Of a DNA stretch of 64,000 nucleotides, positions 1 through 64,000 are shown piece after piece. This stretch comes from Verrucomicrobiota bacterium (GTDB taxonomy: Bacteria > Verrucomicrobiota > Verrucomicrobiia > Limisphaerales > Palsa-1400), in contig JBEKYR010000015.1 in NCBI GenBank assembly GCA_049510745.1, positions 1-64,000 of the forward strand, written 5' to 3'. Under the pieces are notes generated by a model. The model had not been told where the DNA came from, searched no databases, and worked only from the letters and a program-made list of their open reading frames with translations. Positions within the stretch are counted from its first letter, which is position 1; each line of letters begins with the position of its first letter. A program made the translations under genes and the position numbers.

Positions 1-1469
1 GCCTGGAACCTGGCATTGTCTTCCATGAAGGGCCGGGCTTGCTCGACCAGTTTAAAGGCGCCCGTGTAATCATCCTTGTCGAGTAACTGCTCGATTTCCG
101 GCACCGCCGTTTCCAGCGCCCAATTGACGCTCCGCAGGCTTCCCCGTTCCTTCTCCGCCTCCCGCGCGCGCCGGGCCTGCCACACGCTGAGCATCGTACC
201 CAATATCAGCAGAACGGCAAACGCCCCCGCTGTCGCCAGCGCCCGGCGATGGCGCCGAACGCATTTGGCTGTCCGATAGCGCAAGGTCGGCGCCGCCGCG
301 CTCACCGGCTGATGATTCAAATGGCACTCGATGTCCCGAGCCAGGTCGTTGGCGGTTGCGTAACGGCGGGTGCGATCCTTTTCCAGCGCTTTCATCACGA
401 TCCAGTCCAGGTCCCCACGCACCAAATGAATCAGCCCGGGCGGCTCGGCTTTACGGTGGTTGGCGATGGCCGTCAGGTCCGCGCCCAGCATCGTGCTCAA
501 ACAAGTCGAGGGACGGGCCGGTTCCTGCTCCCGAATCGTGCGGCGGATTTCGTCCAGGCCGGCCTGGAGCAGTTTTTTGGTGTCAAAAGGCGTCTGGCCA
601 GTGAGCAATTCGTAGAGGAGCACGCCCAGACTGTAAATGTCGCTGCGGGTGTCAATATCCAGCGCGCTCATCTCCGCCTGCTCCGGACTCATGTAGGCGG
701 GCGTGCCGATGAATTGCTCAAAGGCGGTGAAGAGCGTTTTGTCGGTCAATTTGCCTTCCGTCGCCTTGGCGATGCCAAAGTCAATCACTTTGGGCACAGG
801 CACGCCGTCGTTCATCGTGACCAGGATGTTCGAGGGCTTGATGTCCCGGTGAATGATGCCTTTCTGGTGCGCGTGCTGAACGGCCCGGCAAACTTGAATG
901 AACAGATCAAGCCGTTCATGGGTGGAGAGGTTGTTCTGGTCGCAGTAATCGGTGATTTTGATGCCGCGCACCAGTTCCATGACGAAATAGGGCCGCCCGG
1001 TTTCCGTCGCGCCGGCATCCAGCACCTTCGCGATGTTGGGATGATCCATCAAGGCCAGCGCCTGCCGCTCCGCCTCAAAACGGGCAATGACCTCTTTGGT
1101 GTCCATGCCCAGCTTGATGACCTTGAGCGCGACCCGGCGCTGAACCGGCTCTTGCTGTTCGGCCATATAGACCACGCCGCAACCGCCTTCGCCGATTTGC
1201 TGGAGTAATTTGTAGCGGCCTATCCGGTCTCCGGCCTTCTCGGCGGGGGCGAAGGTCACGCGCATGGTTCCCCCCGCTCCCGGCGGAATGGCTGCCGGGC
1301 TTTCCAGAAAGGCACCTGCTTTGTCGCCGGCCTGAAGGAGTTCCTCGACACGCTGACGCAGTGCGGCGTTGCCGGCGCAGACCTGGTTGAGGTACGCGAG
1401 GCGCTCCGCGACCGGCAATTCCAGCGCGGCGTTGAAAACTTCAATTTCGCGTTCAGATGGCTGAGACAT
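1..1469 (-). CDS. Ser/Thr protein kinase with TM helix (3' end runs off window)
   Basis: Reverse complement from ATG 1469 (alt TTG 1475) reads MSQPSEREIEVFNAALELP..., near-identical to 33895..36972 through the kinase domain (GEGGCG, HRDIKPSN, DFG). Absent from the ORF track because it has no stop in the window. Confidence 0.93.
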   Translation of the reverse strand, partial: MSQPSEREIEVFNAALELPVAERLAYLNQVCAGNAALRQRVEELLQAGDKAGAFLESPAAIPPGAGGTMRVTFAPAEKAGDRIGRYKLLQQIGEGGCGVVYMAEQQEPVQRRVALKVIKLGMDTKEVIARFEAERQALALMDHPNIAKVLDAGATETGRPYFVMELVRGIKITDYCDQNNLSTHERLDLFIQVCRAVQHAHQKGIIHRDIKPSNILVTMNDGVPVPKVIDFGIAKATEGKLTDKTLFTAFEQFIGTPAYMSPEQAEMSALDIDTRSDIYSLGVLLYELLTGQTPFDTKKLLQAGLDEIRRTIREQEPARPSTCLSTMLGADLTAIANHRKAEPPGLIHLVRGDLDWIVMKALEKDRTRRYATANDLARDIECHLNHQPVSAAAPTLRYRTAKCVRRHRRALATAGAFAVLLILGTMLSVWQARRAREAEKERGSLRSVNWALETAVPEIEQLLDKDDYTGAFKLVEQARPFMEDNARFQ

Positions 1470-1493
1470 GGGCAAATTCAATCATTCACCTTC

Positions 1494-1523
1494 CAATGCG
1501 AAAAATCAGCCGAAAAGAGGCAA
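1494..1523 (-). promoter_or_regulatory. Putative ECF-type promoter TTGCC-N19-GCATTG
   Basis: Same bipartite motif with identical spacing at 33847-33876 and 36974-37003. Confidence 0.55.
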
Positions 1524-1587
1524 GCAGAAATGTTTTCTTTCCATTGGCCGAATACTCTGTTGACATAAGCTTCTTCAAGACGCAACT

Positions 1588-1815
1588 TTACACCCACATC
1601 CGCGTAATGCCATTGCTTTGGACATTGGTGCAGGCGCAAGGCGCCTGATCGCGGTGCGCGTGCGATGTTTCCAGCCCAACTTTCGCTTTGAACCCTTGGC
1701 ATTTATTGTCCAACAGGGTGATTAAAGATATGGCTGTGCTGCAAATGAATGATGCCACCTTGGCGATGTCATGAAAGGTCTGTTCTGAGACTACCCAAAT
1801 TAGCCTACTCAGCAA
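1588..1815 (-). pseudogene. GAF sensor domain remnant
   Basis: EQTFHDIAKVASFICSTAISLITLLD..Q.FKAKVGLETS...RDQAPCA resembles the GAF signature (FDDI..LA..IC.TPIALISLVD..RQWFKS.VGL....PRD.AFCAH); short, no partner domain. Confidence 0.7.
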
Positions 1816-1876
1816 TCATTAGCTTGAACCGTGCCAATCTGTAAATACGTGATAATAAACAACATGAAAAACAGAT

Positions 1877-1909
1877 GAGACGAGGGTTCGATTCCCTTCA
1901 CCCGCTCCA
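1877..1909 (+). repeat. att-like direct repeat = 3' end of tRNA-Gly (T-arm + acceptor + CCA)
   Basis: GAGACGAGGGTTCGATTCCCTTCACCCGCTCCA; 5' half of the tRNA absent; second copy at 32442-32508. Confidence 0.85.
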
Positions 1910-1970
1910 ACATCGATCAATGCGTTTATATTCAATTAGTTACGCACTTTACACATTCCCAAATCTCACA

Positions 1971-2082
1971 AAGTGAGAATAAAAGTGAGAATAATGATTG
2001 CGGAATTCTTGTTATCTGCATCTAAAAACCCCTCTTTTTCAGTGACTTAAAGCAATTCTCACAACGGATGAAAGTGAGAATA
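1971..2082 (+). repeat. Putative integrase arm-type sites (AGTGAGAATA x3)
   Basis: AAGTGAGAATAAAAGTGAGAATAA at 1971-1994 and AAAGTGAGAATA at 2071-2082; same tandem at 32351-32373. Confidence 0.65.
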
Positions 2083-2282
2083 CGATGGCGCTTTCGCCAC
2101 CACTTGCTTGAAGCCTTGGTCACTCGCTAACTCTCCGAGACCTGAAACCAACTCACCGCCATCTAAGGCGAACAGCCTGTCCCTTCGGCAGCAGATGTCG
2201 CGCAGGAGGAGCCTTCAGGCTGCGCAAAGCCCCCCGTTTTTTGGCTGTAATTCTCCCACCAAAATGAGATTATTGCCTGGAC

Positions 2283-5200
2283 ATGGCAAAACTGGAAGAC
2301 CTCACAACCGGAACGCTCGTCAAAGGCATTCTGCCGGATGCCTTGACCGAGTTGGTCAGTTCCAAATGGCATGGCTCAGACGTGCTTGAGGTCTTTTACA
2401 AGGACAGCTCAGGCCGCGTCGGAACAGAAATTCTTTTCCGTGACCGGGAGCCGGCCCTGCAAATTCTCACGACCGGGCGCCCTTGGAGTTTTGATGGCGA
2501 CGGCAGGCTTTTCCGGCTCGTGTCTGAGGCTCACAGAATCCGGTTGGCACACCTTTTTGACCCAATGGTGGCAGTCCACACGTCGCTGGTCGAACCTCTG
2601 CCGCACCAAATCACGGCTGTTTATGAAGCGATGTTGCCGCGTCAACCGCTCCGCTTTCTTCTCGCAGACGACCCTGGCGCGGGCAAGACGATCATGGCGG
2701 GACTGTTCATGAAGGAGCTTTTGATTCGTGGCGACCTCATGCGCTGTCTCGTTGTCTGCCCCGGCAACCTTGTTGAGCAATGGCAGGATGAGCTCTGGCG
2801 CAAATTTCACATGCCGTTTGAAATCGCCACGAACGATAAACTGGAGGCGGCGCGCACCGGAAACTGGTTTCGCGAAAATTCACTGTGCATCGCCAGGCTC
2901 GACAAACTCAGCCGGAACGAGGATGTCCAAGCCAAGCTCAAGGATACCGATTGGGACCTGATTGTTTGCGACGAAGCCCATAAAATGTCTGCCAGCGTCT
3001 TTGGCGGCGAGCCCAAATACACCAAGCGCTATCATTTGGGGCGGCTATTGTCCGGCCTCTCGCGCCATTTCCTTCTGATGACAGCCACGCCTCACAATGG
3101 CAAAGAAGAGGATTTCCAGCTTTTTATGGCGTTGCTTGACGGCGACAGGTTTGAGGGAACATTCCGTGACGGAGTGCATTCGACCGACGTTAGCGACCTC
3201 ATGCGCCGAATGGTCAAAGAGCGCCTGCTCAAATTCGACGGCACGCCGCTTTTCCCAGAACGTATCGCGTCCACTGTCAACTACCGTCTCTCCGATGGCG
3301 AGGCCCGGCTTTACAAGGAGGTCACGGAATATGTCCAAGAACAATTCAATCTGGCGGACAATCTCACGAGTGAAGGACGTCGTGGCACCGTTGGCTTTGC
3401 CCTGACTTCCCTGCAACGCCGCCTCGCTTCCTCGCCCGAAGCGATTTATCAATCACTCCGCCGCCGCCGTGAACGGTTGGAGAAACGGCTGCGCGAGGAG
3501 GAACTGCTTCGTCGTGGCGCGAGCGTTCCGATTGAGCCAACTGGCCCAATGCTTTCGTTGGACGATCTGGCCGAGCTTGAGGATGCGCCAAGTTCCGAAA
3601 TCGAAGAAGCGGAAGCCGAGTTCATTGATCAGGCGACCGCGGCCCAGACCATCGCGGAACTGCAAAAAGAGATCGGCATTCTCCGTTCGCTGGAATCTCT
3701 TGCTTTGGAGGTTCGTCGCAGTGGCAAGGATCGCAAATGGGAGGAACTTTCCAGCTTGCTCCAAGACAACGAAGACATGTTTGACGCCCATGGCCATCGC
3801 CTCAAACTCGTGCTCTTCACCGAGCATCGCGACACTTTAAACTATTTGGCGGGAAATCTCCGCACCTTGCTGGGCAAACCTGAATCGGTCGTCATAATCC
3901 ATGGCGGCATTGGCCGCGAGGAACGCGCCAAGAACCAGGAACTCTTCACCCAAGACAAAGACGTGCAAATTCTTGTGGCGACTGACGCCGCGGGCGAGGG
4001 CATCAATCTCCAGCGTGCCCACCTTATGGTGAATTACGACCTGCCTTGGAATCCAAATCGGCTCGAACAGCGATTCGGACGCATCCATCGCATCGGCCAG
4101 ACGGAGGTCTGCCATCTTTGGAATCTTGTCGCCGCAGAGACGCGCGAGGGTGCTGTCTATCAACTCCTCCTGACGAAGCTCTCTCAGGAGCGGGAAGCTT
4201 TGGGAGGAGAGGTGTTTGACGTTTTGGGCAAGGTGACGTTTAACGACCGCCCGCTCCGTGAGCTTCTCACAGAAGCCGTTCGTTACGGAAATCTCCCCGA
4301 AGTCCGCGCGCGCCTCTTTCAAATTGTGGAAAATGCCCTGGACCGGGAAAAATTGCGCGATTTGATCGAAGAGCGCGCCCTGGCCCACGACTCGATGGAC
4401 GCCTCGAAGGTCCGCCGTATCCGCGAATCAATGGAACGGATTGAAACCCGCCGCCTCCAGCCTCATTTTGTCGAAGCTTATTTCATTGCTGCATTTACGG
4501 AACTTGGCGGCGCGATTCGTGAGCGCGAACCGCGCCGTTACGAGATCACTTACGTGCCAGCCGTCTTGCGCCAACGCGACCGACAAACCGGAATCGGCGA
4601 CCCTGTTTTGCTCCGCTACGAACGCGCGACTTTCGAAAAAAGTCTGATCGCGCTCGCTGGCAAACCTGTCGCCGAATTCATCAGCCCAGGGCATCCCCTC
4701 CTGCAAGCCGTGTCGGACGTCCTTCTCGAACGCCAACGTGACCTGTTAAAGCGCGGAACCGTGTTGGTTGACGACCGTGAGTACGCCCCGGGACCCCGCG
4801 CATTGCTTTGTTTGGAACACGCCATCCAAGACGCGCGAACTGACCGTTCCGGAAGCCGGCACCTCATTTCCCGCCAGATGCAGTTCGTGGAAATCGATCC
4901 CAACGGCCAATGCCGCCCTGCCGGGTATGCTCCCTATCTGGATTATCGCCCGCTGAAAGAAGAGGAACTCCCTGCCGTCCAGCAACTATTCCAGGAGCCT
5001 TGGCTCAGCAAGCAATTGGAATCCCAAGCCATCTCGTATGCCATCACTCAATTGCTTCCAAGGCATATCATGGAGGTTCGCGATCACCGAACGGACCTGA
5101 TTGAGCGCACCCGTGCCGCTGTGCGCGAAAGGTTGACCAAGGAAATCAATTATTGGGATCATCGTGCTCAACAACTGCGCCTTGAAGAGAGCGCCGGCCA

Positions 5201-5798
5201 CGTCAATGCGAAACTCAACTCTGGAAAAGCCCAACAGCGAGCCGACGACCTCCAGGCCCGCCTGCAAAACCGTTTGCGTGAACTCGATCTCGAATCGCAG
5301 CTTTCACCACTGCCCCCGGTTGTCTTGGGCGGCGCGATAGTCGTTCCGGCAAGTCTCCTTCAAAAGCTCGCCGCGTCTCATCTTGCCGAAACGCCGCCGC
5401 CAAACACCTGCGATGCCGAAATGCGCCGCCGTGTTGAAATGCTCGCCATGCAAACCGTCATGGCCGCCGAGCGCCAGCTTGGTTTCGAGCCGCTGGACGT
5501 CAGCGCAGACAATCGGGGATTCGACGTGGAATCACGCATCACCGGCACCGGCAAGCTCCGCTTTCTGGAAGTAAAAGGTCGCGCGGTCGGTGCTGAATCC
5601 ATTACGATTACCCGGAACGAGATCATGACCGCGCTCAACAAACCTGACGACTTCATCCTGGCTATTGTAACGGTGGACGGCGACAAAGCCGACGCGCGTT
5701 ACGTCCGTCAACCCTTCCAGCGTGAGCCTGATTTCGCGGTTACCAGTGTGAACTACAGTTTGGCTGACCTGTTGAGCCGGGCCGCTCCACCCTCATGA
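2283..5798 (+). CDS. SNF2-family helicase with C-terminal DUF3883 (PD-(D/E)xK-like) domain
   Basis: LLADDPGAGKT, DEAH, TATPH, NYDLPWNPNRLEQRFGRIHRIGQ; C-terminal GFDVES...FLEVKG. Confidence 0.92.
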   Translation: MAKLEDLTTGTLVKGILPDALTELVSSKWHGSDVLEVFYKDSSGRVGTEILFRDREPALQILTTGRPWSFDGDGRLFRLVSEAHRIRLAHLFDPMVAVHTSLVEPLPHQITAVYEAMLPRQPLRFLLADDPGAGKTIMAGLFMKELLIRGDLMRCLVVCPGNLVEQWQDELWRKFHMPFEIATNDKLEAARTGNWFRENSLCIARLDKLSRNEDVQAKLKDTDWDLIVCDEAHKMSASVFGGEPKYTKRYHLGRLLSGLSRHFLLMTATPHNGKEEDFQLFMALLDGDRFEGTFRDGVHSTDVSDLMRRMVKERLLKFDGTPLFPERIASTVNYRLSDGEARLYKEVTEYVQEQFNLADNLTSEGRRGTVGFALTSLQRRLASSPEAIYQSLRRRRERLEKRLREEELLRRGASVPIEPTGPMLSLDDLAELEDAPSSEIEEAEAEFIDQATAAQTIAELQKEIGILRSLESLALEVRRSGKDRKWEELSSLLQDNEDMFDAHGHRLKLVLFTEHRDTLNYLAGNLRTLLGKPESVVIIHGGIGREERAKNQELFTQDKDVQILVATDAAGEGINLQRAHLMVNYDLPWNPNRLEQRFGRIHRIGQTEVCHLWNLVAAETREGAVYQLLLTKLSQEREALGGEVFDVLGKVTFNDRPLRELLTEAVRYGNLPEVRARLFQIVENALDREKLRDLIEERALAHDSMDASKVRRIRESMERIETRRLQPHFVEAYFIAAFTELGGAIREREPRRYEITYVPAVLRQRDRQTGIGDPVLLRYERATFEKSLIALAGKPVAEFISPGHPLLQAVSDVLLERQRDLLKRGTVLVDDREYAPGPRALLCLEHAIQDARTDRSGSRHLISRQMQFVEIDPNGQCRPAGYAPYLDYRPLKEEELPAVQQLFQEPWLSKQLESQAISYAITQLLPRHIMEVRDHRTDLIERTRAAVRERLTKEINYWDHRAQQLRLEESAGHVNAKLNSGKAQQRADDLQARLQNRLRELDLESQLSPLPPVVLGGAIVVPASLLQKLAASHLAETPPPNTCDAEMRRRVEMLAMQTVMAAERQLGFEPLDVSADNRGFDVESRITGTGKLRFLEVKGRAVGAESITITRNEIMTALNKPDDFILAIVTVDGDKADARYVRQPFQREPDFAVTSVNYSLADLLSRAAPPS

Positions 5799-6700
5799 TT
5801 CGCTATCTCCGTAATATCCAAAGCGACTTCGCCGGGTTTACTGAATTGACGGAATTGTATGCGGCTGCTCAGACGGACAAGTTCCCCGAAGTGGAAATCA
5901 ATCTTTCACGAATCACATCGTTTGATGCCAATATGTGCGCGCCGTTCGGAGCAGTGCTGGCCAAATTGGCCGACGCGTACAAAGTAATCAGCCTCGTCGA
6001 TGCCCCAAGCCCGTCCGGTTCCTCAAGCTCATATTATTGGGCCACGCCCCCGAAACCTACCATTCAGAGCACCCTCGAACGGAATGGGTTTCTCGCGAAC
6101 TTCGGATGGCCGCCGCCTAAAGACGCCAATCCGACGTCACTGCCTTACCAGCGCTTCAAGCTGGCCGAAACGAAGGTGTTTGATAAATATCTCGCGGCCC
6201 ACCTCCCCGGCAAAGGTCTTCCGACCATGACCAGCGATTTTGCGCTGCTTTTCCAACAGAGCCTTTTTGAAATCTTTGCCAATGCCTCGTGGCACTCCAA
6301 CTCCAAGCTTGGCGCTTTTTCCTGCGGCCAGTTCTTTCCAATGCACCACCGCCTCGACATCTCCATTGCCGACGCCGGCATTGGCATTCCTCGCAAAGTC
6401 AACGAAGCCTTCGGCGTCACCCTTTCTCCGGTGGCGGCGCTCCGATGGGCGCTCCGGGAAGGACACACAACCAAGAAGGGCCTTCCCGGAGGTGTCGGCT
6501 TGAAGCTGCTGAAAGATTTTATCCAGATCAACGGCGGTTGCGTGCAAATCGCTTCCGGCGGCGCATTCTGGGAATTCAAGGCGGGAAAGGAGACCTTTTG
6601 GCCTTTCGCTCAACCGTTCCCCGGCACAGCCGTCAACCTTGAAGTCAACACGGACGATCCCAGAATCTATCATCTTGCCGTGACGGGCGTTCAGGCATAA
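5795..6700 (+). CDS. GHKL/HATPase-fold ATP-binding protein with STAS-like N-terminus
   Basis: EIFANA..H, ISIADAGIGI, TTK....GGVGL, GTAV motifs. Confidence 0.8.
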   Translation: MIRYLRNIQSDFAGFTELTELYAAAQTDKFPEVEINLSRITSFDANMCAPFGAVLAKLADAYKVISLVDAPSPSGSSSSYYWATPPKPTIQSTLERNGFLANFGWPPPKDANPTSLPYQRFKLAETKVFDKYLAAHLPGKGLPTMTSDFALLFQQSLFEIFANASWHSNSKLGAFSCGQFFPMHHRLDISIADAGIGIPRKVNEAFGVTLSPVAALRWALREGHTTKKGLPGGVGLKLLKDFIQINGGCVQIASGGAFWEFKAGKETFWPFAQPFPGTAVNLEVNTDDPRIYHLAVTGVQA

Positions 6701-6712
6701 CAATGTTTCTTT

Positions 6713-7069
6713 ATGAGTGAACCAATCCTCTTACGAGTTTATGACGTTGTGGCTGGCGACCGCTGCGTGGACACAGCCGACGCCCAGCGGGTTCACGACA
6801 AAATCGCGCCTCTCTTGCGTAATGACACCGGGGTCGTTCTTTCGTTCGATGGCATCACCATGGTCATCACCGCCTTTCTCAACGCTGCCATTGGCCAGCT
6901 TTACGGCGAGTTTCCCGAAGAAAAGGTGGATCGCCTCGTTGAAGTACGCGACCTTCTGCCCGTTTTCAAAACGACGCGCGACAAATCGCGCGAATGGTCC
7001 AAAGCCTATTTCCGCGACCCGGAACGGATCAAGCGTAGTATCCAGGAGGTCATGGGAAATGAAGAATAA
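6713..7069 (+). CDS. STAS-like (DUF4325-type) protein
   Basis: VVLSFDGITMVITAFLNAAIGQLY motif; follows the HATPase. Confidence 0.8.
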   Translation: MSEPILLRVYDVVAGDRCVDTADAQRVHDKIAPLLRNDTGVVLSFDGITMVITAFLNAAIGQLYGEFPEEKVDRLVEVRDLLPVFKTTRDKSREWSKAYFRDPERIKRSIQEVMGNEE

Positions 7070-7628
7070 GGCCCTCGACGCACGCACGTATAAGTTCAGC
7101 ACCAAAGATCGAGTCTTAATCGATGCGAATGTGTGGATATACATTCATGGTCCATCCGTTCCGGGCGACCCAATTGTGCAGAGCTACGCAGCGATTCTGT
7201 CCAAGCTGCTTATGGCGAGCATCCGCCCTGTCCTGGACGTGCTTGTTCTCGGAGAATTTATCAATCGTTGTGCTCGCATCGAGTACGAGCGTCAGGATCC
7301 GCCGAATGCGAGCGGTAAACGAGTTTACCGTAATTTCAAAGATTTCCGCGGTTCATCCGCTTTTCCCCCAATTGCGAAGGACATCGCCAACAACTGCATT
7401 CCGCTTGTCGGCGCTTGTGACCGGGTAGACCACAGTTTTTCCGAATGGAAAATCGCCGACATTCTAAACGATTTCAGCACCGGCAGGTTTGACTGCACCG
7501 ATCAATTCCTTGTGGAGTCGTGCCGCAAGCATGGACTTTCATTGCTCACAAACGACAAGGATTTCACTGATGGCGGCATTACACTTCTTACTACCAACCC
7601 AAAGCTCCTTGCCGCCTGTCCCCCATGA
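7059..7628 (+). CDS. PIN-domain ribonuclease
   Basis: Start reassigned to ATG 7059; VLIDANVWI, E(FIN), D.TD, LLTNDKDF acidic tetrad. Confidence 0.85.
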   Translation: MKNKALDARTYKFSTKDRVLIDANVWIYIHGPSVPGDPIVQSYAAILSKLLMASIRPVLDVLVLGEFINRCARIEYERQDPPNASGKRVYRNFKDFRGSSAFPPIAKDIANNCIPLVGACDRVDHSFSEWKIADILNDFSTGRFDCTDQFLVESCRKHGLSLLTNDKDFTDGGITLLTTNPKLLAACPP

Positions 7629-10426
7629 GTTCCGCCCAGCCGAAAAAGCTCATCGAGGTCGCACTGCCGTTGCCGGAAATCAACGATGCATCGGCTTACG
7701 ACAAAATGCCGGGCATCGGGCCGCACCCGAAAGGCATTCATCACTGGTGGGCTCGGCTGCCGCTTCCGACGGCGCGGGCAGTTTTGTTCGCGTCCGTCGT
7801 GGATGATCCGTCGGCGCACCCGGAGAAATTTCCCACCGAGCAAGCGCAGAACGCAGAGCGCGAGCGGCTGTTTGAAATCGTGCGGCGCCTCATGCAGAAG
7901 AAATTGCATGAGCATCCCGAGATTTATGCCGCAGCGCGGCGTGAGATGGAGAAGTATTGCGATGGCAAACTCCCGCCGGTCCTCGACCCTTTTGCCGGCG
8001 GCGGCTCCATTCCGCTGGAAGCGGTGCGCTTGGGCTGCAAAGCGCACGCGGCGGATTTGAATCCCGTGGCCGTGCTGCTCAATAAGTGCAACTTAGAAAT
8101 CGCCCCCCGCTGGGCCGGCCACGCTCCGGTCAATCCGGCAGACCGTCGTGGAATTGGCGGCTCGCAAAGCTGGATTGGAACATATGGGTTGGCGGCGGAC
8201 GTTCGCTACTACGGAAAAGTCATCCACGAGCGCACGCAGGAAATACTCGGCCACCACTATCCGAAGGTGCAATTGCCAAAGGAACATGGCGGCGGGGCGG
8301 CGAATGTCATCGCGTGGCTTTGGGCGCGCACTGTCGCCAGCCCCGACCCGGCAGCGCGCGGCGCGCATGTGCCGCTTGTTCGATCATTCACAATTTCAAG
8401 TAAGGGTGAAAAAATATGGATCGAACCGACCATTGACCGTGCGAGTAGGACAATCGAATACACGGTCAGGACAAGCGGTATTCCCACGGTAAAAGGCACT
8501 ATGTTGCGCACAGGCGGCAAATGCCTATTTAGCGGCAACCCTATTCCTCTGGATCACATTCGGTCTGAAGGCAAAGCTGGCCGGTTAGGCCAGCATCTCA
8601 TTGCCATTGTCGCCGAGGGAAGGCGCGGAAAAGTCTTTCTCTCACCCAATGACCTTCACGCGAAGTCGGCAGATGTTCCATTTCCAGAAAACTATCCTGA
8701 CACCGATCTCCCTGACCAGGCGTTGGGCTTTCGAATTCAGAAGTATGGATTTGAAAAGCACTGGCAAATGTTCACCCCGCGTCAACTCGCTGCTACTGTT
8801 GCTCTAAGTGATGCGATCCGGGCGGTACGCCCGGAAATTGTCGGACAGGCCAAGGTTGCGGGCCTCTGTGAACGCGATGCGGAGGATTACGCTAAATCCA
8901 TTACAACATTCTTGGCGCTCGCACTCAACAGACTCGCTTCGTTCAACAACGGATTCTGTCGGTGGAACGGTAATCAAACAGTGTTCATATTTACACGCGC
9001 AGCCATTCCAATGCTGTGGGATTTCGCTGAGGCAAATGTCTTCGGAGACAAAGCCATTTGTTGGTTGACTTCACTGGATATTTGCGCCGAAGCTGTTGAG
9101 ACGCTTCTGATGGCCAGAACGGAGAGCGGCACCGTAAATCAGGCTGACGCTGCTGGAGGATCCCCCGAAATCTTATCGGCATTGGTTAGCACAGACCCTC
9201 CATATTACGACAACATCGGCTACGCAGCGCTTAGTGATTTTTACTACATCTGGCTGCGCCGAACCGTTGGTGAATTACACCGGCCAATTTGTGACACGTT
9301 GCTCGTCCCAAAGATGCGCGAGCTGACTGCATCACCGGAACGATTTGACGGCGATAAAGAGAAAGCCAAAGAACATTTCGAATCCGGTTTTCGTCGCGCG
9401 TTTTCTGGACTCCGAGATCGGCTCGATCCACGCTTTCCGCTCACTGTTTATTATGCCTTTAAGCAAGACGACGAAGAAGCAGGCGGTAATGCTGATGACG
9501 ACAATGACAGTAAAGGAAGCGTGGACTTGACGACCGGGTGGGAAACCCTCTTAGAAGCCCTCACCTCGAGCGGTTTCCAAATCACAGCAACTTGGCCGGT
9601 GCGCGCATCTTTCGAGTGGCGAATGCGTTCATTACAGTCTAACGCGCTCGCATCATACATCGTGCTCGCGTGTCGCGCTCGTTCGGCAAACGCACCGCGC
9701 GTCGGCAGGAGCGCCTTTGTCGCCGAGTTGAAGCGCGAGTTGCCGCCCGCTTTGCGCCACTTGCAGCAGGGCAACGTGGCGCCGGTGGACTTCGCCCAGG
9801 CCGCCATCGGCCCCGGCATGGCCGTGTTCTCCCGTTTCTCCCGCGTGCTCGAAAGCAGCGGCCAGAGCATGACCGTCCGCACCGCGCTGGCTCTCATCAA
9901 CCAGATTCTCGGCGAAGTCCTCACCGAGCAGGAAGACGAGTTTGACGCGGACACCCGTTGGGCGCTGGCGTGGTTCGAGCAAAAGGGTTTTGCCGAAGGC
10001 GAGTTTGGCGACGCCAACACGCTCGCTACCGCCAAGAACACTGCCGTCAACGGCCTTGTGGACGCCGGTATCCTTTATTCCACCCGTGGAAAAGTTCGCC
10101 TGCTCCGCCCGGAGGAACTCAAAAAAGACTGGGACCCCAGCACCGACAACCGACTGACAGTGTGGGGGATGACCCACCACCTGCTGCGGGTATTTTACGC
10201 GGAGAAACAGGGGGAAACGGCCACCGCAGCCTTGATGCGCAAGCTCGCCGGCCGGGCCGAAGTCGCCCGCGATCTGGCCTACCGCCTCTTCCGGCTGGCC
10301 GAAAAGCACCACTCGCAGGACGCGCAAGCTTACAATGCGCTGGTGCTGGCGTGGCCCGATTTGATACGTTTAGTCCAAGAGCAGCAACCGACGCGAACCA
10401 TTCAGCCGGATTTGCCCGAGAGCTAA
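7625..10426 (+). CDS. DUF1156 adenine-specific DNA methyltransferase
   Basis: KKLIEVALPL..IN, HHWWARLPL, DPFAGGGSIPLEA, TDPPYYDN. Confidence 0.92.
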   Translation: MSSAQPKKLIEVALPLPEINDASAYDKMPGIGPHPKGIHHWWARLPLPTARAVLFASVVDDPSAHPEKFPTEQAQNAERERLFEIVRRLMQKKLHEHPEIYAAARREMEKYCDGKLPPVLDPFAGGGSIPLEAVRLGCKAHAADLNPVAVLLNKCNLEIAPRWAGHAPVNPADRRGIGGSQSWIGTYGLAADVRYYGKVIHERTQEILGHHYPKVQLPKEHGGGAANVIAWLWARTVASPDPAARGAHVPLVRSFTISSKGEKIWIEPTIDRASRTIEYTVRTSGIPTVKGTMLRTGGKCLFSGNPIPLDHIRSEGKAGRLGQHLIAIVAEGRRGKVFLSPNDLHAKSADVPFPENYPDTDLPDQALGFRIQKYGFEKHWQMFTPRQLAATVALSDAIRAVRPEIVGQAKVAGLCERDAEDYAKSITTFLALALNRLASFNNGFCRWNGNQTVFIFTRAAIPMLWDFAEANVFGDKAICWLTSLDICAEAVETLLMARTESGTVNQADAAGGSPEILSALVSTDPPYYDNIGYAALSDFYYIWLRRTVGELHRPICDTLLVPKMRELTASPERFDGDKEKAKEHFESGFRRAFSGLRDRLDPRFPLTVYYAFKQDDEEAGGNADDDNDSKGSVDLTTGWETLLEALTSSGFQITATWPVRASFEWRMRSLQSNALASYIVLACRARSANAPRVGRSAFVAELKRELPPALRHLQQGNVAPVDFAQAAIGPGMAVFSRFSRVLESSGQSMTVRTALALINQILGEVLTEQEDEFDADTRWALAWFEQKGFAEGEFGDANTLATAKNTAVNGLVDAGILYSTRGKVRLLRPEELKKDWDPSTDNRLTVWGMTHHLLRVFYAEKQGETATAALMRKLAGRAEVARDLAYRLFRLAEKHHSQDAQAYNALVLAWPDLIRLVQEQQPTRTIQPDLPES

Positions 10427-10433
10427 ATGACGT

Positions 10434-13400
10434 ATGGCCATCACGAATCACGAACGAGTCGGCAAGGCGCTGGAGATGTTGACCGGCGGCCTCAAACCTT
10501 TTGTCGAACGCGAACTCAAGAGCACTTACCAGCAGGGCTGGTTCGAGGTGACGCGAAAAACAATGGCCGCCAGCCAACTGCAATTTCTCGGCAACGCCGA
10601 GACTCCGCAGTGGGATGCCCAAGCCTTGTTGCTCACGCTCTGGAATCAGTGGAACGAGGTTTTTCGAAAAACGCTTGGACAAGCCGAGCGCACCCTCGTC
10701 AGCGAGTTGCGCGAAGTGCGCAACCGCTGGGCGCACCAGCGGCCATTCAGCACAGATGACGCCTACCGCGCCCTCGACAGCATCGCCCGCCTGCTCACCG
10801 CCATTTCCGCGCCGGAAGCATCCGAGGTGGACAAGCTGAAAGTGGAGTTACTGCGCGTCCGGTTTGATGAGCAGGTCCGAACGGAAAAGCGCAAAGCTGC
10901 CAGCGGCGCAATTGAAGGCGAGAGTGTCGCCGGCCTCAAACCGTGGCGCGAAGTCGTCACGCCGCATAAAGATGTGGCCAGCGGCAAGTACCAGCAAGCC
11001 GAGTTCGCCGCCGACTTGTGGCAGGTCCACATGGGCGAGGGCACGGACGAATATCGCAACCCCGTGGAATTTTTCCGGCGCACTTTCCTGACGCAAGGTC
11101 TGCGCGATCTTCTTTCAGGCGCCTTGCTGCGCCTTTCCGGCCAGGGCAGCGATCCCGTAATCGAACTGCAAACGAATTTCGGAGGCGGCAAGACGCACTC
11201 AATGCTGGCGCTATATCACTTGTTCTGCGGGATGAAGGCGTCCGAACTGCCGGGACTTGAGCCGGTGTTCGAGAAGGCAGGCGTGAACAAGATTCCCGCT
11301 GCCAAGCGTGTTGTCATCGTCGGCAACAAGATTTCTCCCGGCTCACCAAGTCGCAAACCCGATGGCACGGTCGTCCGCACCCTTTGGGGCGAACTCGCCT
11401 GGCAACTCGGCGGCAAGGAAGGCTTCGCGCTCGTGAAGGAAGATGACGAGCGCGCCACCAGCCCCGGCGACACCCTGCGCGTGCTCTTCAACAAATACGC
11501 GCCGTGCCTGATTCTTATTGACGAGTGGGTCGGTTACGCGCGCATGTTGCATGACGCCGCTGACTTGCCGGGCGGCACATTCGAAACCCACTTTACCTTT
11601 GCGCAGACGTTGAGCGAAGCCGCGAAGGCGGCGAAAAACACCTTGCTCGTCGTCAGCATCCCGGCCAGCGAAAGCGGTGTCGTCAGCCCAGGCGGCAGCG
11701 AGATCGCCGACGTGGAAGTCGGCGGCGAACGAGGACGCCACGCCTTGGAGCGACTGAAGAACGCCATCGGTCGCGTGGAATCTTCGTGGCGACCAGCCAG
11801 CGCGGACGAAGGCTTCGAAATTGTCCGCCGGCGCCTGTTTGAATCTCTCGCCGGCGACTCGCATGTCGCGCGCGATCTCACCGCCAAGGCATTCATGGAA
11901 CTTTACCGCAACCAGCAGCAGGAATTTCCTCCTGAATGCCGCGAGGCGGATTATGAACGAAAACTCAAAGCGGCGTACCCGATTCATCCAGAGGTTTTTG
12001 AACGACTGTACCAGGACTGGTCCAGCCTCGTAAAATTCCAACGCACGCGCGGCGTGCTGCGGCTCATGGCTGCGGTGATTCACTCGCTTTGGGAAAAGCA
12101 GGACCGCAACCCGCTCATCCTGCCCGCAAACCTTCCGATTGATGACCCGCGCGTTCAATTTGAACTCACGCGCTACCTGCCGGACAACTGGGTGCCAGTC
12201 ATTGAAAAGGACGTGGACGGTCCGAACTCGCTCCCGCTCCGCATCGACGGGGAAAAACCGAATCTCGGCCGTTATTCCGCCTGCCGCCGTGTGGCGCGCA
12301 CGGTTTATCTCGGCTCCGCTCCAACAGCGAAGGCTGCCAACCGGGGAGTCGAAGACAGGCGTGTCAAACTCGGTTGTGTCCAGCCCGGCGAAGCACCAGC
12401 CATTTTTGGCGACGCGCTTCGCCATCTCGCTCAGCAGGCAACTTACCTTTACGCGGACGGCGCTCGGTATTGGTATTCTACACAACCGACGGTTACCAAG
12501 CTGGCTGAAGACCGTGCCGAGCAGTTGAAATCTGACCCTGATGCCGTTGCCGATGATGTGAAGAAGCGCGTAATCCAGGACGCCAGGCAACGCGGGGACT
12601 TCAGCCGGCTCCACGCGTTTCCGCAAACCAACGCGGACGTACCCGACGATCCTGACGCCCGGCTTGTCATCCTCGGCGTCGAATATCCCCATACAAAGGA
12701 CCAGGAAAGCACGGCATTGGTCGCGGCCAAGACCATGCTGGAAAGTCGAGGCACTGCGCCGCGTATCTACCGAAATGCGCTTGTTTTCCTCGCCACCGAC
12801 CGCACCCGGCTCCTCGATCTTGATGAAGCCGTGCGACGATACCTAGCGTGGAACTCAATCGTTCAGGAATCCGAAGGCGACGAGCCGTCTCTGAACCTCG
12901 ACGCACACCAACGGCGCCAGGCAAAGAACCAGCGCGACAATGCCGAAACCACCGTCAGCGCTCGCATTCCGGAAACCTACCAATGGCTTCTTGTTCCGAC
13001 GCAGTCGAAGTCCCAGGACCCCGTCCAGTGGCAGGCGTTCCGATTGCAGGGACAGGAAGCACTCGCTCTCCGCGCCAGCCGCAAGTTGAAGAACGACGAG
13101 TTGCTGGTGTCCAAACTCGCCGCCTCGCGACTGCGCTTGGAACTGGACAACGTCCCGCTCTGGCGCGGCGACCATGTCTCTATCAGGCAACTGGTGGAAG
13201 ATTTTGCCCGCTATCTTTACCTGCCTCGGTTGCGCAACTCGCAGGTACTGGTGGAAGCCATTCACGAAGGCATCGCCCTTTTGAGTTGGCAGCAAGATTC
13301 TTTCGCCTACGCCGACAGTTTCGACGAAGCAGTCAGACGGTATCGCGGCCTCCGTTTTGGCCAGCAGATGCCGATGGGGCAGGACGAACTTTCCGGCCTT

Positions 13401-13793
13401 CTGGTCAAACCGGAAGCGGCCATGAAACAGTTCCAAGCCGAGCAAGCTGCCACCGCTACCGCCATCGGCGGAGCGCCAATCGCGCAACCCGGCAAGGCGG
13501 GCCAGCCAACCCCAACGGAAACCGAAGGCGATCTTGGTAAACCGCAACCGCCGGCCAAACCAAAACGTTTCTACGGGTCCGTTCAATTGAATCCGCAGCG
13601 CGTCGGCAAGGACGCCGGCAAAATTGCGGAAGAGATCGTTCAACATCTCGCCTTACAGCCAGGCGCGACCATCGAGGTCACACTCGAAATCCAAGCACAG
13701 ATGCCCGAAGGCGCCCCTGAAAACATCGTCCGCATCGTCACAGAGAACGCCCGCACCCTCAAATTCTCCTCCCACTCCTTCGAAAAGGAGTAG
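10434..13793 (+). CDS. DUF499 AAA+ ATPase with N-terminal Swt1-like HEPN domain
   Basis: ELREVRNRWAH (RxxxxH), LQTNFGGGKTH, LILIDEW, YPIHP, FQRTRGVLR. Confidence 0.9.
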   Translation: MAITNHERVGKALEMLTGGLKPFVERELKSTYQQGWFEVTRKTMAASQLQFLGNAETPQWDAQALLLTLWNQWNEVFRKTLGQAERTLVSELREVRNRWAHQRPFSTDDAYRALDSIARLLTAISAPEASEVDKLKVELLRVRFDEQVRTEKRKAASGAIEGESVAGLKPWREVVTPHKDVASGKYQQAEFAADLWQVHMGEGTDEYRNPVEFFRRTFLTQGLRDLLSGALLRLSGQGSDPVIELQTNFGGGKTHSMLALYHLFCGMKASELPGLEPVFEKAGVNKIPAAKRVVIVGNKISPGSPSRKPDGTVVRTLWGELAWQLGGKEGFALVKEDDERATSPGDTLRVLFNKYAPCLILIDEWVGYARMLHDAADLPGGTFETHFTFAQTLSEAAKAAKNTLLVVSIPASESGVVSPGGSEIADVEVGGERGRHALERLKNAIGRVESSWRPASADEGFEIVRRRLFESLAGDSHVARDLTAKAFMELYRNQQQEFPPECREADYERKLKAAYPIHPEVFERLYQDWSSLVKFQRTRGVLRLMAAVIHSLWEKQDRNPLILPANLPIDDPRVQFELTRYLPDNWVPVIEKDVDGPNSLPLRIDGEKPNLGRYSACRRVARTVYLGSAPTAKAANRGVEDRRVKLGCVQPGEAPAIFGDALRHLAQQATYLYADGARYWYSTQPTVTKLAEDRAEQLKSDPDAVADDVKKRVIQDARQRGDFSRLHAFPQTNADVPDDPDARLVILGVEYPHTKDQESTALVAAKTMLESRGTAPRIYRNALVFLATDRTRLLDLDEAVRRYLAWNSIVQESEGDEPSLNLDAHQRRQAKNQRDNAETTVSARIPETYQWLLVPTQSKSQDPVQWQAFRLQGQEALALRASRKLKNDELLVSKLAASRLRLELDNVPLWRGDHVSIRQLVEDFARYLYLPRLRNSQVLVEAIHEGIALLSWQQDSFAYADSFDEAVRRYRGLRFGQQMPMGQDELSGLLVKPEAAMKQFQAEQAATATAIGGAPIAQPGKAGQPTPTETEGDLGKPQPPAKPKRFYGSVQLNPQRVGKDAGKIAEEIVQHLALQPGATIEVTLEIQAQMPEGAPENIVRIVTENARTLKFSSHSFEKE

Positions 13794-13819
13794 CCACCAC
13801 AAGAGCACCGGACCACGCC

Positions 13820-15043
13820 ATGACCACAAGCAACCCCAACACCAAGCCCGCACCCGAGCCAGTCCCCGTCGCCGACCCGGCTGTAAAGATTACCGAGGTC
13901 AACGAAGCGGTCGCAGCCCAACCGCTCGCTCCCGCACAGCCACCCCAGTCCGCTCCCATGAAGTTCGAAAGCCGCGACGATATCCCCCTAGCCAACCTCT
14001 TACTCGATCCAAACAACTATCGCTTCCTGGACAACAAGGACTACAAGCCCAAGCCAAAGAATCGCTATGCCTCCGACAAGGTGCAAAACGCAACCTTGCG
14101 ACTGCTGGCCCAGGATAAACGCTACCAGCTTGACGAACTCAAAAAGAGCATTCTCACAAACGGCTATGTCCCGATGGAGCGCTTAATCGTTGTTCCCTGC
14201 GACGGCCAGACTGACAAGTTCATCGTCATTGAGGGCAACCGGCGCGTCGCAGCTCTCAAATCCCTTCTGCAAGAGCACGACGAAGGTGTGCGCGAACTGA
14301 CAAATGATCAGATCAAAACTTTCTCAGAAATTCCGTGCGCGATCCTTAAGGTCGAAGAAAGCCAACGCACGCACGCGGCCCGCGTAATAATGGGTATCCG
14401 CCATATCACTGGTCCGCGCGAGTGGGGCGCCTACCAACAGGCAGAGCTAATCCAGCAGCTCCACAACGAAGAAGCCCAGGAATTCTCGTCCATCGCTGAC
14501 CACCTCGGCCTCTCGACCGTGGAGGTTAGTAGGCGGTACCGCGCCATGAATGCCTTAAAGGCCATGGAAAATGACGAGCTTTATGCAGAAAAGGCCGAGC
14601 CGGAGTACTACCGCCTTTTCCACGAGCTCGTCTCACTGCCTGAGGTCCGAACCCGCTTCGGCTGGGATTCAGAAACAGACCAGTTTACGAACCTCGACAA
14701 AGCTCGGGAGTTCTTCGAACTAATCGCACCCCAAACCAAGGAGGCAACCGAGGCAAAACTCAAATCCTACTCCGACGTCCGCAAGCTCAAGACAATCATC
14801 ACGAACCCTGCTGCTGAAGAAATCCTCTTGGACCCGGCCAGATCATTCGCCGATGCCCTCGCAGAAGCGTCGCAACACCGCCCACCAACAGCGGCGCAAA
14901 AAAACCCATTCCCCGATTTTCTTGCCGACACGCTCACCAGAATTCAGCAGATGACCCGCGAGGAGCTAAAAGCCCTTACCCCGAAGGACAAGAAACAGAT
15001 CAAAAAGCTGATCGCAGAGCTCAAGGAAGTTCTCGGCAAATAA
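13820..15043 (+). CDS. ParB/Srx N-terminal-domain protein
   Basis: LLLDPNNYRF...IVIEGNRRVAALK; central HTH (IADHLGLSTVEVSR). Confidence 0.7.
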   Translation: MTTSNPNTKPAPEPVPVADPAVKITEVNEAVAAQPLAPAQPPQSAPMKFESRDDIPLANLLLDPNNYRFLDNKDYKPKPKNRYASDKVQNATLRLLAQDKRYQLDELKKSILTNGYVPMERLIVVPCDGQTDKFIVIEGNRRVAALKSLLQEHDEGVRELTNDQIKTFSEIPCAILKVEESQRTHAARVIMGIRHITGPREWGAYQQAELIQQLHNEEAQEFSSIADHLGLSTVEVSRRYRAMNALKAMENDELYAEKAEPEYYRLFHELVSLPEVRTRFGWDSETDQFTNLDKAREFFELIAPQTKEATEAKLKSYSDVRKLKTIITNPAAEEILLDPARSFADALAEASQHRPPTAAQKNPFPDFLADTLTRIQQMTREELKALTPKDKKQIKKLIAELKEVLGK

Positions 15044-15056
15044 ACCCCGCACTGCG

Positions 15057-15893
15057 GTGAAGCACACCGACATATTCGACGAAGTGCTGGCCCACTTCTT
15101 GACGGATTACTCAGTTACGGAGCCGCCCCGAAACCTCGAGCATTATGTGGTGCAGCATCTCACCCCCACCTACACCCCTGGCATTGTCGATGACTTCATA
15201 GCGAAGAACCTCGATCACCTGCGAAACACACTCGTCGATGAGTATAATAGTCGCGCTGGCGGCGCTGCTAGTCTCCGCTACCTTTTCGCTGACGACGACG
15301 CCGAAATAATCCAGGGCATTGGCGGCATGGCTCAAGCCGACCGGCTCGCCTTCCAGGATGGCATCAACTCGCTCACCCCAACTGAGTTTGAGACCTTTAG
15401 TGCGCACCTGCTCCGTCTCGCCTCCTGCAACCGCGTTTGGCACACCCAGGAAACCCACGACGAGGGGCTCGACTCCTTTGGTTACATGCCCTACTTTCAC
15501 ATGAGGAACCAATGGATCAGTGGTAATCCCGAGGTTGTATTTCTAGCCCAGGCAAAGCATTACCTAGATACGAAGGTAGGCTCCAGCGACATTCGAGACT
15601 TCGTGGGCGCTTCAAAGCTTGCAGCCCTGAAGATCTATTCGAAGATAGACGGTCGGTATAAGGACCTTGAGATCAAGCCATTTGCCCCACTCGCCCTCAT
15701 CTTTGTGACCACTCAGGAGGTGCCCAAGACAGTCAAACTCATGGCTCGCAACGCCGGAATTGTGGTCCTCACCAGCGACGACCTCTGCTCCCTTTTCCTC
15801 TCAACCTTGGCAACAGTCCCAAGCCTGATCACTTCCACCTGGGTCGCCCAAGAGATCCGCACCGCATGCCAAGGCATTCCGAAAGCAAAGTAG
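15057..15893 (+). CDS. Mrr-like (type IV) restriction endonuclease
   Basis: LTPTEFE, TQETHDEGLD, AQAKHY, VGSSDIRDFVG. Confidence 0.8.
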   Translation: MKHTDIFDEVLAHFLTDYSVTEPPRNLEHYVVQHLTPTYTPGIVDDFIAKNLDHLRNTLVDEYNSRAGGAASLRYLFADDDAEIIQGIGGMAQADRLAFQDGINSLTPTEFETFSAHLLRLASCNRVWHTQETHDEGLDSFGYMPYFHMRNQWISGNPEVVFLAQAKHYLDTKVGSSDIRDFVGASKLAALKIYSKIDGRYKDLEIKPFAPLALIFVTTQEVPKTVKLMARNAGIVVLTSDDLCSLFLSTLATVPSLITSTWVAQEIRTACQGIPKAK

Positions 15894-16075
15894 AACCTGA
15901 CCTCAGGCGGCAGTTACGCTGAACGCTGCATCCTTTACATCGCAGCCGCCGCGATGGCTTCAAACACCGTGGAATTGTCGTCGTGGTTGTCTCGCAAAGC
16001 TGCAAGCTGTGGTTGGTGGCTTTCGTTATGAGCCGGCACACTCTCACCAAATCCCTCCCGTGCGCTGTCACAGAA

Positions 16076-16771
16076 TTAGTGTGCGCTCGGATCGAGGCCA
16101 GATTGCGGTCTTTCCAATTGTAGGAGCCTGGTTTCCAGTTCGCCCATCTTTCGATTGGCAGCCAACAATTGATCAAAGAAGCTGGTTCTCTCCTTTTGCA
16201 TTTGCTCAATGAGATAGTCCTTTCCACGGTTGGCGATTTTCAAATCCAAATTCTCCCGCTCCAATTCCCGTGTCCGCTCGCTGTCCGTTTCCGAATCATC
16301 CTTCCGCTCCATCCGTTCTGCTTCCGCATTTTTGGGAAAGGTGCGGAGAGGTTCAGAAACCTCTGGCTGCTGCGGCGTCTTGACCGCCGCTCTGGCCTTT
16401 TCTTCCGTAATGGCAGTTTCCACGCTCTGTGGCGTGATGAAGTATTTCCGCTCGTTTGGATCAAAATACGAATTCAAGCGTGGAATCCCCTGACGATTCG
16501 GCTGGCACCAATTCACGATGCTGCGTTCCGACCGGGCAACGCCAGCAGCTTCAAACAGCCGCGCCACTTCCCGGACCGTCAGGGTGTGATTTTCCTTGCG
16601 TTCCGAAGCTTGCGGAACGTTGCGGAAGCTTGCGGAACGTTGCGGAACCTTTCCGAAGCTTTCCGCATCGTGCGGAACGTTTCCGAACGTTGCGGAATCC
16701 TTCCGCACGCTCCCGAACTCTGCGGAATCATGCGGCACCGGGCTGGACTGGTTTTGGTTATTTTGATCCAT
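16076..16771 (-). CDS. HTH/coiled-coil protein with N-terminal 10-aa repeats
   Basis: TLTVREVARLFEAAGVARSERSIVNWC helix-turn-helix-like segment; C-terminal coiled coil. Confidence 0.65.
   Translation of the reverse strand: MDQNNQNQSSPVPHDSAEFGSVRKDSATFGNVPHDAESFGKVPQRSASFRNVPQASERKENHTLTVREVARLFEAAGVARSERSIVNWCQPNRQGIPRLNSYFDPNERKYFITPQSVETAITEEKARAAVKTPQQPEVSEPLRTFPKNAEAERMERKDDSETDSERTRELERENLDLKIANRGKDYLIEQMQKERTSFFDQLLAANRKMGELETRLLQLERPQSGLDPSAH
16601..16740. repeat. Degenerate 10-bp tandem array (~14 units of TGCGGAACGT / TTCCGAAGCT type)
   Basis: Directly visible 10-nt periodicity. Confidence 0.9.
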
Positions 16772-16802
16772 GAGGGTTTTTTTAGGGGCGGGGAAGTCCG
16801 GT

Positions 16803-16811
16803 TTATCCACA
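16803..16811 (+). promoter_or_regulatory. DnaA box
   Basis: Perfect TTATCCACA; a 1-mismatch inverse copy (TGGGGATAA) at ~17313-17321. Confidence 0.5.
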
Positions 16812-16851
16812 GTTGGAGCGCACCCGGCTTCGCGGTATAATCATACCACAC

Positions 16852-17241
16852 ATGAAAACGATAGGGGAAATCATCAAGGAGAAGAACCTGCAACTGGACA
16901 CAGACAATCCGGTGTTGCGCGGCGGCTTCACCCAGGTCCCCAATTTCATCCTCAAAGACCCCAAGTTGTCCGTCGGTGCCAAGGTGGCGTATGCCATGTT
17001 CCTGAGCTACGCCTGGCACAACGATTCCTGTTTTCCCGGCCAGGGACGGCTGGCCGAGGACATGGGCATGAGCCGATCCCGTGTCACAGAATTCGTCAGC
17101 GAACTGGAAAAATCCGGCCTCATCACCATCCAGCGCAGGGGACTGGGCAAAACCAACATTTACACCATCCACTTCCAAGTCGCCTCCCGACATCCAGATG
17201 TCGGCCGGCCGACATCAAGAAGTCGGCCAGTTGACGACTAG
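16852..17241 (+). CDS. Winged-helix (HTH_36-type) replication-initiator-like protein
   Basis: GFTQVPNFIL.D..LSVGAK..Y..., CFPGQGRLAEDMGMSRSRV....ELEKSGLI....RG....N.Y. Confidence 0.8.
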   Translation: MKTIGEIIKEKNLQLDTDNPVLRGGFTQVPNFILKDPKLSVGAKVAYAMFLSYAWHNDSCFPGQGRLAEDMGMSRSRVTEFVSELEKSGLITIQRRGLGKTNIYTIHFQVASRHPDVGRPTSRSRPVDD

Positions 17242-17260
17242 AGGTCAGCCCGCCGACTTC
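17175..17260. repeat. Four 22-bp-period palindromic iteron-like repeats
   Basis: GATGTCGGCCGGCCGACATC (perfect palindrome, 17197-17216) with degenerate copies at 17175, 17219, 17241; AT-rich tract follows. Confidence 0.7.
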
Positions 17261-17570
17261 TCTCTATATAAGAATATACAGATTAAGAATAAGAGAAACT
17301 TTCTTTGAAGGGTGGGGATAACTCAATGCGGCGCTTTTTGGCGGCGAAGCCGAAAACGCGCATTTGCCTGACAGGGCCGAATCGCGGTAAAATGGGCGGC
17401 ATGGAGGTTCAACCCATCACAATCCAAGCGATCTTGCAGTGGCTTCAAAAACAGGCCGCCAAAAAGCGAACCGAGGTCATCATCCAGACGCGGATTGCCA
17501 TCAATTCCCAGGAGGCCCGGCTTTTGGAGGCCCGCCAGGAACGACCATTGGAAACTATCCGATATTGAAG

Positions 17571-18050
17571 ATGGCCCCGCTGGCATTCACAGACGAGGAG
17601 TTCTCCCAAATCCTGCAAAAAGCCCAGGAACTTTACCCGACCATCGGCGCAATCAGATGCCCGTATTTCGGCGAAAACGTCCATTTCAATGCCCAGGGGC
17701 TAGAACACCTCCGCCGGAAAGCCTGGAACCGGGGCCGTGAACGCTTTGACCAATTCATGCGGCTGAAACACATATCCCGCGCTCCGGAGATCCTACGGCT
17801 GTCGCGCACGGTGCAGGGAATCCAGGCAACCCACGAGTGGGAACGTAGGCGCCGGCACGGCAAATGGGAGAACCTGCTCGTGTTCGTGACGTATTATGAG
17901 TTTATCGCCGTGCTCGACCGGCGGCGATTCAAGGTGATCGTCAAACAACTGCCTGCCGGCGAGCGGATTTTTTGGAGCCTGATTCCATTTTGGCGGCAAT
18001 CAGAGCAGGGAAGACGCCTGATTCACAGCGGCGATCCTGCTGTGGACTGA
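17571..18050 (+). CDS. Hypothetical protein, possible BECR/RelE-like fold nuclease
   Basis: V.FNAQGLEHL...R...DQFMRLK, terminal KVIVKQ....RIFWSLIPFW beta pattern. Confidence 0.5.
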   Translation: MAPLAFTDEEFSQILQKAQELYPTIGAIRCPYFGENVHFNAQGLEHLRRKAWNRGRERFDQFMRLKHISRAPEILRLSRTVQGIQATHEWERRRRHGKWENLLVFVTYYEFIAVLDRRRFKVIVKQLPAGERIFWSLIPFWRQSEQGRRLIHSGDPAVD

Positions 18051-18056
18051 CCGGAC

Positions 18057-18087
18057 AAAAACCACCGGGTTTGCCGGTGGTCTTTGA
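18057..18087. terminator. Hairpin, probable intrinsic terminator
   Basis: CAAAAACCACCGG-GTTTG-CCGGTGGTCTTTG just after the stop. Confidence 0.6.
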
Positions 18088-18490
18088 TGGCACTTGTCTG
18101 CGGTTTACGATAACCGCTGGAGAACAAATGCTCTCACAAGTGCATTATTATATTATCACCGCTAATCCAAAGAATGCAACCGGGAGCATCGCCACACCAC
18201 AAAAGGCGCAAACCTGTCAAGAGCGGCTCTCTAAAGTGTTTCAAAGCCACCACAGACAGACAAAACGGCCAACCACAACTTCACACCGCCTGACGGACAA
18301 ATCCGGATCGACAGACGATTTTGTGCGACCGCCACTGGCGCCCAAAATGCGGCTTAACAGAGCCATTTTCCGACGGTGCGTCGTACAACTTTTATTGTGC
18401 GACGTTCAGAAATGGCTCTGTTGAGCCATTCCCTAATTATCGACGCGTTCGCAATGTCCCTCCGAAGCCGAGATCACAGCGTAAAATCAT

Positions 18491-19564
18491 CTACTTCTCT
18501 TTTGAACCCTTTTCCGTGAGTTGAATCAGTTCGTAATTCTTGTCATACCCTCGCAGTCTTCCGGTCAAGATGCCGAGTTGAATGCAAACACCATCACTCA
18601 TAAGCCGCCAGTTCGTAGCAGCAAGTAGGTTTTCAAGAATCACTTCGATTTCTGAAATGGCTTGTTGCTCCGGCCTGTCCGAGCGCGCGTCTTGGATTGT
18701 GAATGGCACAATGAAAAAGCGTCCAATTTGCGGGGGGCTGAAATCCAAACGAACGAATTGCTTCTCTGCAAGCACGGGACTAAGCATCTGCTCAACCTCT
18801 CTGACAGTAAGCCGCTGGATTTTTGACAGGCGTTCCGCCTGCATCTTTCGCTCATTCTCAGCTTCTTGTTCTTTGAATCTTCGAACATCAAAATCCCATC
18901 CTTGCTTCTCCTTGAGAAATTCTTCGCCTCGTTCGTCGGTGAAACAGTAACGTTCTCGATCCTTGGGAAAGTCCGGGTCGGTTTTCGCGGGTTCTTCCGG
19001 AGAATGAAAATGCTCAGTTTCGACATGGCCGCATTGTACGCATCGCTCTCTCACGACCACGTGGCCGTCTTCTCGCGCAACGCTTCTCGTCATCATGCCT
19101 TTACATATTGGGCAGGGCGCCGTCTTTGGTCGAAGCTCTTCGCCATCCGCAAAAAATGCCCGGCGAGCCTTGCATTGATTCGGACAACTGTAAAAAAACA
19201 ACACTCCTTCTTTCCCAGCAACATCCTCGTAAAGCTCTTTTTCAGTGACTCTCATCTTCGCCCCGCACACCAAGCAATGGACATGCCCAGGCTCCTCAGT
19301 CGTCGTTAGAAGCGTGTCTCTGAATCGATCCTGTCGCATCCGTTCCTCGATTACTCTTTTCTTTTGTTCCCAGCGGTCGCAGGCGAAGCCCTCAACATCA
19401 AAATAAACGGAGATTTTGTAGTAAAACTCCCACATTTTGGGATCGCCTCCCGTTTGAAGCCCTTGATCACGGCTTTTCCGGTGGCTTGCTTCGCGCGCTC
19501 GGCACCACTCTACCGTCTGCCGGTCGTACTCGTCACTGTAATACTGGAAGGGCCTCAGATACAT
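18491..19564 (-). CDS. Hypothetical protein with two CxxC/CxxC Zn-ribbon-like clusters
   Basis: 357-aa ORF; CLVC, CPNQC, CPIC, CVQC. Confidence 0.7.
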   Translation of the reverse strand: MYLRPFQYYSDEYDRQTVEWCRAREASHRKSRDQGLQTGGDPKMWEFYYKISVYFDVEGFACDRWEQKKRVIEERMRQDRFRDTLLTTTEEPGHVHCLVCGAKMRVTEKELYEDVAGKEGVLFFYSCPNQCKARRAFFADGEELRPKTAPCPICKGMMTRSVAREDGHVVVRERCVQCGHVETEHFHSPEEPAKTDPDFPKDRERYCFTDERGEEFLKEKQGWDFDVRRFKEQEAENERKMQAERLSKIQRLTVREVEQMLSPVLAEKQFVRLDFSPPQIGRFFIVPFTIQDARSDRPEQQAISEIEVILENLLAATNWRLMSDGVCIQLGILTGRLRGYDKNYELIQLTEKGSKEK

Positions 19565-19619
19565 GCACTGGCCGGATTCTTAACGATTTACGATCTTTTT
19601 GCACGTCGCCATTTCACAT

Positions 19620-20090
19620 AGCCGTGATCACGGTGTATGGACGACTCGTGTCCTTTACCAATGCCAACGAGGGGCTACATACATGGTATGTAGGGGCGCG
19701 GATCGCGCCGGCGACCGACGGGTGGCTCAACCGAGCCATACGACGTCCCCAACGTGTCGTCGGCTATCGCCCGACTTCGCGCTTTTTCCAGTAGGCTATC
19801 GGGATTCGTTCCGCCTAACCGGCGTCTCTCACCAAAAAGCGCGAAGTCGGCCGCTCCAGTCTATCGTACTGTAGCCGTCGACACGTTGGGGGGACGGGTT
19901 CATAAAGAGTCCTATCGGACACACGAGAGCGGGCGAATTCGCCCGACGACTCCGCGCGACTGCGCGGAGCAGGAGACGACGGGTTCCATCCGCTCGAATC
20001 CTCGCTCAAGCTGGAAAAAGCGCCGCGCCGGCTTCGGCCCGTGTCGCCAATCCACAGCAGCCGCGCGCAGCGCGACGACTTCCCGTGTTA
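19620..20090. other. Non-coding multi-hairpin structured element
   Basis: Nested inverted repeats incl. perfect 17-bp pair 19771-19787/19834-19850; see findings. Confidence 0.7.
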
Positions 20091-20283
20091 ATATGAGGGT
20101 CTTCGGGTTTCAGACTCAGCCGCCATTACCCCGTTGGCTCGCACCCAACAGCGTTTGCCAATGGTTCCCTTCCGGGAACAGCCAAACAAACGCCTGACAC
20201 TGGTGCGGCGTTTCTTTGGCCGAAAATTCAACTGACACGGGGAATTTTCGGCATGGCCGGGAGTGGCGGCTGAATCTGCAATC

Positions 20284-20736
20284 ATGAACGACGACACCAT
20301 CCTCATCGGCACGCGCCAGGGCTGGGGCCAGCAACTCCCCTTTGGAATTCAAATTTCAGAGTTGCGCCATCACGTTTATGTGATCGGAAAAACCGGGAGC
20401 GGCAAAACCACCCTCCTGCGGAACTCGATCATCCAGCTCATCGCCCTTGGCCACGGTGTCGGATTCATTGATCCCCACGGGGATATGGCGGAGGAACTTT
20501 TGCACCACATCCCCTCCTGGCGCGCCGACCATCTGGTCTATTTCAATCCGGCTGACCTCGACTTCCCTATCGGATTGAATCTGCTGGCCAATGTCTCCCC
20601 AGACGAGCGGCATCTTGTGGCGTCGGGGATTGTCGGCGCGTTCAAGAGCATTTGGCACGACTCCTGGGGGCCGAGAATGGAATACATCCTCCACAATGCG
20701 ATTGCGGCGCTGTTGGAATGGGCGCTGGCCGGGTAA
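20284..20736 (+). pseudogene. VirD4/HerA-like type IV coupling ATPase, N-terminal fragment
   Basis: RHHVYVIGKTGSGKTTLL, FIDPHGD, SWGPRMEYIL; similarity stops at ~20718. Confidence 0.85.
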
Positions 20737-21148
20737 TCCTCCAGACGGCACGCCAAAATACAAGTTGCCCACCGGGTTCAGGAAAGGGTTGGAACTGTTC
20801 AACCTCGACCGGGCCGTCAAGGAGCCGCTGGACAAACCGCTGGTGATCGTTGAGGGCTTCTTTGACGCCATCAAGCTTCACCAGAACGGTTGCCGCAAGG
20901 TCGTTGCCCTCATGGGCAGCAGCCTGTCTGCCGGCCAGGAGGAATTGATCCGCAAAAACACCAACGGCCAAAGCCAAGTCATCGTCATGCTCGACGAAGA
21001 CGACGCCGGCCGGGCCGGGCGCGATGACATCGCCGCCCGCCTCGCCAAGTTCTGTTTCGTCAAGATGCATCAGTTCGAGAAACCCGGCACCCAGCCAGAG
21101 CACCTGTCCGCCGAGGACGTGGCCCAATTGTTTGGAGGTGTCGCGTGA
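20720..21148 (+). pseudogene. DnaG-like primase, C-terminal TOPRIM fragment
   Basis: GR.....PKY, IVEGFFD, VALMGSSLS, MLDEDDAG; Zn-finger N-terminus missing. Confidence 0.85.
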
Positions 21149-21447
21149 AGCGTTACGAAGGACGACGAACCGGCCAGGGCGTTGAGGTCACCGTTGACGG
21201 GCAGCCGCTCAATCCCCGGCTGGACTTGTGGAATCACAGTCCAACCGGGTTCGAGTGGGGCTATGCCGGCAGTGGGCCGGCGCAATTGGCGCTGGCACTG
21301 TTGGCAGATTGTCTCAGCGACGATCAGGAAGCCGTCGAGTGGCATCAAGACTTCAAGTCCGCCGCTGTGGCCGGTTTGCCTCATGCAGGCTGGACACTCA
21401 CAGAACAGGAGATTCAGGAAACCCTCAACGCGTTCGAGAACGAATGA
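21145..21447 (+). CDS. DUF6166-like small protein
   Basis: NHSPTGFEWGYAGSGPAQLALALL. Confidence 0.75.
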   Translation: MKRYEGRRTGQGVEVTVDGQPLNPRLDLWNHSPTGFEWGYAGSGPAQLALALLADCLSDDQEAVEWHQDFKSAAVAGLPHAGWTLTEQEIQETLNAFENE

Positions 21448-21540
21448 AGGAGGTTCATCATGGATGTTCACTGTTCCGCCTGTGGCGATTCTGGGAGACG
21501 ACGAGGACGGCATCGCCGCCACGATGGAGGATTTTGGGTT

Positions 21541-21828
21541 ATGAACATACGAAACCCTTCCCTTGCGAAGTTTCCCCTGGGCCAAATCGTTGCCACGCCG
21601 AACGCGCTCACAAGGCTTGCCCAGGACGACATCCTGGCAGCCATTCAGCGGCACCAGGCCGGCGATTGGGGCGACGTGCCGGAGGAGGACCGCCAGGAGA
21701 ACGAATTGTCCCTGCAACAGGGCTTTCGCCTTCTTTCGGCGTATCGCTCCGCCCAAGGAGTCAAATTCTGGATCATCACAGAATCCGACCGAAGTGCCAC
21801 GACGGTTTTGCTCCCGGAAGACTATTGA
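21541..21828 (+). CDS. Conserved plasmid/ICE-associated small protein
   Basis: FPLGQIVATPNA...RH..GDWG...EN......RLLSAY...FWIITE.DRS.TTVLLPEDY. Confidence 0.8.
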   Translation: MNIRNPSLAKFPLGQIVATPNALTRLAQDDILAAIQRHQAGDWGDVPEEDRQENELSLQQGFRLLSAYRSAQGVKFWIITESDRSATTVLLPEDY

Positions 21829-21835
21829 AATCACG

Positions 21836-21862
21836 CCTCCCCCAACGGGGAGGTTTTTATTT
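21836..21862 (+). terminator. Rho-independent terminator
   Basis: CCTCCCC-AAC-GGGGAGG followed by TTTTTATTT. Confidence 0.8.
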
Positions 21863-21989
21863 GGGTTTGAGTCCGATCCGCGGAACGTGACTTGGGAATT
21901 CCCACAACGCCTCGACGGAATACTGGCTTTACTTTTTTACCAACCTATGAAAATCTCACCGTCATGAAACGGCGCGACTTTTTGACGAA

Positions 21990-22610
21990 ATGGGGAAGGA
22001 TGACATGAAAAAGGGAGAACACTATTCCGTTCTTAAGAACGCGGGTTTACCAATTCCCATTTACGGTGTGTTCGATTCGTCCTGTCTGACTGATAACGTC
22101 AGAAAATCCGAGTTGCGAAATTGCGTCGAACGCATTCTGGCAGAGGGTAGCGGCCTCATTGGGGTTAGAACTGAACCGAAGGAGCGCCAATCGGCTTTGG
22201 GAGATTATCCGCATTACATGCCGCTTCGTACTTTTGAAGAAGTAATCGAGGCGATCAAACGCAATGAGCGTGAGTGGTCACAGGATCGTTGGTGGTATTT
22301 GGTCAACGAGGCTTTTTTGGATTACGAATGGAACGCCGTCGTAAAACTAACGCAGGAGGGTCCTCTTCCGGGTCATTGGAAATTGGACGGAGAAGTTAAT
22401 GTGACGGACAATCTTCCGTTGCGACCGGCCCTAGCAAATGCGGTTAATTTGATTCGGGCAAACAAATGGACCGGAATCGATTCTGCTCAGGTGCGAAGGT
22501 ATATTCTCCGGTCAGGATTGCTTGAGAAATGGCTGGAGATTTCCAAGGTGCGCACACCGAAAGGGCCACGTCTGGTCTTCTGGGGAATGCGTGGCACGGA
22601 TCAAAAATAA
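21990..22610 (+). CDS. Hypothetical protein, possible minimal ATP-grasp (PPDK_N-like)
   Basis: KG....L..AGLPIP, LIGVRTE, terminal LEIS....RLVFWGMR recall PPDK/PEP-synthase nucleotide-binding motifs; weak. Confidence 0.45.
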   Translation: MGKDDMKKGEHYSVLKNAGLPIPIYGVFDSSCLTDNVRKSELRNCVERILAEGSGLIGVRTEPKERQSALGDYPHYMPLRTFEEVIEAIKRNEREWSQDRWWYLVNEAFLDYEWNAVVKLTQEGPLPGHWKLDGEVNVTDNLPLRPALANAVNLIRANKWTGIDSAQVRRYILRSGLLEKWLEISKVRTPKGPRLVFWGMRGTDQK

Positions 22611-22620
22611 AAGGTCGTCG

Positions 22621-23679
22621 ATGGAAGTGTTGACCAAATTGTTCCCCGTAAAACCCACCAAGGTTTACGAGACATTCTGGAAGTTTGCCGCTGAACGGCA
22701 GGAAATTTTTTTTCGTAGGTTTCGGGGTGAGTCTCCTCCCTGGACGAGGGACGTGATTCTGGCCGAACACAAATTCACCAATGCGTATCGTGCTTCTGAC
22801 CGCGTCAGTCAGCACTTAATAAGGAACGTGATCTATCAGGGAGACCAGGCACCGAAGGAAGTGTTTTTCCGATGCATGCTTTTTAAGATTTTCAATCGCG
22901 TGAGCACGTGGAAACTTTTAGAGGCAGAGCTTGGTGAGGTTCGTTATTCAACGTATTCTTTCAGCCACTATAACGACATTTTGACACGCGCGATGCAGCG
23001 CGGGGAACGGATTTTTTCTGCCGCGTATATCATGCCTTCCCACGCAGCGGGATTTAGCGCTACCTTTAAGCATCGGAATTATTTAGCCCTTCTGGAGAAA
23101 ATGATAACGGATGAAGTTCCATCCCGGCTGCTTGATTTGAAGTCTATGGCCAGCGCTTTTGAATTGCTCCGCAGTTATCCCTTAATGGGAAATTTTCTTG
23201 CGTATCAATTTGTGACCGACCTCAATTACAGCAAGATACTGAATTTTTCGGAAATGGATTTTGTGGTTGCCGGGCCGGGTGCAAAGGACGGAATCAGGAA
23301 GTGCTTCACGACGACCAGTGAACATGCTGAAGCCGATCTGATCAGGCTCATTGCAGATCGGCAGACCGAGGAGTTTGATAGGCTGGGGCTGAATTTTCGA
23401 TCTTTGTGGGGCAGGCCGCTCCAGTTAATCGACTGCCAAAATCTGTTTTGTGAAGTCAGCAAGTACGCGCGTTTGGCCCATCCGGAAATTCCAGGCGTCA
23501 GCGGCCGTACGCGGATAAAACAAAAATTCACAAGAAATCCAGAGCTTATTCACTATTGGTTTCCTCCAAAATGGGGCCTCAACGATCTAATTTTAGCAGG
23601 GTCCGAACACGCTCTTACAGAACATTTTCCGAATACTAAGGCCGCCCAGTCTCGACTGTGCCTTGGGTTCAGACCATGA
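22621..23679 (+). CDS. 5-hmdU DNA kinase helical-domain (aGPT-Pplase1 clade) protein
   Basis: ERQ.IF.RR.....PWT.D.IL..HKFTNAYRASDRVSQ, G.FLAYQ..TDLNYS, GPGA.DG, CQNLFCEVSKY. Confidence 0.85.
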   Translation: MEVLTKLFPVKPTKVYETFWKFAAERQEIFFRRFRGESPPWTRDVILAEHKFTNAYRASDRVSQHLIRNVIYQGDQAPKEVFFRCMLFKIFNRVSTWKLLEAELGEVRYSTYSFSHYNDILTRAMQRGERIFSAAYIMPSHAAGFSATFKHRNYLALLEKMITDEVPSRLLDLKSMASAFELLRSYPLMGNFLAYQFVTDLNYSKILNFSEMDFVVAGPGAKDGIRKCFTTTSEHAEADLIRLIADRQTEEFDRLGLNFRSLWGRPLQLIDCQNLFCEVSKYARLAHPEIPGVSGRTRIKQKFTRNPELIHYWFPPKWGLNDLILAGSEHALTEHFPNTKAAQSRLCLGFRP

Positions 23680-23817
23680 ATTATTCACCGACCACGTTAA
23701 TCCAATGATTTTGAATAACTCAACGACTCGGAATTGTGGACAGTTGGGGTTTGGTGTAAAAGTTTTAGGCACAATGACTTGCGACGGTTTCTCCATTGCG
23801 CGATGCTCTTGGGAGCG

Positions 23818-24897
23818 ATGCATCTCTTTGAAGGAACAACTGCAAATGAAGTCTGGTTAAAGGCCGCCTCGAGATTTGAGAACTCCGAGGGAACGCACGA
23901 GCAGTCGAGCCGCGCCGGTCAAACCAAGGAACTTCTCGGTGCTGCATTTACCATTCACGATCCGCGACAGCGGTGGGTATCGTCCAGGCAGCCTTCAATA
24001 AATCCTGCATTCGCCATTGCCGAGGTTGTGTGGATCGTAAGCGGACGGCGCGATTCTGCGTTTCTCAATTACTGGAATCCGAAGCTTCCGCAGTTCGCAG
24101 GTGGCGGAAAGAATTATCATGGGGCCTACGGGCATCGCATCCGAAAACACTTTGGCTTGGACCAGTTGGAAAGGGCGTATCAGGCCTTGCAACAAAATCC
24201 TGATACCCGCCAAGTGGTCCTCCAAATTTGGGATTCATCCGTGGATTTCCCCATGCCGGATGGTAGTCCGGCAGACCCGGACATTCCGTGCAATGTCTGT
24301 GCTTTTGCCAAAATTAGGAACGGCAAATTGGAGTGGACCCAAATCCTCCGTAGCAATGATTTGTTTCTAGGGGTTCCACACAATTTTGTGCAGTTCACAT
24401 CGCTTCAGGAAATTCTCGCAGCTTGGCTGGGTATTGATGTTGGCTACTACCGCCACGTTGCGGACTGCCTTCACGTTTATGTGCGCGACCAGGAAAATGT
24501 CCAGGACTCGGGGCGGATTACTCCCGAAACAAACACCGACATTTTACGATTCACCAAGGCCGAATCAGACGTTTTCTTTGCAGAGATGAGCAAGCGCATG
24601 GAGCGCATGACAAGCGTGTTGCTGACGCACAGAAAATTGGGGCATTTGGCTCGGGCTGAAAATTTCCCCAAGGAACTTTGCAATTGGCTTTTGGTTGTGG
24701 CTGCGGACTGCGCGCGCAGACACAGATGGATTAATCTTTCCTACGAATTAATGACCGAATGTTCGAATCCAGCTCTGAGACAGTTATGGGAGCGATGGCT
24801 CGCCCGTTGGTGGCGGGTGCGCCAGGAGGAAACCGTTTCCCCCGAGGCGGTCATTTTCGCGCAGCCGTGGTTGCCACTGCGCCTCAATCCCGTTTGA
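23818..24897 (+). CDS. Thymidylate synthase-fold enzyme (dUMP methyl/hydroxymethyltransferase-like)
   Basis: GAYGHR, DQLE, PDTRQ, DIPCN (catalytic Cys), RSNDLFLGVPHN, CLHVY. Confidence 0.88.
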   Translation: MHLFEGTTANEVWLKAASRFENSEGTHEQSSRAGQTKELLGAAFTIHDPRQRWVSSRQPSINPAFAIAEVVWIVSGRRDSAFLNYWNPKLPQFAGGGKNYHGAYGHRIRKHFGLDQLERAYQALQQNPDTRQVVLQIWDSSVDFPMPDGSPADPDIPCNVCAFAKIRNGKLEWTQILRSNDLFLGVPHNFVQFTSLQEILAAWLGIDVGYYRHVADCLHVYVRDQENVQDSGRITPETNTDILRFTKAESDVFFAEMSKRMERMTSVLLTHRKLGHLARAENFPKELCNWLLVVAADCARRHRWINLSYELMTECSNPALRQLWERWLARWWRVRQEETVSPEAVIFAQPWLPLRLNPV

Positions 24898-25516
24898 CAG
24901 TTTTGGTGCGGTCTTCGAGCAACGACTTGGCTCGCGCTATCACCTCTTCTGCTGAAAGGTTGACAGTTGAGACGACGATCGCATTCGGAAAGCATGTAAA
25001 GAGTTGCACGAAGTGGTTTCTTACCCGTTCAAACCAAGTGAGCGGCGGCGTGCGCGATTTCCCCCAACGTTGAAAAACTCGCTGACGCAGCACATCGGCG
25101 GGTGCATCCAACAGCAAAACGGTGCGTGGACACCGCCACTCCTTCAGCTTTTCCTCGATTTTCATCAAGCGCTCCAATAGTGAGGCATATTGCGTCTCGG
25201 TCATTTTGCCGTCCTCCAAAAAAATCCGTGAATATGCCAACACGATCGCTGCCGGGTCTTGGTCCAAAATGAGGGGTGAACGCGAATTGGCACGGCTGAT
25301 GCACCGACCGATACGCCGGAGAAACCATTCTTGATTCGCTGCCGCATTGAAGTCGAGGTTTCCCTGCAGCAAGCCTTTCAGATGTGGATTGCCGTTTGTC
25401 GTTTCAATAAACACTGGATACCTGTTGGAAAGAGCTCTAACGACGGTAGTTTTTCCGACACCGGAGGGACCACAAAGACTCAAAATCGATGCGGTCACAT
25501 TGCTTACTTCGGTCAC
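24884..25516 (-). CDS. P-loop deoxynucleoside/nucleotide kinase
   Basis: GPSGVGKTT, LILDQD, LLDAPADVLRQRVFQR lid region. Confidence 0.78.
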   Translation of the reverse strand: MTEVSNVTASILSLCGPSGVGKTTVVRALSNRYPVFIETTNGNPHLKGLLQGNLDFNAAANQEWFLRRIGRCISRANSRSPLILDQDPAAIVLAYSRIFLEDGKMTETQYASLLERLMKIEEKLKEWRCPRTVLLLDAPADVLRQRVFQRWGKSRTPPLTWFERVRNHFVQLFTCFPNAIVVSTVNLSAEEVIARAKSLLEDRTKTVKRD

Positions 25517-25533
25517 GCCACACCTCGTTTATG

Positions 25534-26292
25534 TCACTTTCGACGGAAAAAACGCCCTAACAAAAGCACAGCAATTCCCACAAACAACGCCGTGAAAATG
25601 ATCAGTGCCCCAACACCTATCCTATCCGCCTTCTCTCCGAACCAATGATCGAACATGGCGGCCACCAATCCAATAATCAACGGGAATATAACAACAACCC
25701 CAATAATCTTCATCCTGTCAACGCTTTCTTCGATGCTCTTAAGTCGCGCATGCAAAGTTTCAGGAGAGTGGCGGGGTTTCGACATTCGATCACGATCTTC
25801 GGTTGTAAATCCAGATTGGTCCCTGTGCGTTCCACCCTTGTGATCTTCATCCTCTGCATCCAGAGTCGCAAACCAAATGAGAAAGCATGGTTCAAGAAAG
25901 TTGAGATGAACATCCTCGCCACTCGCATTGTAAACCGAGAACTTAATATGGCCAGGAAACCCAGGATCGACCTGAAAACCGGAAATGTTAATGAGCCCTT
26001 TAAACTTAACGCCGCCCTTCAGGGATATAAAGGCAATCACGTTCGGTGGAATGTTCACGCACTCCTCGCTGAACAGGAGCGCGAACTGTCCCGGTGGGAT
26101 TCTAAGGGCCTCCTCAGTAACGGAGCGTAACCCGGTTGTTGACTCGTCCGGCGTAATGAGAATCTTCCGGCTGAGAGATAATTCATAAGCCCCACGGTTA
26201 ACACGATTCTTGTCATAGGGCCAAATCAGAGGAAGATTCTTGTGTTTTGTTTCATCCAGCTTGTGTTTGATAGTTTGGGTTGACCAGAACAT
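25534..26292 (-). CDS. dCTP deaminase/dUTPase-fold protein fused to two C-terminal TM helices
   Basis: YELSL, IPPGQFALL..EE, VDPGFPG; hydrophobic IIGVVVIFPLIIGLVAAMF and IGVGALIIFTALFVGIAVLLLG. Confidence 0.8.
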   Translation of the reverse strand: MFWSTQTIKHKLDETKHKNLPLIWPYDKNRVNRGAYELSLSRKILITPDESTTGLRSVTEEALRIPPGQFALLFSEECVNIPPNVIAFISLKGGVKFKGLINISGFQVDPGFPGHIKFSVYNASGEDVHLNFLEPCFLIWFATLDAEDEDHKGGTHRDQSGFTTEDRDRMSKPRHSPETLHARLKSIEESVDRMKIIGVVVIFPLIIGLVAAMFDHWFGEKADRIGVGALIIFTALFVGIAVLLLGRFFRRK

Positions 26293-26313
26293 ATTATAAT
26301 GCTGTTTGAGGGT

Positions 26314-27111
26314 TCATTTCACGAGCGAATTTTTACGCAGTCCGAGGCATTTGTCGAGCATGTTTGTCACGTCCCTTTTCCCGATCCCCTCTTTATCCAA
26401 AACCGCCATTGTGGAGTGGCAAACAAACTCTGCCGCCTCGATGCCAGCTTCATGGGCAACGAAGTCCTGAAGCATGGCGAGGCCATAAAAGTTGCCGAGG
26501 GCGCGTTCAAGGTAATAGTGGGAGCGGTAAAGGGCAGTTAACAAAAGGCTCTTATCGCCTTTCAGCTTGAAGCTGAGGTGACTCAGACAAGGTCCGCCCA
26601 TGTGAAAACCCTTGTCCGTGACAGGATCATAAATCGGAATATCGAGGAACGGTTCAATCAGATTCAGTTCATAAACTGCGCGTTTTGGCGCACGGACTGC
26701 GACTTGGTGACGAAGTTTATTGATGAGGTATTCTAATGGATTGATTTCACTGCCGTCATTGTCTGTTCTGGTGGTCATTCGCATGAAGTACGTCCCCCAT
26801 TTCGTGTCCTCATGATCTTCCAGCATCGGCGTAATCTTGCGGTACCGCTCGAAAAGGCTGGATGCTCCGTGTGTTGCATATAATGAGGCCGGGAAGATTG
26901 TGTTTATGATGGTGCTGACGGAATGCTTGCCGTTGGATACCAGAAAGTCATTTACCTCGAAGGATATCTGCTTATCGACTTCGGAAAGGCTCATGGGGCG
27001 CGTGATCTCGAGGACCACATTATAATCTCGCCACTCGTCCTGGCTGCGAAGATGCTCGGTTGCCGTCAACCACCCTTCGGTGCAGGATTCAGCTCTGATG
27101 ATCTCTCTCAT
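26314..27111 (-). CDS. Divergent thymidylate synthase-fold protein
   Basis: GTYFMRM, GGPCLSHLSF, LTALYRSHYY, ALGNFYGLAMLQDFVA. Confidence 0.72.
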   Translation of the reverse strand: MREIIRAESCTEGWLTATEHLRSQDEWRDYNVVLEITRPMSLSEVDKQISFEVNDFLVSNGKHSVSTIINTIFPASLYATHGASSLFERYRKITPMLEDHEDTKWGTYFMRMTTRTDNDGSEINPLEYLINKLRHQVAVRAPKRAVYELNLIEPFLDIPIYDPVTDKGFHMGGPCLSHLSFKLKGDKSLLLTALYRSHYYLERALGNFYGLAMLQDFVAHEAGIEAAEFVCHSTMAVLDKEGIGKRDVTNMLDKCLGLRKNSLVK

Positions 27112-27116
27112 AATTG

Positions 27117-27566
27117 CTAAATTATCACAGAAGTTAAAATCAAACGATTTTCCAGATAGCCCTTTTCCACGAAGGCATGCCCGTTCAGGCCCCACGTAGA
27201 TCCCCAACTGTTGCGCACCAAAACGCAACTTCCTTTCGCGGTTGTTCCATGTCCAACCGCTATCATTGCGTGATTTCCAGTGTCAGGATCGGGGCTCTTT
27301 TCCCCAACAACGCCTTCCGTATTGGGCGAATAAAAGCTTTCGCTTATGCGAACGCCGAGTAAAACAGGTCGCCCCGCATCGAGCAAGCCGCAAACTTGAT
27401 CGAACGATGTGCTACCAAGCGGGAGTTCTCGGCGAAATACCTGAAACGTGTCTGGTGGACTGCCGAGCGCCAAAGCCCCAGCAGTGGTATTCTGATATGG
27501 CCATTGGCTCTCATAAGGCTGCCCTTCTTTAAGCAACGCGTCAGATGCGGCACGTGCGGTAATTCC
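27117..27566 (-). pseudogene. Papain-like C1 peptidase, N-terminally truncated
   Basis: GQP.E..WPY, GNHAMIAVG, VRNSWG..WG.NG; catalytic-Cys region missing, upstream part of the listed ORF is antisense of the T4CP fragment. Confidence 0.8.
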
Positions 27567-29024
27567 CTTCTGATTGAACCGGCCTTCCGCGCCGAGTTCC
27601 TCACAACCGTTACCGACCCCGAATTGGTCTATTACTGGCAGAAAGTCTTTCCCCAATTGACCGGCAACCGCTCCGTTGGCCCGGTCCTGACTCGCCTCCA
27701 GGGCTTCATGAGCCAAAAGCCCATCCGCAACATGGTGTCGCAGTCGGAAAACAAACTCGATTTTGCCCACATCATGGACACCGGCAAAATCTTTCTGGCC
27801 CGGTTGCCGGAGGGATCTGGCGAGGAGAATTCGTTCCTCCTCGGGACTCTGCTCGTCTCAAAGTTCCAACAAATCGCCATGAGCCGCCAGTCGCAAGCCA
27901 TGTCCGCGCGCCGGGATTTCTGGCTCTATATTGACGAGTTTGACGATTTCATCACGCCGACGATGGCGAAGATTTTGAAGGGTTTGCGCAAATATCGCTT
28001 CGGACTCACGCTGGCCCACCAGGAATTGCACCAATTGCAGAGCGACCCGAAAGTGGCGAGCGCGGTTGCCACGCATCCAGGCACGCGGATTGTCTTTCGG
28101 GTTGGCGACGACGATGCCAAGCGGCTCGCGGAGAGCTTTTCCTCTTTCGACGCGCAGAGCTTGAAGAATCAGGCGAAATTCCACGCCATCGCCCGCGTGG
28201 AGCGGAGTGATTGCGATTTCAACCTGACAATCCGGCAACCGGAAAAGTCGGATGACGCGCAATGCGAGCGACGACGGCAAGAAGTCATCACGGCTTCGAG
28301 AAAAAAGTATGCGAGACCACGGGTGGAAGTTGAAGCGGCGTGGCGTGCAAGACTGGAAACGGTGACCCTAGTGCCTGAGCAACCCAAGCCCAAGCCGATT
28401 GCAGCAATCCTTCCGAAAGTTGCGGAAACAAAGCATGTTCCGCATGTTGCTGAAGTTCCGAAAACAGCAGTGGAGGAAAAATCGGCGACCGCGGAAACCG
28501 GGGACCAGGATAGCGACCACAATGCAATCAAGAAGCTGATTTGCAGAGAGGCGGGAGCCCTGGATTATACCGCAACCATTGAAGAACTTCTCCCGTCAGG
28601 CAGACGGGTTGACGTTGTCTTGCGACGGGGGAATCGATTGATTGCCTGCGAAATCGCCGGGACAAACACTGTGGAGTACGAGGCCGCCACCAACATAACC
28701 AAGTGTCTTGAAGCCGGGTTTGGCCATGTCGCCTCCATTTGCAGGGATCGGAAGAAATTGGGGAGAATTCAGCAGCGGCTTGCTGCCATGACGCCGGCTG
28801 ACGAGACCGCCAAAGTTGGCTTCTATGTGCCCGATGAGTTCATTTCCTTGCTTTCTGACTGGGCCTTCGCCGACCCGGAGGGCGGCAAGATAGAGAAAGG
28901 AAAGCCAAAGAAGCAGGACGTGCCCTTGGGCCCTGTAACCATGACGCCAGCCGAACAAGAAGAGCTTGAACGCCAAATGCTGGATGAAATGCGGAAAAGG
29001 ATGAAAGGCGGGGCGTCCGATTAG
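27567..29024 (+). pseudogene. VirD4-like coupling ATPase, C-terminal fragment with nuclease-like tail
   Basis: LYIDEFDDF, LRKYRFGLTLAHQELHQL, IVFRVG; tail RVDVVL....IACEIA; Walker A absent. Confidence 0.8.
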
Positions 29025-29080
29025 GCGGGCATGGTCTTTTTCCGCTTGATCCGGGCGCCAAATCAATCTTAGCTGTTGTT

Positions 29081-29461
29081 ATGGCTAAGACATTTAATTT
29101 CAAAGGTGCATCCGATCTGGACCTCACTCGACGCAAGAATGCCCTCCTGGAACGAATGCACATTCCGACCAGCGCGATGCGAGCCTCGTATGTCCGGCAG
29201 TTTCTGACCTGCGGTAAAAAGAATTGCCGCTGTCAGCGCGGGAGGAAGCACGGTCCCTTCCACTATCTGGTCCAGTGCCTGGGAGTCGGCTCCGTTCGCA
29301 AGTTCCTGCTGAAAACGACCGCCCAGCGCGAACAGGCGCGTGCCAGCATCGCCGCGTATGCGATTTTTCAGGAACAATTGGAGGAGCTTTCCCAAATCAA
29401 TGCAGAATTGTTGCGGCGCGGAGAACTTTTGGCCGAATCCGCCGCTGAATCTGCGGGATGA
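29081..29461 (+). CDS. DUF6788-like IS-associated Zn-binding protein
   Basis: CGKKNCRCQRGRKHGP motif. Confidence 0.7.
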   Translation: MAKTFNFKGASDLDLTRRKNALLERMHIPTSAMRASYVRQFLTCGKKNCRCQRGRKHGPFHYLVQCLGVGSVRKFLLKTTAQREQARASIAAYAIFQEQLEELSQINAELLRRGELLAESAAESAG

Positions 29462-29537
29462 AGGCCGCCGCGACACCTTCAGACATTCCCGCTCGCGCTC
29501 TACGCGTCTTTCTCCGGCGAAAATCGCGCGCGACTAC

Positions 29538-29565
29538 TTGACAGCAGATAATGGTACGGTAGTCT
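29538..29565 (+). promoter_or_regulatory. sigma70-type promoter embedded in stem-loop region
   Basis: TTGACA-N16-TAGTCT, enclosed by inverted repeat 29512-29524/29592-29604. Confidence 0.5.
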
Positions 29566-29708
29566 GTACACAGACAAGGAAGCGTGTCCTAATTTTCTCC
29601 GGAGCGGGCGTCATGCACTCACGCATGGCGCGCGGTGCGGAGAATGTCAGACCATTCTCTTCGCCGGTTTAGTCAGCCGGCTGAAATTACCAAGCATTAA
29701 TAACCACT

Positions 29709-29984
29709 ATGACAACCATAAAGAATGTTCCGGCGGGTAATCTGACCCAAGATGCCATCGAGAGCATCGAACGCATCATCTACAAGAGCGGCGACGACCT
29801 CGCCGTGAGCGTCGCCCGTTCGTGCGAGCGCCTTGAAGAGCGGATAGACGGCGCGGAATCCCGCCTCTATTCCCGTTTCGCGGACTTGGAAGACAAGCTG
29901 GAAGCGGTCGAAGAGGTCTTCGCCGCGCGGGGCGGACGGAAGGCGTTCTCCCGCCTGTCCGAACGGGCGAACGCGCCACGGTAA
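29709..29984 (+). CDS. Small hypothetical coiled-coil protein
   Basis: First of a tightly packed run of co-oriented small ORFs. Confidence 0.6.
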   Translation: MTTIKNVPAGNLTQDAIESIERIIYKSGDDLAVSVARSCERLEERIDGAESRLYSRFADLEDKLEAVEEVFAARGGRKAFSRLSERANAPR

Positions 29985-29988
29985 TACC

Positions 29989-30339
29989 ATGACGCAAAAA
30001 CAGGCGCTGGCACGCATCCTCGAATTCGCCCAGCGAAACATCACTGTGGACAGCAACAACGCGATTGCGGCGCGCGCGGCATTTGTGATTCTTTGGCTCG
30101 AAGATATGAACTGGCACAGTGAGGCTCGCGCACTGGCTGACAGGACGCTTGCCACGCCACGGCTCAAAGCCGCCTCCGAGAAACTCGAACAGGACGACAA
30201 GCGAACCGGCCAACTTCAAGATGCCGTCGCGTTGTTCAATTGGCTTTTCGGCTGGGGGCTTAACACGGACGAATGGCGAGCGACACAAGGCTCAACACTG
30301 GTCGAGGAGCTTTGGAACATTATCACCGCTTTGCCATAA
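29989..30339 (+). CDS. Small hypothetical protein
   Basis: 116-aa ORF 4 bp after the previous stop. Confidence 0.6.
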   Translation: MTQKQALARILEFAQRNITVDSNNAIAARAAFVILWLEDMNWHSEARALADRTLATPRLKAASEKLEQDDKRTGQLQDAVALFNWLFGWGLNTDEWRATQGSTLVEELWNIITALP

Positions 30340-30372
30340 TTCCCGTCAGTGTGACGCGAAAGAACAACAGCC

Positions 30373-30537
30373 ATGAAAACTTACACCATCACCCTGCCGG
30401 CGTTCAGGGCAGTCATTCAGGCGAAGAGCAATGAGGAGGCGTTGGAGCAGTTCTGGTTCAATTATGACATTGCCCGCGACGATCCGGAGTGGGACACGCC
30501 GATTATCAAAATAACAGGCAAAAAACATGGACGATAA
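30373..30537 (+). CDS. 54-aa hypothetical protein (not in ORF track)
   Basis: MKTYTITLPAFRAVIQAKSNEEALEQFW...; overlaps next start. Confidence 0.5.
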   Translation: MKTYTITLPAFRAVIQAKSNEEALEQFWFNYDIARDDPEWDTPIIKITGKKHGR

Positions 30538-30685
30538 AACTCTGGCAAGCTTGCATGAGATTATCAATTACCTCTTTGCCGACGAGGAAAAGAACTGGCT
30601 CGAAGCCGGCCGACCGGCGAGAGACCACATCTTCCATGACATTATGAGGATAACCGAGTGGCTGGATTCAGCCGCTCAAAAATAA
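30527..30685 (+). CDS. 52-aa hypothetical protein (not in ORF track)
   Basis: MDDKTLASLHEIINYLFADEEKNW...DHIFHDI; 4 bp from next start. Confidence 0.55.
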   Translation: MDDKTLASLHEIINYLFADEEKNWLEAGRPARDHIFHDIMRITEWLDSAAQK

Positions 30686-30689
30686 AACC

Positions 30690-30932
30690 ATGCAACAGAT
30701 ACGTAACACCCGACAATTACGACACACGCTTTCGCACGGAGAGCGTGAGTTTAAGCTCGCCCTTATGGGCGGCCTCTATTCGCGCAAAACCATGTGTTTG
30801 CTTTCCGATGGCCGCTTTCGGGTCGTCAACCACATTGACGAAACCGTCCAACGTCTCACCGGCCGACAGTTATACACCGAAAGCAATATCGGTAGGGCGA
30901 TGAAGCAGGGCGCCTTCGTAATCTCGCCATAG
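30690..30932 (+). CDS. Small hypothetical protein
   Basis: 80-aa ORF in the packed run. Confidence 0.55.
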   Translation: MQQIRNTRQLRHTLSHGEREFKLALMGGLYSRKTMCLLSDGRFRVVNHIDETVQRLTGRQLYTESNIGRAMKQGAFVISP

Positions 30933-30968
30933 CCCGCCGAAAAATTACCAACCTTAACCAACACCATC

Positions 30969-31181
30969 ATGCCACAATACGCAGATTTTCCCATCACCAG
31001 CGTCTGCCGCGCCGACCTCGAAAGCATCGGGTTTGACGCGAGCGGCGTGGACGACGCCACGATGAGGGAGCTTGCCGGAAAGCTCGCCGACGACTATTGC
31101 GAGCAGTTGTTTTGGGGCAGTCTGGACATCATCGCCGATTATCTCAAAATCCCGAAACGCGCACCCGTGCGCGTCTCATGA
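30969..31181 (+). CDS. Small acidic hypothetical protein
   Basis: FPITSVCRADLE..GFD...VDDATM.ELA.KLADDYCEQLFW. Confidence 0.65.
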   Translation: MPQYADFPITSVCRADLESIGFDASGVDDATMRELAGKLADDYCEQLFWGSLDIIADYLKIPKRAPVRVS

Positions 31182-32345
31182 CCTTGCCGCCGTGTCGTTT
31201 CCGGCCGCGTCCGCTTGGGCGCCGAACATCGGAAGCGCGGTCACGGCCGTTTTGAGCGCCGCCATTTGCAGATGGGTGTAGCGTTGATTCGTCGGCTTGG
31301 ATGTATGGCCGGTCAGCTTCATGCGGATTTCCTCCGCCACGCCAGCATTGGCCAGCGCGGAATTGAAGCTGTGCCGCAGGGAATGGAAAGTGCGCTTGGT
31401 GAAGTTCCGCGTGCCCTTGCCTGGTACGGTCATCGGGTCAATGCCGGCTTTCTTCACGATGCGCTTGAACCCCTCCGACAGCCCGTGTTTGCCGCCAGAA
31501 CCTTTGGCCGCCAGATTCGGGCAGAGGAACCCCGTCGTCTTGAAGGTGGACAGATAATTCAAGTGCTTAATCACGTGAAAGTGCATCGGCACAACCACTT
31601 TTTTGCCGGTCTTTTGCTGGGTGTAAACGATTGCCCCAAGTTCAGGATTGACGTTGTCCCATTTCATTTGCACGCAATCGCCCAATCGGGCGCCGATAAA
31701 ATACCCAAGGAGAATCAGCGTCTGCCATTCCAAAGACGGCGCCGCCTCCAAAAGTCTCCGAACTTCTTCGCTCGTGAACACCTCACGCTCCGAGGACTCG
31801 GCTTTCGGCGGACGGACGGCGGCAACCGGATTTTTCAAAATCGTCCCGAACGCTTCCGCGCGGCGAAACGCTGTGTTCAGCGTTTTCAAATCAATTATCG
31901 CGGTCTTTGGCGCCACGCCGGTGTTTAACCGCCACGTCAAAAAGTCTTCGATGTCCTTTGGCGCCACCGACGTCACCGGCTTTTTTGCCCTGCCATTCAA
32001 GCTTGCGACGAAGAGCTTGACCGTATTCCGGTAGCGTTCGAGTGTGGCCGGTGAATTACGGGCGGCGATGCTCGTGAGCCAATCGGCCAGATAATCCTCG
32101 ACTGGCGGCGTGGAGAGCGAATCGCCGGTGACTTTTTCCGAAACTTCGCTCAACACCTTCCGCAGTTGCATGGTTGTCAAAGACCCCGCCCGCGCCTTCT
32201 TTTCCACCCCTTCCAATCCCAAAGCGATTTGCATCGCCTGACCTCGATCCGTCGTCTTGGTTGACTTCTTCAATTGCCGTCCATCGCGGCTGGTGAAGCA
32301 GGCCATCCAGAACGGAGATTCCTTGCGTTTGAGAATGTTCGCCAT
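31176..32345 (-). CDS. Tyrosine recombinase/integrase
   Basis: N-terminal arm-binding-like region; GARLGD, KTG, FHSLRHSF, LTGH, Y. Confidence 0.95.
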   Translation of the reverse strand: MANILKRKESPFWMACFTSRDGRQLKKSTKTTDRGQAMQIALGLEGVEKKARAGSLTTMQLRKVLSEVSEKVTGDSLSTPPVEDYLADWLTSIAARNSPATLERYRNTVKLFVASLNGRAKKPVTSVAPKDIEDFLTWRLNTGVAPKTAIIDLKTLNTAFRRAEAFGTILKNPVAAVRPPKAESSEREVFTSEEVRRLLEAAPSLEWQTLILLGYFIGARLGDCVQMKWDNVNPELGAIVYTQQKTGKKVVVPMHFHVIKHLNYLSTFKTTGFLCPNLAAKGSGGKHGLSEGFKRIVKKAGIDPMTVPGKGTRNFTKRTFHSLRHSFNSALANAGVAEEIRMKLTGHTSKPTNQRYTHLQMAALKTAVTALPMFGAQADAAGNDTAARS

Positions 32346-32350
32346 ACACG

Positions 32351-32428
32351 AGTGAGAATAAAAGTGAGAATAAAAAGTTCAAGAAAAAAGTTTCATAAAA
32401 TCGCATCTAACTGCAAATCAATGTCTTG
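32351..32428 (+). promoter_or_regulatory. Arm-type tandem repeat plus IHF-consensus site
   Basis: AGTGAGAATAAAAGTGAGAATAA (32351-32373); AATCAA-TGTC-TTG (32416-32428) fits WATCAA-N4-TTR. Confidence 0.65.
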
Positions 32429-32441
32429 AGAATGGTGAATC

Positions 32442-32508
32442 GAGACGAGGGTTCGATTCCCTATGTCCTCCCATAGCGCGAAGCGCGACAGCGGATTCAC
32501 CCGCTCCA
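32442..32508 (+). repeat. Second tRNA-Gly 3'-end repeat, interrupted by a 34-bp insert
   Basis: GAGACGAGGGTTCGATTCCC [32462-32495] TTCACCCGCTCCA. Confidence 0.85.
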
Positions 32509-32570
32509 TGCAAGCTTCGTCAGTCATTCAAGTTACACGTGGTTGCTAAAATAATGTAGCGGCTTTGGAA

Positions 32571-32905
32571 TTACTTGGTCTGGGAGAACAGGAGCACGAC
32601 CCGGGGTCCTCTTGGGGTCTCGATTTGCCACTTCGGTTCCTCGAGGTCGTCCGGAACTACCAACCCGTCGCAAGTGCTGTCATAACTCGGCTTTCCATCC
32701 ACCAGGAATACGTAGCGATGTGTGTGGTTGTTCCGGATATCATTCAGAGTAGCAGTCCAAGTCTTCGTCGGCATGTCATAGGCCAAAGGAACTCTCTGCC
32801 AATCACTGAAAAAGCCGACGACTTCGACAGTCGTGGGAGGCGGTGTTTGCCCGTCCGAGACGGGCCAACGAAATTTCTTTGTGAAGCCGAGGTGCTGCTC
32901 CTGTG
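32571..32905 (-). pseudogene. Glycogen-binding (CBM48/AMPK-beta-like) domain protein, 5' truncated
   Basis: VEVVGFFSDW..VPL......W.......HRYVFLVDG. Confidence 0.65.
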
Positions 32906-32907
32906 CA

Positions 32908-33112
32908 TCAGGAGAGTTTTGCCCACGCCGTTGGGGCCGTGGAGCAAGCCGCAGGCCCGAACGGCGACCCACTGTTCGAGGCGGCGGCGGGTTTCCTTAA
33001 AGGTGTCCGAGGCATACGGTTTTTCCACCAACGCGCCGAAGGGCAACTGGCTGGCGCCCCAGAGGGTTTTGAGGGCGGTGTCCAAGTCAAGAGGATTTAT
33101 CGCGGCGGTCAT
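32908..33112 (-). pseudogene. ExeA-like AAA ATPase of a transposon, truncated after Walker A
   Basis: LPF...GLLHGPNGVGKTLL, then similarity ends; overlaps the end of the DDE gene. Confidence 0.7.
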
Positions 33113-33740
33113 AATCGCGGTCGGTATAGGTTTTGGCGTTGAGTTGTTTGTCGCAACGGCGGGCTGGGCCGACATATTTGTCGTCCCGCCAGATTTCGAT
33201 CCGGCGCCAGCCAAAGGAATCGAAGCGCACCTGGATGAGTTGGCCGCGCAGATGAACAGGCGCTTCCCACAGTTGGCCCTCCAGACTAAAGGTGGCGTCC
33301 AGGCGCACGCGGCGCTGGGTGCGGGACAGGAAGAGGCCCTCCCAGTCGGTTTGACTATCGGCCGTGCGCAAGTTGACCGCGCTTTGGGCGAAGCGTTCAG
33401 CCGGAGTCTGCCCTTCCAAGGCGCTGTGAGGCCGTTGGTGATATTCGCTTTCAATCCAACGCCAGAGGCGGGCATTGAGTTCTTCCAGGGTATGGACTGG
33501 GTCGAGGATCAGGCGGGCCTCGAAATCCATTTGCAGGGTGCGAAACCAGCGCTCCTGCTTTCCCCGCGACCAGGCCGCATAAGGCTGGGCGTGGCACAGC
33601 CTCACCCCCAGATTGGCGCACACGATTTGCAGATGATAGCTGGTGAAGATTTTGCCCTGATCGGTGTCGAGTTTTTCGGGGAAGCCGCGCCGGGCCAGGC
33701 CCTGCCGGAACCAATCCTGGAGACGAACGGGCCAAGGCCT
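33087..33740 (-). pseudogene. DDE transposase (rve + Mu-type C-terminus), 5' truncated
   Basis: PEKLDTDQGKIF, GKQERWFRT, YHQRPHSAL..QTP, RRVRLDAT. Confidence 0.85.
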
Positions 33741-33846
33741 GTTGCCTGCCTTCGATGAGTCCCTTCCCTTCCGAGGCTGAGATCGTCGAGAAACCGCATC
33801 CGGGACCATTCCCAATCATCGGAAAAGACGAGAAAGACGAATTTGT

Positions 33847-33876
33847 TTGCCTCTTTTGGGCTGTTTTCTTGCATTG
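33847..33876 (+). promoter_or_regulatory. Putative ECF-type promoter TTGCC-N19-GCATTG
   Basis: Second copy of the motif, upstream of the kinase. Confidence 0.55.
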
Positions 33877-33894
33877 AAGGGTGAATGATAGGAT

Positions 33895-36800
33895 TTGCCC
33901 ATGCCTCAGCCATCTGAACGCGAGATTGAAGTTTTCAACGCGGCGCTGGAATTGCCGGCTGCGGAGCGGGTCGCTTACCTGGATCAGGCCTGCGCCGGCG
34001 ACGACGCACTGCGCCAGCGCGTCGAGGAATTCCTTCAGGCCGGTGACAAAGCGGGTGCCTTCCTCGAACGCCCGGCGGCTTTTCCGCCCGGATCGGGCGG
34101 AACCATACAAATCGCACAGGTTGCCGCCGAGAAACCCGGCGACTGGATTGGCCGCTACAAACTGCTCCAACAAATCGGCGAGGGCGGTTGCGGCGTGGTT
34201 TATATGGCCGAGCAGGAGGAACCGGTCAGCCGCCGGGTCGCGCTCAAGGTCATCAAACTTGGCATGGACACCAAGAGCGTCATCGCCCGGTTCGAGGCCG
34301 AGCGGCAGGCGCTGGCGTTGATGGACCATCCCAACATCGCCAAGGTTCTGGAGGCCGGCGCGACGGAAACCGGCCGGCCGTACTTTGTCATGGAATTGGT
34401 GCGCGGCATCAAAATCACCGATTACTGCGACCAGAACAATCTCTCCACCCATGAACGGCTTGGTCTTTTCATTCAAATTTGTCGTGCCATCCAGCACGCG
34501 CACCAGAAAGGCGTCATTCATCGGGACATCAAGCCCTCGAACATCCTGGTCACAACGAACGACGGCGTGCCCCTGCCCAAGGTGATTGACTTTGGCATCG
34601 CCAAGGCCACGCAAGGCAAATTGACCGATCGAACCTTCTTCACCGCCTTCGAACAATTTATTGGGACGCCTGCCTACATGAGTCCGGAGCAGGCGGAGAT
34701 GAGCGCGCTGGATATTGACACGCGCAGCGACATCTACAGTCTGGGCGTATTGCTCTACGAATTGCTGACCGGCCAGACGCCTTTTGACGCCAAAAAGCTG
34801 CTGCAAGCCGGCTTGGATGAAATCCGCCGCACGATTCGGGAGCAGGAGCCGGCGCGTCCCTCGACGCGCCTCAGCACGATGCTAGGGGCGGACCTGACGG
34901 CCATAGCCAAGCACAGGAAAGTCGAACCGCCCAGGCTGGTTCATTTGCTGCGTGGCGACTTGGACTGGATCGTGATGAAAGCGTTGGAAAAGGATCGTAC
35001 GCGCCGTTACGAGACCGCCAATGGATTGGCTGCGGATATCCAGCGACATTTGAGCAACGAACCGGTGGTGGCCCGGCCAGCGAGCAATCTCTACAAATTC
35101 CAGAAACTGGCTCGACGGAACAAACTTGCCTTTATCGCCGCCAGCGCGGTGGCCGCCTCGCTCGTTATCGGTATGGGCTTGTCCACCTGGCTGTTCTTTA
35201 AAGAAAAGGCGGCGCATGAACGGGCCGTCGCCGCCGAAAAAACCCAGCACCAGTTGCGCCGACAAGCCCAAGCCGACGAGAAGAAGGCCCAGACCGAAGC
35301 CAACAAGAGCCGGCAAGTGGCCCAATTCCTAAAGGACATGCTCGCGGGCGTCGGCCCATCAGTCGCCTTGGGCCGGGACACGAAGATGCTGAAGGAGATC
35401 CTGGACAAGATCGTTGAGCGCGTGGGCAAAGACCTGACCAACCAGCCGGAGGTGGAGGAGGAATTGCGGAGCACAATCGGGAGCACCTACTTTGAACTCG
35501 GTGACTACTCGAAGGCCGTAGCGATGCAACGCGAGGCCCTGAGGCTCAGAAGAGCGCTGTTTGGTGAAACGAACGAATTGGTGGCCGCCTCACTCAACAG
35601 CTTGGGCTGCGCGCTGGACTACCAGGGCCGGCGACCCGAATCTGAGCGCGTCCTGCGGCAGGCATTGGAGATGCGCAGGAAACTATTGGGCGGCGAGCAC
35701 CTGGATGTGGCCACCTCGCTCCACGACCTCGCCCGCCCGGTCGGCGCTCAAGGCCGGGAGCCGGAAGCCGAGGCCCTGTATCGTGAAGCGCTGGCAATAC
35801 GGAGGAAACTGTCAGGCAACAAGAACCCGGAGGTGGCCCTGACGCTCGTCCAACTTGCCACGGTGCTCTGTAGGGAAGGCAAACTGGGCGAGGCTGAAAC
35901 CATGGGTCGAGAGGGACTCACCCTGTCCAGAGCAGTGTATGGCGACGAGCATCCGGAGGTAGCCCGGGCGATCGACAACCTAAGCGGCGAACTCCGAAGC
36001 CAAGGTAAACTAGCCGAGGCCGAGAGCCTGTCCCGCGAGGCCCTGGCAATGAAAAGAAAGCTTTTCGGTAACGAGCACCCCCTCGTGGCCCTCGCCCTCG
36101 CCGGCTTGGCGAGGGTGCTTCGGCTCGAGGGCAAACTGTCGGAGGCTGAAACCACTGGTCGCGAGGTGGTAAACCTGTATAAAAAGCTGCCCGACATCGA
36201 CCAAACGCCCGCAATCTGGTCGCGCAACGACCTGGGGCAGGTTCTCATGCGCGAAGGCAAATTTGACGAGGCTGAACAACTTCTCAACGACGTTCTAACC
36301 CCAGCCGGTGAGACCCAGCCCAAGAACGCCGGACTGCTGCGCGAGCGCGGCGAATTGCGCGCCCGGATGGGTCACTGGAAAGAGGCGGCGGCGGACTTCT
36401 CCAGGGTGGTCGAGTTTGAGCCGGAGGACCACGAAGCCTGTCACTCGCTCGCGCCCTTGCTCGTGCAAAGCGGCGATCTCGAAGGCTACCGCCGTCTTTG
36501 CGCGCGAGTCGTGGCGTGCTTCGGTGGAACCAATGACCCGGTCCTAGCCGAACGGATGGCCAAAGATTGTTTGATGCTCCCCAGGCCGGGCGCGGAGCTG
36601 ACGACCGAAAGCAATTGGGCCGACGCGGCTGTGACCATGGGCAAGAACCATCAGTATTTGGCGTATTTTCAGTTCGTGAAAGGCTTGGCCGAGTATCGCC
36701 AGGGCCATTTTGCCAGCGCGGTCGAATTGACGCAGAAAGTTCTGGCGAAAACCGGGCAGTTTCCCTTCCGCGACGTTGAGGCCTGCATGGTGTTGGCGAT

Positions 36801-36972
36801 GGCGCAGTGCCAGTCCAGCCAAATGGACGAGGCCCGCGCCACCCTTGCCAGAGGGGTTAAGATTGCAGAAACGAAGCTGCCCAAGATCGAGAGCGGCGAC
36901 CTCGGTGACGATTGGGGAGATTGGATCGTTTCCCAAGCCCTCCTCAAAGAAGCCAAGGCGCTCATTAAATAA
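33895..36972 (+). CDS. Ser/Thr protein kinase, TM helix, TPR repeats
   Basis: GEGGCG, VALK, HRDIKPSN, DFG, YMSPE; repeated H.DVA.SL..LA TPRs. Confidence 0.96.
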   Translation: MPMPQPSEREIEVFNAALELPAAERVAYLDQACAGDDALRQRVEEFLQAGDKAGAFLERPAAFPPGSGGTIQIAQVAAEKPGDWIGRYKLLQQIGEGGCGVVYMAEQEEPVSRRVALKVIKLGMDTKSVIARFEAERQALALMDHPNIAKVLEAGATETGRPYFVMELVRGIKITDYCDQNNLSTHERLGLFIQICRAIQHAHQKGVIHRDIKPSNILVTTNDGVPLPKVIDFGIAKATQGKLTDRTFFTAFEQFIGTPAYMSPEQAEMSALDIDTRSDIYSLGVLLYELLTGQTPFDAKKLLQAGLDEIRRTIREQEPARPSTRLSTMLGADLTAIAKHRKVEPPRLVHLLRGDLDWIVMKALEKDRTRRYETANGLAADIQRHLSNEPVVARPASNLYKFQKLARRNKLAFIAASAVAASLVIGMGLSTWLFFKEKAAHERAVAAEKTQHQLRRQAQADEKKAQTEANKSRQVAQFLKDMLAGVGPSVALGRDTKMLKEILDKIVERVGKDLTNQPEVEEELRSTIGSTYFELGDYSKAVAMQREALRLRRALFGETNELVAASLNSLGCALDYQGRRPESERVLRQALEMRRKLLGGEHLDVATSLHDLARPVGAQGREPEAEALYREALAIRRKLSGNKNPEVALTLVQLATVLCREGKLGEAETMGREGLTLSRAVYGDEHPEVARAIDNLSGELRSQGKLAEAESLSREALAMKRKLFGNEHPLVALALAGLARVLRLEGKLSEAETTGREVVNLYKKLPDIDQTPAIWSRNDLGQVLMREGKFDEAEQLLNDVLTPAGETQPKNAGLLRERGELRARMGHWKEAAADFSRVVEFEPEDHEACHSLAPLLVQSGDLEGYRRLCARVVACFGGTNDPVLAERMAKDCLMLPRPGAELTTESNWADAAVTMGKNHQYLAYFQFVKGLAEYRQGHFASAVELTQKVLAKTGQFPFRDVEACMVLAMAQCQSSQMDEARATLARGVKIAETKLPKIESGDLGDDWGDWIVSQALLKEAKALIK

Positions 36973-36973
36973 T

Positions 36974-37003
36974 TTGCCCCTTTGTCCCCGGAATCTTGCA
37001 TTG
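36974..37003 (+). promoter_or_regulatory. Putative ECF-type promoter TTGCC-N19-GCATTG
   Basis: Third copy, with an unrelated spacer, upstream of the first LRR gene. Confidence 0.55.
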
Positions 37004-37064
37004 GTTAACGGTGGGCCAAACTGCCCGGCCACTGAAAATGACACTGAACTGAAAAGACACCGTT

Positions 37065-39281
37065 ATGATTGATTTGAACCATTGCCGAAAAACAACAGGG
37101 TCTGTTCTTTTGGGTTTGCTGCTGCTGGCCGCGCCGTCAGCGATGCAAGCCCAACTCTATTTCGCGACCAATAACGGCGCGATCACCCTCACCGAATACG
37201 ATGGTGCCGGGGGTGCCGTCGTGATTCCCAACTTCGTCACCAGCATCGGGGAGTATGCGTTCCATCAATGCCTCCTGACCAGCGTCACGATTCCCGACAG
37301 CGTCACCAGCATAGGGGTGGGTGCGTTCTATGGCTGCTCCGCCCTGACCAGCGTCACGATTCCCGGCAGCGTCACCAACATCGGCGACGGGGCGTTCGCT
37401 GGTTGCGGCCTGAACAGCGTCGCGATTCTCGGCGGCGTCACCAGCATCGGGGAGTATGCGTTCGCTGACTGCTATGGCCTGACCAGCATCACCATTCCCG
37501 ACAGCGTCATCAGCATCTGGGATTATGCGTTCGAGGACTGCACAAGCCTGACCAGCATTACGATCCCCGCCGGCGTCACCAATATCGGGGAGGGTGCGTT
37601 CGAAGGCTGCTCCAGCCTGACGAACGCCACGATCGACAACGGCGTCCCCAGCACCGGGGCGGATGCGTTCTTCAACACCAAACTAACCATCATCACGATA
37701 GGCATCGGCGTCACCAATATCTGGGCGTTTCCATTTTCTGATTGCGGCTTCTTGACAGCGATAACGGTTGATGCGCAAAACTTGTTTTATAGCAGTACCA
37801 ATGGAGTCTTGTTTGACAAGAGCCAAACGACCCTCATTCAATATCCGCCCGGACTGGCCGGAAGTTACACCATTCCCGGCAGCGTGACGACCATCGGGGA
37901 CGATGCGTTCGAATACTGCTACGGCCTGACCAGTGTCACGATTCCCGGGAGCGTTACCAGCATCGGGGATTATGCGTTCTATGATTGCGGCCTGACCAGC
38001 GTTACGATTCCCGGCAGCGTCACCAATATCGGGGAGGGTGCGTTCGGTGCCACCCGCCTGACCACCGTCACGATCCCCGGCAGCGTCACCCGCATTGGAT
38101 TTGCTGCGTTCGCCGGCTGCCCACTGGGCGCGATCACGGTGGATCCCAACAACTCGTTTTATAGCGACGTGGATGGAGTGTTGTTCAACCAGAGCCAAAC
38201 CACGCTTGTTCAGTATCCTGGCGGCTTAAACGGAAGTTACACCATTCCCGACAGCGCCACCAGCATCGAGACGTATGCGTTTGCGGACTGCACCGGCCTG
38301 ACCAGCGTCACCATTCCCAACAGCATCCCCAGCATTGGGGATGATGCGTTCTATTACTGCACCAGCCTCACAAACGTCACGATTCCCGGCAGCGTCACCA
38401 GCATCGGGGTGTGGGCGTTCTATGAATGCTACGGCTTGACCAATGTCACGATTCCCGGCAGCGTCACCAACATCGGGGATTATGCGTTCTTTGGCTGCGA
38501 CGACCTGACCAGCGTCATGATCGCCAACGGCGTCACCAGCATCGGGGATAGTGCGTTCGCTTATTCCGGACTGACCCGCATCACCCTTCCCAGCAGCGTC
38601 ACCAGCATCGCGGACTCGGCGTTTCAGGGTTGCGGCGGCCTGACCAATGTCACCATTCCCAACAGTGTCAACAGCATCGGAGATTATGCGTTCTATGATT
38701 GCGGCCTGACCAGCATCACGATTTTCGGCAGCGTCACCAACATCGGGGCGGGTGCGTTCGGTGCCACCCGCCTGACCACCGTCACGATCCCCGGCAGCGT
38801 CACCAGCATCGGGGAGGGTGCATTCGAGAGCTGCACCAGGCTGTCGAGCGTCACGATTCCCGACAGCGTCACCAACATCGGAAATAATACATTCTATGAC
38901 TGCCTTCGACTGACCAACGTCTATTTCCAGGGCAACGCTCCGACCACTGGTTCCTCGGTGTTCTATTCTGACACCAAGGCCATAGGCTATTATTTCCCTG
39001 GCACTTCCGGTTGGAATGGCTTCATTGCCGATTGTCCTGTCGTGATGTGGAACCCGCTTATTCAGGTGGGCGATGGCAGCTTCGGGGTGCAGAACAATCA
39101 ATTTGGGTTCAACATCACCGGCACAAAAAATTTCACGGTCGTGGTGGCAGCCTGCACGAATCTGGCCGGCCCGGTTTGGGTTCCGCTCGCCACCAACACG
39201 CTGGTCAACGGTTCGTTCCATTTCAGCGATCCGCAGTGGACCAATTACCCCAACCGCTTTTACAGCCTCCAAATGCCATGA
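37065..39281 (+). CDS. Secreted BspA-type leucine-rich repeat (LRR_5) protein 1
   Basis: Signal peptide; LTSVTIP.SVTSIG..AF..C repeats; conserved C-terminal domain. Confidence 0.95.
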   Translation: MIDLNHCRKTTGSVLLGLLLLAAPSAMQAQLYFATNNGAITLTEYDGAGGAVVIPNFVTSIGEYAFHQCLLTSVTIPDSVTSIGVGAFYGCSALTSVTIPGSVTNIGDGAFAGCGLNSVAILGGVTSIGEYAFADCYGLTSITIPDSVISIWDYAFEDCTSLTSITIPAGVTNIGEGAFEGCSSLTNATIDNGVPSTGADAFFNTKLTIITIGIGVTNIWAFPFSDCGFLTAITVDAQNLFYSSTNGVLFDKSQTTLIQYPPGLAGSYTIPGSVTTIGDDAFEYCYGLTSVTIPGSVTSIGDYAFYDCGLTSVTIPGSVTNIGEGAFGATRLTTVTIPGSVTRIGFAAFAGCPLGAITVDPNNSFYSDVDGVLFNQSQTTLVQYPGGLNGSYTIPDSATSIETYAFADCTGLTSVTIPNSIPSIGDDAFYYCTSLTNVTIPGSVTSIGVWAFYECYGLTNVTIPGSVTNIGDYAFFGCDDLTSVMIANGVTSIGDSAFAYSGLTRITLPSSVTSIADSAFQGCGGLTNVTIPNSVNSIGDYAFYDCGLTSITIFGSVTNIGAGAFGATRLTTVTIPGSVTSIGEGAFESCTRLSSVTIPDSVTNIGNNTFYDCLRLTNVYFQGNAPTTGSSVFYSDTKAIGYYFPGTSGWNGFIADCPVVMWNPLIQVGDGSFGVQNNQFGFNITGTKNFTVVVAACTNLAGPVWVPLATNTLVNGSFHFSDPQWTNYPNRFYSLQMP

Positions 39282-39307
39282 GAATTCCGAACTGAAAAGA
39301 CACCATT

Positions 39308-41143
39308 ATGATTGATTTGAATCCTTCCCGAAAAACAACATGGCCCATCCTTTTAGGTTTGCTGCTGCTGGCCGCACCAGCGGCGGTGCAAGCCCAATTC
39401 GATTACGCGACCAATAACGGCGCGATCACCCTCACCGAATACACTGGCGCTGGGGGTGCGGTCGTGATTTCCAACTTCGTCACCAGCATCGGGGTGGAGG
39501 CATTCGAATACCGCACCGGCCTGACGAGCGTCACGATTCCCGGCAGCGTCACCAGCATCGGGGATTCTGCGTTCTTTTACTGCGCCGGCCTGACCAGCGT
39601 CACGATTCCCGGCAGCGTCACCAGCATCGGGGCGAATGCGTTCCAGGAATGCACCGGCCTGACCAACGTCACCATTCCCGGAAGCGTCACCAGCATCGGG
39701 GAGGAGGCGTTCAATGCAAGCGGCCTGACCAGCGTCACGATTCCCGGCAGCGTCACCAACTTGGGGGATTATGCGTTCTGTTCTTGCGGCAGCCTGACCA
39801 ATGCCACGATCGAAAATGGCGTCGCCAGCATCGGGGATTATGCGTTCGCTTACTGCTACGGCCTGACCAGCGTGACGATCTACAGCGGCGTCACCAGCAT
39901 CGGGAATTATGCGTTCGCTGACGCCAGCCTGAGCAGCGTCACGATTCCCGGCAGCGTCACCAACCTCGGGGATGGTGCGTTCTCTTACTGCCGTGAGCTA
40001 ACCAACGTCACGATCTCCAACGGGGTCACCAGCATCGGAGATTCTGCGTTCTATGGCTGCTCCAGTCTGACCAGCGTCACCATTCCCGACAGTGTCACCA
40101 ACATCGGGGGGTATGCGTTCGGTGGCTGCACCGGCCTGACCAGCGTCACGATTCCCGACAGCGTCACCTCCATCGGAGATTTTGCGTTCGAAAGCGACGG
40201 CTTGACCAGTGTCACCATTCCCAACAGCGTCACCAGCATCGGGTACGGTGCGTTCGAGTTCACCGACCTGACCAGCGTCACGATTCCCAGCAGCGTCACC
40301 AGCATCGGGGATGCTGCGTTCGCTGGCTGCGGCGGGCTGACCGCGATCACGGTGGATCCAAATAACTCCTTTTTTAGCGATCTGGATGGAGTGTTGTTCG
40401 ACTCGAGCCAATCCACCATTGTCCAGTATCCTGGCGGCCTGACGGGAAGTTACAGAATTCCCGGCAGCGTCACCAGCATCGGGGATGATGCGTTCTCTTG
40501 GTGCTACGGCCTGACCAACGTCACCATTCCCGACAGTGTCACCAGCATCGGGGATGGTGCGTTTTCTTACTCCGGCCTGACCAGTGTCACGATCCCCGGC
40601 AGCATCACCAACTTCGGTGGGGGTGTGTTCTTTGACTGCTCCAGGCTGAGGAGCATCACGCTGTCCCACGGCCTGAGCACCATTGGGTTCGATGCGTTCT
40701 ATGAATGCGACCTCCTGACCAGCGTCACGATTCCCAACAGCGTCACCAACATCGGGGGTGAGGCGTTCTTAGGCTGCTCCAGGCTGACGAGTGTCTATTT
40801 CCTGGGCAACGCCCCCACCGTTGGTGGTGAGGGTGTTTTCAGTTATCCCTACGGGACGGTCTATTATTTGCCTGCCACCACAGGCTGGAGTTCCTCTTTT
40901 GCCGTGCTGTGGAACCCGCTGATCCAGGTGGGCGACGGCAGCTTCGGCGTGCAGAACCATCAATTCGGGTTCAACATCACCGGCACCAACAATTTTACGG
41001 TGGTGGTGGCAGCCTGCACCAATCTGGCCGGTGCGGTTTGGGTTCCGCTCACCACCAACACGCTGGTCAACGGTTCGTTCCATTTCAGCGATCCCCAGTG
41101 GACCAATTACCCCAACCGCTTCTACAGCCTGCAAATGCCATGA
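39308..41143 (+). CDS. Secreted BspA-type LRR protein 2
   Basis: Same architecture; tandem paralogue. Confidence 0.95.
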   Translation: MIDLNPSRKTTWPILLGLLLLAAPAAVQAQFDYATNNGAITLTEYTGAGGAVVISNFVTSIGVEAFEYRTGLTSVTIPGSVTSIGDSAFFYCAGLTSVTIPGSVTSIGANAFQECTGLTNVTIPGSVTSIGEEAFNASGLTSVTIPGSVTNLGDYAFCSCGSLTNATIENGVASIGDYAFAYCYGLTSVTIYSGVTSIGNYAFADASLSSVTIPGSVTNLGDGAFSYCRELTNVTISNGVTSIGDSAFYGCSSLTSVTIPDSVTNIGGYAFGGCTGLTSVTIPDSVTSIGDFAFESDGLTSVTIPNSVTSIGYGAFEFTDLTSVTIPSSVTSIGDAAFAGCGGLTAITVDPNNSFFSDLDGVLFDSSQSTIVQYPGGLTGSYRIPGSVTSIGDDAFSWCYGLTNVTIPDSVTSIGDGAFSYSGLTSVTIPGSITNFGGGVFFDCSRLRSITLSHGLSTIGFDAFYECDLLTSVTIPNSVTNIGGEAFLGCSRLTSVYFLGNAPTVGGEGVFSYPYGTVYYLPATTGWSSSFAVLWNPLIQVGDGSFGVQNHQFGFNITGTNNFTVVVAACTNLAGAVWVPLTTNTLVNGSFHFSDPQWTNYPNRFYSLQMP

Positions 41144-41169
41144 GGCTTCCGAACTGAAAAGACACCATT

Positions 41170-43614
41170 ATGATTGATTTGAATCCTTCCCGAAATCTGG
41201 CGGCCGAGTCCCCTCATGCCGCTACGAAAACAAAACTACCCATCTTTTTGGGTTTGCTGCTGCTGGCCGCCCCGGCGGCGGTGCAAGCCCAATACGCCTA
41301 CAGCACAAATGCCGATGGCAGCATCTACTCTTACACCACCAACACCGACGGCAGCATCAACATCGCCGGTTACTCCGGACCTCCGTGGGCCGTAACCATT
41401 CCAGCCGACATCAACAACCTGCTGGTCACCAGCGTCGGGGAGAAGGCGTTCATTGATTGCTTTGGTCTGACCAGCGTCACGATTCCCGACAGTGTCACCA
41501 GCATCGGGGTGGGGGCATTCGAATTCTGCGCTGGCCTCACCAGCATCACAATCCCCAGCAGCGTCACCAACATCGGGGCTGGTGCGTTCGAGGCGTGCAG
41601 CAGCCTTGCAGCGATCACGGTGGATCCCAATAACTCGTTTTATAGCGATGTGGATGGAGTGTTGTTCAACCAGAGCCAATCCACGCTTATTGAATATCCG
41701 CCCGGACTGGCCGGAAGTTACAGAATTCCCGGCAGCGTCACCAGCATTGGAGAGGCTGCGTTCGCTGCCACCGGCCTGGCCGGCGTCACGATTCCCGGCA
41801 GCGTTGCCAGCATTGGGCCGGATGCGTTCGGAGACTGCTACGGCCTGATCAGCGTCACCATTCCTGGCAGCGTTACCAACATCGGGGATAACGCGTTCTT
41901 TGGTTGCTCCAGTCTTACCAGTATTACGATTCCCGGCAGCGTCGCCAGCATCGGTGCGGAGGCGTTCTACGAATGCTCCACGCTGAGAAGCGTCACGCTG
42001 TCCAACGGCCTGAGCACCATTGGGTTCCAAGCGTTCTATCAATGCTCCCAGTTGACCAGCGTCACCATTCCCGGCAGCGTTGCCAGCATCGGTGAGGAAG
42101 CGTTCGCGGGCTGCACCAGCCTTACTAACGTCACGATGGCCGACGGCATCGCCAGCATCGGGGATTATGCGTTCGATGCCTGCTCCAGCCTTATTAACGT
42201 CACGATTCCCGGGAGCGTCACCAACATTGGGACGGATGCGTTCTACGAGTGCAGTCGCCTGACCAGCGTCTATTTCACGGGAAACGCTCCCGCGGCTGAT
42301 GGAGGTCTGTTCTCTGGTTCGGTGACGGCCTATTATTTGCCTGGCACCACCGGCTGGAGTTCCCCCTTTGCCGGCATCCTGGCGGAAGAGGTGCAAACTC
42401 CATACAGCTTCACCATAAATGCCGATACCACGATCACAATTACCGGTTACACAGCGCTTGCCGGCACTGTGGCCATTCCAGCCACTTTGATCGGTCTGCC
42501 TGTCTCCAGCATCGGGCCTGAGGCGTTCCTTAGCAACACAAGTCTGACTGGCGTGACCATCCCCGCCAGCGTCACAACCATCGGAAGCGGTGCGTTCGAG
42601 GGATGCGCCGGTCTGAGCCGTGTCACAATTCTCGGAAACATTGCCAGCCTCGCAGAGGATATGTTCAAGGGCTGCACCAGCCTGACGAGCCTCTATTTCG
42701 CGGGTAACGCTCCGGTGGCTGATTTAACTGTGTTCGCTGGTGACAACAACGTGACAGGGTATTACTTGGCGGGCGCCACAGGCTGGAGTTCGCCTTTTGC
42801 CGGAATTCCGGTAGAGGACGTGGAAATCCCATACGGTTTCACGATAAATGCAGGGCAGACTGTCACCATTAATGATTACACCGGGCCTGGAGGTGCTGTG
42901 GCTCTTCCGGCGGCCATCCTCGGGCTGCCCGTTGCCATCATCGGGCCTGATGCGTTCCTAAACAACACAAACCTGACCAGCGTCACGATTCCCGGCAGCG
43001 TCACCAACATCGGGGAGGCTGCGTTCGAGGGTTGCACCAAGCTGACCGGCGTGACCATCCCCGCAAGCGTCACCAACATCGGGAATTATGCGTTCCAGTG
43101 GTGCATCAATCTGACCGGCGTGACCATCCCCGCAAGCGTCACCAACATCGGGAATTATGCGTTCCAGTGGTGCACCAATCTGACCGGCGTGACCATCCCA
43201 GCCAGCGTCACCTTCATCGGGTTGGGTGCGTTCGAGTTCTGTCCGAACCTGACCAGCGTCTATTTCAAGGGCAACGCTCCCGGCCTTATTCGCCAAGGAA
43301 TAGGCCTCGCGGGGACCGCTTATTATTTGCCTGGCACTACCGGCTGGAACTCCACTTATTCCGGCGTGCCAGCGGTCCTGTGGAACCCGCTGATCCAGGT
43401 GGGCGGGGCGAATTTTGGGGTGCAGAACAATCAATTCGGTTTCAACATCACCGGCACCAACAATTTCACGGTCGTGGTGGCAGCCTGCACCAATCTGGCC
43501 GGTGCGGTTTGGGTTCCGCTCACCACCAACACGCTTGTCAACGGCTCGTTCCATTTCAGCGATCCGCAGTGGACGAATTACTCCCATCGTTACTACAGCC
43601 TCCAAATGCCATGA
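41170..43614 (+). CDS. Secreted BspA-type LRR protein 3 (three capped LRR blocks)
   Basis: Same architecture; near-exact 69-bp tandem at ~43042-43200. Confidence 0.95.
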   Translation: MIDLNPSRNLAAESPHAATKTKLPIFLGLLLLAAPAAVQAQYAYSTNADGSIYSYTTNTDGSINIAGYSGPPWAVTIPADINNLLVTSVGEKAFIDCFGLTSVTIPDSVTSIGVGAFEFCAGLTSITIPSSVTNIGAGAFEACSSLAAITVDPNNSFYSDVDGVLFNQSQSTLIEYPPGLAGSYRIPGSVTSIGEAAFAATGLAGVTIPGSVASIGPDAFGDCYGLISVTIPGSVTNIGDNAFFGCSSLTSITIPGSVASIGAEAFYECSTLRSVTLSNGLSTIGFQAFYQCSQLTSVTIPGSVASIGEEAFAGCTSLTNVTMADGIASIGDYAFDACSSLINVTIPGSVTNIGTDAFYECSRLTSVYFTGNAPAADGGLFSGSVTAYYLPGTTGWSSPFAGILAEEVQTPYSFTINADTTITITGYTALAGTVAIPATLIGLPVSSIGPEAFLSNTSLTGVTIPASVTTIGSGAFEGCAGLSRVTILGNIASLAEDMFKGCTSLTSLYFAGNAPVADLTVFAGDNNVTGYYLAGATGWSSPFAGIPVEDVEIPYGFTINAGQTVTINDYTGPGGAVALPAAILGLPVAIIGPDAFLNNTNLTSVTIPGSVTNIGEAAFEGCTKLTGVTIPASVTNIGNYAFQWCINLTGVTIPASVTNIGNYAFQWCTNLTGVTIPASVTFIGLGAFEFCPNLTSVYFKGNAPGLIRQGIGLAGTAYYLPGTTGWNSTYSGVPAVLWNPLIQVGGANFGVQNNQFGFNITGTNNFTVVVAACTNLAGAVWVPLTTNTLVNGSFHFSDPQWTNYSHRYYSLQMP

Positions 43615-43662
43615 GACGATATTCTCTCGCGCAACGCCGGCGAATCCTGTAATTGTCGCCGG

Positions 43663-44232
43663 TTGAGCGACGTTACCCGCATTCTTGCGTCCATCGAGCA
43701 CGGCGACCCGAAGGCCGCGGATCAACTGCTGCCGCTGGTCTATGGCGAACTGCGCAAGCTGGCGGCCTCCAAAATGGGGCGTGAATCGCCCAACCAGACG
43801 TTGCAACCCACCGCGCTGGTGCATGAGGCCTGGCAGCGGTTGGTGGGTGAGGGCAATCCGCAATTTGCCAATCGCGCACATTTTTTCGCCGCCGCAGCCG
43901 AGGCCATGCGCCGCATTCTCATTAACAATGCCCTCCGCAAGCGTGCGGTTCGTCACGGCGGCGGCCAGCAGCGCGTGGACATGGAGGGTGTTTTGGAAGT
44001 TGCCGCGCCGTGTGACGACGACGAACTCATCGCCGTGAACGAGGCGCTCGACAAGCTCACCGCAACCCATCCCGTCCAGGCCGAGGTGGTGAAGCTGCGC
44101 TATTTTGTGGGCATGACCAACGTGGAAACGGCCCAGGCCCTGGGCCTCTCCGAGCGCACCGTCAAGAATTATTGGACCCACGCCCGCATCTGGCTCTTCC
44201 GTGAAATCAACGCCGCTCGAACAACCAGGTAA
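43663..44232 (+). CDS. ECF sigma factor, TIGR02999-type (kinase-associated)
   Basis: LLPLVYGELRKLA, TLQPTALVHEAW, FFAAAAEAMRRIL, SERTV..W..AR. Confidence 0.92.
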   Translation: MSDVTRILASIEHGDPKAADQLLPLVYGELRKLAASKMGRESPNQTLQPTALVHEAWQRLVGEGNPQFANRAHFFAAAAEAMRRILINNALRKRAVRHGGGQQRVDMEGVLEVAAPCDDDELIAVNEALDKLTATHPVQAEVVKLRYFVGMTNVETAQALGLSERTVKNYWTHARIWLFREINAARTTR

Positions 44233-44332
44233 TATTTCATGGTGCAAGAAATGCACCGTCAGCCTGCGGCATCGCCGCCCGAAGAAGTCGGCAACTGGCC
44301 GAACTTAACCACCAATCTGCAATTTCTGTTTC

Positions 44333-44644
44333 CTGCGGGAGCGAATTGAGGACATTCCCCTTCTGGCGAGTCATTTCATCGATATCTCAGTCCGGGAGCT
44401 TAAATGCGCGCGGCCCCGCCTGACGCGTGCCGCACTCACCAACTTGCGGTGCTACAATTGGCCTGGAAACGTTCGGGAATTGCGCAATGTGATCGAACGG
44501 GCAGTGATCCTTGCCCGCGGTGGTGCCTTGAGATTCGAGCTTCCCGCAACCAACTCTCCGGCTTCCGCCTCACGCTTGGTGGCTCAAGCTAAGTCGCAAG
44601 ACAGTTCAGGTGCTGCGCCGAAACTGCTGAGATGCGCGCGTTAG
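44333..44644 (+). pseudogene. sigma54-dependent activator (NtrC/FhlA family) C-terminal remnant
   Basis: LRERIEDIPLLASHF...YNWPGNVRELRNVIERAVIL; no AAA core or HTH. Confidence 0.85.
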
Positions 44645-45030
44645 GGCACGATGACCACCGTGTCTCCGGCTTCCAACGGCATGTCCTCGTGGTGCAGCAA
44701 ATCGATCCCTTTGAAGTCGCCGACGACCTGGCCGTTGCGCAGCACCCGGACGACCATCGGGTTCATAAAGCCGGTATAGACAGCGATGGCAACGGCGCGG
44801 CTCAACATCAGGCCCTCCTCCCAGGGCACGACCGGGTTTTGCACCGGACCCTGGACGAAGACGGCCGGGTTTTGCGGGTCCATCTGGCGGGATTGTTGCT
44901 GGGCGGCAAGGTAGGCCTGGTGCGCCTCCCATTGCGCCTTTTTCTTGCTGACACACCCGGTGGCCGGAAGGATCAGGATCAGGATTAAAATTAGGAACTG
45001 CATTCGGTCAGCCTCCGCCTGGGTCAACAA
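44641..45030 (-). CDS. Putative lipoprotein
   Basis: Hydrophobic run + ATGC lipobox; SLBB-like C-terminus (LEAGDTVVI). Confidence 0.65.
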   Translation of the reverse strand: MLTQAEADRMQFLILILILILPATGCVSKKKAQWEAHQAYLAAQQQSRQMDPQNPAVFVQGPVQNPVVPWEEGLMLSRAVAIAVYTGFMNPMVVRVLRNGQVVGDFKGIDLLHHEDMPLEAGDTVVIVP

Positions 45031-45506
45031 CTGGTCGGAACTTCCTGTAAAACCTCAACGCAATGCGGGACCGCCGCCGCCACAAAACTCAAGCACTCGA
45101 CGGCGCCGCTCGGTTTGCCCGGCAGGCAGATCACCAGGGATTTGTCCACCACGGCGGCCAGGTTGCGGGAGAGGATCGCGTTGGGGGTGAGCTTCATCGA
45201 TTCCAGGCGCATGACTTCGCCGAAACCGGGCAATTCGCGGGCGGCGATTTCCCGCACGGCTTCCGGCGTGACGTCGCGCAAGGAGACGCCCGTGCCGCCG
45301 GTGGTCAGGATCACATGGCACCCTTGGTTGATCTGCCCGCGAATCGCCCGCTGGATGTCGCGCTTTTCGTCCGCCACCAGCGCTTCGGCCAGAACTTCCC
45401 AGCCGTGGCCTGCCGCCGCCTGGCGCAAGGCCGGCCCGCCCAGGTCGTCGTAGAGGCCGCGCGCGGCGCGGTCGGAAACGGTGATGATGCCGGCGGCGAT
45501 ACGCAT
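45024..45506 (-). CDS. mog: Molybdopterin adenylyltransferase (Mog/MoaB family)
   Basis: ITVSDR, TTGGTG...RDVTPEA, LPGKP. Confidence 0.88.
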   Translation of the reverse strand: MRIAAGIITVSDRAARGLYDDLGGPALRQAAAGHGWEVLAEALVADEKRDIQRAIRGQINQGCHVILTTGGTGVSLRDVTPEAVREIAARELPGFGEVMRLESMKLTPNAILSRNLAAVVDKSLVICLPGKPSGAVECLSFVAAAVPHCVEVLQEVPTSC

Positions 45507-45964
45507 CAGGTCTTTCGTTTTGACACCAAGGCGATGCCGGTGATGCGCATGGTTTTGTCCAGCGCCTTGCACATGTCATAGACCGTCAGCGCCGCCACGC
45601 TGACGGCGGTCAGGGCTTCCATCTCCACCCCGGTCGAGGCGGTGATGCGGGCGGCGGCCCGGATCACGACGCGGTCGCGCGAGGGCGGAATCTCGAACTC
45701 GACCGCGCAATGGCTGATATTCAGCGGGTGGCACAGTGGGATCAGGTCGCCGGTCTTTTTCGCCGCCATGATGCCGGCCAGGCGCGCGGTGGCGAAAACA
45801 TTGCCCTTGGCCACGGCGTTCCGCTCGATGGCCTCGAGGGTGGCGCGCTTCAGGCGAATCTCGCCCCGCGCCACCGCCTCGCGGCTGGCAGGCGGTTTGG
45901 CGGAAACGTCCACCATGTTGATTTCGCCTCGCGCGTCCAAATGGGACAGCTTTTTCATTGTCAT
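45506..45964 (-). CDS. moaC: Cyclic pyranopterin monophosphate synthase
   Basis: MVDVSAK, LIPLCHP, TGVEMEAL, YDMCKA. Confidence 0.97.
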   Translation of the reverse strand: MTMKKLSHLDARGEINMVDVSAKPPASREAVARGEIRLKRATLEAIERNAVAKGNVFATARLAGIMAAKKTGDLIPLCHPLNISHCAVEFEIPPSRDRVVIRAAARITASTGVEMEALTAVSVAALTVYDMCKALDKTMRITGIALVSKRKT

Positions 45965-46034
45965 GCGTCACCGAAGGCCGGGAAACGGACGCGCTGCGGC
46001 GCGACCCTGCCACCCAAAACCGGGGCCTTCCTTT

Positions 46035-46805
46035 TCATCGGCCCTCCGGGTGAACCACGCTCTCCTTCCATTCCACCACGGCGGTGCGCATTTGTTCCGC
46101 GAAATGCCAGTTTTTTTTGACATGCCTGGGAATGGAACTCGGCGACGTGCCCAGCAAATCCGTCGTCACCAGGATTTCCCCGTCGCACCCCGGCCCGGAA
46201 CCGATGCCGATGGTCGGGACGGAAACGGCGGCGGTCATTTCCCGCGCGACAGGGGCGGTGACCAATTCCAGCACGATGCCAAACGCCCCGGCGTCCGCCA
46301 CCGCAATCGCATCCGCGAGCAACGCCTGCCGTTCCGGCTCGGTTTTGCCTTTGACATGGTAGCCGCCCTCGGCCACCACGTTTTGGGGGAGCATTCCCAG
46401 ATGACCCAGCAGCGGGATGCCGTCGGCCAGAATCGCCTGGATTTGCGGCAGCATGCCGCGGCCGCCTTCGATCTTGACCGCTTCGGCCCCTGCCGCGGCC
46501 AGCCGGCGGGCGTTCTCCACCGCGCTGGCGGGAGTGGCGCAACTGCCAAAGGGCAGGTCGGCGGCCAGCAGCGCTTCGGGCCGGGCGCGCGCCACCGCCC
46601 GCACGTGATGTTCCATGTCGGCCATGGTCACGTGCGTCGTGTCCGGGTAGCCGAGCACGACCATGCCCACCGAATCGCCCACCAGCAGCAACGGGATGCC
46701 GGTCCCTTCGAACATCCGGGCCATGGCAAAATCATAAACCGTCAGGGCCGCCAGGCGCTGGCGGCCTTTGAGCGCGCGAATCTGTCTGATCTTGTCGGAA
46801 TTCAT
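46035..46805 (-). CDS. panB: 3-methyl-2-oxobutanoate hydroxymethyltransferase
   Basis: LVGDS.GM, AVKIEGG, PTIGIGSG..CDG. Confidence 0.96.
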   Translation of the reverse strand: MNSDKIRQIRALKGRQRLAALTVYDFAMARMFEGTGIPLLLVGDSVGMVVLGYPDTTHVTMADMEHHVRAVARARPEALLAADLPFGSCATPASAVENARRLAAAGAEAVKIEGGRGMLPQIQAILADGIPLLGHLGMLPQNVVAEGGYHVKGKTEPERQALLADAIAVADAGAFGIVLELVTAPVAREMTAAVSVPTIGIGSGPGCDGEILVTTDLLGTSPSSIPRHVKKNWHFAEQMRTAVVEWKESVVHPEGR

Positions 46806-46812
46806 CACAGCG

Positions 46813-47850
46813 TCAGTCGCGGCGAAAGCTCCCCACCAATTCATCGGGCGTCACCGTCGCGGTGCCCAGCTTGCCGACGACGATCCCGGCCGCGTGATTG
46901 GAGAGAATGGCCGCCTCCAGGGGCGACGCTCCGGCCGCAATGGCCAGCGTGAAGGTGGCGATCACCGTATCACCCGCGCCGGAAACATCGAACACCTCGC
47001 GGGCCTCCGTCGGGATCAAGAGCGGACGCTGTCCGCGCTGGCAGAGCAGCATCCCGTGTTCGCCCAGGGTGATGAGGAGCAGGGCGGGCTGCAAATCGTC
47101 CAGCAATTTTTCCGCCACCCGCAACAGCGCGTCATCCTGCTCCGGCGCCGTGCCCAGCGCGGTGTCCAGGACGCCGGCCATTTCAAAGGCCTCCTTGCGG
47201 TTGGGGGTCAGCAGGGAAACGCGGGACAAATCCAGGCGATGGGCCGGTTTTGGGTCCACACTCAACCAGACGCCACGCTGCCGGCAGAGCGTTCGGGCTC
47301 CGTTGAGCAGGGTCTGGGTCATCACTCCCTTGGCGTAATCCCCCAGAATGACGGCGTCGCCCGCTTTGAGGCCGCGCTCCAATGCGGCCAGCAACCGCCG
47401 GGTCGTGGACTCATCGACGTAAAGGCGCGTTTCACGATCGACCCGCACGACTTGCTGGCGATGGGCGATGATGCGCGTTTTGATGCTGGTGACCCGTTCC
47501 GGGCACGGCAACAACCCCGCGCAGCCTATGCCGTCGCGCTGGAGAATCCGCCGCAATTGCGCCGCTGTCTCGTCCTCGCCCACCGCGCCGAGCAAATCGG
47601 TGGCGACGCCCAAGTGGGCCAGGGTCCGCGCCACGTTGCCCGCGCCCCCGGCCATGAAGCTCTCCCGCTCGAACTCGACCACCGGCACCGGCGCTTCCGG
47701 CGAAATGCGCCCGACTCTCCCCCAGACAAACTGGTCCAGCATCACGTCGCCCAGCACCAGGATGCGCGCCCGGCGCGCCACGGCCAGCAATCGGCGCACC
47801 CGCGCCAGGCCCGGTCCGGGCGACTTTAAAATTTGTGCTTTCATGTTCAA
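46813..47850 (-). CDS. rfaE1: D-glycero-beta-D-manno-heptose-7-phosphate kinase (RfaE domain I)
   Basis: GDVMLD, RISPEAPVPV, DVSGAGDT. Confidence 0.93.
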   Translation of the reverse strand: MNMKAQILKSPGPGLARVRRLLAVARRARILVLGDVMLDQFVWGRVGRISPEAPVPVVEFERESFMAGGAGNVARTLAHLGVATDLLGAVGEDETAAQLRRILQRDGIGCAGLLPCPERVTSIKTRIIAHRQQVVRVDRETRLYVDESTTRRLLAALERGLKAGDAVILGDYAKGVMTQTLLNGARTLCRQRGVWLSVDPKPAHRLDLSRVSLLTPNRKEAFEMAGVLDTALGTAPEQDDALLRVAEKLLDDLQPALLLITLGEHGMLLCQRGQRPLLIPTEAREVFDVSGAGDTVIATFTLAIAAGASPLEAAILSNHAAGIVVGKLGTATVTPDELVGSFRRD

Positions 47851-47868
47851 ATCAGTCAGCGATGCTCA

Positions 47869-48654
47869 TCAATCCAGGAACGCCGTCAGCGGGCTGGTCG
47901 CGCTCGCCGTCGATCCCGCCGCAGCCAGTCCGACCTCGTAAGCGTCGCGTCCGCATTGCACCGCCGCCGCAAACGCCCGCGCCATCCGGCAAGGGTCCTC
48001 GGAGACGGCGATGGCCGTGTTGACCAGGACGGCGTCGGCCCCCATTTCCATCGCTTCCGCGGCGTGGCTGGGCCGGCCAAGGCCGGCATCGACCACCACT
48101 GGAACGGTGGCTTGATCGATGATGATGCGAATCTGGTCGCGGGTTTCCAAGCCGCGATTGGAGCCAATCGGCGAGCCGAGCGGCATGACCGTCGCCGTGC
48201 CGGCGTCCTGCAACCGCTTGGCCAGGACCGGGTCGGCGTTGATGTACGGCAGGACGACAAAGCCTTCGCGCACCAGAATTTCCGCGGCGGCCAGAGTCTC
48301 AATCGGATCGGGCAGCAGATAGCGCGGGTCGGGGTGAATTTCCAATTTGATCCATTTGGGCAATCCGGCGGCGGCGGCCAGGCGGGCCAGGCGGACGGCT
48401 TCGGCGGCGTTGCTGGCGCCGCTGGTATTGGGCAAAACCAGGTAGCGTTTCGGGTCGATGAATTCGAGGATATTGGCGAACGGATCGCGGCGTCCGCTCA
48501 AGTCGGCCCGGCGCAGGGCGACGGTCACGATCTCCGTGCCGCTGGCGGCCAGCGCGTCGCGCATCAATTCCGGCGACGAGAATTTCCCCGTGCCGACCAG
48601 CAGCCGGGAGCCAAACTCTTTGCCGGCGATTTGAAATGTCGTCGTCTCGTTCAA
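47869..48654 (-). CDS. thiG: Thiazole synthase
   Basis: [32 protein letters not shown]. Confidence 0.97.
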
Positions 48655-48878
48655 CGTTCAAAACGCCAAGGATGGGGTGACGGCCTGCAAGTTTAAAGTT
48701 TAAAAGTTTGGCAAACGTCTTGCACAGCCAGTAAATGCGGCTGGATGGTTCTGCTTCCAAAGGGGAAAAACTTAGAATTGCTTGCACGAGAAATAACTGT
48801 CATTAATTACGTTTATTAGCGTTTGTAATTACATGGCACGATCTTGCGTTATCGATATACTTCCGTTTTAATTGCGCC

Positions 48879-49265
48879 ATGATCGATGCCGTAGGCAAGC
48901 GTCCCCGAACCAAAAGGCCAGCGCTAAATCGCGCTGAAATCTTGCAGCAAGTGAAAACGCCGCTCGGTTTTTATGTGCTGACGCTGTTGATTGTTGAAGG
49001 AACGCTTTCAATCGTTCTCACCTGTTCAAAACTTACCGAAGAACACATTTGGGGCGGGTTCTTGTGGATGATCGGCGTGTTTATTGGCCTCGTCGTTTTG
49101 GTGTCTCTGTTTGTCTGGCTGAAGCCCGAAGGCTTGCTGTTCGAGAAAGATCAGTATTTGCCATCGGAAATCGATCCGTCGGCCTTGCGAGATCAGATTG
49201 AAGATTTGATCTACAAAAACGTAAAACCTGAAAGCTTGCAAAATTCCGGAAACCGAGGAAAATAA
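48879..49265 (+). CDS. Hypothetical 2-TM membrane protein
   Basis: Two hydrophobic helices; AT-richer than flanks. Confidence 0.65.
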   Translation: MIDAVGKRPRTKRPALNRAEILQQVKTPLGFYVLTLLIVEGTLSIVLTCSKLTEEHIWGGFLWMIGVFIGLVVLVSLFVWLKPEGLLFEKDQYLPSEIDPSALRDQIEDLIYKNVKPESLQNSGNRGK

Positions 49266-49269
49266 GGAC

Positions 49270-49503
49270 ATGCGTTGGCAAGAAACAGTCACCGACCCTG
49301 ACGAAATCAAGGTGTTCACGGCTTTGGACGGTCCTGAAGACACGTGGCGCACGATGAGCGGGATCGCTCGCCAGACGGGATTGAGCGAAGCGCGGGTGGT
49401 TAAAATCCTTGATAAATACAATCTCATGCTCACTCGATTATCTGAAAAACCTTCTGTTTCGGGGTCGGCCCTTGTCGGTTTGATTGAAAAAGTGGGGACG
49501 TAA
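49270..49503 (+). CDS. Small winged-helix-like protein
   Basis: WRTMSGIARQTGLSEARV; RBS-like TAAGGA. Confidence 0.6.
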   Translation: MRWQETVTDPDEIKVFTALDGPEDTWRTMSGIARQTGLSEARVVKILDKYNLMLTRLSEKPSVSGSALVGLIEKVGT

Positions 49504-49793
49504 TCGCGCGCGTCGTTGAGACGCCCCTTTTTTCTTTTCCCCTGTGGGAAAACGAACCGCTGTCGATCACTGGTTTCCTTCGTTTATTTTGGGCATCGCG
49601 AGTACGGCAAGCCGGGGTGAAGGGCTTGAATGTCCTCGATGAGTTCCAGACCATTGTGAGCCAACCCTGACGGCACGCCTCCCCCCGTCGCACCGGGACA
49701 TTCTTGCCTGCTGGCCGCGGGCGGGCTGGCAATTATTTCCAGTTTTTTGACCTTCCCGGCCCAAAACCCGTCGGTTTGGCCCTTTTTGCCGAC

Positions 49794-49809
49794 TGGCACA
49801 TCGACTGCT
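49794..49809 (+). promoter_or_regulatory. sigma54 (-24/-12) promoter of the flagellar operon
   Basis: TGGCACATCGACTGCT with GG-N10-GC spacing, 22 bp before the flgB ATG. Confidence 0.75.
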
Positions 49810-49831
49810 AATGGGTGGAGATCTTGTAACG

Positions 49832-50212
49832 ATGATCGACGCGTTATTTACAAATTCGGAATACGTGGCCGCCAAGAAAATGCTGGATGTCTCGCTGCTG
49901 CGCCACCAAGCCATTGCCAGCAACTTGGCCAACATCGAAACGCCCAATTACAAGCGTCTGGATGTCTCCCCCTCCTTCGAAGCGCAATTGTCCCAGGCCG
50001 TCGCCAGCCAGAATCCCGAAGCCATCGCCAGCCTCCAGCCGCGATTGGCGGTCGATACGACGGCCATCTCCGGACGGGCTGACGGGAACACGGTCCTGTT
50101 GGAAACAGAGATGGTCAAACTCAACCAAAACACCCTGGAAAACAGCGTGGAAACCCAATTGATCAGCACTTCCCTGGCCCGGCTGCGCATGGCCGTGACC
50201 GGCAAAAGCTGA
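49832..50212 (+). CDS. flgB: Flagellar basal-body rod protein
   Basis: IASNLANIETPNYK, DGNTV..E.EM. Confidence 0.93.
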   Translation: MIDALFTNSEYVAAKKMLDVSLLRHQAIASNLANIETPNYKRLDVSPSFEAQLSQAVASQNPEAIASLQPRLAVDTTAISGRADGNTVLLETEMVKLNQNTLENSVETQLISTSLARLRMAVTGKS

Positions 50213-50221
50213 TTTACTTTT

Positions 50222-50656
50222 ATGATCAGTCTCCTCACCGGCATTGAAAGCACCGCCTCCGCGTTGGACGCCGAGCGCATCCGCATGGATGTCATCTCGC
50301 AAAACATCGCCAACGCCAACACCACCAAGGGCGCGGACGGCAAACCTTATCAGCGGCAGGAAGTTGTTTTTGAAACGGTCCTGCGCGCCCAACAGGATTC
50401 CAACGGCGCGACTTCCGGCCCGCAATCCGTCCAAATCGCCCGCATCCAAAAGGATTCCCGCCCGCCGCGCCTGGTCTATAACCCCGGCCACCCCGACGCC
50501 GATTCCAACGGGATGGTCGCCATGCCGGACATCAATATCCACCGGGAGATGGTCGATATGATTGCTTCCTCGCGCTCCTACGAAGCCAACCTGGCCGTGG
50601 TCAAGAACGCCCGGGCCATGGCCCTGCAGGCGCTTTCCATCGCCAAACATTCCTAA
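50222..50656 (+). CDS. flgC: Flagellar basal-body rod protein
   Basis: NIANANTT, PGHPDAD, SRSYEAN. Confidence 0.96.
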   Translation: MISLLTGIESTASALDAERIRMDVISQNIANANTTKGADGKPYQRQEVVFETVLRAQQDSNGATSGPQSVQIARIQKDSRPPRLVYNPGHPDADSNGMVAMPDINIHREMVDMIASSRSYEANLAVVKNARAMALQALSIAKHS

Positions 50657-50671
50657 GCCGCCGACCGCTGA

Positions 50672-51061
50672 ATGGACGCCCTTTCCGCATTAAAAATGAT
50701 GGTCGGCCCCCAGACGGGAGCCGGCCTGCCCAATTCCGTCCAGGAGCTGGCCGCCTCCGCCACCAAGTCCATTCCCGCGGCCGAGTTGCAGAAGCTTTCC
50801 TCGGACATCCCCCTCCCAACGGTCGCGCCGGGCCAATCCACCGGCGGTTTTGAAAGCCTGCTGGGCAATTTTGTCAGCGACGTGGCGCAAAAGCAGGCGG
50901 CCGCGACCGATGCCGTCACCGGATTGCTCAGCGGAAAAAATGTTTCGTTGCACCAGGCCATGATCTCGATGGAGGAAGCCAACGTGTCCTTCCAGATGAT
51001 GGTCGAGGTGCGCAACAAACTGCTCGATTCGTACCAGGAATTGATGCGGATGCAAGTTTGA
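50672..51061 (+). CDS. fliE: Flagellar hook-basal body protein
   Basis: VEVRNKLLDSYQELMRMQV. Confidence 0.95.
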   Translation: MDALSALKMMVGPQTGAGLPNSVQELAASATKSIPAAELQKLSSDIPLPTVAPGQSTGGFESLLGNFVSDVAQKQAAATDAVTGLLSGKNVSLHQAMISMEEANVSFQMMVEVRNKLLDSYQELMRMQV

Positions 51062-51070
51062 TAAAATTTC

Positions 51071-52657
51071 ATGAACAAAAACCTCACGCAGTTGGGCCAG
51101 CAACTACTCGGCATCTGGAAACAGCTTGGGCTGAACCAGCGCGTCAGCATCATCATGGCCACCGCGGTGGTGTGCGCCGGCTTGGGCACGATGGCCTTCT
51201 GGTCCAGCCGCCCGGATTTCTCCCTGCTCTACGGCAAACTGGAGGAAGGCGAAGCCTCCAAGGTCATCGCCGCCCTGGGCGAAACCAAAGTCCCCTATCA
51301 AATCCGCGGCGCCGGCTCCATCTACGTTCCCGCCGATAAAGTGTACCAGGTGCGCATGCAAATGGCGGGCAAGGGCATTCCGCGCGGGGACGGCGTCGGC
51401 TTCGAGATTTTTGACAAGGCCAATTTCGGCATCTCCGATTTCGTGCAGCGGGCCAATTACACCCGCGCCGTACAGGGCGAACTGGCCCGCACCATCAGCC
51501 AGCTCGACCAGGTCGAAAACGCCCGCGTCATGATTGTCATGCCCGAGAACCGCCTTTTGGTGGACAGTTCCCGCAAACCCACCGCCTCGGTTTTCGTCCG
51601 CGTCAAGGGCATGGGCCAACTGCCGCCGGCGGCGGTCAACTCGATCCGTTTCCTGGTCGCCAACAGCGTCGAGGGCCTCCAAGTCAACAATGTTTCCGTC
51701 GTCGATAACCAGGGCAACGTCCTGTCGGAAAACGAGGAAAGCGACTCCATCGCCGGGCTGTCCAACAACCAGCTCGCCGCCCGGCGCAATGTCGAGCAAT
51801 ACCTGGCCAAAAAGGCCCAGGGCATGCTGGAGCAGGTTCTCGGTTCCGGCCAGGCGGTGGTGCGCGTTTCCGCCGAGCTGAATTGGGACACCATTACCCG
51901 CACCGAGGAGAAATTCGACCCGGACGGCCAGGTCGTGCGCACCAGCGTCATCAATGACGACAACACCGATACCACCACCTCCTCCGGCGGCGGCCCGCCC
52001 GGCGTGGCGGCCAACGGGTCGGACACCAATTCCTCCTCCGGCACGCCAGTCAACAAAAGCCATACCCAGAAGAAAGTCACCAACAACAATTACGAAATCA
52101 ACAAGATCACCAGCAACGTGGTGCAGGCGGCGGGCGGAATCAAACGCCTCTCCACCGCCGTTTTCGTGGCCCAGCGCTTCGAGGGCAAGGGCGCCGACCG
52201 CAAAGCCGTGCCCCGTTCGGCGGACGAACTGGACAAACTGCGCCACATCGTCCAAGCCGCCCTCGGCATCCAGGCCAACGGCGACGCGAACCGGACCGAT
52301 GAAATGACGCTGGAGGAAATGCCGTTCAACGACCAGCCGGTGGCCGAAATGGCCCAGGAACTGGTCCAACAGGAAAAACGGCAATTCTGGACGGACCTGG
52401 CCCAGAAACTGATTTACCCGGCGCTGGCCGCCGGGGTGCTCTTCCTGTTCTGGCGTTTGTGGCAGAAGACCGCCGAGGATGAAATCCCCATCACTTTGCC
52501 GATGGTCCACGGCAACGGTCATGGCCGCTCCAAAAACGGCTCCAATGGCTCCGGCGTCGTCACGGTGGATGTCCTCAATCAATTGATCCGCGAAAACCCC
52601 GCCAACGTCACCCAGGCCGTGCGCAGTTGGCTGGCCCGCGGCAAACCCGAAACCTGA
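51071..52657 (+). CDS. fliF: MS-ring protein
   Basis: GFEIFD, RAVQGELARTI, PTASV; two TM segments. Confidence 0.95.
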   Translation: MNKNLTQLGQQLLGIWKQLGLNQRVSIIMATAVVCAGLGTMAFWSSRPDFSLLYGKLEEGEASKVIAALGETKVPYQIRGAGSIYVPADKVYQVRMQMAGKGIPRGDGVGFEIFDKANFGISDFVQRANYTRAVQGELARTISQLDQVENARVMIVMPENRLLVDSSRKPTASVFVRVKGMGQLPPAAVNSIRFLVANSVEGLQVNNVSVVDNQGNVLSENEESDSIAGLSNNQLAARRNVEQYLAKKAQGMLEQVLGSGQAVVRVSAELNWDTITRTEEKFDPDGQVVRTSVINDDNTDTTTSSGGGPPGVAANGSDTNSSSGTPVNKSHTQKKVTNNNYEINKITSNVVQAAGGIKRLSTAVFVAQRFEGKGADRKAVPRSADELDKLRHIVQAALGIQANGDANRTDEMTLEEMPFNDQPVAEMAQELVQQEKRQFWTDLAQKLIYPALAAGVLFLFWRLWQKTAEDEIPITLPMVHGNGHGRSKNGSNGSGVVTVDVLNQLIRENPANVTQAVRSWLARGKPET

Positions 52658-52663
52658 TCCTTT

Positions 52664-52750
52664 ATGTTCTCCATTGTTGACAGCGCGCGCCGCCTGGAAG
52701 GCAATGGCGAACGGGAATTTCACGGCGCCGCCGGCGCCGCCCTCGCATGA
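52664..52750 (+). pseudogene. fliG: 28-codon FliG C-terminal remnant
   Basis: MFSIVDSARRLEGNGEREF... matches the last FliG helix (I+..+RRLE..GE); occupies the fliG slot; ATGA overlap with fliH. Confidence 0.65.
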
Positions 52751-53340
52751 ACCCTTGGTCGGACACGCTCCCCATGCCCAAGCCGCTGCGCGGGGTCCTC
52801 CTCCTGAACCCCGCGGACAAAGAAGCCGCGGCCGCGCGGGCGGCCATGGAAGAAGAACTGCGCGCCAGTTACCAGCGCGGGCGCGACGACGCGGAACGAG
52901 CGATGGGCCAGCAACTCCTCCAGCAGCGGGCCGAGGTCCACGAACTGATGCGCGGCGTGCTGGAGTCGCTGCGCAATTGCGTCCCGCAGATTCTACACGA
53001 CAGCGAGAACATGCTCATTGCCCTGGCCCTGTCTGCCGCGCAAAAGCTGGTGGCCGACACGCCCATCTCGGCCGCCATGGTGGAAGCGGTCGTGCGCGAC
53101 GCCCTGGCGCAGGTCGAGGGCACCGCGCAGTTCACCGTGCGTCTGCACCCGGCGGACCTGGAATTGCTGCAAAAATCCGCCTCCCCTCTGCTGGCTTCGG
53201 GCGACGGGGCCAAGGAATTCCGCTTTCTCTCCTCGCCGGAAGTGACCCGCGGCGGATGCCTGGTGCAGACCCACTTCGGCACCGTGGACGCGCGCCGCGA
53301 AACAAAATTTGATCTCCTGCAAAGAACCCTGCTCGTCTGA
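52747..53340 (+). CDS. fliH: Flagellar export protein FliH
   Basis: VRLHPADL, GGCLVQTHFGTVDAR; position before fliI. Confidence 0.9.
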   Translation: MNPWSDTLPMPKPLRGVLLLNPADKEAAAARAAMEEELRASYQRGRDDAERAMGQQLLQQRAEVHELMRGVLESLRNCVPQILHDSENMLIALALSAAQKLVADTPISAAMVEAVVRDALAQVEGTAQFTVRLHPADLELLQKSASPLLASGDGAKEFRFLSSPEVTRGGCLVQTHFGTVDARRETKFDLLQRTLLV

Positions 53341-54710
53341 TGAACCGACACGCCATCTGCACATCCAACCGCCTGGAAGGCCTGCTGCGCCGCGTGCAGG
53401 AAACCGAGGTCATCCGCAATCATGGCCGCGTCGTCCAGTTGATCGGGCTGGTGATCGAATCGGAAGGACCGCTGGCCGCCGTTGGCGAAATCTGCCGCAT
53501 CGAATCGGCCGGCCAGGATGGTTCGACGCTGGCCGAGGTGGTTGGTTTTCGCAATAATCACGTCCTGCTCATGCCGTTGGGCGAACTTCACGGCATCCAT
53601 CCCGGCGCCGAGGTCATCGCTCTGGGCACCACCCTGCGCGTTCCGGTGGGTGATTCGCTCAAAGGGCGCGTTATCGATGGCTTGGGCCGTCCGCTGGACG
53701 ACTTGGGACCCATCCAGGCCAGCGACGACGTCAGTTTGACCCTGCAACCGCCCCATCCCCTCAAGCGCCAACGTATTCAACATTGCTTTCGCACCGGGAT
53801 CAAAGCCATCGACACCTTTGTGCCTTGCGGACGGGGCCAGCGCCTGGGGATTTTCGCGGGCAGCGGCGTCGGCAAATCGACCCTGCTGGGAATGATCGCC
53901 AGCCAGGCCGAGGCCGATGTCAACGTCATCGCCTTGATCGGCGAACGGGGACGTGAAGTGCGGGAGTTTTTGGAAAAGGATTTGGATGAGAACGGCCGCC
54001 GCAAATCCGTCGTCGTGGTGGCCACTTCCAACCAGCCCGCCATTGCCCGCCTCAAGGGCGCCTTCGTCGCCATGGCGGTGGCCGAATACTTCCGTGACAA
54101 GGGACAGAATGTCCTGTTGATGATGGATTCGGTCACCCGCTTTGCCACCGCCCAACGCGAGATTGGCCTGGCCGTCGGCGAACCTCCCGCCACCCGCGGC
54201 TATACGCCGTCCGTTTTCTCCCTGCTGCCCCAATTGCTGGAGCGCGCCGGCACCGGCCCTTCCGGTTCCATCACCGGCCTTTTCACCGTGCTGGTGGAAG
54301 CCGACGACATGAACGACCCGATTGCCGACGCGGTGCGCTCGATCTTGGACGGCCACGTTGTTCTCACCCGCGAGTTGGCGACCCAGAACCATTATCCGGC
54401 CATCGATGTGCTCGAAAGCGTCAGCCGGTTGACCCGCGACCTGACCACAGTCGGGCAACAGAAGCTCACGGCGGACGCCCGCGAAACTCTGGCAACCTAT
54501 CGCAAGAACCAGGATTTGATCAACATCGGCGCCTATCCGGCGGGGACCAATCCGGCCATTGATCTGAGCATCCATCTGCACGAGCCGATGAAGAGCTTTC
54601 TGCGCCAGCCGATCGACCAGGGTTCGTTGACAGAGCAAAGCTGGTCCCTGCTGGCCCAAACCATGGCCACGCCCATGCCGGCCAAACCCACCCCCGCTAA
54701 ACGCGCATGA
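53340..54710 (+). CDS. fliI: Flagellar export ATPase
   Basis: FAGSGVGKST, GERGREV, MDSVTRFA. Confidence 0.97.
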   Translation: MNRHAICTSNRLEGLLRRVQETEVIRNHGRVVQLIGLVIESEGPLAAVGEICRIESAGQDGSTLAEVVGFRNNHVLLMPLGELHGIHPGAEVIALGTTLRVPVGDSLKGRVIDGLGRPLDDLGPIQASDDVSLTLQPPHPLKRQRIQHCFRTGIKAIDTFVPCGRGQRLGIFAGSGVGKSTLLGMIASQAEADVNVIALIGERGREVREFLEKDLDENGRRKSVVVVATSNQPAIARLKGAFVAMAVAEYFRDKGQNVLLMMDSVTRFATAQREIGLAVGEPPATRGYTPSVFSLLPQLLERAGTGPSGSITGLFTVLVEADDMNDPIADAVRSILDGHVVLTRELATQNHYPAIDVLESVSRLTRDLTTVGQQKLTADARETLATYRKNQDLINIGAYPAGTNPAIDLSIHLHEPMKSFLRQPIDQGSLTEQSWSLLAQTMATPMPAKPTPAKRA

Positions 54711-55177
54711 AAGCCTTTCGATTCACCTTGGAGGCGGTTCGAACCGTGCGTCAGCGGCAGGAAAACGACGCCCTGGAACTCTATGCCCGCGCCTTGCTCG
54801 CCCGCCAGCAGGTCCTCGATGCGCTGGAAGCGGTGGACGGGCGCATCAACGACGACTGGTCGCACATCCGCCAATTGCTGGCCAACGGTTGCAGCGCCGC
54901 CCAGGCGGCCCAGGCTCACCGGTTCCACCGGTCCTTGGAAAAAGAGCGCGACGACTGCGTGGCCGCCCTCGGTCAGGCCGAGCGACGGGTCCAGTCCGCC
55001 TCGCAGGCGATGCTCGCCGCCCGCCAGCAGCGCGAGATTGTCGAAACCTATCGGGAAAAACAACACCTCCGCCATCAGCGACTGGAAGCGCGCGAGGAAC
55101 AGAAGCTTCTCGACGAGTTCGCCGTCCGCCGCGTGACCGCCATCCACGCCGGCCAACCCCAATCTTCACATGACTAA
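54707..55177 (+). CDS. fliJ: Flagellar export protein FliJ
   Basis: FRFTLEAV...EQKLLDE; coiled coil; after fliI. Confidence 0.88.
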   Translation: MKAFRFTLEAVRTVRQRQENDALELYARALLARQQVLDALEAVDGRINDDWSHIRQLLANGCSAAQAAQAHRFHRSLEKERDDCVAALGQAERRVQSASQAMLAARQQREIVETYREKQHLRHQRLEAREEQKLLDEFAVRRVTAIHAGQPQSSHD

Positions 55178-55754
55178 ATTACTTGAAAACACCTGGATCA
55201 GCGCCCCCGTGGGCGTCGTGGTTTATCTCCTCTGCACGGTTCTCTTCTGGGAAACGCCCACCGTGCCGCTGTCGGACAGGCTGGGAAACGCCCTCCGTTT
55301 CACCGGGCCGGCCTGGAATTTCAAAAATCCCGAAGCCGATCAACTCATCGCCGAGCTGAAGATCGAGAGGAAATCCGTGGCGCTGCGCGAGCAACAACTC
55401 GATGAACTGGCCGCCCGCTTGCAGAGTGAACGCGCCGAACTGGGCCAGGTCACCCAGTCGGTCCGCCAACTTCAGAGCGATTTCGACAAATCCGTCCTCC
55501 GCGTCAAAGAGGAGGAAGTGGCCAACTTGAAAAAACTGGCCAAGGTCTATGGCGACATGTCCCCCGAAACCGCCGCCACGGTCTTGTCCGAAATGGATAA
55601 TGGGTCCATCGTGCGGATTCTCCTCTTTCTCAAAGACAATGAAACGGCCGCCATCCTCGAGGCGCTGGCCAAGAAAGGACAGGCCGAAGCGCGCCGCACC
55701 GCCGAGCTTTCCGAGCAGGTTCGCCTTTCCACCCACAGCACCACAACCAAATGA
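55170..55754 (+). CDS. MotE/FlbB-like (MgtE_N-like) flagellar protein
   Basis: TM + coiled coil + KKLAKVYGDMSPETAA. Confidence 0.75.
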   Translation: MTKLLENTWISAPVGVVVYLLCTVLFWETPTVPLSDRLGNALRFTGPAWNFKNPEADQLIAELKIERKSVALREQQLDELAARLQSERAELGQVTQSVRQLQSDFDKSVLRVKEEEVANLKKLAKVYGDMSPETAATVLSEMDNGSIVRILLFLKDNETAAILEALAKKGQAEARRTAELSEQVRLSTHSTTTK

Positions 55755-57220
55755 CCGCCCAAGCACCCGCCACCAAAGCCAGCGGCGCCTCGGCGCTGCT
55801 GGCTTCCGTTTCGCCCCATCCGCCCCCGGCGCAGCCATCCGCTCCGCAAGATTTTTCCGCTGTCATCTTACGGGCTGTCACCTCCCAGACCGCGGATTTG
55901 GGCTTGCCCCATCCGCCTCCGATCCAGCCATCCGCCCCGCAAGACTCTTCTACTGTCATTTTACGGGCGGCCAACTCCCAAGCTGCGGATTCGGACTCGC
56001 CGGCGCAGAAATCGACCGACCCCACCGCGCCCGCCCAGGGCAAGGCCGCCAGCCCGGACGCCGCCGATCCAGACCCGTCAAGCCTGCTGCTGGCATTGCT
56101 GGCCCAAGCGCTGCCTGTTCCCCCGCCACTTCCGGAGGGCCACGAATCGGTCGTGCCAAAACCCGCCAGTCTCACCACGGAGGCGACCACAGCCGAACCC
56201 GCCGACTTGGTTCCGAAACAGGACGCCGCCGAGGGAAACCCGGCCAAAACCGACCCTAAGAATTCGCCTGCCCAAAAGACTTTGGCATCAGCCACTGAAG
56301 AACCTTCCGCCCCAACCCCAAAACCCAGCCACAGCAAGGAAAGCATACTGTCATATGACAGCATGACTCATTTGACCTCTCCGACCTCTCCGACGTCTTC
56401 AGCCTCTTCCGGCCCAACCCTGAGACTCCCCCCCGGCAAGGCGGATTCCGGCGTTGCCGAAGAAAAACCGCCGGTCGCATCCCCCCAGCCCCAGGCGCCG
56501 GAGAAGGCCGACGGCACCGAGGCACCGCCAACTGGCACGTCCGCTGCTACGAGTAATCCGACAATGAATTTTAGAGCTGAAAGGAACGAAATTGCCGGGC
56601 CGACAGAGCAAAAGTTGCCGCCCGCCGCTGTGGGTGCCGTGACGGCTGTCAATGCCGGTGGCTCGATTGGCCAGCGGAAGGCAAAACCGTCCCTTGATTT
56701 CACGTGGCACGACACGCCGGCCCAGGATTTGGCCATGATTGATCCTTCCGCGAAAGCCGTCCTGGCGGCGCGCGAGACCGGGGCCGCCAGTTCTCCCGCG
56801 ACCGGGCAATTGGCCCAAATCGAGCAGTTGATTTCGCGCGAAGTGGTGATCATCCGGGAAAAAGGGGCCGACAGCCTGGGAGTTTCGCTGAAGGTCGATG
56901 CCAACACGCAGCTTTTCTTGCAGTTGACAAATCACAACGGCCAGTTGCAGGCCTCCCTGCGGTGCGAACGGGGCGATTTTTCCGCCCTCGACACCCAGTG
57001 GACGCAGTTGCAGCAGGCGCTGGCGCGACAGAACGTGCAGTTGATGCCGCCGGGCGCCGGCGCCAGTTCAAGCTCTCAGCAGCCATCAGACCCTCAGCAG
57101 CGCCGGCTTCCGCAATCCCGCGAAGAGGCGCCGGCGGCCAACGTGGCCGTTGAGCCGGCACAATCCCGCACACCGAAACATCGAAACCGTTCCCGGCAAC
57201 GCTGGGAATCCTGGGCTTAA
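55751..57220 (+). CDS. fliK: Hook-length control protein
   Basis: Pro/Ala/Ser-rich N-terminus, compact C-terminal domain, precedes flgD. Confidence 0.7.
   Translation: MTAQAPATKASGASALLASVSPHPPPAQPSAPQDFSAVILRAVTSQTADLGLPHPPPIQPSAPQDSSTVILRAANSQAADSDSPAQKSTDPTAPAQGKAASPDAADPDPSSLLLALLAQALPVPPPLPEGHESVVPKPASLTTEATTAEPADLVPKQDAAEGNPAKTDPKNSPAQKTLASATEEPSAPTPKPSHSKESILSYDSMTHLTSPTSPTSSASSGPTLRLPPGKADSGVAEEKPPVASPQPQAPEKADGTEAPPTGTSAATSNPTMNFRAERNEIAGPTEQKLPPAAVGAVTAVNAGGSIGQRKAKPSLDFTWHDTPAQDLAMIDPSAKAVLAARETGAASSPATGQLAQIEQLISREVVIIREKGADSLGVSLKVDANTQLFLQLTNHNGQLQASLRCERGDFSALDTQWTQLQQALARQNVQLMPPGAGASSSSQQPSDPQQRRLPQSREEAPAANVAVEPAQSRTPKHRNRSRQRWESWA
56533..56548 (+). promoter_or_regulatory. 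Internal sigma54 promoter within fliK
   Basis: TGGCACGTCCGCTGCT with GG-N10-GC spacing. Confidence 0.55.
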
Positions 57221-57232
57221 CCCTTCCATCTT

Positions 57233-57646
57233 ATGTCGTCATCCATCTCCTCTGTTTTGCCGTCCCAAAGCCTCAACCAGGCGGACTTTCTCAAACTGCT
57301 GGTCACGCAAATGAGTTCGCAGGACCCGCTCAATCCGCAAAGCGATACCGCCTTTGCCGCGCAACTGGCCCAGTTCAGCGCCCTGCAGTCGTCGCAAAAC
57401 ATGGAGGGTGATTTGCAGACTTTGCAGGCCGACTCTCTCATCGGGCAAACCGTCACTCTCACGCCTTCCACCGGCGCCGCCCAAGTCAGCGGCGTTGTCA
57501 GCTCGGTGCAAATCGCCTCGGGCACGCCGGAGATCGTGGTCAACGGCCAGACCTACACTTTGAGCCAGGTGGCCGCCGTCGCTCCGACCGTGTCCACCAG
57601 CACAACCCCAACGAACAGCGCCACTCAATCCTCAACTCAGAAATAA
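57233..57646 (+). CDS. flgD: Hook-capping protein
   Basis: FLKLLVTQMSSQDPLNP, QLAQFS. Confidence 0.95.
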   Translation: MSSSISSVLPSQSLNQADFLKLLVTQMSSQDPLNPQSDTAFAAQLAQFSALQSSQNMEGDLQTLQADSLIGQTVTLTPSTGAAQVSGVVSSVQIASGTPEIVVNGQTYTLSQVAAVAPTVSTSTTPTNSATQSSTQK

Positions 57647-57655
57647 TAACACACT

Positions 57656-58498
57656 ATGCTTACTTCACTCAGCTCAGGCGTCAGCGGACTGGATGCCTTC
57701 CAGCAGCAGATGGACATCATTGGCAACAACATTGCCAACCTCAACACAACCGGCTTTAAAACCGCCACCGGCAATCTGGTGGACGCCTTCAGCGATACGC
57801 TGCAAGCCGCCACCGCTGCCACCGGCAGTGTCAGCGGCACCGACGCGATGCAAGTTGGAACCGGTGTGACCACCGCTTCCATCACCAACAATTGGTCGGA
57901 AGGGGCGATCAACTCCACCGGCGTGACCAGCAACCTGGCCATCAACGGCAATGGATTCTTCATGGTGCAGGATCCAAGCAACAGCAGCGCCCAATACGCC
58001 ACCCAGGACGGCACTTTCAGCGTGAACTCCAATGGGTTCTTGGTGACCTCCACCGGCATGGACGTGCTGGGCTATAACACGACGGCCCTTTCCGCGACAG
58101 GCCCCATCAAGATTGACACCACCGGCTCCAGTTCGACGGCCGCCATGACCTCCTACACGATCAATTCCCAGGGCGTTATCACGGTCAATCAAGCCGACGG
58201 CACCTCGTTCACCCGCGGTCAGATTCTCCTGCAGAACTTCGTCAATCCGCAGGCCCTGAGCAGCGTGGGCAACAATCTTTATTCCAACATGGCCAACGCC
58301 GGCCCGCTGGCCGCAATGGCCACGCCCGGCTCCAGCGGCTTGGGCACCATTCAATCCGGCGCGCTCGAATTGTCCAACGTCGATCTTTCCGCCCAGATGG
58401 CTAATTTGATCACCGCGCAGCGCGGGTTCGAAGCGAACTCCAAGATGATCACGACCAGCGATGAGTTGCTGCAAGACGTCGTGAACATGAAACGTTAA
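57656..58498 (+). CDS. flgE: Hook protein, short form
   Basis: GNNIANLNTTGFK, LAINGNGFF, LELSNVDL, QRGFEANSK; after flgD. Confidence 0.85.
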   Translation: MLTSLSSGVSGLDAFQQQMDIIGNNIANLNTTGFKTATGNLVDAFSDTLQAATAATGSVSGTDAMQVGTGVTTASITNNWSEGAINSTGVTSNLAINGNGFFMVQDPSNSSAQYATQDGTFSVNSNGFLVTSTGMDVLGYNTTALSATGPIKIDTTGSSSTAAMTSYTINSQGVITVNQADGTSFTRGQILLQNFVNPQALSSVGNNLYSNMANAGPLAAMATPGSSGLGTIQSGALELSNVDLSAQMANLITAQRGFEANSKMITTSDELLQDVVNMKR

Positions 58499-58509
58499 TT
58501 CCTCGTCTT

Positions 58510-59109
58510 ATGCCGGACAAAACCGAACCCCGCACCGGCGGACGCCTGGAGGCGCCGGCCGAAGAGCCCACCCCCGAGGCTCCGGCGGCCAAACCGCCGG
58601 CTTCGGGCAAAACGTGGCTGCCCCTGCTCATCACCGTGGTCGCCATGCCCATGCTGGCTTATGCCACCACCAAGTTTGTCCTGGTGCCGCAGATGAAGCG
58701 GGCCTTGGCTCAATCGACCGCCGCCCCCGTCGAATCCGCCGCCGCCACAGGCGGAGGCGAAAGCCACGCCACGGCCAGCGACGGCAAGACGACCATCGAC
58801 GGCAAGACCAAGGTCACCGTCCCGTTGAGCAAAATCCTCGTCAACGTCGCCGGCACGATGGGCACGCGCTACTTGATGACCAGCGTCACCCTGGTGGGAA
58901 CGGACCCGAATCTGAAGAACGCGATCGATCAAAACAAGGACCAACTCCTGGACCTGGCCACCGGCACCCTCTGCACCAAAACAATTGCCGACCTGGAAAA
59001 GCCCGGCGCGCGCAACGTCATCCGCGCCGAACTGATGACCATTTTCAACAACGCCCTGGGCGGACCCGTCATCAAGGAAATTTACATCACCGAACTGGCC
59101 ATTCAATGA
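58510..59109 (+). CDS. fliL: Flagellar basal body-associated protein
   Basis: TM + ILVNV....TRYL...IYITELAIQ. Confidence 0.88.
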   Translation: MPDKTEPRTGGRLEAPAEEPTPEAPAAKPPASGKTWLPLLITVVAMPMLAYATTKFVLVPQMKRALAQSTAAPVESAAATGGGESHATASDGKTTIDGKTKVTVPLSKILVNVAGTMGTRYLMTSVTLVGTDPNLKNAIDQNKDQLLDLATGTLCTKTIADLEKPGARNVIRAELMTIFNNALGGPVIKEIYITELAIQ

Positions 59110-60050
59110 CTCAGGCGCCCAATCCACCACCCGCCGCCACCCCGCCGGCCTGCGAAAGCCAGCCCCCGCCCGTGGCGGTTCAGCCTTTGGACCTGCGCGC
59201 TTCCTCACTGCTCTCTCCGCGCCAGTTGCGGGCTTTGCGGGCGCATGAGGAGCAGTTTCTTGACGCGGCCAGCGCGCGGGTGTCGCTGTTTCTGCGCTCG
59301 GAATTCCCGCTCAAGCTGGCCTCCATCCAGGTCGTCTCCTACCAAAAGCTGACCGAAACCTGGGCGGCGCCGGCCCATTTGACTCTTTTCAAGACCGAGC
59401 CGTTGCGCGGCGTTTCAATTCTTGACATCGAGGTGCCCCTGGCCCTGGCCATCGTGGACCGCCTCATGGGCGGCCCCGGCAAGGCGGCGGAAACGGCCCG
59501 CCAGTTGAGCGAAATCGAAAGGGCGTTGCTCGACCAGATCGTCCAGATTCTCCTGGAGGAATGGTGCAATAATTGGGCCTCGCTGCGCCCGCTTAAGCCC
59601 TCCATTTTGGGCTGCGAATCCAATGGCCGCTTTCTTCAGACCGCGCCGCCCCAGGCCAGCATGCTGGCTTTTTCCATCGAGGCCTGCTCCGGCGATGGCG
59701 CGGGCCGGATGCAACTGGCCTTTCCCTATGCCGCCCTGGAGCCGTTGCTGCGCCAGCTTTGCCCGGAGGCCGAGCCGGCGGCCCATGCCCCCGCCCCGCT
59801 TCCCCAAGCCTCCACTCAATGGAACCGCGGCCTGGACGATGTCTCCCTGCCTGTCACCGCGGAATGGCGGGAGATGGAACTTTCCGCGCGGGATATTCTC
59901 CACTTGAAGGTCGGCGACGTTCTTCAAGTCGGCCCGCAACTGGCCCGGCAGGTTTCGCTGCGGCTGGGCGAACTGCCCAAATTCAACGGCCGCCTCGGCA
60001 CCCTCGGCGGCGCTTGGGCCGTGGAAATCACGCAACCGATCCACCTCTGA
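59106..60050 (+). CDS. fliM: Motor switch protein
   Basis: Start reassigned to ATG 59106; DRLMGGPG, SpoA-type C-terminus. Confidence 0.88.
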   Translation: MTQAPNPPPAATPPACESQPPPVAVQPLDLRASSLLSPRQLRALRAHEEQFLDAASARVSLFLRSEFPLKLASIQVVSYQKLTETWAAPAHLTLFKTEPLRGVSILDIEVPLALAIVDRLMGGPGKAAETARQLSEIERALLDQIVQILLEEWCNNWASLRPLKPSILGCESNGRFLQTAPPQASMLAFSIEACSGDGAGRMQLAFPYAALEPLLRQLCPEAEPAAHAPAPLPQASTQWNRGLDDVSLPVTAEWREMELSARDILHLKVGDVLQVGPQLARQVSLRLGELPKFNGRLGTLGGAWAVEITQPIHL

Positions 60051-60054
60051 TTTT

Positions 60055-60318
60055 ATGGATGCAAAACCCAGTCCCGCCCTCAATCTCGATCTGCTCCTCG
60101 ATGTCCGCGTCAAGCTGACCATCGAGCTGGGCTCCTGCCAGATGCCCTTGCGCGAGGTGCTCCAACTCACGCCCGGCTCGGTCGTCAAGCTCGACCAGGC
60201 CGCGCAGTGTCCCGTCAACCTTTACGCCAACCAGAAGCACATCGCTCGCGGTGAAGTTGTTGTCGTGAACGACTGCTACGGCATCAAAATCACCGAACTT
60301 TTTGGAGCCGCCCCGTGA
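60055..60318 (+). CDS. fliN: Motor switch protein
   Basis: LLLDV, ARGEVVVVN..YGIKIT. Confidence 0.93.
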   Translation: MDAKPSPALNLDLLLDVRVKLTIELGSCQMPLREVLQLTPGSVVKLDQAAQCPVNLYANQKHIARGEVVVVNDCYGIKITELFGAAP

Positions 60319-60683
60319 CCAACCTTCCCGCGCTCTCCAGCGGTTTGCCCGACATGGGCGCCTCGCTGCTGCGCCTGGCGGGGGCGATGGCGCTGGTCAT
60401 CGCCCTGTTCCTGGCCGGCGTCTGGCTTGTCAAAAATTGGCAGCGCCTGGCCAGCCGCGGGGGCGCCGCCCCCAAACTCAGCGTGCTGGAGGTCAAATCC
60501 CTCGGCCAGCGCCAGGCCCTTTACGTCGTCGGCTACGAGCAGCAACGCCTGCTCATCGCCTCCTCGGCCACGGGGCTGACCTTGCTCAGCCACCTGCCCG
60601 CGGCGGATGAACCGCCTCCCGAGGCCGCGCCCAAAATGAGTTTCGCCGAAGCCTTCCACCACGTTTTGGCCGGCAAATCATGA
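60315..60683 (+). CDS. fliO: Flagellar biosynthesis protein
   Basis: TM + LGQRQALYVV. Confidence 0.85.
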   Translation: MTNLPALSSGLPDMGASLLRLAGAMALVIALFLAGVWLVKNWQRLASRGGAAPKLSVLEVKSLGQRQALYVVGYEQQRLLIASSATGLTLLSHLPAADEPPPEAAPKMSFAEAFHHVLAGKS

Positions 60684-61474
60684 ACCCTGCCGTTTCCCAT
60701 CCCAGAGGCCCCCTTTTCCGGCCGGTCCCGCCTCCGTGGGGGGTCGCGCTTTTCTTTCTCCTGGCCGCCGTCGCGCCGGCCCACGCCCAGGCCAATTCCG
60801 GCGCGCTGAGCTTGAATATCGGCATCAACGGCTTGAACCAGCCGGTCGATGTCGATGGCGCCATGAAGGTGCTGGCCATCATGACCCTGCTCACGCTGGC
60901 CCCTTCCATCATTCTGCTCATGACCTGCTTCACCCGCATTGTCATTGTCCTCTCTTTTGTGCGCTCGGCCCTGTCCCTGCAAGCGGCGCCCTCCAACCAG
61001 ATTTTGATCGGCCTCTCCCTCTTCTTGACCTTCTTCATCATGGAGCCGGTCTGGGAACGGATCGACCACGAGGCGCTGGAGCCGTACCGCGCCAAACAGA
61101 TCAGCAGCCAGGAGGCGCTGGAGCGCGCCGCCGGCCCGGTGCGCACGTTCATGCTCAAACAGGCGCGGCCCAAGGACGTGGAGCTGTTCGCCGTGCTGGC
61201 CCGCCTGGGGCCGACGCCGGTGGACAAGCTGCCGCTGAAGGTGGTGGTGCCGGGGTTCATCATCAGCGAACTGCGCACGGCCTTCCAGATGGGGTTCCTG
61301 CTCTTTCTGCCCTTTATTCTTATTGACTTGATCGTCGCCACCGTCCTCATGAGCATGGGCATGATGATGATGCCGCCCATGACCATTTCCCTGCCGTTGA
61401 AGATCCTGCTCTTTGTCCTGGTCGATGGCTGGCATCTGGTCGTCAGTTCCATCATCCAAAGTTTCGCCACCTGA
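60680..61474 (+). CDS. fliP: Export gate protein
   Basis: MGMMMMPP.TISLPLKILLFVLVDGW. Confidence 0.97.
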   Translation: MNPAVSHPRGPLFRPVPPPWGVALFFLLAAVAPAHAQANSGALSLNIGINGLNQPVDVDGAMKVLAIMTLLTLAPSIILLMTCFTRIVIVLSFVRSALSLQAAPSNQILIGLSLFLTFFIMEPVWERIDHEALEPYRAKQISSQEALERAAGPVRTFMLKQARPKDVELFAVLARLGPTPVDKLPLKVVVPGFIISELRTAFQMGFLLFLPFILIDLIVATVLMSMGMMMMPPMTISLPLKILLFVLVDGWHLVVSSIIQSFAT

Positions 61475-61478
61475 TTTT

Positions 61479-61748
61479 ATGAACGCCGCTTTTGCCACCG
61501 ACTTGCTCAAGACGATGATGATGGAGGCCGTCACCCTGGCCGCTCCCATTCTGCTCACGGCCATGGTCATCGGCCTGGCCGTGAGCCTGTTTCAATCGGT
61601 CACCTCCATCCAGGAACAAACCTTGACCTTTGTCCCCAAGGCCCTGGCCATCGTCGCCCTGCTCATCGTCCTGATGCCCTGGATGCTGCGCTCGCTGGTG
61701 GAGTATTCGGCGGCCATGATCGGAAAAATCCCGCAGATGGTGCAATGA
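61479..61748 (+). CDS. fliQ: Export gate protein
   Basis: FQSVTSIQEQTLTFVPK. Confidence 0.96.
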   Translation: MNAAFATDLLKTMMMEAVTLAAPILLTAMVIGLAVSLFQSVTSIQEQTLTFVPKALAIVALLIVLMPWMLRSLVEYSAAMIGKIPQMVQ

Positions 61749-61757
61749 ACCGCCGCC

Positions 61758-62513
61758 ATGATCGACCTGACCAACTGGTTGATGGTTTTTTTGCGGGCCA
61801 GTTCCATGCTGGCGGTCTTCCCCGTTTTTTCCGCCCGCAATTTTCCCGTCCAACTGCGCCTGGCTCTCGGCGCCCTCCTGGCCGTGATGGTCGGCGCCAC
61901 CCTGCCCCCTAACGCCGTCCAACCCGCCGATTTCTGGGGGTTGATCGGCCTGATGGCCGTCGAAGTCGGCATCGGTCTGATTATCGGTTTTGCCAGCCGC
62001 ATGATTTTTTTCGCGCTCGAAATCGCCGGCAGCCTGATCAGCGCCGAAATGGGCCTCTCCATTCCGCCCGGCATCAATCCGCTGGCGGATACTCCAATGC
62101 CCGCGCCCTCCACCATCCTTTACTACCTGGCGGCGATGCTCTGGTTGAGCCTGGATATGCACCACTGGATGCTTCTCGGATTCGAGAAGACCTACGCTTA
62201 CCTGCCCATTGGCTCGGCCCATCTTTCCCAGGCCTTCGTGCTGGACATCGTCGGGCGGACCAGCGGCCTTTTCGTCATCGCGCTGCAATTGGCCGCGCCG
62301 CTGCTGGCCGTTTCCTTCATCATCTCGCTGATCTTCGCCGTGCTGGGCCGGGCCGTGCCGCAGATGAACGTCTTTGCCGAAAGCTTTGCCGTGCGTCCGT
62401 TGGTGGGCCTGAGTGTTTTTGGCCTCACCATGGAGTTGATGTCCCAGCATATCGCCAACTATGTCCGCCGTTTGCCCGAAGACATGCTGCGGGTGTCCCA
62501 ATTGCTCCATTAA
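61758..62513 (+). CDS. fliR: Export gate protein
   Basis: Polytopic; RAVPQMNVF. Confidence 0.94.
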   Translation: MIDLTNWLMVFLRASSMLAVFPVFSARNFPVQLRLALGALLAVMVGATLPPNAVQPADFWGLIGLMAVEVGIGLIIGFASRMIFFALEIAGSLISAEMGLSIPPGINPLADTPMPAPSTILYYLAAMLWLSLDMHHWMLLGFEKTYAYLPIGSAHLSQAFVLDIVGRTSGLFVIALQLAAPLLAVSFIISLIFAVLGRAVPQMNVFAESFAVRPLVGLSVFGLTMELMSQHIANYVRRLPEDMLRVSQLLH

Positions 62514-62525
62514 CCCGTCACTCCT

Positions 62526-63608
62526 ATGAGCGAACAAACGGGCGAGAAGACAGAGAAACCGACACAAAAGCGGCTCGATGAAGCGATCAAGAAAGGGCAG
62601 ATCGCCCGCAGCCCCGAAGTCCAGACCGTCTTCGTCCTGGGCGGCGCCCTGCTGGCCCTGGCCTTCACCGGCGGCGAAATGTGGCGCGTCATGGCCGACT
62701 GCCTCACCACGACGTTGAGCCACCTGCACGATACCGCCCTCTCCATGAACGCCATGCAAGGTTACGCCGTCACGGGCGCGTTGACGCTCGGAAAGTGCGT
62801 CTGGCCGGTGCTGGCGGCGACCCTCACCGGCGGCCTCCTGGCGGGCGGCATCCAGACACGCTTCCGCACCTCATCCGAAGCCTTGGACGTCAACTGGGAG
62901 CGGCTCAGCCCCGTCGAAGGGTTCAAGCGCATCTTTTCGATGCGCTCGACCGTTGCCACCGGCCTGGGCATCGTCAAGCTCTCCGTCGTCATTACTCTCT
63001 GCTACGGTGTCATTCGGAGCATTTTAGCCGACCCGATCTTTCACTCGTCGGTCAATGTGGCAAGGATTGCCGCGTTTATGGCAGAATCTTCCTTTCGGCT
63101 CATCCTGCAAGTCGGTGCGGCGCTGATCGTTCTGGCGACGGCTGATTACGGCTACAAACTCTGGCAAACAAGCCAGGACCTCATGATGACCAAAGAGGAG
63201 CTCAAGGAGGAAACCAAAAACACCGAAGGCAACCCCACCATCAAAGCCCAGCAACGCCGCCGCCGCCTGTCCATCAGCAAACGCAAGATGCTTGCGGAAG
63301 TCCCTAAGGCTGATGTGGTTGTGACAAATCCGACCCACATTGCCGTCGCGCTTCGATACGACCGGAAGACCATGAGAGCGCCCCGGATTGTGGCCAAAGG
63401 CATCCGTCTCAACGCCTGCCAAATCCGCGAAATCGCCCAGCAACACCAGGTTCCCATCATTGAAAACAAGCCCCTGGCCCAGCTTATGTTCAAATATGGC
63501 CGGGTGGGTGGCGAGATTCCTGCTCAGTTATATGCAGCCGTGGCTGAAATACTGGCCTGGGTCTATCGCGTCAATGCCTATCGGTACTATCGCGAACAGT
63601 GTTCGTAA
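62526..63608 (+). CDS. flhB: Export switch protein
   Basis: EKTEKPT, NPTH cleavage motif. Confidence 0.97.
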   Translation: MSEQTGEKTEKPTQKRLDEAIKKGQIARSPEVQTVFVLGGALLALAFTGGEMWRVMADCLTTTLSHLHDTALSMNAMQGYAVTGALTLGKCVWPVLAATLTGGLLAGGIQTRFRTSSEALDVNWERLSPVEGFKRIFSMRSTVATGLGIVKLSVVITLCYGVIRSILADPIFHSSVNVARIAAFMAESSFRLILQVGAALIVLATADYGYKLWQTSQDLMMTKEELKEETKNTEGNPTIKAQQRRRRLSISKRKMLAEVPKADVVVTNPTHIAVALRYDRKTMRAPRIVAKGIRLNACQIREIAQQHQVPIIENKPLAQLMFKYGRVGGEIPAQLYAAVAEILAWVYRVNAYRYYREQCS

Positions 63609-63623
63609 CTTTCATCACGCAAC

Positions 63624-64000
63624 ATGGCACAGAGTCCGTCAAAAACGTCCAATGTTGGCCGCCTGTTTAAGAACGGCGACATCTTCCTGATCATCGGCTT
63701 GTTCATCACCGTCCTCGTGATGATCCTGCCCATTCACCCGCTGCTGCTGGACGGCTTCCTGGCCACCAGCATCGCCTTGTCCCTCCTTATCCTGCTTTCC
63801 ATCCTTTACGTCCGGGAACCGGCCGACTTCACCGGATTCCCCACGCTGCTGTTGTTTGTCACTCTTTTCCGCCTCTCGCTCAACATCGCTTCCACCCGCC
63901 TGATTCTGCTGGACGGTTACGCCGGGCATATCATCGAGACCTTCGGCAACTTTGTCGTCCGCGGCAATTACGTGGTCGGGTTGGTTATCTTTTTGATCCT
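63624..64000 (+). CDS. flhA: Export apparatus protein (runs off window)
   Basis: FPTLLLFVTLFRLSLNIASTRLIL. Confidence 0.95.
   Translation, partial: MAQSPSKTSNVGRLFKNGDIFLIIGLFITVLVMILPIHPLLLDGFLATSIALSLLILLSILYVREPADFTGFPTLLLFVTLFRLSLNIASTRLILLDGYAGHIIETFGNFVVRGNYVVGLVIFLI

Follow-up and report, generated by a model that had tools for sequence, protein, structure and literature searches.

The transmembrane effectors of CBASS, Pycsar and Thoeris fuse a nucleotide-binding domain to transmembrane (TM) segments and lie beside nucleotide-processing enzymes. In Kongming (KomABC), dITP is recognised by a HAM1 enzyme that has lost its activity, and the effector is a Sir2 NADase on a protein of its own; the nucleotide-modifying partners vary, with UDG and NTPase named among them (bioRxiv 10.1101/2024.12.20.629578). 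Phages that hypermodify thymidine carry genes for dUMP hydroxymethylase, 5-HMUDK and aG/PT-PPlase, and Lee 2018, citing Aravind and coworkers, noted eubacterial homologues of such genes (PMC5889632, PMC8989533). DS-4 of E. coli (working id NTTI), validated in 2026 in the DefensePredictor study, protects weakly against lambda (-log EOP 0.93, small plaques), and the accessible part of that report gives no mechanism for it (PMC13092281).

We examined a locus in a stretch of 64,000 nucleotides from a Verrucomicrobiota contig, hereafter the window. An earlier note on this DNA had described a run of four minus-strand genes separated by 5-21 bp, and the open reading frames confirm it, with gaps of 5, 21 and 17 bp. 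The description was incomplete, having missed the plus-strand half: three genes at 21990-24897 (HMUDK_hel, TS2 and ORF206) converge with the run and form part of one seven-gene unit.

21990-22610, plus strand: 206-aa protein (ORF206), possibly ATP-grasp-like (ortholog in L001, E 2e-93)
22621-23679, plus strand: HMUDK_hel / aGPT-PPlase1, HhH glycosylase-like fold (PF18723, E 5.6e-113)
23818-24897, plus strand: TS2, second TS-fold enzyme, predicted dUMP hydroxymethylase (PF00303, E 6e-22)
24884-25516, minus strand: P-loop deoxynucleoside/dNMP-kinase-like protein (PF01712, E 1.2e-5, below cut-off)
25534-26292, minus strand: DCD-TM, DCD/dUTPase-fold pseudo-enzyme with coiled coil and two TM helices (PF22769, E 1.5e-7)
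26314-27111, minus strand: TSL, divergent TS-fold protein (Foldseek TS/MilA matches, E 2e-10; motif counts; neighbourhoods)
27117-27572, minus strand: remnant of a papain-like (C1) peptidase (59% identity to residues 63-212 of the full-length L083 peptidase)

In L001, the closest relative, ORF206 occupies the corresponding place; PPDK_N is found in 12% of the members of its Atlas cluster, which serves as a lead only. The 64-kb window also holds another defence-like cluster.

As far as the accessible DS-4 text and supplement go, DS-4 and the window share TS and HMUDK_hel (PF18723), with a kinase in the window that may correspond to the nucleotide kinase of the DS-4 core, and the DS-4 TS and TS2 both carry D-I-P-C-N, a likeness read from the motif and not from direct sequence alignment. 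By the same sources DS-4 has TIR and Nmad2 and lacks DCD-TM, TSL and peptidase, whereas the window has a kinase of the dNK type and genes arranged in two converging arms, with neither TIR nor Nmad2; tblastn of its genome with the L011 TIR and L001 Nmad2 gave no match. Related loci have a Tmk-like kinase, whose profile does not match the kinase of the window. The locus is a partly eroded member of a widespread modular, probably anti-phage cassette resembling DS-4, with DCD-TM as an add-on, and to call it a new system, as the earlier note did, is too strong because the core resembles DS-4. Literature searches, with subscription journals and bioRxiv supplements outside their scope, returned no named system with this layout, in agreement with that note, and no description of the DCD-TM family. 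Likewise, the searched text of two systematic defence screens holds no mention of DCD-TM, and DCD-TM, TSL, TS2 and HMUDK_hel have no PADLOC match.

The window resembles Kongming in logic only: a nucleotide-sanitising fold that has lost catalysis would take the part of the sensor, beside variable nucleotide-modifying partners. Kongming has a purine signal (dITP), a HAM1 fold and a separate Sir2, whereas the window has a DCD/dUTPase fold fused to TM and a hypothetical signal; the HAM1 sensor, Sir2 effector and deaminase of Kongming were not found among the seven genes. The fusion of a nucleotide-binding domain to TM near nucleotide-processing enzymes recalls CBASS, Pycsar and Thoeris, but none of the seven genes matches a CD-NTase, cyclase or TIR signal maker. 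TS2 and HMUDK_hel are homologous to the phage thymidine-hypermodification genes; unlike those, they are bacterial, and the defence-like islands around them also hold regulators and genes resembling effectors; no clade-2 transferase or PLP enzyme was seen in the window.

Fold, active site and membrane part of DCD-TM

AlphaFold2 with Foldseek assigns DCD-TM the DCD/dUTPase fold (E 6e-13; model pLDDT 90, with helices at 177-218 and 227-250). It shares this fold with PDB 1xs1, 4xjc and 9ln0 (dCTP deaminase, bifunctional DCD-dUTPase and archaeal dUTPase; TM-score over target 0.70-0.85), and likewise the DPG motif including its Asp. A profile alignment places G93, F97 and S119 of DCD-TM on Ser111, Arg115 and Glu138 of E. 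coli Dcd, which we take to be the catalytic residues of dCTP deaminase. The loss of Ser, Arg and Glu claimed from a manual alignment in the earlier note is thus borne out, and it is family-wide. Glu occupies the Glu138 position in 0/209 non-redundant relatives and Ser the Ser111 position in 11/209; for a further 141 representatives (50% clusters) these counts are 0 and 14. Motif-4 Gln, also replaced in DCD-TM unlike in the three structures, is kept in 10/209 relatives, and the catalytic motif-3 Asp of dUTPases in 204/209; together with motif-2 Ser, these two are presumably the marks of an active trimeric dUTPase. It is possible that DCD-TM hydrolyses an unusual substrate, since this Asp is kept. 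A pocket of K96, G99, N102, S104, G105, F106, D109, P110 and N122 is conserved in 204-209/209. DCD-TM scores 52.3 bits against TIGR02274 (cut-off 92.8). The frequent annotation of such proteins as ordinary dCTP deaminases is probably wrong.

Features of its own set DCD-TM apart from DCD/dUTPases: a family-specific N-x-S-G-F motif and a C-terminal coiled coil followed by TM helix. By hydropathy, 132 of the 141 representatives have one TM helix, three have two and six have none, so that at least one is found in 135. The membrane fusion seen earlier is therefore real; the pair of helices is a trait of this clade, and the family norm is one TM after the coiled coil. The family comprises 830 clusters at 50% identity (E <= 1e-30), and just two viral contigs were found to carry relatives. 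A predicted complex of three DCD heads and HMUDK_hel, the only partner scored, had a score of 0.00, which we count neither for nor against an interaction.

Gene company of DCD-TM and the enzymes beside it

We counted neighbours at 80 genome loci carrying DCD-TM. HMUDK_hel is the most constant partner, adjacent in 78/80, and the dependence is one-way: in even genome samples DCD-TM occurs at 2/15 HMUDK loci. DCD-TM is an optional add-on to the HMUDK cassette. Nine plasmid matches to DCD-TM have HMUDK_hel nearby in three cases, a UDG-like gene instead in five and neither in one. HMUDK_hel and a UDG-superfamily protein stand in for one another, and what stays constant beside DCD-TM is a glycosylase fold, supplied either by HMUDK_hel or by its UDG-like substitute. 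TS2 (33 loci), MazG (30) and a dUTPase_2-like gene (11) are mutually exclusive and together account for 74/80; radical SAM is present in three of the remaining six. All DCD-TM contexts deal with deoxyuridine. The dUTPase_2-like label comes from Atlas (0.90), and profile comparison found no relation between dUTPase_2-like and MazG or between UDG-like and HMUDK_hel.

Small versions (9/80) consist of dUTPase_2-like, DCD-TM and HMUDK_hel, and searches of these loci showed no TSL, TS2, MazG, TIR or Nmad2. TIR and Nmad2 each occur in 15/80 loci. The CBASS-type phospholipase found directly before HMUDK_hel in Gloeothece suggests effector exchange. Flanking genes are enriched in strong PADLOC matches (24/215 versus 4/118 in a control of one genome, p 0.013); at a looser cut-off and with the same control the difference is not significant (33/215 versus 9/118, p 0.057).

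TS2 relatives all keep equivalents of the Cys, Arg-Ser, Asp169, His207 and Tyr209 (46/46), with Asp at the Leu143 position in 46/46 and Asn177 in 44/46. Leu143 and Asn177 are product and substrate determinants (PMC13326640). The best PDB match of TS2 is the MilA hydroxymethylase (6e-28, versus 4e-12 for TS), which also has Asp at the Leu143 position, and its top phage matches are SPO1-like and ViI-like. This full-site signature predicts a dUMP hydroxymethylase, making TS2, rather than TSL, the better nucleotide-modifying candidate. Bacterial aGPT-PPlase1 neighbourhoods were reportedly first described by Iyer et al. 2013 (NAR). Relatives of HMUDK_hel occur in 133 phage records and adjoin dnaQ/dnaE on megaplasmids, and Tmk::HMUDK_hel fusions exist that resemble phage 5-hmU DNA kinases. 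The kinase has an invariant DQ[DE]P motif, with Walker A, E38, D85 and Q86 in 61/61 relatives, some of which are named NTP pyrophosphatase fusions; at the place of this motif dNK/TMK presumably have D/E-R. PDB sequence searches with HMUDK_hel, kinase and TSL were uninformative.

The earlier note cast the TS-like protein as signal maker for DCD-TM. Its PC and RSHY motifs are present as described, and its TS fold is confirmed (AlphaFold2 and Foldseek, E 2e-10). TSL keeps equivalents of Cys146, Arg166 and Asn177 and lacks Asp169, His207 and Tyr209, where 70 peptidase-linked sequences have Tyr/His/Phe, Ala and Leu/Asp, respectively; Cys and Asn are invariant. Devoid of the folate- and sugar-binding residues, it does not appear to be a standard folate-dependent thymidylate synthase. 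TSL usually closes an ACP-HTH-IrrE-(peptidase) module as last gene, and in distance it follows IrrE (rho 0.84) much more closely than DCD (rho 0.29). Co-occurrence with DCD-TM is partial: TSL lies within 8 kb in 58/80 loci, directly upstream in 16/80, and is missing in 22/80. TSL probably belongs to a separate arm, normally under repressor control, and is not a necessary partner of DCD-TM.

Proposed function and competing explanations

The cassette probably has a defence role. Our leading reading, held tentatively and at somewhat less than even confidence, is that DCD-TM works as a receptor in the manner of Kongming: its ligand would be a deoxyuridine nucleotide carrying a modification, and a membrane effector would be coupled to it. 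Infection would disturb deoxyuridine pools or bring in U-type DNA. TS2 would convert dUMP to 5-hydroxymethyl-dUMP, and the kinase and HMUDK_hel would process this hm-dUMP, or its counterpart made by the phage, to a deoxyuridine nucleotide outside the canonical set. Binding of this nucleotide to trimeric DCD-fold heads would cause a change that the coiled coil relays to the TM helices, which would damage or depolarise the membrane and so halt the infected cell. The cassette would then be a pyrimidine counterpart of Kongming, with DCD-TM as a plug-in effector. Family-wide catalytic loss with the pocket kept, together with the TM helix, argues for a receptor-effector. System-made hm-dUMP is not a universal ligand, since TS2 is absent in 47/80 loci, and where DCD-TM has just one TM helix and a variable tail, that helix might serve only as an anchor. 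Of the nucleotide-signalling defence reading in the earlier note, the defence context, catalytic loss and membrane fusion stand; the TS-like gene as signal maker is not supported.

A direct attack on phage DNA is the rival we take most seriously, although we consider it unlikely. TS2 and the kinase would feed hm-dU into newly made DNA, or MazG-type enzymes would skew the dU/dT pools that supply it; the glycosylase-fold protein would recognise or excise these bases, while DCD-TM would be a helper (membrane-anchored nucleotide buffer, regulator or scaffold). The exchange of HMUDK_hel for a UDG-superfamily protein, the HhH glycosylase fold stated in PMC5889632 and the Tmk::HMUDK_hel fusions all fit. 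DCD-TM is missing in 13/15 HMUDK loci, several without an effector-like gene, and because many HMUDK loci lack a recognisable effector (e.g. L188, L224, L227) DNA may be the direct target of the core. Left unexplained are why a helper without catalysis always keeps coiled coil and TM helix, and why phospholipase or TIR genes stand at the same position. Improbable, in our view, is that DCD, dUTPase, hydroxymethylase, kinase and aGPT-PPlase form a phage-like thymidine-hypermodification pathway marking host or mobile-element DNA, in which the DCD-fold protein would be catalytically active with an altered specificity. T-modified phages use these enzyme classes to produce hm-dUTP (PMC13697223), and the phage and megaplasmid relatives of HMUDK_hel and the kept Asp of DCD-TM agree with it. 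However, the other catalytic residues are replaced, TS2 and MazG, both required in a linear pathway, co-occur in 0/80 loci, pathways of this kind have no use for a membrane anchor, and viral contigs hardly carry DCD-TM.

The original proposal, in which TSL and kinase make a signal for the two-TM effector in a self-contained minus-strand system, now seems quite improbable. It has on its side the tight spacing, the invariant TSL residues and the TSL>DCD order common to the close relatives L084, L085 and L154; against it are the TSL distribution and residues described above and a kinase type found in 1/80 genome loci. L001, the closest genome relative, lacks TSL and has DCD>kinase opposite TS2-HMUDK_hel-ORF206. 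A similarly small chance falls to decay of this copy after rearrangement, whatever the family does elsewhere. The peptidase is cut short, missing residues 1-62 and with them the catalytic Cys motif, with an identical junction in metagenome contigs L081 and L082; a search of the 94%-complete genome turned up no ACP, HTH, IrrE, TIR or Nmad2, the ACP-HTH-IrrE module having been lost from this copy; and the cassette block interrupts a coupling-protein-like ATPase gene. Misassembly was rejected: contigs of four studies bridge the left junction, and L081 and L082, which may come from the same site, bridge the right; among the bridging contigs listed from those studies none covers the right one. No repeats mark the junctions. 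Yet the other six genes are intact and retain their conserved residues, and what remains has the same layout as L001. Promoter-like sites immediately precede the DCD gene, in a scan whose total is at chance level (7 versus 5.1).

Returning to the receptor reading, we consider it possible, with a little more reserve, that the DCD-TM family is the receptor-effector of a new class of immune messenger. This would be a pyrimidine deoxynucleotide with a modified base, for example 5-hydroxymethyl-dUTP or a product that aGPT-PPlase1/UDG-fold enzymes derive from it. If so, DS-4-type cassettes, which occur in many phyla, would gain a signalling mechanism in which phage thymidine-modification chemistry becomes an alarm. 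If DCD-TM binds a modified deoxyuridine nucleotide, pyrimidines would join purines (dITP) among the base-modified immune messengers, and it would become clear what the uncharacterised aGPT-PPlase1 family produces. DCD-TM offers the most direct handle on the cassette, with the known ligands of its fold (dU/dC triphosphates) and a readily measured membrane potential.

DCD-TM, its fold and catalytic site

The four minus-strand open reading frames lie where the earlier note had placed them, with gaps of 5, 21 and 17 bp, and AlphaFold2 models (pLDDT 89-90) match the TS fold and the dCTP deaminase (DCD)/dUTPase fold that it had assigned to the adjoining pair. Its layout was incomplete, as three plus-strand genes face this run:

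21990-22610, plus strand, ORF206, a 206-aa gene
22621-23679, plus strand, HMUDK_hel/aGPT-PPlase1 (PF18723, E 5.6e-113), facing the DCD-TM genes
23818-24897, plus strand, TS2, a second TS-fold gene
24884-25516, minus strand, kinase
25534-26292, minus strand, DCD-TM, the DCD/dUTPase-fold membrane protein
26314-27111, minus strand, TSL, a divergent TS-like gene
27117-27572, minus strand, peptidase remnant

The proposed replacement of Ser, Arg and Glu in DCD-TM is borne out by alignment, which places G93, F97 and S119 at Ser111, Arg115 and Glu138, the catalytic residues of E. coli Dcd. The loss also holds across the family, a check that the earlier note had suggested. Of 221 aligned relatives, 209 were left once sequences >90% alike were removed; in these the Glu138 position is S, A, W, T or G and never Glu (0/209), Ser is found at the Ser111 position in 11, Arg does not exceed 5 among the commonest residues at the Arg115 position, and the dUTPase motif-4 Gln position is mostly Leu. 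K96, G99, N102, S104, G105, F106, D109, P110 and N122 are retained in 204-209 of the 209. Among 141 additional cluster representatives, the catalytic positions carry Glu in 0 and Ser in 14. The family spans 830 clusters at 50% identity (E <= 1e-30), a number that may include more remote relatives.

The head is followed by a coiled coil, after which most members have a single TM helix; hydropathy gives one helix in 132 of the 141 representatives, two in 3 and none in 6. Thus the membrane fusion claimed earlier is present, while the two helices are particular to the window's own clade.

Genes accompanying DCD-TM

We compared the best 80 of 537 DCD loci from GTDB genomes, a sample of many phyla in which close relatives are over-represented. 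HMUDK_hel is in the locus of 78/80, TSL of 58, IrrE of 54, TS2 of 33, MazG of 30, a Tmk-like kinase of 26, TIR and Nmad2 of 15 each, and a dUTPase_2-like helical protein of 11. TS2, MazG and the dUTPase_2-like protein are mutually exclusive and together cover 74/80, an exclusion whose Fisher value is overstated because related loci are not independent; three of the six loci lacking all of them have a radical SAM gene. Among nine plasmid DCD matches, HMUDK_hel is nearby in three (one by coordinates only), a UDG-like gene replaces it in five, and in the ninth the helical protein and DUF1643 are the sole companions. The reverse sample held 15 full-length or near-full-length HMUDK_hel loci (3/15 touching a contig end) drawn evenly from three taxa (1203 genomes listed), after exclusion of the three centre genomes and of five matches that were weak and partial; the DCD gene occurs in 2/15. 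The dependence is therefore one-way: DCD-TM relies on a glycosylase-fold core that can itself do without it.

Other features of these loci (L numbers are related loci compared) deserve mention. In L101, L175-L178 and L180, the neighbour of TSL, MazG and DCD-TM is a UDG-superfamily protein instead of HMUDK_hel. The minimal context, L179 6468-8324, lacks both TS and HMUDK_hel and combines DCD-TM with the dUTPase_2-like protein and DUF1643. In sphingomonad megaplasmids (L236, L237) HMUDK_hel sits between dnaQ-like and dnaE genes, a replication rather than a defence context. ORF206 (L001 5308-6090), possibly of ATP-grasp fold (Atlas lead, PPDK_N 12%), is linked to HMUDK_hel-TS2 in the window's clade only. 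A protein of ~210 aa, with a single TM helix at its N terminus and no Pfam match, recurs in TIR/Nmad2-type loci (8 of the best 80; L001 746-1453, L186, L231) and is possibly another effector. The window's kinase clade has an invariant Gln in DQ[DE]P (61/61; window 25250-25270) where related kinases usually have Arg; its substrate or activity may be unusual.

Two TS-fold genes

TS2 retains the equivalents of ThyA Cys146, Arg166, Ser167, Asp169, His207 and Tyr209 in 46/46 sequences and Asn177 in 44/46, with Asp at the Leu143 position in 46/46. As reported in PMC13326640, whether the product is hydroxymethylated or methylated correlates with Leu143, and the substrate with Asn177. The top PDB match of TS2 is the hydroxymethylase MilA (6e-28; TS 4e-12), and its top phage matches, of SPO1-like and ViI-like type, include several annotated deoxyuridylate hydroxymethyltransferases. 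Because of this full ThyA site, the Asp and the MilA and phage matches, TS2 is a predicted dUMP hydroxymethylase. Nine clustered TS2 substitutions (window 24174-24213) in low-depth contigs of two runs probably represent a related allele.

TSL keeps the Cys, Arg and Asn and lacks Asp169, His207 and Tyr209. An ACP-like / XRE-HTH / IrrE / (papain) module normally ends with it. An acyl-carrier-like protein accompanies HTH-IrrE-TSL in L014, L058, L177, L181 and many others, and a phosphopantetheinyl transferase is often also beside it (32/80 loci). The earlier note had paired TSL with DCD as signal maker and sensor, which is not supported: among the best 80 DCD loci, TSL immediately precedes the DCD gene in 16 and is absent from 22, and over the same 52 loci the distance correlation of TSL is 0.84 with IrrE and 0.29 with DCD (DCD-HMUDK 0.45), shared ancestry inflating all three values. 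Viewed from TSL, 80 loci, most of them short and metagenomic, include 20 with a DCD gene, two of which are identical to the window. The closest genome relative, L001, carries Nmad2, a TM protein, DCD-2TM and kinase, then convergent TS2, HMUDK_hel and ORF206, without TSL.

Defence association and mechanism

DefensePredictor (PMC13092281) validated DS-4, an E. coli anti-phage system of TS, dNMP kinase, HMUDK_hel, TIR and Nmad2. Its supplement gives one row for the tested system (lambda, -log EOP 0.93, smaller plaques); the name 'DS-4' is absent from the main text. For 43 long loci, we set the closest genes outside the core (215) against 118 control genes of the window's genome, counted by hand. 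The enrichment in defence genes that the earlier note had proposed to look for appears in PADLOC matches at E < 1e-30 (24/215 versus 4/118, p 0.013) and fades at 1e-12 (33/215 versus 9/118, p 0.057). Flank matches include RM, BREX, Gabija, Lamassu, AbiE and Cas9. A CBASS-type phospholipase directly precedes HMUDK_hel-MazG-TIR-Nmad2 in Gloeothece (L235 114-4660). In a halophilic archaeon (L241 4392-7957) TIR, DUF4231 and the dUTPase_2-like helical protein lie near HMUDK_hel. A defence role for the cassette is likely.

The window copy lies in a mobile region:

2283-13790, DrmD-like SNF2 helicase, DUF1156 and DUF499 cluster, all below NCBIfam curated cut-offs
20284-20733 and 27561-29024, plus strand, two pieces of a TraD/HerA-like coupling ATPase gene, split by a 6.8-kb block
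31176-32345 and 33087-33815, tyrosine integrase and IS481-like transposase fragment, marking the mobile region

The first cluster resembles a described anti-phage cluster. The block (20730-27572) divides the coupling-protein-like ATPase gene ~3.6 kb from the integrase; no flanking repeats were found around it, and it also contains a primase Toprim fragment and DUF6166. Its left junction is spanned by contigs from four studies and its right junction by metagenome contigs L081 and L082, which may derive from the same site.

Going beyond gene content, we tentatively favour a mechanism in which the cassette, upon infection, would produce or expose a non-canonical deoxyuridine nucleotide, in the window copy via TS2, HMUDK_hel and the kinase; the DCD-fold heads would bind it without converting it, after which the cell would be halted through the coiled coil and TM helices. 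Kongming offers a precedent, in that catalytically dead HAM1 proteins, paired with varied nucleotide-modifying genes, are reported to sense dITP (bioRxiv 10.1101/2024.12.20.629578); sensing by a dead nucleotide enzyme is the likeness, which for DCD-TM we infer. Against this reading, an effector is not apparent in many HMUDK_hel cores, the cassette can do without TS2, a single TM helix may be a mere anchor and the catalytic Asp is retained. Direct base excision from phage DNA is a rather unlikely alternative to a sensing DCD-TM, and self-modification is improbable.

The earlier note had TSL make the signal; TSL is common in the sampled loci, but its loose tie to DCD makes this quite doubtful. 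Equally doubtful is that the window copy is a relic. In favour of a relic, its peptidase is missing the first 62 residues, among them the catalytic Cys motif; queries with ACP, HTH, IrrE, TIR, Nmad2, MazG and UDG had no match in the window's 94%-complete genome. Against it, the six other genes are intact and keep conserved residues.

Since TIR and Nmad2, both parts of DS-4, are absent, the window cassette is not DS-4 in the strict sense; nor does it belong to Kongming, CBASS, Pycsar or Thoeris. Aravind and coworkers had predicted the wider gene family, and PMC5889632 reports homologues in eubacterial genomes. Literature searches turned up no account of a catalytically dead DCD-fold TM protein with a part in defence. 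DCD-TM is thus one undescribed, testable component of a cassette otherwise of known type.
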